Part shown: in pieces, positions 1-29,668 of the stretch
Layout of the letters: each line of letters starts with the position of its first letter
How positions within the stretch are numbered: position 1 is the stretch's first letter
From: Gemmatimonadota bacterium
GTDB lineage: Bacteria; Gemmatimonadota; Gemmatimonadetes; Longimicrobiales; RSA9
Assembly: GCA_040905425.1 (NCBI GenBank)
Contig: JBBDRO010000078.1
Span: 1-29,668 of the forward strand
Length of the DNA stretch: 29,668 nt
Direction: 5' to 3'
Made by a program: the position numbers and the translations under genes
The notes under the pieces: generated by a model
Database searches by the model: none
What the model saw: only the letters and a program-made list of their open reading frames with translations
What the model was told of the DNA's origin: nothing

Positions 1-77
1 ATCGCGGCCGCTCCGAACCGAAGCAGCTCGCGCCGCGTCACCGCGGAGGTCGGCGTTTCCGGATCAGACTTCCTCAT
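1..77 (-). CDS. 5' end of a probable Tat-exported protein (partial, runs off the left edge)
   Basis: Manual translation from ATG 77 gives MRKSDPETPTSAVTRRELLRFGAAA, with a twin-arginine-like motif TRRELLR. A strong SD (GGAAGGAGAGGAG) lies just upstream. Not in the ORF track. Confidence 0.65.
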   Translation of the reverse strand, partial: MRKSDPETPTSAVTRRELLRFGAAA

Positions 78-1348
78 GCTCCTCTCCTTCCTGCCACCAG
101 AGCCACGTCCCAACCAGCACGGCGGAACCGTGAGCAGCCCATCCGATCAGGTGCAGCCGCCGGTGCGGAGGTGACAGCCCGGTCGGCGTCAAGCCCGCCA
201 GGAGGATGCCGGCGCTTACCTGATCCGATATCGGGCACCGTAGCCTGACCGACGTAGAACAGGGCGTCAAATTCCTCAAGGGGGGTCATCTCGAGCGGCT
301 CGATGCCCATGCGGAGGTACGGCGTTGCGATCGACGCCCAGCCGGTCACTTCGGGGTCGCGGTTGCCCCGCACGAGGAGGTAGGTGGCATCCGCACCGGG
401 CGTCGCCATGACAGACTCGATACTCCCCTCTGGCGCGGGCACCGTCTCACGCGCGTTTCGGCCGTTGTCGGCAATCTGTCCCGACCCCATGAAAAATCCG
501 ATCGAGAAGACTGCCTTACCGTACAGGTCCTTCAGGTAGCCCCCGGTGGAACGGGACATCCCGGTGCCGGCGGGAAAGGCGCCGTAACGGGCATGGTCAT
601 TGTGCAGCCAGACCGCCACGCGGCGGCGCCCGTCGATCGAGTCAGCCAGCGCGCTCACCGCGCGCGCCATCCACTCGTCGCGGATCTCGTAATAGCGCAC
701 GGGCGTGTCCGCGTCGGCCAGCTCCGCCGCACCGCGGATCTGCAGCCGGTCGATCCAGCCGGCCGCCAGTTCAAACGTCCAGCGATCCCACCCGTTGCTG
801 GCCGCGGCGGCCTGACGATAGAGCGCGCGAGCGGAATCTCCATTGGCGGCTGCCCATGCGTAGATCCCGCTGCCGAGACCGCCGGATGCTTCCACGAGGT
901 AGAGGGCAGAGTCGAGAGCGGCAATGCGGCGGGCCAGTTCTGGGTCGGACCCGGCCAGCGTTGCCAGCGAATAGGCCGGCCGGGGCTCGGAGTCGAAGCC
1001 CTGCGCCTGGATGTCCATGCCCATCAGCGCCAGCGGCCGGGCGGTGCCGTGGCTGACCTTTACGCGCTGGAAAACGGGCAACAGTTCAGCGTGCTCGAAG
1101 GGGTAGCGTAGGCACGCGTGCAGCGCGTCCACCGTGGTGAGTTCCGCCTTGATCTCCGAGATCGAGCCCACGCCGTGGCCGTTTTCCCCGAGTAGGACGA
1201 TGTGACTGTCGCCGATGGTCCTGCCGAGCGCTTCAAGTTGGGGCGCGAGCGGAGCCGACCGGTCCACCGGGCGCGGTCCGTCCGTTCGGGTGCATCCAGC
1301 CAGACCCGCTGCCACGAGGAGCAGCGTACACCCCCTCCATTTCGGCAT
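74..1348 (-). CDS. Erythromycin esterase (EreA/B-like) family lipoprotein, possibly degenerate
   Basis: Lipobox LAGC. Family-like motifs IVLLGENGHG, GMDIQ, RDEWMA, VWLHNDH and FDALFYV. The segment after EIKAEL looks too short and the tail looks frameshifted (see findings). Confidence 0.7.
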   Translation of the reverse strand: MPKWRGCTLLLVAAGLAGCTRTDGPRPVDRSAPLAPQLEALGRTIGDSHIVLLGENGHGVGSISEIKAELTTVDALHACLRYPFEHAELLPVFQRVKVSHGTARPLALMGMDIQAQGFDSEPRPAYSLATLAGSDPELARRIAALDSALYLVEASGGLGSGIYAWAAANGDSARALYRQAAAASNGWDRWTFELAAGWIDRLQIRGAAELADADTPVRYYEIRDEWMARAVSALADSIDGRRRVAVWLHNDHARYGAFPAGTGMSRSTGGYLKDLYGKAVFSIGFFMGSGQIADNGRNARETVPAPEGSIESVMATPGADATYLLVRGNRDPEVTGWASIATPYLRMGIEPLEMTPLEEFDALFYVGQATVPDIGSGKRRHPPGGLDADRAVTSAPAAAPDRMGCSRFRRAGWDVALVAGRRGA

Positions 1349-1480
1349 GTTTAAATCCCTCGCTGCAGCCGTGAACGCCCATCGCGCGTGGCGCCTCTAC
1401 ACGGGACCGTGGGCAGGGTGCTTGCCGGGCGTCGTCGCCTGATGCTGCTTCGTTGATGTGGCGGACGCGGGTTGATGGCC

Positions 1481-1509
1481 AACGTGCGCACCCACGCCTG
1501 CCGCGTCAA
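1481..1509 (-). promoter_or_regulatory. Putative sigma70-type promoter TTGACG-N17-CACGTT
   Basis: Minus-strand TTGACG (1509-1504), 17-nt spacer, CACGTT (1486-1481). The identical hexamer pair and spacing recur at 3232-3260. Confidence 0.45.
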
Positions 1510-1530
1510 GAATCCTGGTGCGGAGAGCCC

Positions 1531-2610
1531 TCAGCCCGCCCGCTCGAGATAGCGCCGGAACACCGCCGGCAGGCTCGCCGCGTCGAGCGTGGCGGGGTCC
1601 GCCGGCTCCACGGCGCTCAGGGTGTGGAGAAAGAGCGGCGGCGGCTCGCCGGGGGCGGCGGGCTCGGCCAGCAGGTCGGCGGCGGCCTTGGCCGTGTAGG
1701 TGGGGTCCAGCGGCAGGCCGGCGGCTCCGAACACGGCGGCGGCCCGCTCCCCGGCGGGGGTGGCCTGGCCGTAGCCCGCGCCCACCTGGTCGTGGCGCAG
1801 GCGGAGCATGCTCCACGCCTCGCCCGTGGGCACGCGCTCCAGGCCGGCCTCGTGGAGAAGGGTGGCGGTGCGCGTGAGCAGGCGCTGCATGAGGCGCTCG
1901 TTGGTCACCAGGGGCGGCGTGATGCGGACGGCGTGGATGGGGATGGGGCGGTTGGCCAGCGCCAGGCCGAGCGCCAGGCCCACGGCGGTGCCCATGGTGC
2001 CGCTGGCCACGTGGATGCGGCCGGGCGGCTCGTGCGCTCCGCTCTCCAGTTGCTCGGCCAGCTCCAGGCCGGCGCTCACGTAGCCCAGGGTGCCCACGGG
2101 GTCCGAGCCGCCGGCCGGTACCACCCAGGGGCGCTCGCGCCAGTGGCGCAGGCGGGCGGCCAGGACACCCATGGGGATGGCCGTCATGCGGGGCACCCAG
2201 CGCAGCTCGGCGCCGGTGGCGGCGTGCTGGAGGAGGACGTTCCGCACGTGCGGCGTGCGCGGCTGGGGGAAGAGGACCAGGGTGACGTCCAGGCCAGCGG
2301 CGCGGCCGTAGACGGCGGTGGCCAGGGCGTGGTGGGAGCCGGCGGCGCCCACGGTGATCAGGCGGCGCGCCCCGCGGGCCAGGGCGGCGGCCACGATGAA
2401 CTCCAGCTTGCGTACCTTGTTGCCGCCGTAGGAGGCGCCGCTCAGATCGTCCCGCTTGACCAGGATGGTGCGGGGCTCGCCGTCGGGCGGCCGCAGGGTA
2501 AGGGGTTCGAGCGGAGTGGGCAGCCGGCCGAGCGAGCGCCAGGCCAGGCGCCCGGCCAGGCCGGGGGCGTGGCGGAGCAGGTGTGGCGGAGCCGGCTCGG
2601 ACATGGGCAC
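1531..2610 (-). CDS. PLP-dependent D-cysteine desulfhydrase / ACC deaminase family enzyme (DcyD-like)
   Basis: Motifs PTPL, KRDDL, GGNKVRKLEF (PLP lysine), SHHA, ASGTMGT and LDPTYTAKA. Thr at the ACC-deaminase Glu/Leu positions points to a DcyD-like enzyme. Start is GTG 2610 or ATG 2604. Confidence 0.88.
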   Translation of the reverse strand: MPMSEPAPPHLLRHAPGLAGRLAWRSLGRLPTPLEPLTLRPPDGEPRTILVKRDDLSGASYGGNKVRKLEFIVAAALARGARRLITVGAAGSHHALATAVYGRAAGLDVTLVLFPQPRTPHVRNVLLQHAATGAELRWVPRMTAIPMGVLAARLRHWRERPWVVPAGGSDPVGTLGYVSAGLELAEQLESGAHEPPGRIHVASGTMGTAVGLALGLALANRPIPIHAVRITPPLVTNERLMQRLLTRTATLLHEAGLERVPTGEAWSMLRLRHDQVGAGYGQATPAGERAAAVFGAAGLPLDPTYTAKAAADLLAEPAAPGEPPPLFLHTLSAVEPADPATLDAASLPAVFRRYLERAG

Positions 2611-2623
2611 GGGGGTGCAAGTG

Positions 2624-2651
2624 GACGGAGCGGCCGCGACGCCGCTCCGTC
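2624..2651. terminator. Intergenic GC-rich hairpin (11-bp perfect inverted repeat)
   Basis: GACGGAGCGGC (2624-2634), 6-nt loop, GCCGCTCCGTC (2641-2651). No clear U-tract on the minus strand. Confidence 0.4.
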
Positions 2652-2678
2652 AGTTTACGGCCCGGGTGCCAGGGCTGG

Positions 2679-3149
2679 CTAGGCGCTCAGCGCATACGCG
2701 CGCTCCGCCGTGCGGGCGGTGATGCGCATGGGCTCGTGCGGCGCGGGCGTGAAGCTGCGGTGCCCCGCCATGTGCGAGCGGATCACGGTGGCGCACCAGG
2801 CCTGGGCGGCGTGGTAGACGATCTCGTCATCCGTACGTCCCTCAAAGGTGGCCAGGATCGGCCGGTCGAAGGCCGTGACGAGCGCCATCGGCACGTGCGC
2901 CGAGCGCTCCTCTATCCGGTCCAGCACCATGGCCACCCGGCGGGGGGAGTCCGCCGTGTAGGGCACGTTGGCCTCGCGCCGCACGATGTGCCAGGGCGCG
3001 GATACGGTGTAGCCGTCGCTGAAGCGGATCTCGGTGATCATCACGTTCCCGGACAGCTCGGCGCTGCACACGGGACGCGCGGCGTCGGGGGCTTCCAGGG
3101 GTCCCGCCGGGAGCACGGAGGCCAGCAGCTGGACATTGATCGGTAACAT
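2679..3149 (-). CDS. Hypothetical protein (156 aa)
   Basis: Start moved to ATG 3149 because SD AGGAGG lies just upstream (GCAGGAGGTGCAAAATG). Protein-like composition; no motif recognised. Confidence 0.7.
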   Translation of the reverse strand: MLPINVQLLASVLPAGPLEAPDAARPVCSAELSGNVMITEIRFSDGYTVSAPWHIVRREANVPYTADSPRRVAMVLDRIEERSAHVPMALVTAFDRPILATFEGRTDDEIVYHAAQAWCATVIRSHMAGHRSFTPAPHEPMRITARTAERAYALSA

Positions 3150-3231
3150 TTTGCACCTCCTGCATCTATGAGAAAGGACGGGCCGAAACCCGTCCTGAGT
3201 GCCCTGCAGAAGAGCCAGATCGGGTCCACGC

Positions 3232-3260
3232 TTGACGCGCCCAGCCGCGCCGGGCACGTT
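3232..3260 (+). promoter_or_regulatory. Putative sigma70-type promoter of trmJ (probably leaderless mRNA)
   Basis: TTGACG 3232-3237, 17-nt spacer, CACGTT 3255-3260. ATG follows after only 5 nt, with no SD. Confidence 0.5.
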
Positions 3261-3265
3261 CCCGC

Positions 3266-4075
3266 ATGAATCAACCCGCCGACAGCCGCCCGGACGTCCT
3301 CGATCACTTTGTTGTGGTCCTTCATGAGACCCAGGATCTGGTCAATATTGCCGGCACCGTGCGCGCCATGGCCAACACGGGGCTGCGCCGCCTGCGACTT
3401 GTGGCGCCGGTGGAATTCGATGCCTGGCGCATCACGGGCATTGCCCATGGCACGGAGCCGATCGTGGAGGCGGTGGCGTTCTTCGATACGCTGGAGGAGG
3501 CGCTGGCTGACTGCGCGCACGTGGTGGGCACCTCCGCGCGCCGGCGCACGGGCACGTACGTGTGGGCGCACGCGCGCGCGGCCGCGCCCGAGCTGGTGGA
3601 CTTCGCCACGCGCGAGGGCGGCCCGGTGGCGCTCCTCTTCGGCCGCGAGGACAAGGGGCTGTCCAACGAGCAGCTGGACCGCTGCAGCCGCATCATCACG
3701 GTGCCCACGGACCCGGCGCACCCGTCGCTCAACCTGGCGCAGGCGGTGCTGCTGGTGGGCTACGAGATCTGGACGGTGAGCGGCGGCACGGAGCGGCAGC
3801 TACCGCGCCCCAAGCGGGACGCCGCGGCGGCCACCGTGGGCCAGCTGGAGGACGTGTTCACGGACTGGGAGCGGACGCTGGACACCGTGGAGTTCTTCAA
3901 GTCCAGGAACGGGCACGCCATCATGCGGACGCTGCGCGCCGTCTTCCGGCGCGCGGAGCTGAACGAGCGGGAGGCACGGCTGCTGCGCGCCATGGCCATC
4001 GAGGTGCGCAAGCACGTGGAGCGCGTGGTGAGCGGCGTGGTGCGACGGCGGAAGAAGCAGCCGCCGGAAGGATGA
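3266..4075 (+). CDS. trmJ: TrmJ/LasT family RNA 2'-O-methyltransferase (SPOUT)
   Basis: Motifs VVVLHETQDLVNIAGTVRAMANTG, VVGTSARRR, LLFGREDKGLSNEQL and SLNLAQAV, plus a helical C-terminal domain typical of TrmJ. Confidence 0.88.
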   Translation: MNQPADSRPDVLDHFVVVLHETQDLVNIAGTVRAMANTGLRRLRLVAPVEFDAWRITGIAHGTEPIVEAVAFFDTLEEALADCAHVVGTSARRRTGTYVWAHARAAAPELVDFATREGGPVALLFGREDKGLSNEQLDRCSRIITVPTDPAHPSLNLAQAVLLVGYEIWTVSGGTERQLPRPKRDAAAATVGQLEDVFTDWERTLDTVEFFKSRNGHAIMRTLRAVFRRAELNEREARLLRAMAIEVRKHVERVVSGVVRRRKKQPPEG

Positions 4076-4090
4076 AGATGGACGTCGCTT

Positions 4091-4135
4091 AAAACGTCGG
4101 TCCGGTGCCGCTGCCGGGCAGCAACCGGACCGACG
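4091..4135 (-). terminator. Rho-independent terminator between convergent genes
   Basis: Perfect 12-bp inverted repeat CGTCGGTCCGGT (4095-4106) / ACCGGACCGACG (4124-4135) with an inner GCTGC/GCAGC stem. Followed by TTTT on the minus strand. Confidence 0.75.
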
Positions 4136-4163
4136 AATGGAATCCGAGCAGGTGGTCAGAGCG

Positions 4164-4742
4164 TCAGTGGCCGTGCCCGGCACCTCCAGCGCCATGGCTG
4201 TTCATGCCGCCCATGCCGCCCATCATCATGCACCCCATCATCCCCATGTGACCGGCACCGCGGCCTCCCATCATGCCGCTCATGGCGTGGTCCATCCCGG
4301 ACAGCTGCTCCCGCTGGGCGGGGGTCAGCACGTCCTGCGCGGCGACAGCCGTCCTCGCCATAGCCGAATGGGCCTGGACCATTTGATCCGCGGCCGCACG
4401 GAGCGCCGTCTCGTACGCGGCCCAGTCCGGCCGGTCTGCGTCGAGAGCCTCCGCGGCGTCCTGGTGTGCGGCCATCACCTCGGTCATGTGGGAGTGCGCA
4501 CCCGCCTCTTCCTTCAGCGTCTGCAGTCTGGCGACCTGGTCCGCCGACAGGCCCAACGCCTCCTCGTGCTGCAGCACCCTGGCCGGCGGCGGTCCGCCCA
4601 TCATGGCCATGCACTGCTCCATCCCCTGCATGGCTTCCATGCTGTGCGTGCCCTGGCCGGGCTGCGCTTGGCCATGCTGCTGGGCTGCGGCAGGCGCGCC
4701 CATGGCGCTCAGCGCCACGGTCATTGCAACGATCTTCCTCAT
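4164..4742 (-). CDS. Periplasmic Spy/CpxP/ZraP-like protein with Met/His-rich termini
   Basis: Start moved to ATG 4742 (SD AAAGGAG). Signal peptide MRKIVAMTVALSAMGAPAAA. Two LTxxQ-type motifs (LSADQ, LTPAQ). Tail GHMGMMGCMMMGGMGGMNSHGAGGAGHGH. Confidence 0.8.
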   Translation of the reverse strand: MRKIVAMTVALSAMGAPAAAQQHGQAQPGQGTHSMEAMQGMEQCMAMMGGPPPARVLQHEEALGLSADQVARLQTLKEEAGAHSHMTEVMAAHQDAAEALDADRPDWAAYETALRAAADQMVQAHSAMARTAVAAQDVLTPAQREQLSGMDHAMSGMMGGRGAGHMGMMGCMMMGGMGGMNSHGAGGAGHGH

Positions 4743-4808
4743 CTCACGTTCTCCTTTGGATTGCTTCCCGTTATCGAGCTTCCGACACATGAGGATAGCT
4801 ATCGACGC

Positions 4809-4845
4809 GTGAACAGCCGGTGAATCGCACGTGAAGGCTTGTTCA
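4809..4845 (-). promoter_or_regulatory. Operator box A, upstream of the Spy-like gene
   Basis: Minus strand: TGAAC-AA-GCCTTCAC-GTGCG-ATTCAC-CGGCT-GTTCAC. Three TTCAC repeats at exact 11-bp spacing. Confidence 0.65.
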
Positions 4846-4900
4846 TCCGAACGCTGCGCTGGGCCGGCTGCTGCCCATCATGGCGTCGATCCGCAGGATG

Positions 4901-4937
4901 TGAAGGCCTCTTAATGGGCACTTCACAACGGCTTCAC
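4901..4937 (+). promoter_or_regulatory. Operator box B, upstream of the TolC/cusBA operon
   Basis: TGAAG-GC-CTCTTAAT-GGGCA-CTTCAC-AACGG-CTTCAC. 11-bp periodic half-sites. Confidence 0.7.
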
Positions 4938-4994
4938 ACCGGGAGTATCAGATTCTCCGTGTTCAACAACGAGAACTCCGAAGGCGGACGTCGA

Positions 4995-6332
4995 ATGAGT
5001 GGTATCTGGAGATCATGGCGGGCTCCGAGCGCGGCACTGCTCGCCCTTGCGGTCGGGTCGGGGGCGGACGCCCAGACCCGGAGCTCGGGCGTGTCCACGC
5101 CGCCGGCAGAGGGCCAGCTTTCGCTGACGGAAGTCTACGAGCTGGCCCGGGAGCGGAATCCGATGCTGCGGGCGTCCTCGGCCATGGCCGACGCGGTCGA
5201 GACCCGGGCGGCGTCGGCGGGACTGCCGCCGGACCCGACGCTCCAGCTCGGCATCATGAATTTCTCCGTGCCCGGGTTCGAGACGGACATGGCGAACTCC
5301 ATGGCGCCGTCGATCCAGGTCATGCAGATGGTCCCGTTCCCCGGGAAGCTGGGGCTCAGCGCGCAGATTGCCGAGCAGTCGACGGAGATGGCCCGGGCCG
5401 GGGCCGATGAGAAGTGGTGGGACGTGCGCACCATGGCGGGCACCGCCTTCTTCGCGATCTACGAGATCGATGAGAAGCTCGCGGTGATGCGGGAGACGCT
5501 GGGGCTGCTCGAGGACTTCCAGCAGGTGGCCCAGGCCATGTACTCGTCGGGCACGGGCCGCCAGAGCGACGTGCTCCGGGCCAATGTGGAAGTGGCCCGT
5601 ATGGACGCCGAGATCCAGAAGATGGTGGCCATGCGGAAGGTGGCGGTGGCGCGGCTGAACGCGGTGCTGAACCGGCCGGCGGAGACGGCCGTGCCGCGGA
5701 CCGTCCTCCCGGCCTTCCCGGCCTCCTCTGCGGAACCCGGCACGCTCCGTAGCTGGGCCGAGGAGACGCGGCCTATGCTGCTCCGGTCGAAGACGGGTGT
5801 CGAGCAGGCGGAGACCAGGCAGGACCTGGCCCGCAGGCAGATCTGGCCGAATTTCAGCCTCGGCCTCCAGTACGGACAGCGGGACGCCGGCGCCATGGGA
5901 ACCAGCCGGATGGGCAGCGCCATGATCGGCTTCAGCGTGCCGATTTTCGCGCACAGCCGGCAGCTCCGTCAGCGGGATGAGGCCGCGGCCATGCGCTCCA
6001 TGGCCGAGGCGGAGCTCATCGCGGCCCGCGCTGACGTCGACGCGCGGATCGGCGAGCTGCTCGCCGAGCTGGAGCGCGTGCGCACGCTGCTGGATCTCTT
6101 CCGCAACGAAGTCATCCCGCAAGCGGAGGCGAACGTGGAGTCGGCGTTCACCTCCTACCGTGTGGGGAGCGTGGATTTCATGACGCTGGTCGACGCGCAG
6201 ATGACCGCGAACCGGTACGAGCAGGAGCTCTACACACTGATGGCCGACTACGGCCGCGCGATCACAAACCTGGAACGAACGGTCGGTCGGGAGCTGCCCG
6301 CCGACACCGATACCACGGCGGAGGCCCGATGA
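4995..6332 (+). CDS. TolC-family outer membrane efflux protein (CusC-like role)
   Basis: Signal peptide; LPPDPTLQLG; QMVPFPGKL; FSVPIF; AFTSYRVGSVDFMTLVDAQ. ATGA overlap with cusB. ATG 4995 preferred over TTG 4839, which lies inside the operator region. Confidence 0.9.
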   Translation: MSGIWRSWRAPSAALLALAVGSGADAQTRSSGVSTPPAEGQLSLTEVYELARERNPMLRASSAMADAVETRAASAGLPPDPTLQLGIMNFSVPGFETDMANSMAPSIQVMQMVPFPGKLGLSAQIAEQSTEMARAGADEKWWDVRTMAGTAFFAIYEIDEKLAVMRETLGLLEDFQQVAQAMYSSGTGRQSDVLRANVEVARMDAEIQKMVAMRKVAVARLNAVLNRPAETAVPRTVLPAFPASSAEPGTLRSWAEETRPMLLRSKTGVEQAETRQDLARRQIWPNFSLGLQYGQRDAGAMGTSRMGSAMIGFSVPIFAHSRQLRQRDEAAAMRSMAEAELIAARADVDARIGELLAELERVRTLLDLFRNEVIPQAEANVESAFTSYRVGSVDFMTLVDAQMTANRYEQELYTLMADYGRAITNLERTVGRELPADTDTTAEAR

Positions 6333-7528
6333 GCAACAAGAAGCAGATCCTCTATTCGGTGATCCCCCTCGTCCTCGCGGGCGGGGCAGTGGGAATCTAC
6401 TCGCTCCAGGCCGCGCCCGCGGAACAGTCGGGCGCCATGGAGGGGCACAACCACGCGGCCATGGGCGGCGGCGGGGACGACGACCAGCTCAACCCGGTGA
6501 AGCTGACCGACCGCGCGGCCCGGACCATCGGCGTGACCTTCGCCACGGTGAAGCGCAAGCCGCTGAACCGGGAGGTCCGGATGGTCGGAACCGTTGAATA
6601 CGACGAAACGCGGCTGGCGAACCTGAACCCGAAGATCGAGGGGTGGGTGGAGCGGCTCTACGTGGACTTCACCGGCGCTCCGGTCCGGAAGGGGCAACCC
6701 CTGCTCGACCTCTACAGCCCCAAGCTGGTGTCGGCGCAGGAGGAGCTGATCCTGGCGCGCCGCCTGGCGGACGAGGCCACCGGCGAGCGGGCAGAGCGCA
6801 ACGCGCGGACGCTGCTCGAGTCGGCTCGGCGCCGCCTTGCGTACTGGGACATCCCCGCCGAGCAGATCGCTCGCATCGAGGAGACCGGACAGCCAACGAA
6901 GACGCTGACACTGCGCTCGCCCGCCACGGGGATCGTGGTGGAGAAGAACGTGGTGGAGGGCGGCCGGATCATGCCGGGGATGGACGTCTACAAGATTGCC
7001 GACCTCTCCACCGTCTGGGTGGAGGGTGAGGTCTTCGAGAAGGACCTGTCGCTGGCCACGGAGCGGCAGACGGTCGAGGTGGCGTTCGATGCGTACCCGG
7101 GCGAAGTGTTCGATGGGGTGATCACGTACGTCTATCCCACCGTGTCCATGGACTCGCGCACCGGCAAGGTGCGCATCGAGTTGGCCAACCCGGGGCTGCG
7201 CCTCCGACCGGGGATGTATGCCAACATCCGCCTTGCCGTGCCGGGCAACCAGCAGGGGCTCTCGATCCCCCGCTCGGCGGTGCTGTTCACGGGTGAGCGG
7301 GCGGTGGTCTTCGTCCGCCACGAGGACGGCGTCCTGATGCCCCACGTGGTCACCACGGGCCTCGTCGCCAGCCATGAGATCGAGATCCTTGCCGGACTCG
7401 AAGAGGGGCAGCGAGTCGTCACCTCGGCGAGCTTCCTGATTGACGCCGAGTCCAACCTCGGCGCCTCCATGGACGCCATGGGGGGAATGGACGACGGCGA
7501 GACGACGGACCACTCGGGCCACGAGTAA
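6329..7528 (+). CDS. cusB: Heavy-metal RND efflux membrane fusion protein
   Basis: N-terminal TM. GWVERLYVDFTG.PVRKGQPLLDLYSPKLVSAQEE, IADLSTVWV, LRPGMYA, FLIDAESNL. Met/His-rich ends. Confidence 0.9.
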   Translation: MSNKKQILYSVIPLVLAGGAVGIYSLQAAPAEQSGAMEGHNHAAMGGGGDDDQLNPVKLTDRAARTIGVTFATVKRKPLNREVRMVGTVEYDETRLANLNPKIEGWVERLYVDFTGAPVRKGQPLLDLYSPKLVSAQEELILARRLADEATGERAERNARTLLESARRRLAYWDIPAEQIARIEETGQPTKTLTLRSPATGIVVEKNVVEGGRIMPGMDVYKIADLSTVWVEGEVFEKDLSLATERQTVEVAFDAYPGEVFDGVITYVYPTVSMDSRTGKVRIELANPGLRLRPGMYANIRLAVPGNQQGLSIPRSAVLFTGERAVVFVRHEDGVLMPHVVTTGLVASHEIEILAGLEEGQRVVTSASFLIDAESNLGASMDAMGGMDDGETTDHSGHE

Positions 7529-7540
7529 GGGAGTAGCAGA

Positions 7541-10500
7541 ATGCTGGAGCGAGTCATTGAGTGGTCCGTGGCCAACAAGTTCATCGTTGTGATCCTCACC
7601 GCCTTCCTGGTGGTGGGCGGGATCGCGGCCATGCGCAGCATGCCCCTGGAGGCGCTGCCCGACCTGAGCGACGTACAGGTCATCGTCCGGACGGACTATG
7701 CCGGGCAGGCGCCCCAGATCATCGAAGACCAGGTCACCTACCCCATCACCACCGAGATGCTGAAGGTGCCGGGGGCGGTGACCGTGCGCGGCTACTCCTT
7801 CTTCGGGACGTCGTTCGTCTACGTCATCTTCAATGACGACACTGACCTCTACTGGGCCCGGAGCCGGGTGCTGGAGTACCTGTCGGCGATCCGGGGCAAG
7901 CTGCCGACGGGCGCCGAGTCGCAGCTCGGCCCCGATGCCACCGGCCTGGGCTGGGTCTACCAGTACGTGCTGGAGGACGAGAGCGGGACGCGCTCCCTGG
8001 CGGAGCTGCGGAGCTATCAGGACTGGTACCTGCGCTACCAGCTCACCGCCGTGCCGGGAGTGAGCGAGGTGGCCACGGTGGGCGGCTTCGAGAAGACCTA
8101 CCAGATCACCGTGGACCCGGTAAAGCTCCGGGGCTACGGGATCCCCGTGACCCGGGTCATGAGCGCGGTGAAGGCGTCCAACCAGGACGTGGGCGCCATG
8201 ATGATGGAGCAGAGCGAGCGGGAGTTCATCATCCGCGGGCTCGGCTACCTCGAGGGCGTGGAGGATATCGAGAACGTGGTGGTGGGCGCCACCGCAGGAG
8301 GCACGCCCATCCGGATCACGGACGTGGCCACCGTGGGCCTCGCGCCGGACGTGCGCCGGGGTATTGCCGATCTGAACGGCCGCGGTGACGTGGTGGGCGG
8401 GATCGTCGTCATGCGGTTCGGCGAGAACGCCCTGGCCACGATCGAGCGGGTGAAGGAGAAGCTGGCGGAAATCGAGAGTGGGATGCCCGAGGGAATCGTC
8501 GTCACGCCGGTCTACGACCGCTCCGGGCTGATCATGGACGCCATCACGACGCTGAAGGAGAAGCTGCTGGAGGAGTCGCTGATCGTGGCGCTGGTCTCGA
8601 TCCTCTTCCTCTTCCACGCCCGCAGCGCCCTGGTGGCGATCATCACCCTCCCCGTTGGCATCCTCATGGCGTTCATCGCCATGCGGGCGCTGGGGATCGG
8701 CGCGGACATCATGAGCCTGGGCGGGATTGCCATTGCCATCGGCGCCATGATCGACGCGGCCATCGTGATGATCGAGAACATGCACAAGCACCTCGAGCAC
8801 GCCGTGGAGGAGAAGCACGCCAGGGCACGGGCCCAGGGGCGGGAGCTGCCCGGCGGGGATAAGCTGCACACGGACGTGCTCACCACGCCTGAGCGGTGGC
8901 AGGTGGTGGTGGAGAGCTCTAAGGAGGTGGGTCCGGCCCTCTTCTTCAGCCTGCTCATCATCACGGTTAGCTTCGTCCCGGTGTTCGCCCTCGAGGCGCA
9001 GGAGGGGCGGATGTTCGAGCCGCTGGCGTGGACGAAGACGCTGGCGATGGCGTCCGCCAGCCTCCTGTCCGTGACGCTGGTTCCCGTGGCGATGGGGCTG
9101 TTCGTCCGCGGCCGCATCCACAAGGAGGAGAAGAACCCGATCTCACGCGGGCTGAAGAAGGTCTACCGCCCGGTCCTGAATTGGGTGCTCCTGCGCCGCT
9201 GGCCAGTGGTGGCGGGCGCGCTGGCCATACTGATCCTGACGTTCATCCCGTACAGCCGGATCGGCAGCGAGTTCATGCCACCCCTGAACGAGGGCAGCAT
9301 TCTCTTCATGCCCACTACGCTACCGGGCGTGAGCGTGGCCACGGCGCGAGAGACGCTCATCAAGCAGGACAGCATCCTGAAGTCGTTCCCGGAGGTGGAG
9401 AGCGTGTTCGGCAAGGCGGGCCGGGCCACCACCGCCACGGACCCGGCTCCGCTGGCCATGTTCGAGACCACAATCGTCCTCAAGCCCGAGAGCGAGTGGC
9501 GTGAAGGCGTGACGCACGAGACGCTGGTCGAGGAGATGGATGAGGCGCTGGACTTCCCGGGAATCACAAACTCCTGGACCATGCCGATCAAGGGGCGGAT
9601 CGACATGCTCGCCACGGGCATCCGGACGCCCGTGGGGGTCAAGGTGTTCGGCCCCGACCTGAGCGAGCTGGCCCGGATCGGGAAGGAGATCGAGCAGGCG
9701 GCCAAGATGGTGCCCGGCACCCGGTCCGCCTTCGCGGAGCGGGCGGTCAGCGGCTACTACATCGACCTCGACATCGACCGCGTCGCCGCGGCGCGCTACG
9801 GCCTGAACGTGCAGGACATCCAGATGGTCATCGCCAGCGCGGTGGGTGGGATGAACATCACCCAGACCGTCGAGGGGCGGGAGCGCTATGGCGTCCGACT
9901 CCGCTATCCCCAGGAGCTGCGGGATCAGCCCGAGAAATTGGCGGAGCTGTTGATCCCAGTGGGCATACGCCGGGGCGGCATGAGCGGCGCGTCGGGTGGC
10001 GGTTCGACCATGGCCGGCATGGACATGGGCGGTGGGGGCGCCATGCAGATGGCGTCACCGGGGACCGCACAGGTCCCGCTGGGCCAGGTGGCGACCATCC
10101 ACCGCACCAGCGGCCCGATGGTGATCAAGACCGAAGGCGCCTTCCCCACCGCCTGGGTCTACCTGGACGTGGTGGACCGTGACATCGGCAGCTACGTTGC
10201 CGACGCCAAGGCCATGGTGGACAACATGGTCACGCTGCCGCCGGGCTACACCATCCAGTGGTCGGGTCAGTACGAGTACATGCAGCGCGCCAAGCAGAAG
10301 CTCCAGTACGTGGTCCCGGCCACGCTGCTGATCATCTTCCTGCTGCTCTACTTCAACTTCAAGAGCGTGGGCGAGAGCCTGATCGTCATGCTCTCGCTCC
10401 CCTTTGCGCTGGTGGGCGGTGTGCTGCTCATGTGGCTGGCCGGCTACAACTGGTCGGTAGCGTCGGTCATCGGGTTCATTGCGCTGGCCGGTGTGGCCGC

Positions 10501-10894
10501 CGAGATCGGTGTGGTCATGCTCGTCTACCTCGACCAGGCCTACCACAAGCGCATGCGCGAGGGACGCCTCCGTGGGCGGCTCGAGCTCTTCGAGTGCGTC
10601 CGGGAGGGCGCCGGACAGCGGCTCCGGCCGGTGGTCATGACCGCGACGGCCGTCATCGGGGGGCTGCTGCCGATCCTCTGGGGGCACGGCACCGGCGCGA
10701 GCGTGATGAAGCGGATTGCCGCGCCCATGGTCGGCGGGATGGTCAGCGCGACGCTGCTCACCATGGTCGTGATCCCAGTGGTCTACTCCCTCTGGCGGGA
10801 ATGGGGGCTGGAGCGCAACGAGCGCGAGACACCCCCGGCACTCGCTCGCGCCGGGGCATCGCCGCGGGAGCCGGTGGCGGCCGGCGGAGTCTGA
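7541..10894 (+). CDS. cusA: CusA/SilA-type Cu(I)/Ag(I) RND efflux transporter
   Basis: ALPDLSDVQVI, LGPDATGLGWVYQY, IMSLGGIAIAIGAMIDAAIVM, MKRIAAPMVGG. Met-triad equivalents ILFMPTTLPG, PLAMFET and RIDMLATG. SD GGGAG upstream. Confidence 0.95.
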   Translation: MLERVIEWSVANKFIVVILTAFLVVGGIAAMRSMPLEALPDLSDVQVIVRTDYAGQAPQIIEDQVTYPITTEMLKVPGAVTVRGYSFFGTSFVYVIFNDDTDLYWARSRVLEYLSAIRGKLPTGAESQLGPDATGLGWVYQYVLEDESGTRSLAELRSYQDWYLRYQLTAVPGVSEVATVGGFEKTYQITVDPVKLRGYGIPVTRVMSAVKASNQDVGAMMMEQSEREFIIRGLGYLEGVEDIENVVVGATAGGTPIRITDVATVGLAPDVRRGIADLNGRGDVVGGIVVMRFGENALATIERVKEKLAEIESGMPEGIVVTPVYDRSGLIMDAITTLKEKLLEESLIVALVSILFLFHARSALVAIITLPVGILMAFIAMRALGIGADIMSLGGIAIAIGAMIDAAIVMIENMHKHLEHAVEEKHARARAQGRELPGGDKLHTDVLTTPERWQVVVESSKEVGPALFFSLLIITVSFVPVFALEAQEGRMFEPLAWTKTLAMASASLLSVTLVPVAMGLFVRGRIHKEEKNPISRGLKKVYRPVLNWVLLRRWPVVAGALAILILTFIPYSRIGSEFMPPLNEGSILFMPTTLPGVSVATARETLIKQDSILKSFPEVESVFGKAGRATTATDPAPLAMFETTIVLKPESEWREGVTHETLVEEMDEALDFPGITNSWTMPIKGRIDMLATGIRTPVGVKVFGPDLSELARIGKEIEQAAKMVPGTRSAFAERAVSGYYIDLDIDRVAAARYGLNVQDIQMVIASAVGGMNITQTVEGRERYGVRLRYPQELRDQPEKLAELLIPVGIRRGGMSGASGGGSTMAGMDMGGGGAMQMASPGTAQVPLGQVATIHRTSGPMVIKTEGAFPTAWVYLDVVDRDIGSYVADAKAMVDNMVTLPPGYTIQWSGQYEYMQRAKQKLQYVVPATLLIIFLLLYFNFKSVGESLIVMLSLPFALVGGVLLMWLAGYNWSVASVIGFIALAGVAAEIGVVMLVYLDQAYHKRMREGRLRGRLELFECVREGAGQRLRPVVMTATAVIGGLLPILWGHGTGASVMKRIAAPMVGGMVSATLLTMVVIPVVYSLWREWGLERNERETPPALARAGASPREPVAAGGV

Positions 10895-10939
10895 GGCGAC
10901 CCGGCGTGACGGGCCTGGTGACGGTTACCGGCATGGTGA

Positions 10940-11160
10940 CGCCGATTCCCCCGCCGCGGGACCCGGGTGAACGTGTTCCTGGCCGTAGTCACCTTGACGG
11001 GGTTCCGCGCCCTCCGGAGGGCGGGGGTCGAGCACGAGCGTGCCGTCTCGCTGGCGGCGCACGGCGGCTGGCCCGTCTACCGGCGCATGATCCGCGTTCC
11101 GCGAGCCCTCGCACGACTGGTCCGCCGGGCACCTCAGAGTCAGATGAGCCGAAGGTGCGT
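10940..11160 (+). pseudogene. Possible gene remnant between cusA and the cytochrome gene
   Basis: The frame reads GTRVNVFLAVVTLTGFRALRRAGVEHERAVSLAAHGGWPVYRRMIRVPRALARLV, which is protein-like. It has no SD, an in-frame stop at 10937, and decays into noise downstream. Bounds are approximate. Confidence 0.3.
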
Positions 11161-11210
11161 CGAGGGCCGCGAGGGGTGGAGCGGGAGACGCCCGCTAGAG
11201 CGGGGTCAAA

Positions 11211-11654
11211 TCATTCATCTCTCATCCGGTCCCGCCGGAGCGAATCGGACGCCAAGCGCAGGAACTTCTGAGCGGCCTGCAGTTCGGTCTCGGCCGGAGG
11301 CATCACCCCGGCGCGGCGGATATGCTGCCGCATCACGTTGACCTTCCCGATCCACAGCTCGGCGGGGTAGGCAGCGGGGTCCGGGAGCTCGTGGCAGGAG
11401 GAGCAGCGCATGGCAAACTCGTGGAATCCGGGTAGATCCTCGAGCTCACGCAGCTCCGCTTCGTGGGCTAGTGGTATCCGCTTGGGGAGCACGCTCGGGC
11501 CGGCACCCCCCTCTGCCCGCGCCCAGGCGCGGGTCCGGCTTCTGTCGATACCCTCCTGCCACTGAGCTTGCCGGGAGGCGCCGAGGCGCCAGGCCCCGAA
11601 GTGCCCGACGCCGCCCAGGGCCACGAGGACCAGGAGCACCGTACGCACTCTCAT
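11211..11654 (-). CDS. Membrane-anchored/exported monoheme c-type cytochrome
   Basis: N-terminal hydrophobic helix. Single CSSCH followed by LPDP...W..KV..M (candidate distal Met). SD-like GGAG/GAGG upstream; 11 nt after the upstream gene. Confidence 0.8.
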   Translation of the reverse strand: MRVRTVLLVLVALGGVGHFGAWRLGASRQAQWQEGIDRSRTRAWARAEGGAGPSVLPKRIPLAHEAELRELEDLPGFHEFAMRCSSCHELPDPAAYPAELWIGKVNVMRQHIRRAGVMPPAETELQAAQKFLRLASDSLRRDRMRDE

Positions 11655-11665
11655 CCTCGGCTCCG

Positions 11666-12118
11666 TCAGGTCTCGTAGAGGCGATCGATGGCCTTGCGGA
11701 TGTCATCGAGGGACCTGCCCTCCAGGTTCATCCGGTACGCCATGGACGCCTCCGAGAGGCAGACGTCACAACGGGCGGCGTGCGCATCCTTGTAGCAGTC
11801 GAGGAGCGAGTAGTGCCCGGAGTGCTCAGAGCAGGCGCAGTAGCAGTAGATTCCGTCGATGACGTGCGGGATCTCCGCGACCGCCGCGTACGTCTGCGCG
11901 ACGCGCGGGTACGCGGCGTAGTGGGTCGCTGGCGCAACATGATCGTGAGCAATGTGCTCGCGCGGCTCCGGGTGGTGATCGGCCGCCGAAAGAGCCAGGG
12001 TCGGGAGGATGAGCACGCCCAGGAGGACCACCGCGCCCCCGAGCCAGACCCACCCCGAGTCCTGCCACCCCCTCTTGCGGTTCTTCGGATTGTAGCTGGC
12101 CCGCTTCCCTCTGCCCAT
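11666..12118 (-). CDS. PCYCGC-motif-like Cys/His-rich membrane-anchored protein
   Basis: Basic N-terminus plus TM helix. YCYCACSEHSGHYSLLDCYKDAHAARCDVC (6 Cys). SD GGAGG. Confidence 0.8.
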   Translation of the reverse strand: MGRGKRASYNPKNRKRGWQDSGWVWLGGAVVLLGVLILPTLALSAADHHPEPREHIAHDHVAPATHYAAYPRVAQTYAAVAEIPHVIDGIYCYCACSEHSGHYSLLDCYKDAHAARCDVCLSEASMAYRMNLEGRSLDDIRKAIDRLYET

Positions 12119-12190
12119 GATCGACCTCCACTGCGATTCTGGTGCGCCGTTGCGCGCCGTGCGCCGGACGCTTCAGTCTACGCAGAACCG

Positions 12191-12228
12191 TTTAAGGAAG
12201 CGGTGAAGCACAGATTAAGAGTGCTTCA
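12191..12228 (-). promoter_or_regulatory. Operator box C, between the Cys-rich gene and the kinase gene
   Basis: Minus strand: TGAAG-CA-CTCTTAAT-CTGTG-CTTCAC-CGCTTC-CTTAAA, then a TAGACT -10-like hexamer. Matches box B at all 19 non-spacer positions. Confidence 0.7.
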
Positions 12229-12319
12229 TTCGTCACAGGGACGTTGCCGGAGGGTATGTTGTCCATGTCGTGCGGTCTAGAGTACCTTCCAACCTCCACA
12301 CCGATTACGAGGGCGATTG

Positions 12320-13750
12320 ATGCGCTCCCTACGCCTCAGCCTGGCGCTCCGGGCGGGCCTCGCGATGACGCTGGCGCTGGCCCTGCTGTCCGTGGGGGTG
12401 GTGTTCGCCATGGGGCAATTCCTGGATCGCGAGCTGAACGCGAACCTGATCAACGTTGCGTCGATCCAGGCGGCATCCGTCACCGATGCTCCGGGTGGCG
12501 CAATGCGCTTCCACGAGTGGGAGCTGACGCCCGAGGAGGCGATCCAGATCCGGGAGCTGAACCGGTTCGCGCAGGTCTGGAGCGCCGCGGGCGAGAGCCT
12601 CCTGCGCAGCCAGTTCGTGACGGAAGACCTGCCCCTCGACAGACCCGCCCTCCAGCGGGCATCGGCCGGGAACCTGGTCATCCTCGACCAGGAGTACCTG
12701 GCCATGCGGGTACGCTCGCTCTACTACCCGCTCGAGCGGCTCGGCCCGCTTCACGCGCACCACGTCCTCCAGGTGGCCGCCCCGCTCGAAGGTCGCAACG
12801 AGATCCTCGGCTGGCTCGGGCGCTTTCTGGCCGCGCTGACCACGCTCGTCGGCCTCGCTACATTCGCGGGCGGGTGGTGGCTGGCGCGCCGCATGGTCAA
12901 ACCTGTCACCGACATCATCAATCAGGCCGAGGCGCTGGAAGCGCAGACCCTGCACCGCCGCATCGACGCCCACGCCGACTCGCAGGAGTACGAGCGCCTC
13001 GTCCGCGTGCTCAACACCATGCTGGGGCGCCTGGACCGGGCCTTCGATGCCCAGCGGCGCTTCACCGCCGATGCCAGCCACGAGCTGCGCAGCCCCCTGA
13101 CGGCGCTCCGGCTGGAGATGGAGCTGGCGCTCCGGAGAGACCGTGAGAAAGATCAGTATCGGCAGGTCATTGCCAGCAATCTCCAGGAGGTCGAACGTCT
13201 CTCCCAGCTCTCCGAGGACCTCCTGACCCTGGCCCGCTCGGACGCCGGCGTGATGGAGCCGCGGCTCCAGCGGTCTGACGTGATGGAGCGGGCAAAGCAC
13301 GTGCTGCGCCGCCTGGAGCCGAAGGCGGAACAGGGGGACGTCCGGCTTGACCTGCGCGTCGAGGGGGACACGAGCGGGATCATAGATCCCGGCCTCATCG
13401 ATCAGTTGCTCTGGAACCTCGTCGACAACGCGATCAAGTTCACCCCGCCGGATGGGCGGGTTCAGGTGGGGGTGGTCGGCTCTCCCGAAACCGTCGATAT
13501 CAGGGTATTTGACAGTGGACCCGGGCTACGGCCCGACACCATGGACCAGATCTTCGAACGGTTTTATCGAGCCGACCACTCCCGTACGCCCCGCGGCGAC
13601 ACGGCCGGCACGGGCCTCGGCCTGTCCATCGTCCGGGCCATTGTCCAGATCCACGGCGGCACTGTCTCGGCCTCGAACAAAGCGGGAGGCGGGGCCGAGT
13701 TCGTCGTTCGGTTGCCGCGCGAGCCGACACGGGCATTGAAAACTCAGTAA
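12320..13750 (+). CDS. Membrane sensor histidine kinase (CusS/CopS-like: TM-sensor-TM-HAMP-HisKA-HATPase)
   Basis: Two TM helices. H-box FTADASHELRSPL, N-box NLVDNAIKF, DSGPG, IFERFYR, GTGLGLSI. Start ATG 12320 or TTG 12317. Confidence 0.92.
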   Translation: MRSLRLSLALRAGLAMTLALALLSVGVVFAMGQFLDRELNANLINVASIQAASVTDAPGGAMRFHEWELTPEEAIQIRELNRFAQVWSAAGESLLRSQFVTEDLPLDRPALQRASAGNLVILDQEYLAMRVRSLYYPLERLGPLHAHHVLQVAAPLEGRNEILGWLGRFLAALTTLVGLATFAGGWWLARRMVKPVTDIINQAEALEAQTLHRRIDAHADSQEYERLVRVLNTMLGRLDRAFDAQRRFTADASHELRSPLTALRLEMELALRRDREKDQYRQVIASNLQEVERLSQLSEDLLTLARSDAGVMEPRLQRSDVMERAKHVLRRLEPKAEQGDVRLDLRVEGDTSGIIDPGLIDQLLWNLVDNAIKFTPPDGRVQVGVVGSPETVDIRVFDSGPGLRPDTMDQIFERFYRADHSRTPRGDTAGTGLGLSIVRAIVQIHGGTVSASNKAGGGAEFVVRLPREPTRALKTQ

Positions 13751-15051
13751 TCCACGCCGGCCTCGTCCGCCGTCTGGTGGCGCTCCAGTTCCACACCCTG
13801 CAGCTCCAGCTCACTCTGCGGGATCCACAGCTGCATGAGCGGCACGCGGGAGAGGAAGAAGAAGACCGCGCCCAGCAGCACGCCCAGGAAGCCCAGCCCT
13901 ATGCCGATCTCCTGCCAGCCGAAGGGCACGTAGTCCAGCTCGTGGTAGATGGAGGGGTGCACGAGCAGGTAGCGCTCCAGCCACAGCCCCACCAGCAGGA
14001 TGCTCACCAGGAAGCTGTAGATGCGGGGGTTCTTCTTGGGCGCCACGCCGAGCAGCCCGAAGAACGGGATGACGAACACCATCACGCCCACGAGCTTGGC
14101 CACCACGTTGAAGGGCTCGTCGAAGCGGTGCACCACGTAGCTCTGCTCCAGCGGCAGCATGCCGTACCAGATGACAATGTACTGGCTGAAGAAGAGGTAC
14201 GCCCAGAAGACCACGAAGCCGAAGTTCAGCTTGGCAAGGTCGTGCATGGTGGTGGGCAGGATCCAGCGCTCCAGCTCGTGGCGCTCGCGCATGTAGAGCG
14301 TGAGCAGGCCCGTGGCGGCCAGGCCGCCCAGGAAGCCGCCCATGAAGACGAAGGGCCCCAGCAGCGTGCTGAACCAGTAGGGCTCCAGGGACATGATGAA
14401 GTCCCAGGAGAGCACGCTGAAGGCAATGGCCCAGACCATGGTCACGATGGGCGCCAGCACGCTCAGGCGCTTGTGGGCCAGCAGCTCCTCCGCCTGCTGG
14501 CCGCGCCAGTTGCGGGTCAGGCGCTCGGTGAGGGCGCGGCTCTCCGCCGGCGCGCCGGACTTCCAGAGCCCCATGTCCGGGCGCAGCGCCCAGTAGGCAA
14601 AGGCCAGGTCCAGGATGACCAGCCCGCCCATGAGCAGGAGCTGGCGCGTCCACATGAAGGGTACGTTCAGGTAGGCTTCCTTGCCGGCCACCGGATGCTC
14701 GATCCAGGGGAAGATGTGCTCCGCCCCCACCAGGATCGGGATCATGAGCAGGAAGGCCAGCGGCATGAAGGCCACGAAGGCCAGGGAGAAGCGTCGGAGC
14801 GGCCGCGACCACATGCCCTTGGCAATGGTCACCAGCACGGAGAGCATGAACGCGCCCTGGGCCAGGGCGGTGAAGAAGAGCCAGTTCTGCAGGTAAGCCA
14901 GGTAGGCGCGCGTGGGGTCGGCCAGCAGCGCCGCCACGAAGGCCACGGCGCCGATGAGCGCCAGGATCACCGCGCCCGCGGTGGCGAAGCGGGGTGCGGC
15001 GCCCAGATCCCTGACCGGCAGTGCGTGTAGCTGCGTTCCTCCGTGCGACAT
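13744..15051 (-). CDS. actF: Alternative complex III subunit F (NrfD-like membrane protein)
   Basis: Multi-TM protein. KEAYLNVPF, WDFIMSLEPYWFSTLLG, HDLAKLNFGFVVFWAYLFFSQYIVIWYG. Last gene of the act operon. Confidence 0.88.
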   Translation of the reverse strand: MSHGGTQLHALPVRDLGAAPRFATAGAVILALIGAVAFVAALLADPTRAYLAYLQNWLFFTALAQGAFMLSVLVTIAKGMWSRPLRRFSLAFVAFMPLAFLLMIPILVGAEHIFPWIEHPVAGKEAYLNVPFMWTRQLLLMGGLVILDLAFAYWALRPDMGLWKSGAPAESRALTERLTRNWRGQQAEELLAHKRLSVLAPIVTMVWAIAFSVLSWDFIMSLEPYWFSTLLGPFVFMGGFLGGLAATGLLTLYMRERHELERWILPTTMHDLAKLNFGFVVFWAYLFFSQYIVIWYGMLPLEQSYVVHRFDEPFNVVAKLVGVMVFVIPFFGLLGVAPKKNPRIYSFLVSILLVGLWLERYLLVHPSIYHELDYVPFGWQEIGIGLGFLGVLLGAVFFFLSRVPLMQLWIPQSELELQGVELERHQTADEAGVDY

Positions 15052-15052
15052 G

Positions 15053-15718
15053 CTAGCGCTCCTCCAGGCCGGTCGTGGCGGTGGGGGCCGCGGCCGTGTC
15101 CTGCGCCTCGGCCGCGGGCGCCGGCTCGGCGCCGCCCGCCTGGATCACCTCACGCAGGTAGCTCACGATGGCCCAGCGCTCCAGGTCCGTCGTGCGCGGT
15201 CCGTACGCGGGCATCATGCTCCGGCCCGCGTGGATGACGCCGTAGAGGTAGCCGTCCGCGCGCGCCACCGAGGCGGGCAGGGTCAGGTTGGTCACGAGCG
15301 CTGGGAACTTGCCCTCCTCACCCGGCTTGGTGACGATCGGGCCATCCCCCAGTCCCGTGGCACCGTGGCAGACGGCGCAGTGACGGTCGTACATGACCTG
15401 GCCGAGCTCCAGCAGCGCGGGGTCCGTCTGGTCGTACGGATTGGTGCCGTACGGGCCGGCGGCAAAGGCGTTCAGCGCCACCTCGCTGGCCTCCAGCGGC
15501 GGCAGGATCTTGCTCCCCGCGGGTGAGGCGAACGGCACCGCGCCCGGCGGCGGCGGCAGCGGCATCTCGTAGGGATCGAAGGCCGGCGACTCGTGCATGT
15601 ACGTGAACGTCGGGATCCTGTAGAGCACGCGTTCCTCGAACTCCGTGCAGCCGGCGCTCATGGCCACGGCCAGCAGGAGCGCGATGCCGGCGGCGCGCCG
15701 GCGGAGATCAGAGCGCAA
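15053..15718 (-). CDS. actE: Alternative complex III subunit E (monoheme cytochrome c lipoprotein)
   Basis: TTG start with SD GAGGAGG. Lipobox SAGC, YDRHCAVCHG, MMPAYG, RWAIVSYLR. Confidence 0.87.
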   Translation of the reverse strand: MRSDLRRRAAGIALLLAVAMSAGCTEFEERVLYRIPTFTYMHESPAFDPYEMPLPPPPGAVPFASPAGSKILPPLEASEVALNAFAAGPYGTNPYDQTDPALLELGQVMYDRHCAVCHGATGLGDGPIVTKPGEEGKFPALVTNLTLPASVARADGYLYGVIHAGRSMMPAYGPRTTDLERWAIVSYLREVIQAGGAEPAPAAEAQDTAAAPTATTGLEER

Positions 15719-16235
15719 CGGTCACCTCCTCGGCCCGATCCCGGACCGCTACTGCTCCGCTCTCGCGGAAGATGCCGGCCGCCTCGTCGCGGCGCGGGCC
15801 GTCCACCCACAGGCCGAAGCGGTCCGCGGTGAAGGACGGATCGTGTACCAGGCGCGCGCCGGGCCTGCGCGGCAGACGGGCATGGATGAAGAGCCCCAGC
15901 ACGGTGGACAGGGCACCGAACAGAATGGTCAGCTCGAAGGCAATGATGACCCAGGCCGGCATGGAGATGATGGGCTTGCCGCCCGTCACCAGCGGCCAGA
16001 CCAGGGACGTCCACGTGGGCAGCGCGAAGCCCGCCGCCGCGCCCGTGAGTCCCCCCACCAGGGTGTAGATGGGAATGGGGCTCCGCTTCTTGTGCAGGGC
16101 GTGCTCCAGTTCGTGGTTCGGGGCCGGGGCAATGGCCGTGATCTCCTTGATCCCCGCCGCGCGCAGCCGCTCGATGGCGGTCACGCTGTCCTCCACGTTG
16201 TCGAAAACGGCCAGGACGCCGGTGGCTTCACTCAT
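15708..16235 (-). CDS. actD: Alternative complex III subunit D (DUF3341)
   Basis: Start moved to ATG 16235 (ATGA overlap with the actC stop). WPLVTGGKP, FELTILFG, DPSFTADRFGL. Confidence 0.88.
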   Translation of the reverse strand: MSEATGVLAVFDNVEDSVTAIERLRAAGIKEITAIAPAPNHELEHALHKKRSPIPIYTLVGGLTGAAAGFALPTWTSLVWPLVTGGKPIISMPAWVIIAFELTILFGALSTVLGLFIHARLPRRPGARLVHDPSFTADRFGLWVDGPRRDEAAGIFRESGAVAVRDRAEEVTVAL

Positions 16236-17653
16236 GCCGAGCCCTCCGGGCCGCGCGTGATGGCGCCGTGGGAGTAAGCGCCGCCGCGCCCGCCTCCGCC
16301 GTCGCGGTCCCTGCCGGACACCGGTGCGGGGAGCACCTCCTTCAGCTCCGCCACCGAGACGGCGGGCAGCACCCTGATGAAGATCAGGAAGAACATGAAG
16401 AACCACGCAAAGCTCCCCGCCAGGATGGCCATCTCCACCCAGGACGGGTTGTAGGTGCGCCACTGCCACGGCTCGTACTCACGCGCCAGGCTGGTGACGA
16501 TGATCACGAAGCGCTCGAACCACATCCCGATGTTGATGAAGATGGTGATGACGAAGAGCGCCGGGATGCTGGTGCGGATCTGCCGCCACCACAGCAGCAT
16601 GGGGATGATGCCGTTGCAGATGAGCATGATCCAGGTGGCCCACCAGTAGCTGCCGAAGGCCCGGTTCCAGAAGGCTGCCCGTTCGGGCGTCTCCACGGAG
16701 TACCAGGCAATGAAAAACTCCGTCATGTACGCGTAGAAGACCACCATCCCGGTCACCAGCACCATCTTGGCCATGGCGTCGAAGTGCCGATCGGTGAAGT
16801 AGGCTTCCAGGCTGAAGATCTTGCGCATGGGGATGACAATGGTGAGCACCATGGCCAGCCCGGAGAAGATGGCGCCCGCCACGAAGTAGGGCGCGAAGAT
16901 GGTGGTATGCCAGCCCGGCACGATGGAGACGGCAAAGTCCCAGGACACCACCGAGTGCACGGAGAGCACCAACGGCGTGGCCAGGGCGGCCAACAGCAGG
17001 TATGCACGCGTGAAGTGGCGCCATTCGGTGTCGGTGCCGCGCCAGCCGAACGCCATGAGGGAATAGAGCTTCTTCCGCCAGGGCACCGTGGTGGCGTCGC
17101 GCGCCGCCGCGATGTCCGGGATCATGCCGACCAGGAAGAAGGTGGCGGACACGGTGAGGTAGGTGCCCACCGCGAAGACGTCCCACAGCAGCGGCCCGCG
17201 GAAGTTGGGCCAGAGGAGCCGCTGGTTGGGGTAGGGCAGCAGGTAGTAGAAGATCCAGGGGCGCCCCAGGTGGATGATGGGGAAGAGCCCCGCCGTGAGC
17301 ACCGCGAAGACCGTCATGGCCTCCGCCGCCCGGTAGATGGACTGCCGCCAGCGCGCCCGGAACAGGTAGAGCACGGCCGAGATGAGCGTGCCGGAGTGCG
17401 CAATGCCCACCCAGAAGACGAAGGTGGTGATGTAGGCGCCCCAGCCGATAGGGTTGGTGAGGCCGGACATGCCGATGCCCAGCACCACCTGCGTGGCCCA
17501 CGCCGCGGCGCCCAACGCCAGCACCGCCAGCACCACGCCCAGGATGATGAAGTAGCCGCGGCCCGGGCGGGCCAGGAGCTTCAGGACATCCCGGTTGACG
17601 TCCCCGTAGGACGCAATGTCCGGATGCGTCTCGGAGCGGATTATCCGTGCCAT
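16232..17653 (-). CDS. actC: Alternative complex III subunit C (NrfD/PsrC quinol-oxidising subunit)
   Basis: WGAYITTFVFWVGIAHSGTLISA, RAAEAMT, HLGRPW, LWDVFAV, SVHSVVSWDFA, PGWHTTIFAPYFVAGAIFSG, GMWFERFVII. Start ATG 17653. Confidence 0.95.
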   Translation of the reverse strand: MARIIRSETHPDIASYGDVNRDVLKLLARPGRGYFIILGVVLAVLALGAAAWATQVVLGIGMSGLTNPIGWGAYITTFVFWVGIAHSGTLISAVLYLFRARWRQSIYRAAEAMTVFAVLTAGLFPIIHLGRPWIFYYLLPYPNQRLLWPNFRGPLLWDVFAVGTYLTVSATFFLVGMIPDIAAARDATTVPWRKKLYSLMAFGWRGTDTEWRHFTRAYLLLAALATPLVLSVHSVVSWDFAVSIVPGWHTTIFAPYFVAGAIFSGLAMVLTIVIPMRKIFSLEAYFTDRHFDAMAKMVLVTGMVVFYAYMTEFFIAWYSVETPERAAFWNRAFGSYWWATWIMLICNGIIPMLLWWRQIRTSIPALFVITIFINIGMWFERFVIIVTSLAREYEPWQWRTYNPSWVEMAILAGSFAWFFMFFLIFIRVLPAVSVAELKEVLPAPVSGRDRDGGGGRGGAYSHGAITRGPEGSA

Positions 17654-17654
17654 G

Positions 17655-20600
17655 TCAGTGCCCCGCCCCCGCGTCATCCGCGTGCTCGGAGATGGATCTC
17701 AGATAGGTGATGGCGGACTGGGTGTTGAGCTGGTCCAGCACCCGGTAGCCGCGGCCCGAGGAGGCCAGCTGCGTGACGCGCGCAGCGGGGTCCTTCAGGT
17801 TGCCGAAGACAATGGCCTCACCCGGGCAGGTGGCGGCGCACGCCGGCACGATCTCCCCGTCGCCCACGCCGCGGTCCTCCAGGCGCGCGTTGTTCTCCGC
17901 GTCGCGGATCTTCTGCACGCAGAACGTGCACTTCTCCATGACGCCCTTCTCACGCACCGTGACGTCCGGGTTCAGCTGCCAGTTGAGCGGCTCCGGCCAC
18001 TCCCACGTGAACCAGTTGTAGGTACGCACCTTGTAGGGGCAGTTGTTGGCACAGTAGCGCGTGCCCACGCAGCGGTTGTAGACCTGCGCGTTCAGCCCGT
18101 CGGGCGTGTGGTACGCCGCGTACACCGGGCAGACCGGCTCGCACGGCGCGTTGGAGCACTGCTGGCACATCATGGGCAGGAACCGCGTCTGCAGTTCCTC
18201 GGGATGCTCCGGGTCCGACTCGAAGTAGCGCTCGATGCGGATCCAGTGCAGGATGCGCCCCTTGGCCACCTGCTCCGGCCCCACCACGCCCACGTTGTTC
18301 TCGGCGTAGCAGGCGGTGATGCAGGCGCTGCAGCCGGTGCAGCGCTCCAGGTCAATGGCCATGCCCCAGCGGGGGTGCTCCTCCGAGTACTCGCCGTAGT
18401 GCGTGCCCGGCGGCGGGAAGGCCTGCGGTGAGGCCGGCGCCACGAGCGGCTCCCAGCCGCCGCCGCCCTGCAGCGTCTCCACCGTGGCGTCCTGCGGGTG
18501 CGGGATGAAGTGCGGATCGTCACTGTGATCCACGGGCTCGGGCGGCGCGGCGGTGATGCCGGCGGCCAGCACCGCGCCGCGGCCCACGTCCGCCGAGCGG
18601 GCGTCCTCCAGGCGCATGGCCTGGGCAATGCCGCGGTTGTGCTGGTCCGATTCCAGCCCCTGCTGCGTGGGGCGCTCCCAGCGGCCGGTGCTGCGCACGG
18701 AGGCGCGCGTCTGCTGCCAGACGAACGCCCCGGAGGCCGCCTCCACCATGGGCGCGAGCAGCCGGGCGGCGTTCACGCCGCGCTCCCGCGCATACTGGCC
18801 CAGCCCCTCGTGCCCCTGGCCGAGCTGGATGGCAATGGTGTCTGGCCGCACGCCGGGATGGCGCCACACGGGCAGCTCCACGGTCCCCTGCGGCGTCTCC
18901 ACCTCGGCAATGTGCCCGTTGTCCAACCCCAGCTCCTCGGCGGCCGCGGGGTTCATTTCCACCCAGGAGTTCCACGTCCACTTGGAGACGGGATCGGGCA
19001 GCTCCTGGAGCCAGAGCCGGTTGGCCAGCCGGCCGTCATAGTACTTGTAGGACGGGTAGACAATGAGGTGGAAGTCCCCGTCACCGGCAAAGGGCGCGGG
19101 CTGCAGCTGCTCCATCCCCACCTGCGCGGCGGTGAGCGCGGCCAGGGAGGTGTTCGCGGCGCCGTTCGAAGCGACGTTCGCGCCGGCGTTGTTCGCGGCG
19201 TTCGTCAGCACCAGGCCGGTCTGCAGCGCCTCGCGCCACCACGTCTCGAAGTCGGCGCCGGCGCCGGCGGCGGCGTAGACCGTGTCCCGCCAGCGCGTGC
19301 GCATGTAGTCGTAGAAGGTATTGCCCTGCGTGGGCAGGCTCACGCCGCCGCGGCGCGCCACGGAGAGCAGTACGTCACCCGTCTGCTTGCTGTCGAAGAC
19401 CGGCACCATGACGGGCTGGACGAGCGCCGTGACGCCGCTGCGCGGCTCCAGGTCTCCCCAGCTCTCCAGGAAATGGTGATCGGGCAGCAGCAGGTGGGCG
19501 GTCTCGCTCGTCTCGTCCAGCATCGGCGAGAAGGAGGCAATGAACGGCACGGCGGACAGCGCCTCCCGCACCGCCTCCTGGTCCGGCAGCCCGTAGAGCG
19601 GGTTCGGGCCGTGCACCAGCAGGAAGCCCACGCCCTGCGCGCGCATACGCTCCAGCAGCGCCTGCATGTCGGCGTAGGAGCCGCCCGTGCCCGCATGGCG
19701 CTCAACGGCGTCCGTGCGGATGGTGGTACCCACGTTGCCAGCCACGCGGTTCAGCATGGCTACCGCCATGGCCAGCTGCGTGGCCGCACCGTGCTGCGAG
19801 GCCACACCGGGTCCGGCCGCCAGCGAGGCGCCGCCGTTGGCGAAGCGCGCCGCCACCTGGCGGAGGCGCTCCGTGGAAACGTCGGCCGCCTGCGCGGCGG
19901 CGTTCACGTCCACACCGGCCAGCGCCGCGCCGCCCGCGCCCGCGCCGCCGCCCGCTTCCGCCACCAGCCGCGCCAGCGCGGCCGCCACGAGGTGCTCCGT
20001 GCCCGGCCGGCACGGGATCCACTCGTCCGCGTTCATCTCCGTCAGACTCTGGTGCGGGCCCACCGCAATGTAGTGGCCCCGCCGGCCGCGATCGTAGGCG
20101 TGCGCCTGCACGAAGCCGTGGCTGTAGTCCACGGGGGAGAGCCACGTCTCCATGAAGTCCGCGCCGAAGGTGATGACCACTTCGGCCCGGCTGAAGTCGT
20201 GCACCGGCACGCCGTCCACGCCGTAGACCGCCGCGGCGGCGGCGCGCAGCGGCTCGTAGGCAAAGGTCTCCCAGCGGACGCGCTCGATCTGGTAGGCGGC
20301 GGCGAACTCGTCCAGCAGCTGGTCCATGGTGCCGGTCACGGCGTGCGTCAGGATGACGCCCGTGCCCCGGCGCTGCTCCAGGACGCGCGAGAGGCGCTCC
20401 TCGGCCTCGTCCCACAGCAGCTTGTCCCAGCCCTCCCCGTTGCGGGCCAGCGCCTGCGGCACCCGGTCGGGGTCGTAGAGGCCGTGCAGCGACGCCTGGC
20501 CGCGCGCGCACAGGGCGCCGTGCGAGATCGGCGAGAGCGGATTGCCCTCCGCCTTCACGGCGCGGCCTTCCCGGGTGCGGATGTTCATGCCGCAGCCGGC

Positions 20601-20777
20601 GGGGCACTCCCGGCAGGTGGTGCGGTACCAGGTGGCCATCCCCGGCACGATCTCCTCGTGCGGGATGACGTAGGGCAGGAGCGTGTCCGTGGGCCCACTC
20701 CCGCACCCGGCCACGCCGGCCCCCACGCCCGTGGCGCCCAGGACCTTCAGGAAATCGCGCCTCTCGATGTTGCTCAT
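17655..20777 (-). CDS. actB: Alternative complex III subunit B (molybdopterin-oxidoreductase-like domain fused to Fe-S domain)
   Basis: Tat motif ERRDFLK, lipobox VAGC, WLQELPDPVSK. Fe-S motifs CTGCSACITAC, CQQCSNAPCEPVCP, CVGTRYCANNCP, CTFC and CAATCP. Also an N-terminal CRECPAGC...LCARG. Confidence 0.93.
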   Translation of the reverse strand: MSNIERRDFLKVLGATGVGAGVAGCGSGPTDTLLPYVIPHEEIVPGMATWYRTTCRECPAGCGMNIRTREGRAVKAEGNPLSPISHGALCARGQASLHGLYDPDRVPQALARNGEGWDKLLWDEAEERLSRVLEQRRGTGVILTHAVTGTMDQLLDEFAAAYQIERVRWETFAYEPLRAAAAAVYGVDGVPVHDFSRAEVVITFGADFMETWLSPVDYSHGFVQAHAYDRGRRGHYIAVGPHQSLTEMNADEWIPCRPGTEHLVAAALARLVAEAGGGAGAGGAALAGVDVNAAAQAADVSTERLRQVAARFANGGASLAAGPGVASQHGAATQLAMAVAMLNRVAGNVGTTIRTDAVERHAGTGGSYADMQALLERMRAQGVGFLLVHGPNPLYGLPDQEAVREALSAVPFIASFSPMLDETSETAHLLLPDHHFLESWGDLEPRSGVTALVQPVMVPVFDSKQTGDVLLSVARRGGVSLPTQGNTFYDYMRTRWRDTVYAAAGAGADFETWWREALQTGLVLTNAANNAGANVASNGAANTSLAALTAAQVGMEQLQPAPFAGDGDFHLIVYPSYKYYDGRLANRLWLQELPDPVSKWTWNSWVEMNPAAAEELGLDNGHIAEVETPQGTVELPVWRHPGVRPDTIAIQLGQGHEGLGQYARERGVNAARLLAPMVEAASGAFVWQQTRASVRSTGRWERPTQQGLESDQHNRGIAQAMRLEDARSADVGRGAVLAAGITAAPPEPVDHSDDPHFIPHPQDATVETLQGGGGWEPLVAPASPQAFPPPGTHYGEYSEEHPRWGMAIDLERCTGCSACITACYAENNVGVVGPEQVAKGRILHWIRIERYFESDPEHPEELQTRFLPMMCQQCSNAPCEPVCPVYAAYHTPDGLNAQVYNRCVGTRYCANNCPYKVRTYNWFTWEWPEPLNWQLNPDVTVREKGVMEKCTFCVQKIRDAENNARLEDRGVGDGEIVPACAATCPGEAIVFGNLKDPAARVTQLASSGRGYRVLDQLNTQSAITYLRSISEHADDAGAGH

Positions 20778-20790
20778 CAGCTCTCTAACA

Positions 20791-21324
20791 CTAGTAGTGG
20801 CAGACGAAGCAGTCGGTGCGCGCCTCGTTCACGCGATGACACTCCACGCACCATCCCATGCGGAGTGAGCTGGCCTGCTCGATGACGACCATCTCCTCCA
20901 CGGGCCCGTGACACTCCTGGCACTCGAAGCCGGCCTTCATGTGCCGCATGTGCGGGAAATGCACGTGGTCGGGCAGATCGTAGATGCGCTTCCAGGGGAT
21001 GGGCACGCCCTGCGCCCAGTACTCACGGAGCTTCAGGACCTCGGGATGGTCGGCCCGCACCAGCGGCACGCCGCCGGGGAAGTGGCAGCCGGCGCACACC
21101 TGTACGGAAGGGATGCCGGCGTCCTGGGAGCGGTCCGCCGAGGTGTGGCAGTACTGGCACGGGATCTGGCTCGTGGCGCCCGCGTGCAGGTCATGCGGAA
21201 AGGCAATGGGCTGCACGATCGGGCTGGCCGCGAAGGGCCCGACCGTGGCTGCCAGGATCCCGGCGCCGGCAAGCACCAGGACGCCGACGGCGGCGGCCGC
21301 CACTGCCCATCTGGGAATTTGCAT
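20791..21324 (-). CDS. actA: Alternative complex III subunit A (pentaheme cytochrome c)
   Basis: Five CxxCH (CQYCH, CAGCH, CQECH, CVECH, CFVCH). QPIAFPHDLHAG, LPDHVHFPH, MGWC. One N-terminal TM. Start moved to ATG 21324. Confidence 0.93.
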   Translation of the reverse strand: MQIPRWAVAAAAVGVLVLAGAGILAATVGPFAASPIVQPIAFPHDLHAGATSQIPCQYCHTSADRSQDAGIPSVQVCAGCHFPGGVPLVRADHPEVLKLREYWAQGVPIPWKRIYDLPDHVHFPHMRHMKAGFECQECHGPVEEMVVIEQASSLRMGWCVECHRVNEARTDCFVCHY

Positions 21325-21464
21325 TGCATACCTGTACTGGCGTCTTGGCTGACCCCCGGCGTCACGCACACCGGCGGGAGCCGGATGGCGGGACGGCACG
21401 TGGACGGCGCGTCCCCCCTCCGGAGCGCCGGGAATCTGGCTGTCGGGCTACAGCCATGCAACCC

Positions 21465-22577
21465 TTAGCGTTCGGCAGGCAGGATGAGCATGCTGAGCGC
21501 GAGCACCAGTCCCCCCACGGCAACCGCCCATACGGCGCCCGCGTGGTTGCCCGCGCCTGTTGCCGGGTCGAGCGCCGGGCCGAGTGCAAGGCCTGGTGCC
21601 GGCCCGGCGGTGGCGGCGTGCGTGGCGGCCAGCGCCGCGAACACGAGCAGCCCGCCCACGGTGGTCCACCCCTGCCGGCGGCCGCTCGCCGGGTTGAGCG
21701 CGCGGGCCAGCAGCAGGAGGGCGGCGCCGTGACCGGCGGCCACGGCCAGCGCGCCCGGCCACCCCGCGATCCAGTGCGGCGTCAGGGCGCCCGCCAGGGC
21801 GGCGCCTGCGAGCAGCACCACGGCAGACCGGCTCCGCGCCGGGGCCTCGCTTGTCAGCAGCATGACCACGCCGGCCGCGCCCACGGCCAGCAGAAGCGCG
21901 CCCACTGCCCACGGCGCCAGTCCCGTCAGGGCAGCCGCCACGTGCGTCCGCCCCAGCACCGCGTGCTCCAGGAACAGGATGGCGCCGAACGCCACGGCAC
22001 CCCGCAGGCGGAGGCCGCCGGCGCGCCGCTCCAGCGTGGGCGTGGCCGGATCTGTGGGTTCGGGCGGGAAGCGGCGCGCGGCGGTGAGCGCCAGCGCACC
22101 CGCGGCCAGGAGCAGTTGCGCGGGCGCGGGGACGGGCCGCAGCGCGGCTTCCCAGCCCATGCCGAGCGCGGCCAGGAGCTGGTTGGTCAGCAGGGCGGCC
22201 GCGGCCGCGCCGGCCAGCGCGCGCCGCTCCACCAGCCCCACGGCCATGGTGAGGTAGAGGCCGCCGGCGCCGGCCGCGAGCGCCGCGGCGGCCAGCCGCG
22301 CGGTGCCCGGCAGGAGGACCAGGCCGGCGCCCGCCAGCGCCGCCGTCCGGGCCGTCAGCACCAGCGCGTTGCCGCGCTCCAGCCAGCGCTCCAGCGGCAG
22401 GGCGGGCGCGCATACGGCGGCCGCCACGGCCAGCAGCGGTACCAGCGCAACGGCCCCGGGGGCGGGCCCCGCGGATGCACCCGCCGGGCCGAGTAGGGCG
22501 GCCAGCAGCGCCGCGAAGCCTTGCAGCAGGAAGAGGAGTAGCGCCGCGGCCAGGAGGAAGGAGACGCGGAACGTCAC
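21465..22577 (-). CDS. Hypothetical polytopic membrane protein (Ala/Leu/Gly-rich)
   Basis: Many hydrophobic segments. Fills the gap between the kinase (21 nt) and the actA upstream region on the same strand. Confidence 0.65.
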   Translation of the reverse strand: MTFRVSFLLAAALLLFLLQGFAALLAALLGPAGASAGPAPGAVALVPLLAVAAAVCAPALPLERWLERGNALVLTARTAALAGAGLVLLPGTARLAAAALAAGAGGLYLTMAVGLVERRALAGAAAAALLTNQLLAALGMGWEAALRPVPAPAQLLLAAGALALTAARRFPPEPTDPATPTLERRAGGLRLRGAVAFGAILFLEHAVLGRTHVAAALTGLAPWAVGALLLAVGAAGVVMLLTSEAPARSRSAVVLLAGAALAGALTPHWIAGWPGALAVAAGHGAALLLLARALNPASGRRQGWTTVGGLLVFAALAATHAATAGPAPGLALGPALDPATGAGNHAGAVWAVAVGGLVLALSMLILPAER

Positions 22578-22598
22578 GACGCGCGCTGTGGGTAGGGG

Positions 22599-24734
22599 TC
22601 AGGAACTGGCGGCCAGGCGGCCGGAGGTGTCCTGGTCCTCCGCCGACGCGCCGCGCGCGTCCGCGGGCAGGATCACTGTGAAAGCGGTGCCCTCACCGTG
22701 GGTGCTGGTCACCTCGATGGTGCCGCCCAGCAGGCGCACCAGCTTACGGGTGATGGAGAGGCCCAGACCGGTGCCGCCGTACTCCTTGGTGTGGGTCTGA
22801 TCGATCTGCCTGAAGTCATCGAAGATGGCGTCCAGGTCATCCGCCTTGATGCCGATTCCCGAATCCTCCACCACCAGGTGAAGCCCGCCGCTCTCCAGCT
22901 GGCGGGCGCGCAGGGCAATGGAGCCCTCGGGCGTGAACTTGATGGCGTTGGAGAGGAGGTTCAGCAGCACCTGCTTCACCTTGGTACGGTCCGTCCGCAG
23001 GACCGGCAGCTCGGCCGGGGCGTCGAACGCGTAGCGCAGCTTCTTGCGCTCCACCATGGGACGGATGGTGTCGGAGACCTCTTGGAGCACTTCTGCCACC
23101 GTGACCGGCTCCACGTGGAGCGGCATCTTGCCGGCCTCTATCTTGGACAGGTCCAGGATGTCATTGATGAGCTCCAGCAGGTGCTGGCTGGTGTCATTCA
23201 CCTTGCCCAGTGACTCCTCCTGCTGGTGCGTCAGGTGCCCGTAGATACGCTCCCGCAGCAGGGACGTGTAGCCCAGGATGACGTTGATGGGCGTGCGCAG
23301 TTCGTGGCTCATGTTGGCCAGGAACTCACTCTTCAGCCGGGACGCCTTTTCCAGCTCGAAGCTCTGCCACTCCAACTGACGGTTGCGCGCCTCCAGCTCC
23401 ATGGTGGCGTGGCGGATGCGGTCCTCGAGCTCGTCGTTGAGCTGCTGGAGCTCGCGGGCCAGCCGCTCGTTCTCCTCGGTCTCCGTGAGGTCGTGCAGCA
23501 CGCTCACGATGGCGGTGGGCTCGCCGCGCGCGTTCAGGATCTTGCTGCTCACCACCTCCGCGGGGAATTCGTGGCCGTCCGCCGGGTCCACCATGGTGAG
23601 CCGCTCGCCGTGCCGCTGCTCGAGACGCAGCAGGAAGTTGCTGATGTGGGTGGTGAACTTGGTGTCGTTGGCCTGGATGAGCGGCCGGTGTCCCGACGGA
23701 TGATCCGGGCCGGCCACGAAGAGTCGGTCCGCCTCCGGGTTCAGCAGGATGATGTTGGAGTGCTCGTCGGTGACCAGGATGGGGTCACCCACATTCTCCA
23801 GGATGACGTTCAGCCGGTCCCGCTCCTGGCGCACGTCGTGCTCGGCCAGCCGGGACCGGTTGAACTGCACCTCCAGCTCACCCACGGCCCGCTTCAGGTC
23901 CGTGATGTCCCGCAGCACGGAGAGGACGGCCGCCTCCCCCGCGGCCGGGATGGGCATGCACATCACCTCGAAGAGCAGGTCCGAGCCCTCCGCCGTGTCC
24001 ACCAGGTTCAGCTCCCGCCCGCCACCGGTGGCGGCGCCGCCGATCACCGTCTGGGTGAGGAAGGAACTGAAGAGCAGATTGTTGACGTCAATGGCCCGGC
24101 GCCGCCCCTCGCTGTCATCGGCCGACGCCGTGAAGAGCTGCTCGGCACGCCGGTTGGCCAGCAGGATGTCATTGCGGGAGTTCGTCAGGATGATGGGATC
24201 CGAGAGCGCGTTGATGATCTCGGTGAGCAGGTCCCGCTGGCGGTCGTAGCGCCGGATGGCGGAGCGGAGCTGCCCCACCTGGGCGCAGCGCTGGAGCGCG
24301 GCGCCGCACCGCTGGAAGGCGGCTCCCACCAGCGCGGGGCCGCCCTCCAGCGCGTCGGCCTCGATGGCCACCAGCCCGCGGAACGGCTCGCTGGCGCCCT
24401 GGAACGGGAAGGCGGCCACCGCATCGAAGCCGATGGCCGCCGCCGCTTCACCGCGCAGCACCGCTGGCGCGGTCATGGTATCGAAATTCACCCGTAACTC
24501 GGAGGCCTCGGAGCCCAGCTGGTCCAGGACATCCCCGACCTGCCCCTCGAGCACCCCCGTGCCCGCTCCCTGGAACGAACCGTCCATCCGCAGCACCACC
24601 ACCCCCGCCCCACCGCCGGCCGCCGCCATGCTGCGCTGCAGGGTCAGCGAGCACGCCTCCGACACATCGTCGACGCGCGCGATCTGATCGAGCAACTCGG
24701 CGACCAGGGATTCGGATGGGGCGTTGGCGCCCAC
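22599..24734 (-). CDS. Cytoplasmic sensor histidine kinase (GAF-like, two PAS-like, HisKA, HATPase)
   Basis: Repeated PAS-like starts (IINALSDPIILTN; ILENVGDPILVTD) ending RDIT/HDLT. KSEFLANMSHELRTP, NLLSNAIKF, DSGIG, GGTGLGL. No TM seen. Confidence 0.92.
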   Translation of the reverse strand: MGANAPSESLVAELLDQIARVDDVSEACSLTLQRSMAAAGGGAGVVVLRMDGSFQGAGTGVLEGQVGDVLDQLGSEASELRVNFDTMTAPAVLRGEAAAAIGFDAVAAFPFQGASEPFRGLVAIEADALEGGPALVGAAFQRCGAALQRCAQVGQLRSAIRRYDRQRDLLTEIINALSDPIILTNSRNDILLANRRAEQLFTASADDSEGRRRAIDVNNLLFSSFLTQTVIGGAATGGGRELNLVDTAEGSDLLFEVMCMPIPAAGEAAVLSVLRDITDLKRAVGELEVQFNRSRLAEHDVRQERDRLNVILENVGDPILVTDEHSNIILLNPEADRLFVAGPDHPSGHRPLIQANDTKFTTHISNFLLRLEQRHGERLTMVDPADGHEFPAEVVSSKILNARGEPTAIVSVLHDLTETEENERLARELQQLNDELEDRIRHATMELEARNRQLEWQSFELEKASRLKSEFLANMSHELRTPINVILGYTSLLRERIYGHLTHQQEESLGKVNDTSQHLLELINDILDLSKIEAGKMPLHVEPVTVAEVLQEVSDTIRPMVERKKLRYAFDAPAELPVLRTDRTKVKQVLLNLLSNAIKFTPEGSIALRARQLESGGLHLVVEDSGIGIKADDLDAIFDDFRQIDQTHTKEYGGTGLGLSITRKLVRLLGGTIEVTSTHGEGTAFTVILPADARGASAEDQDTSGRLAASS

Positions 24735-24753
24735 GGCTCCCGCGATCCCGCGG

Positions 24754-25056
24754 TCAGCTCAGTTCGTCGAGCCGACGTTTCAACTCCGCGTTCTCCGCCA
24801 TGAGCCGATCCATATCGGACGTGCCCTGGGCGCCGGGGCCCATCATCGGCCGGGCCGCGAATCCCGTGATCCCGATGGCCTCGGCAAAGCGCAGGTAGGT
24901 TTCCACGGAAGCCACCACGATGCGCGCTTCCACGCTGACCAGGTCAATGCCAACGAGCGATACGCGAACGTATGCGTCGATGACGATGCCCTTGTCCAGT
25001 ACGCGGTCCAGTACATCGATCAGGCTACTGCCCGCGGGTGCCCTTTCAACCGCCAT
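24754..25056 (-). CDS. gvpA: Gas vesicle structural protein GvpA
   Basis: [62 protein letters not shown]. Confidence 0.95.
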
Positions 25057-25399
25057 CGTTGCTCTCCCTCACGTGGGTGGATCGGGGCTCGAGCTCCCTG
25101 CGCTCGAGCGAGTCCAACTTGGTCTGCAGTGCGGCCAGACGCTCGTTGATCTGCGTCAGTTCCGCCGGAGGTAACTCCGGCTGCCCGTAATAGGGATCCG
25201 TGCGCCACCAGTTCATCCCGATCTCCTCGGCCTTGTCGATGGAGCACACCATCAAGCGGATGCGGATGGTGAGCAGCTCCACGTTGGCCAGATTGATCTT
25301 GATGTCACCTGCAACTACGAGTCCCTTGTCCAGGATCCGGTCGAGGATGTCGACCAGCCCCTGGGACCGTTGCGGCCCGAGTTCGTATTGTGTGGCCAA
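25046..25399 (-). CDS. gvpJ: Gas vesicle protein GvpJ
   Basis: [58 protein letters not shown] start with SD AAGGGGAG. Confidence 0.9.
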
Positions 25400-25411
25400 T
25401 GAACTCCCCTT

Positions 25412-25810
25412 TTAGAGAAGTTTACCCAGCGGCCCGAGATCGACGTTCAGGTCCTCACCTTCGAGACCGAATGCCGCCTTGACCTCTTCCAGTCGTCCTT
25501 CCAGGCGCTGCAGCGCCAGCCCCAGGCGCTCCACCTGCTCATCCGTCAAGCCGCCGCCCTCCATGCGCCGCACCGCCTGGTGCTCCATCACCTGCCGGAG
25601 CAGCTCCACGAGCGTGAGGACCAGGCGGGCCACCCCGGCCTCGATGTCTTCCGGCTCGGCTTCGAGGCGCCCCGCCAGCGCGGGCGCGAGCGCAGCGATC
25701 TCCGCCTCGATCTCCGTAGCGACCCGCTCGGCCTCGAGCCGCTCCTGCTCCAGCCGCTCACCGTCGCGGCCGTCATCCGGCGGCGCCCCGCCGGAGGCGG
25801 CCCGGCTCAT
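25412..25810 (-). CDS. gvpK: Gas vesicle protein GvpK
   Basis: GVARLVLTLVELLRQVMEHQAVRRMEGGGLTDEQVERLG...DLNVDLGPLGKLL. ATGA overlap with the upstream gene. Confidence 0.93.
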   Translation of the reverse strand: MSRAASGGAPPDDGRDGERLEQERLEAERVATEIEAEIAALAPALAGRLEAEPEDIEAGVARLVLTLVELLRQVMEHQAVRRMEGGGLTDEQVERLGLALQRLEGRLEEVKAAFGLEGEDLNVDLGPLGKLL

Positions 25811-26484
25811 GTGAACGAGTACGGCGGCCAGGGCCCCGTCACCGCAAAGCTACCGACCGCCCGCTCACGGGCCGTGCGTTGCAGCGCGTCCCGCAGCGGC
25901 GGCGCGTCGGCGCGACCCACCAGGTAGGCCGCGCTGAGCCAGGCCGGCCGCGCATCCACTACCTCCTGCCGGATCCAGTCGGCCCCCGCGGCATGGAGCG
26001 CATCCGCGAGCGCATCCGCGTCGGCGGCGGTGGCACGCCGTTCCGTATGCCGCTCGAGCAACGAGCGCATGTACGCCGTGCCATCCATCGCGGCTCCGCC
26101 ACGCACGGACCGGGCCGCTGACCCCGCGCGGGCCGGTTCGGCCCGTACGCCCAGTTCCACCATGCCGGCCAGACGCTCCAGCGTTTCGTGCCACTCCGCC
26201 GCCCGCTCGCGCAGCACCCGGTGGGCGGCAGCCGTATCCTCCAGCCACTGTCCGAAGCGCAGCGGCACCGGCGTGACGCCGCCCTCCAGCGCCGCGGCCA
26301 CCACGGCGTGATGGGCCTGTGCCGCCGCGGCGCCCGGGGAGGGCGCATGATGATGAGCGCTCACCCAGAGCGCCAGCCCCTCCGCCTCCACGGCGTGCGT
26401 CGGCGCCCCCTCCAGACCGCGCACATCGGGCGCGGGCAGAACCCCTTGCGGTAGCACGGCGTAAGCGACGAGGCCCTCAGCCAT
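25807..26484 (-). CDS. GvpL/GvpF family gas vesicle protein
   Basis: LVAYAVL, HHAVV, TPVPLRFG, ELGVR, AAYLV, TGPWPPYSF. Start moved to ATG 26484 (ATGGCTGA overlap, identical to the 26841/26848 junction). Confidence 0.88.
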   Translation of the reverse strand: MAEGLVAYAVLPQGVLPAPDVRGLEGAPTHAVEAEGLALWVSAHHHAPSPGAAAAQAHHAVVAAALEGGVTPVPLRFGQWLEDTAAAHRVLRERAAEWHETLERLAGMVELGVRAEPARAGSAARSVRGGAAMDGTAYMRSLLERHTERRATAADADALADALHAAGADWIRQEVVDARPAWLSAAYLVGRADAPPLRDALQRTARERAVGSFAVTGPWPPYSFT

Positions 26485-26848
26485 CCCGCGCGCGATCATC
26501 CTGCCCGGCGGCGTCACGCCCGGCTGCGTCACGCCCGGCTGCGTCACGCCCGGCTGCGTCACGTCCGGCTGCGTCACGCCCGGCGGCGTCACGTCCGGCG
26601 GCGTCACGGCCGGCGGCTCTACGCCCTGGAGTGCGCAGGGGAAGCGCCTGCTTCTGGCGCATCGTTTCGGCGGAGGCCAGGAGCACGCGCAGGCCCACGT
26701 AGACCAGGTCGATGCCCGCCACGCTGATGATCACGTCCCCGTGAATCAGAGCGCCCCGGTCCAGAACCCGATGCACCAGCTCCACCATGCCCAGGCGCTC
26801 CTCCGCCTCCACCCGGGTCAGCTCGCGCGCCGGCCGCTCGTCAGCCAT
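26477..26848 (-). CDS. GvpA-family minor gas vesicle protein (GvpS-like) with a repeat tail
   Basis: ELVHRVLDRGALIHGDVIISVAGIDLVYVGLRVLLASAETM, followed by an (AAGRD)n tail. Confidence 0.85.
   Translation of the reverse strand: MADERPARELTRVEAEERLGMVELVHRVLDRGALIHGDVIISVAGIDLVYVGLRVLLASAETMRQKQALPLRTPGRRAAGRDAAGRDAAGRDAAGRDAAGRDAAGRDAAGRDAAGQDDRARDG
26503..26617. repeat. 15-bp tandem repeat, 7 full copies plus a partial
   Basis: Unit G(C/T)CCGGC(G/T)GCGTCAC starts at 26503, 26518, 26533, 26548, 26563, 26578 and 26593; partial copy at 26608. Confidence 0.95.
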
Positions 26849-27632
26849 CCGACTCCCCCACGAAGCGGTACGGGGCCCACGGCCCGGATGCGTCCACCCG
26901 GATGCCGCGGGGACCCAGCCGGCCGCGCGCCGCCTGGATGGTGCTCATCAGCTCGTCCTCGGCGCCCTGGGCCACCAGCGCCGCCGCGTGCAGCACCACG
27001 GGCACCTCGGCACCGCCTTCCGGAATGGGCAGCACCTTGATGGCCTCGGCCACGCCGCCGACCGTGTCCAGCAGCGCCTGCGCCTCCCGGCGGGCCGCGG
27101 CGCCGGCGGCGCCCTTGAGCAGTTCGGCGCGGCGGCGCTCCAGGAGAAAGCGGCGGCCCGGCGCGGCCGCGGCGATCTCCTCATCCACGCGCCGCACCTC
27201 GGGATCCAGCTCGGCGGCGTGCCTGCACACCTCGTCCGCGTCGTAGGAGACCTTGAGGTCCCATTCGCGCCGACCCGCGAAGCGCTCCATGCGCCCCCGG
27301 ATGGCCTCCCCCCGGCCGCCCGCCTCCTCCGCCATGGCCTCCACCGAGGAGTAGAGCGTGAACAGGGGCGCGGGGACGATCTCGGCGTGATCCACGAACC
27401 ACGCCACGACCCGCTCGTGGGCCAGCCCCTGCTCGCCCACCCAGGCCAGGTCACCGGTGCGCGCCTCCACCCGCTCGGCGCCGTACTCGGCGGCCGGGAG
27501 CAGGCTGAACGCCGCCGCGAACCCCTCGCACGGATGCAGGTCCACCGGGGCGTCCGCCACCCCGGCCAGTCCCTCGTCGGGCAGCGCCGCCGCCGGCGGC
27601 ACGAAGCCGTAGAGGTAGACAACGTGGCTCAA
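26841..27632 (-). CDS. GvpL/GvpF family gas vesicle protein
   Basis: VYLYGFV, LAHERVV, EWDLKV, PGRRFLL, HAAALV, SGPWAPYRF. Start moved to TTG 27632 (SD GGAGG; TTGA overlap with the ATPase stop). Confidence 0.9.
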   Translation of the reverse strand: MSHVVYLYGFVPPAAALPDEGLAGVADAPVDLHPCEGFAAAFSLLPAAEYGAERVEARTGDLAWVGEQGLAHERVVAWFVDHAEIVPAPLFTLYSSVEAMAEEAGGRGEAIRGRMERFAGRREWDLKVSYDADEVCRHAAELDPEVRRVDEEIAAAAPGRRFLLERRRAELLKGAAGAAARREAQALLDTVGGVAEAIKVLPIPEGGAEVPVVLHAAALVAQGAEDELMSTIQAARGRLGPRGIRVDASGPWAPYRFVGESDG

Positions 27633-29434
27633 GAGATCTGCCTCCAACTGGAAAGAAATGCCGCCAGCGCTTCGGGGCCCGTGGGGGGCCGGGGCTCCGT
27701 GGGCGCTCGGAAGTGAACGGCCGTCGGGCCCGTGGCGCCCCTATCCTGCCCCCTGTCCACGGCGCCGTCGCAACCGGCCAGGTTGTGAATGTGGGCCGCC
27801 ACCGCGATCCCCGCACCCTCGAGCGCGGCCAGCAACCGCGCGGTCTCGGCCTCCACCAGTTGCCCGCTGGTGCTCACGACCAGCGCTCCGCTGTGGGCGG
27901 GATCGCGCAGGCGCTCCTGCAGCTTCCGGAGGCGCCGTGCCAGGTCCACCGTGGCCTGCACGGTGGTGTCCAGCGCCCCCGCCCCGCCGAGTCCACCCAG
28001 GATCCTGAGCAGCGCGCGCGTCCAGCCCAGCGCCGTGGCGGGCATGGCCAGCAGGCGCAGCAGGTGGCCGGTCGGGGCCGTGTCCACCACCACGGTGGTG
28101 CCCTCCGCCACCTCGTCCAGCAACTCCGCCAGCGCCGCCAGTTCGTCCACGCCCGGTGGTGCCAGCTCCCACAGCGAGTCCATGACGCGCCGGTCCAGCG
28201 CGGCGCCGCGCCCCACCCCCACCCGCTCCAGGACGTCCTCCACCTCGTCGCGCCACCCTTCGGCCAGCGCGGCGAAGCGCGCCGGCGCGTCCACCTCCCG
28301 CACGCGCAGACCGGGCGCCACCGCCACGCCGCCGGGCGGCACGGGCCGCGCCAGCACGTCCGCCAGCGACCCCGCGGGGTCGGTCCCCAGCAGCAGCACG
28401 CTGCGGCTGGCCGCCAGCCGCAGCGCCACGGCGCAGGCGCAGGTGGACTTCCCCACGCCGCCCTTGCCCGTCACCAGCAGAAGCCGGAGGCCCAGGCCGT
28501 CCACCCAGGTGGGGGCATCCTCGGCCGGTGCCGAGCGCGGCGGAGGTGCTTCCGCGGCAGGGGGCGGTTCGCCACCCGCTGCCGCTCCCCAGGCGCGCAG
28601 GCCCTCACAGCCCGCCGCCGGCGCCCCGCCGTCCAGCACCACCACCGGCGGGCCGCCGTCCCGCTCGGGCGCCGGCCCACCCACGCGCACGCGCGCCACC
28701 ACCGTGCAGCCGCGCTCCGTCAGGCGGGCCAGCAAGCGCTCGGTCTCGGCGGCCACCACCGCGCCCGGTCGGTCGACCACCACCCAGACCGCCTCTTCGA
28801 GCAGTGCCCGGAAGCGCGCGGTGGCCGCGTCCAGCCGCTCGAGCGCCGCGCCGCCGGGCGTGGCCGAGACGTGGCGCACCAGCGCCGCCTCCACCGCCGC
28901 GGCCTTCTCGGCCATCGCGGCGAAGGCGCAGCCCCACCCCTCGAGCAGGTCGGCCGCCTCCAGCAGACGCAGCGTGTGGCCGGTCGGCGCCGTGTCCACC
29001 ACCAGGCGCTCGGCACCGTCGTGGAGCTCCGCCAGGCGGAGGGCGGCCATGGCCTCGTCCACACCGGGCAGCGCCGGTTCCAGGAAGCCGCGCACCTCGT
29101 CAGGCCGCAGATAGGTGCCGCGCTCCACCAGATCGGCCAGCGCGGCGCCGTCGCCAGCCTTCCAGGCCGCGGCCCGGGCGTCGGCGTCCAGCTCCTCCAC
29201 CACCAGCGCCGCGCCGCAGACGGCGCGTGCCTCCCCGCCGGTGAGGGACACACCGAAGAGGTCGGCCAGGGAGTGCGCGGGGTCCACGGAGAGGATCCTG
29301 ACGGGGCTGGCATGGTCGGCCAGCGCCAGGGCCAACGCCCCCGCCGTCGTCGATTTGCCCACGCCTCCCTTGCCGGTAACAAAGACGGGGCGAGCCGCGG
29401 GGATGAGGTCCAGCAGGGAATCCAGCGGCGTCAC
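27629..29434 (-). CDS. Tandem two-domain ArsA/Get3-family ATPase
   Basis: Two deviant Walker A motifs GKGGVGKST, two switch-I motifs (SVDPAHSL, TDPAGSL), two DTAPTGH and two PGVDE. Confidence 0.92.
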   Translation of the reverse strand: MTPLDSLLDLIPAARPVFVTGKGGVGKSTTAGALALALADHASPVRILSVDPAHSLADLFGVSLTGGEARAVCGAALVVEELDADARAAAWKAGDGAALADLVERGTYLRPDEVRGFLEPALPGVDEAMAALRLAELHDGAERLVVDTAPTGHTLRLLEAADLLEGWGCAFAAMAEKAAAVEAALVRHVSATPGGAALERLDAATARFRALLEEAVWVVVDRPGAVVAAETERLLARLTERGCTVVARVRVGGPAPERDGGPPVVVLDGGAPAAGCEGLRAWGAAAGGEPPPAAEAPPPRSAPAEDAPTWVDGLGLRLLLVTGKGGVGKSTCACAVALRLAASRSVLLLGTDPAGSLADVLARPVPPGGVAVAPGLRVREVDAPARFAALAEGWRDEVEDVLERVGVGRGAALDRRVMDSLWELAPPGVDELAALAELLDEVAEGTTVVVDTAPTGHLLRLLAMPATALGWTRALLRILGGLGGAGALDTTVQATVDLARRLRKLQERLRDPAHSGALVVSTSGQLVEAETARLLAALEGAGIAVAAHIHNLAGCDGAVDRGQDRGATGPTAVHFRAPTEPRPPTGPEALAAFLSSWRQIS

Positions 29435-29470
29435 GGGGCGCTCCGCTCGAGAGCCTCGGGCCGGCCGGTC

Positions 29471-29668
29471 CTACTCGTGCCCGAAGTCCACGTCCACCGA
29501 CGCTTCGCCGGGGCTGGCCACCCGGGGACTCCGCTCGCCGTCCTCCCCGTCATCCGCATCCGCTCCCTCCGCAACCTCCCCCGGCGCCAGGCCCGGCGGG
29601 GCGTCCGCCGCCTCGTCCGCCGCCTCGTCCGCCGCCTCGTCCGCCGCCTCGTCCGCCGCCTCGTCCGC
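29471..29668 (-). CDS. 3' end of an acidic low-complexity protein (partial; upstream gene of the same operon)
   Basis: Frame open from the window edge to TAG 29473-29471: (ADEA)n...DAPPGLAPGEVAEGADADDGEDGERSPRVASPGEASVDVDFGHE*. Ends 36 nt before the ATPase start. Confidence 0.6.
   Translation of the reverse strand, partial: ADEAADEAADEAADEAADEAADAPPGLAPGEVAEGADADDGEDGERSPRVASPGEASVDVDFGHE
29602..29668. repeat. 12-bp perfect tandem repeat (at least 5 copies, runs off the edge)
   Basis: CGTCCGCCGCCT at 29602, 29614, 29626, 29638 and 29650, partial at 29662. Encodes DEAA repeats on the minus strand. Confidence 0.95.

Follow-up and report, generated by a model that had tools for sequence, protein, structure and literature searches.

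Why does a gas-vesicle operon carry, among its gvp genes, the gene of a two-domain ATPase of the Get3/ArsA family, and what could this protein do there? The question of how the extremely hydrophobic GvpA stays in solution and enters the growing shell holds back the design of acoustic reporter genes, and a Get3-type ATPase that turns up in gvp clusters across many phyla is an obvious candidate for handling GvpA. The linkage itself is not new, since two-domain ArsA homologues in gvp operons were already published by authors who proposed that they supply the energy for a step in making gas vesicles (Castillo & Saier 2010, PMC2963123). The available text of that paper describes the members of its clusters 4 and 6 as two-domain proteins of about 600-650 aa without the ArsA cysteines and without arsR; the ATPase studied here is likewise a 601-aa, two-domain protein that lies in a gvp cluster, lacks the ArsA cysteines and has no arsR nearby. 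The sequence-only reading of this DNA knew of no demonstrated role for such an ATPase, and it did not mention that the linkage and the energising proposal had been in print since 2010. What the present analysis adds is that the gene always stands between gvpG and gvpL, that it was lost repeatedly, and that its internal duplication arose separately.

The locus belongs to an uncultured sediment bacterium of the Gemmatimonadota type. In the window, that is, the whole 29,668-nucleotide stretch that was analysed, 25 open reading frames, chosen for their third-position GC, were searched against Pfam. The first GvpL/F paralogue after the ATPase (L2), the GvpS/M-like protein, a second GvpL/F paralogue (F3), GvpK, the GvpJ-like protein and GvpA all scored above their own cut-offs. 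The features are as follows:

29471..29668, minus strand: 3' part of gvpG (on the contig to 30123, across a run of N); PF05120
27629..29434, minus strand: tandem Get3/ArsA-fold ATPase, 601 aa; PF02374 twice, TIGR00345
26841..27632 (alternative start TTG 27647), minus strand: GvpL/F paralogue (L2); PF06386, 151.8 bits
26477..26848, minus strand: GvpA-family minor protein, GvpS/M-like; PF00741, 49.4 bits; top match GvpM, below cut-off
25807..26499 (start uncertain: ATG 26499 or 26484), minus strand: second GvpL/F paralogue (F3); PF06386, 123.9 bits
25412..25810, minus strand: GvpK; PF05121, 113.7 bits
25046..25399, minus strand: GvpJ-like GvpA-family protein; PF00741, 61 bits
24754..25056, minus strand: GvpA, the major shell protein; NF006874 GvpA, 112.5 bits (cut-off 100)
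22599..24734, minus strand: PAS/PAS histidine kinase, 19 nt 3' of gvpA; Pfam scan

The tandem ATPase gene thus has gvpG on its 5' side and a gvpL/F paralogue on its 3' side, in the order gvpF-G-ATPase-L-S-F-K-J-A-PAS kinase, and every junction is an overlap or a gap of at most 36 nt. The operon had been described as truncated; it is indeed cut at the edge of the window, but it is complete on the contig, where gvpG and, further upstream, gvpF (PF06386, 269 bits) come before a divergent gene marks the end. GvpG matches PF05120 with 52.3 bits over its N-terminal 88 aa (on locus L009) and has an acidic tail with ADEA repeats. As claimed from the letters alone, the ATPase stop overlaps the start of gvpL/F: we found TTGA at 27632-29, with GGAGG 8 nt 5' of TTG 27632. 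This TTG is probably the L2 start; the in-frame alternative TTG 27647 would give a 19-nt overlap with the ATPase. The chain of overlaps and tiny gaps described for the S-like, F/L, K, J and A genes was confirmed by measuring the junctions: 8 nt of overlap between L and S, about 8-23 nt between S and F3 (the F3 start being uncertain), an ATGA in which the GvpK start overlaps the F3 stop, a 12-nt gap between K and J, an 11-nt overlap between J and A, and 19 nt between gvpA and the kinase. We conclude that the ATPase is co-translated with the upstream gvpG and the downstream gvpL/F paralogue; its translational link to the gvp genes stands. The C-terminus of the GvpS/M-like protein is (AAGRD)x7, encoded by a 15-bp repeat in 8.3 copies (26503-26626); the long F3 reading frame, from GTG 26607, crosses this repeat in another frame, and its PF06386 match begins at residue 47. 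The PAS/PAS histidine kinase is a conserved member of such clusters: of 30 further gvp loci retrieved from the phylum, 28 gave a tblastn match to it at E ≤ 1e-20, as did the Rokubacteria and Vicinamibacterales loci.

The tandem architecture, and the automatic naming of its relatives as 'arsenite-transporting ATPase', could suggest a true ArsA, an As(III)/Sb(III)-stimulated pump ATPase that entered the operon by chance. On the curated ArsA equivalog model TIGR04291 (cut-off 650), however, the protein reached 128 bits and the seven other gvp-linked tandem ATPases tested reached 117-238 bits, whereas 11 of 12 non-gvp tandem ATPases scored 685-935 bits. The metalloid-cysteine motifs GACTTE, SPCTEE and ASCLGP were read off 11 bona fide ArsA proteins, with an alignment of PDB ArsA used as well. 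In agreement with the earlier claim, the columns SGACTTE and SPCTEE are PGVDE in both halves of the ATPase, and the third cysteine (ASCLGP) is missing too. No ars family, and hence no arsB, acr3, arsC, arsD or arsR as had been noted, was found by Pfam among the 25 window ORFs; a true arsR-arsD-arsA-acr3 operon lies elsewhere in the same genome (contig C3), its arsA scoring 784 bits on TIGR04291. In the phylogenetic tree the gvp-linked ATPase is separated from ArsA, and its N and C halves group together, apart from the ArsA halves. A topology with a single shared duplication was rejected (p-AU 0.0008), and the two halves arose through a duplication separate from that of ArsA. Because of the model score, the absent cysteines, the phylogeny and the separate, true ars operon of this genome, we conclude that the ATPase is Get3-type, as first read, and not an arsenite-pump ATPase; a chance-acquired ArsA is extremely improbable.

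The protein matched PF02374 (ArsA_ATPase) with 232.5 bits in two stretches (cut-off 24.3) and TIGR00345 (GET3_arsA_TRC40) with 227.6 bits (cut-off 135). Each half has a P-loop GKGGVGKS, the switch I DPA, PGVDE and the switch II DTAPTGH, all unchanged in both halves among 131 aligned relatives. Since the deviant Walker A, the switch I Asp and switch II are kept at both sites in these relatives, the ATPase is most likely a working two-site enzyme that would cycle between open and closed states. Its AF2 model (pLDDT 90.4, pTM 0.92) gave closed ArsA 9nbo as the top fold match in Foldseek (TM 0.69/0.72) and Chlamydomonas ArsA1 with TM 0.58, and each half matched Get3. In a PDB sequence search 5zme, 'ATPase ARSA1', a chloroplast tail-anchor targeting factor, came first with 139 bits; ArsA reached 85-89 bits and Get3 about 75 bits. 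The helical subdomain segments are longer than those of ArsA, and their ILMFVW fraction (0.31-0.41 vs 0.24-0.33 in ArsA) resembles that of single-domain Get3-like proteins; in the AF2 model only two helices follow switch II. The CxxC zinc motif is absent from the whole 601-aa sequence, and the pseudo-dimer fusion may make a zinc clamp needless. Profile searches gave no TIGR02640 or AAA_5 match for the ATPase, and weak ParA/MinD/CbiA matches at the P-loop. The latter, and membership of the same SIMIBI class, would fit a ParA/MinD-like ATPase that positions, spaces or segregates gas vesicles, but the full-length match is to ArsA/Get3 and not to ParA, and ATP-dependent dimerisation is not available as a surface switch to a protein whose two halves are already fused. 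We therefore regard a positioning function as very improbable.

Homologues are not mostly scattered outside gvp clusters. A search of 401 genomes from the phylum gave 12 homologues (E ≤ 1e-40). Each of them is flanked by gvpG and gvpL and has gvpA-family genes at a distance of 1-3 kb; such genes occur in just 30 of the 401 genomes, and the linkage is therefore far beyond chance. Across prokaryotes, five of 80 sampled ArsA/Get3-family loci were gvp-linked (three in Acidobacteriota, one each in Rokubacteria and Chloroflexota), and these five matched the query with the highest significance (tblastn, 8e-42 to 2e-26) once bona fide ArsA, with E-values in a similar range, is set aside. In 17 of 17 gvp-linked loci examined, the downstream GvpL/F paralogue is directly 3' of the ATPase. 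The relatives of the ATPase are thus confined to gvp clusters and occupy the same operon position each time. This distribution bears on the idea that the ATPase is merely co-expressed with gvp genes and serves in general to target membrane proteins, tail-anchored or other, an idea for which the Get3 fold and the 5zme match speak. A housekeeping factor of this kind would be widespread and unlinked, whereas the homologues occur in 12 of the 401 genomes and inside gvp clusters only, and we consider this explanation improbable.

About 15 otherwise syntenic gvp clusters of the phylum, including that of the nearest relative (L018), do not contain the ATPase. Presence and absence require at least five changes (gain or loss) on the Gvp tree, four of them forced by well-supported branches, and related bacteria appear to have dropped the gene several times. 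This repeated loss from otherwise intact clusters argues that the ATPase is an accessory factor and not a core one; any role it has must be dispensable or replaceable.

GvpN is an AAA+ ATPase thought to power shell growth. As first noted, it was not seen here, and it is absent from the completed operon on the contig as well; the best match to GvpN (TIGR02640) in the source genome was 26.7 bits (cut-off 266.8). In the phylum GvpN was found in none of 29 gvp-bearing genomes, with or without the ATPase, and in a Chloroflexota cluster the ATPase adjoins a bona fide GvpN (387.5 bits, cut-off 266.8), together with Hsp20, CDC48 (928 bits) and a GvpL/F-DnaJ fusion. The suggestion that the ATPase acts instead of GvpN thus fails in the form in which it was made. 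The GvpN-less clusters are gas-vesicle clusters predicted from their genes.

We favour, with modest confidence, the reading that the protein is a gvp-operon-specific, single-chain Get3/ArsA (SIMIBI) pseudo-dimer and an accessory client-holding ATPase for shell assembly; a chaperone role for Gvp proteins is plausible. With ATP bound and the protein closed, both helical subdomains would join into one composite binding surface, on which a gas-vesicle protein could be held by a hydrophobic stretch. As client, either GvpG, through the hydrophobic helix at its N-terminus, or one of the GvpA-family subunits A, J and S is a candidate. Once ATP is hydrolysed, the client would be let go at the nucleation or growth complex of GvpF/L/G/K, and the ATPase would improve the yield or fidelity of shell assembly without being indispensable. 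The chaperone genes around the Chloroflexota ATPase speak for this reading; the missing CxxC motif, the presence of just two helices after switch II and the 15 clusters of the phylum that manage without the gene weigh against it. According to the available text of Iburg et al. 2024 (PMC11445434), GvpA needs chaperoning, and GvpF and GvpG, gene neighbours of the ATPase here, are named for it. That these two are proposed as GvpA chaperones themselves also fits a different function, in which the ATPase holds no hydrophobic client and acts in assembly or remodelling on the accessory scaffold (GvpF/L, GvpG, GvpK), where it might free subunits bound to GvpF/L or return them for reuse. The downstream GvpL/F paralogue is the sole neighbour kept in all gvp-linked loci, overlapping or nearly so, but GvpL2 showed no obvious difference in similarity between clusters with and without the ATPase, and we consider a purely scaffold-directed role unlikely.

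A more specific form of the client-holding reading, which we offer tentatively and as possible at best, concerns the GvpN-less clusters. There the Get3-like pseudo-dimer would be the sole dedicated NTPase and a membrane-free version of GET. As an ATP-gated holdase, it would cover the N-terminal helix of GvpG or the hydrophobic face on GvpA-family subunits and pass these clients to GvpF/L, which would serve as a docking platform where protein meets gas and not at a lipid bilayer. If this were true, the natural occurrence of sister clusters with and without the ATPase would point to a non-essential booster of assembly that can be tuned, and engineered gas-vesicle reporters could be equipped with it. 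With about nine gvp genes, one ATPase and no GvpN, GvpC or Hsp20, the locus is a small test system, and natural sister clusters missing just the ATPase make a clean comparison with and without it feasible.

Compared with the clusters of Castillo & Saier, the locus has the gene set of their acidobacterial example (two L/F copies with J, K and M, as far as the available text of PMC2963123 describes it), but lacks GvpN and Hsp20, and its host is of a phylum not listed in that text. With GvpN the ATPase shares that it is an NTPase encoded in gvp clusters, although its fold class is unrelated. The tandem A1-A2 architecture is common to ArsA (E. coli R773, 1f48; L. ferriphilum, 9nbo), whose closed form is the best fold match, but the ATPase fails the curated model, has no metalloid cysteines and has no ArsD, ArsB or Acr3 partner nearby. 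With Get3/TRC40, including Chlamydomonas ArsA1 (5zme/5zmf), it shares the fold, the deviant Walker A, DPA, PGxDE, DTAPTGH and a helical subdomain more hydrophobic than that of ArsA; it differs in having no CxxC zinc clamp, a shorter helical subdomain and no GET receptor genes nearby. Chlamydomonas ArsA1, the best PDB sequence match, is a fused pseudo-dimer like the ATPase. The presumed client, finally, would not be a membrane protein, as for Get3/TRC40, but the shell protein of a protein-bounded gas compartment.

The Get3-like ATPase is part of the gas-vesicle operon of the window. The contig that carries it (C78; 96,948 bp, of which the window makes up bases 1–29,668) belongs to a high-GC host genome of 4.1 Mb that is 97% complete. 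The stretch is contained in eight listed sequencing runs, all of them DNA runs from sediment or soil metagenomes, with no RNA run among them. The genes of the cluster, with the kinase that follows them, are:

27629–29434, minus strand: ATPase, 601 aa; two PF02374 ArsA_ATPase stretches (232.5 bits) and TIGR00345
26841–27632 or 27647, minus strand: GvpL/F paralogue (L2); above Pfam cut-off
26477–26848, minus strand: GvpA-family S/M-like gene; above Pfam cut-off
25807–~26499, minus strand: second GvpL/F paralogue (F3); above Pfam cut-off
25412–25810, minus strand: GvpK; above Pfam cut-off
25046–25399, minus strand: GvpJ-like gene; above Pfam cut-off
24754–25056, minus strand: GvpA; above Pfam cut-off, and NF006874 at 112.5 bits (cut-off 100)
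22599–24734, minus strand: PAS/PAS histidine kinase, 711 aa; above Pfam cut-off

The gvpG gene is cut by the window edge; the contig upstream holds gvpG (PF05120, 52 bits) and a well-conserved gvpF (PF06386, 269 bits), and a divergently transcribed gene limits the cluster on this side. The gvpG stop is separated by 36 nt from the GTG start of the ATPase. The sequence-only reading had described a TTGA shared by the ATPase stop and the gvpL/F start, and a chain of overlaps or tiny gaps from there through the S-like gene, F/L, K and J to A. Indeed, TTGA was found at 27632–27629, with GGAGG 8 nt upstream of the TTG (an alternative in-frame TTG start lies at 27647), and each measured junction agreed with that description: overlaps of 8 nt for L/S, ~8–23 nt for S/F3 (depending on the F3 start), ATGA for F3/K and 11 nt for J/A, and a gap of 12 nt for K/J. 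Beyond that chain, 19 nt separate gvpA from the kinase. The F3 start is uncertain because of a 15-bp tandem repeat (26503–26626, 8.3 copies) that supplies the C-terminal (AAGRD)x7 of the GvpS/M-like protein and whose other frame reads as PGVTQ repeats, stretching the apparent ORF of this next gvpL/F gene. A second repeat, with a 12-bp unit (29602–29668 and on along C78 to about 29770), has at least 5.6 copies at 100% matches and gives GvpG an acidic (ADEA)n tail; the window edge falls within this repeat, which is interrupted just past the edge by a run of N, either an assembly break or masked sequence.

The PAS/PAS kinase was matched in 28 of the 30 other fetched gvp loci of the phylum (tblastn, E ≤ 1e-20) and was also found beside gvpA/J in Rokubacteria and Vicinamibacterales loci. 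It has the appearance of a constant regulatory component of such gvp clusters. The match in L022 is a weaker one, on the side of gvpF. No response regulator adjoining the kinase was seen in the window. Elsewhere, at 13744–21399 (minus strand) and 4839–10894 (plus strand), the window holds a respiratory gene set and, separately, an RND efflux system of the OEP-HlyD-AcrB type. The respiratory set consists of a 1040-aa molybdopterin-oxidoreductase/4Fe-4S fusion, a multihaem cytochrome c, an NrfD-type membrane subunit and a c-type cytochrome, and presumably resembles alternative complex III.

The ATPase passed the model of the TRC40/GET3/ArsA subfamily (TIGR00345: 227.6 bits, cut-off 135) and failed the equivalog model of the arsenite-pump ATPase ArsA (TIGR04291: 128 bits, cut-off 650). 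Among 19 tandem ATPases from the fetched loci, all seven gvp-linked proteins reached 117–238 bits in TIGR04291, whereas 11 of the 12 proteins without gvp linkage scored 685–935 bits and the remaining one 518. It had been proposed that PGVDE stands in both halves in place of the metalloid cysteines of ArsA. This was upheld in an alignment of the halves, where SGACTTE and SPCTEE, together with ASCLGP beyond switch II, are present in 11 bona fide ArsA proteins, whereas every gvp-linked ATPase has PG[VIAL]DE in each half and lacks the third cysteine; an alignment with ArsA from the PDB agreed. The reported absence of ars genes from the window holds for the 25 ORFs searched (chosen by third-position GC), none of which matched an ars family. 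The host has a canonical arsR-arsD-arsA-acr3 operon on another contig, C3 (locus L128, 4804–8776, minus strand), with ArsA at 784, Acr3 at 428 and ArsD at 112 bits, all above the cut-offs; two HcsL-like CC-star proteins precede this operon. We conclude that the ATPase is not an arsenic pump.

Our survey of the phylum covered 401 genomes, of which 396 are at least 90% complete. GvpA-family genes were present in 30 genomes and ATPase homologues (E ≤ 1e-40) in 12, from 9 genera (two of the 12, G097 and G157, are flagged as unpublished). All 12 homologues share a contig with gvp genes at a distance of 1–3 kb. Mapping 31 fetched loci by tblastn gave a single conserved order, gvpF-G-[ATPase]-L-S-F-K-J-A, with the ATPase between G and L wherever it is present; 15 more clusters share this order but lack the ATPase, L coming straight after G. 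The search outside the phylum was a P-loop-keyed scan that gave at least 80 ArsA/Get3-family loci, a sample and not a census; among the matches listed, gvp genes were found at 5 of 80 (Thermoanaerobaculia, Ca. Angelobacter, Vicinamibacterales, a Rokubacteria MAG and an Anaerolineales MAG), and in all five the tandem ATPase stands directly upstream of a GvpL/F paralogue.

The cluster nearest to that of the window (L018, same family) is without the ATPase, and the genus g106 has clusters of both kinds. On a Gvp tree (concatenated GvpF1, K, A, J and L2 from 32 clusters; quick search, unrooted), ATPase presence requires at least five changes, four of them forced by well-supported branches, and all four clusters from other phyla carry the ATPase. 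In trees of the halves, ATPase sequences of one taxonomic family also cluster together. As the Gvp tree is unrooted, we infer rather than read from it that the ATPase is an ancestral gene that was lost several times. In locus L047 (genome G271; 10500–12372, minus strand) the gene is apparently split: an ORF of 326 aa with a single P-loop covers only the C half, and a separate stretch upstream matches the N half. The sister genome has an intact gene of 624 aa (L046). Either the gene is decaying towards loss, by a frameshift or as a pseudogene, or the assembly is wrong here.

For the origin of the tandem arrangement, a careful tree was built from 77 half- or single-domain sequences, with unpublished genomes left out. 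The gvp-linked halves (12 N and 12 C) form one exclusive group (96/86), and the ArsA N halves form a clade (100/100) within an ArsA-only part of the tree. A constraint setting all N halves against all C halves was rejected (AU test, delta lnL 106, p-AU 0.0008), with groups that were named after sight of the first tree and with the reservation that gene conversion between halves could mimic the rejection. Unless such conversion homogenised the halves, the gvp-linked duplication and fusion would thus have arisen apart from that of ArsA. A constraint holding all tandem halves together against 24 single-domain rows was not rejected (delta lnL 5.9, p-AU 0.30; L082, L103 and L119, fragments of ArsA halves, were grouped as such), and we therefore do not place the gvp-linked clade closer to single-domain Get3-like proteins than to ArsA.

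The AlphaFold2 model of the ATPase, made from a 131-row alignment, had a pLDDT of 90.4 and a pTM of 0.92. Its first Foldseek match was the closed ArsA of L. ferriphilum (TM 0.69/0.72), followed by open ArsA structures, Chlamydomonas ArsA1 (0.58) and Get3 structures covering one half each. The sequence ranking in the PDB differs from this fold ranking: 5zme 'ATPase ARSA1', which we take to be a chloroplast tail-anchor targeting factor, reached 139 bits, ArsA 85–89 and Get3 ~75. All 131 sequences keep the GKGGVGK P-loop, DPA and DTAPTGH unchanged in both halves, and both nucleotide sites thus look catalytically competent. Compared with ArsA, the helical segments that follow switch I and switch II are longer and have a higher ILMFVW content (0.31–0.41 versus 0.24–0.33), similar to the segments of single-domain Get3-like proteins; they might form a candidate client-binding surface. 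A complex prediction for the ATPase with the downstream GvpL/F paralogue, run without controls, gave a score of 0.00 and a mark of 0.32, a result to which we give no weight. CxxC is absent from the 601-aa sequence. Two cysteines of the N half, C73 and C276, are at least 90% conserved in the closest relatives (40–49% identity) and absent from more distant gvp-linked ATPases of the phylum. The Get3 hallmarks applied as membership criteria were taken from excerpts of Barlow et al. 2023 (PMC10248533).

GvpN, the AAA+ ATPase of gas-vesicle clusters, had not been seen in the window, and it had been suggested that the ATPase acts alongside it or in its place. A TIGR02640 search (E ≤ 1e-10) of 29 genomes of the phylum with gvp genes (G291, with a weak PF00741 match, was omitted) yielded no GvpN, the best match in the host genome reaching 26.7 bits. 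Since clusters without the ATPase lack GvpN too, the ATPase is no simple substitute for it, and this part of the proposal was not borne out. Outside the phylum, the Anaerolineales MAG has a large gvp cluster (L096, 597–14532) in which a true GvpN (387.5 bits) accompanies the tandem Get3-like ATPase. This cluster also encodes GvpF, GvpG, GvpA, GvpO, Hsp20, a CDC48-family AAA ATPase (927.6 bits) and a fusion of GvpL/F with a DnaJ J-domain, which makes the neighbourhood of the ATPase chaperone-rich; GvpL/F, GvpS, GvpF and GvpK follow the ATPase.

Linkage is good evidence for a role of the ATPase in gas-vesicle biogenesis, and a putative holdase mechanism can reasonably be supposed. According to excerpts of Iburg et al. 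2024 (PMC11445434), GvpA needs chaperoning, a role assigned there to GvpF and GvpG. No paper was found that brings 'gas vesicle' and 'Get3' together; 'gas vesicle' and 'tail-anchored' co-occurred only through an Msp1 citation in the same excerpts, and among the titles found for 'gas vesicle' and 'Gemmatimonad' none was on the subject. The consulted sections of Castillo & Saier 2010 (PMC2963123) report that gvp clusters from Bacteroidetes/Chlorobi, a Geobacter, cyanobacteria and an acidobacterium contain two-domain ArsA homologues, note that the cysteines and arsR are missing, and propose that these proteins energise a step in gas-vesicle formation; their cyanobacterial, Chlorobi and Geobacter examples were not among our 80 matches listed. 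New here are the fixed operon position, the inferred repeated loss, the independence from GvpN, the probably separate duplication and the conserved PAS kinase at the cluster end. The ATPase is thus a member of a published class, the gvp-associated two-domain Get3/ArsA-fold ATPases, and compared with that class as those sections present it, it comes from a new phylum and from an unusually lean, GvpN-less cluster.
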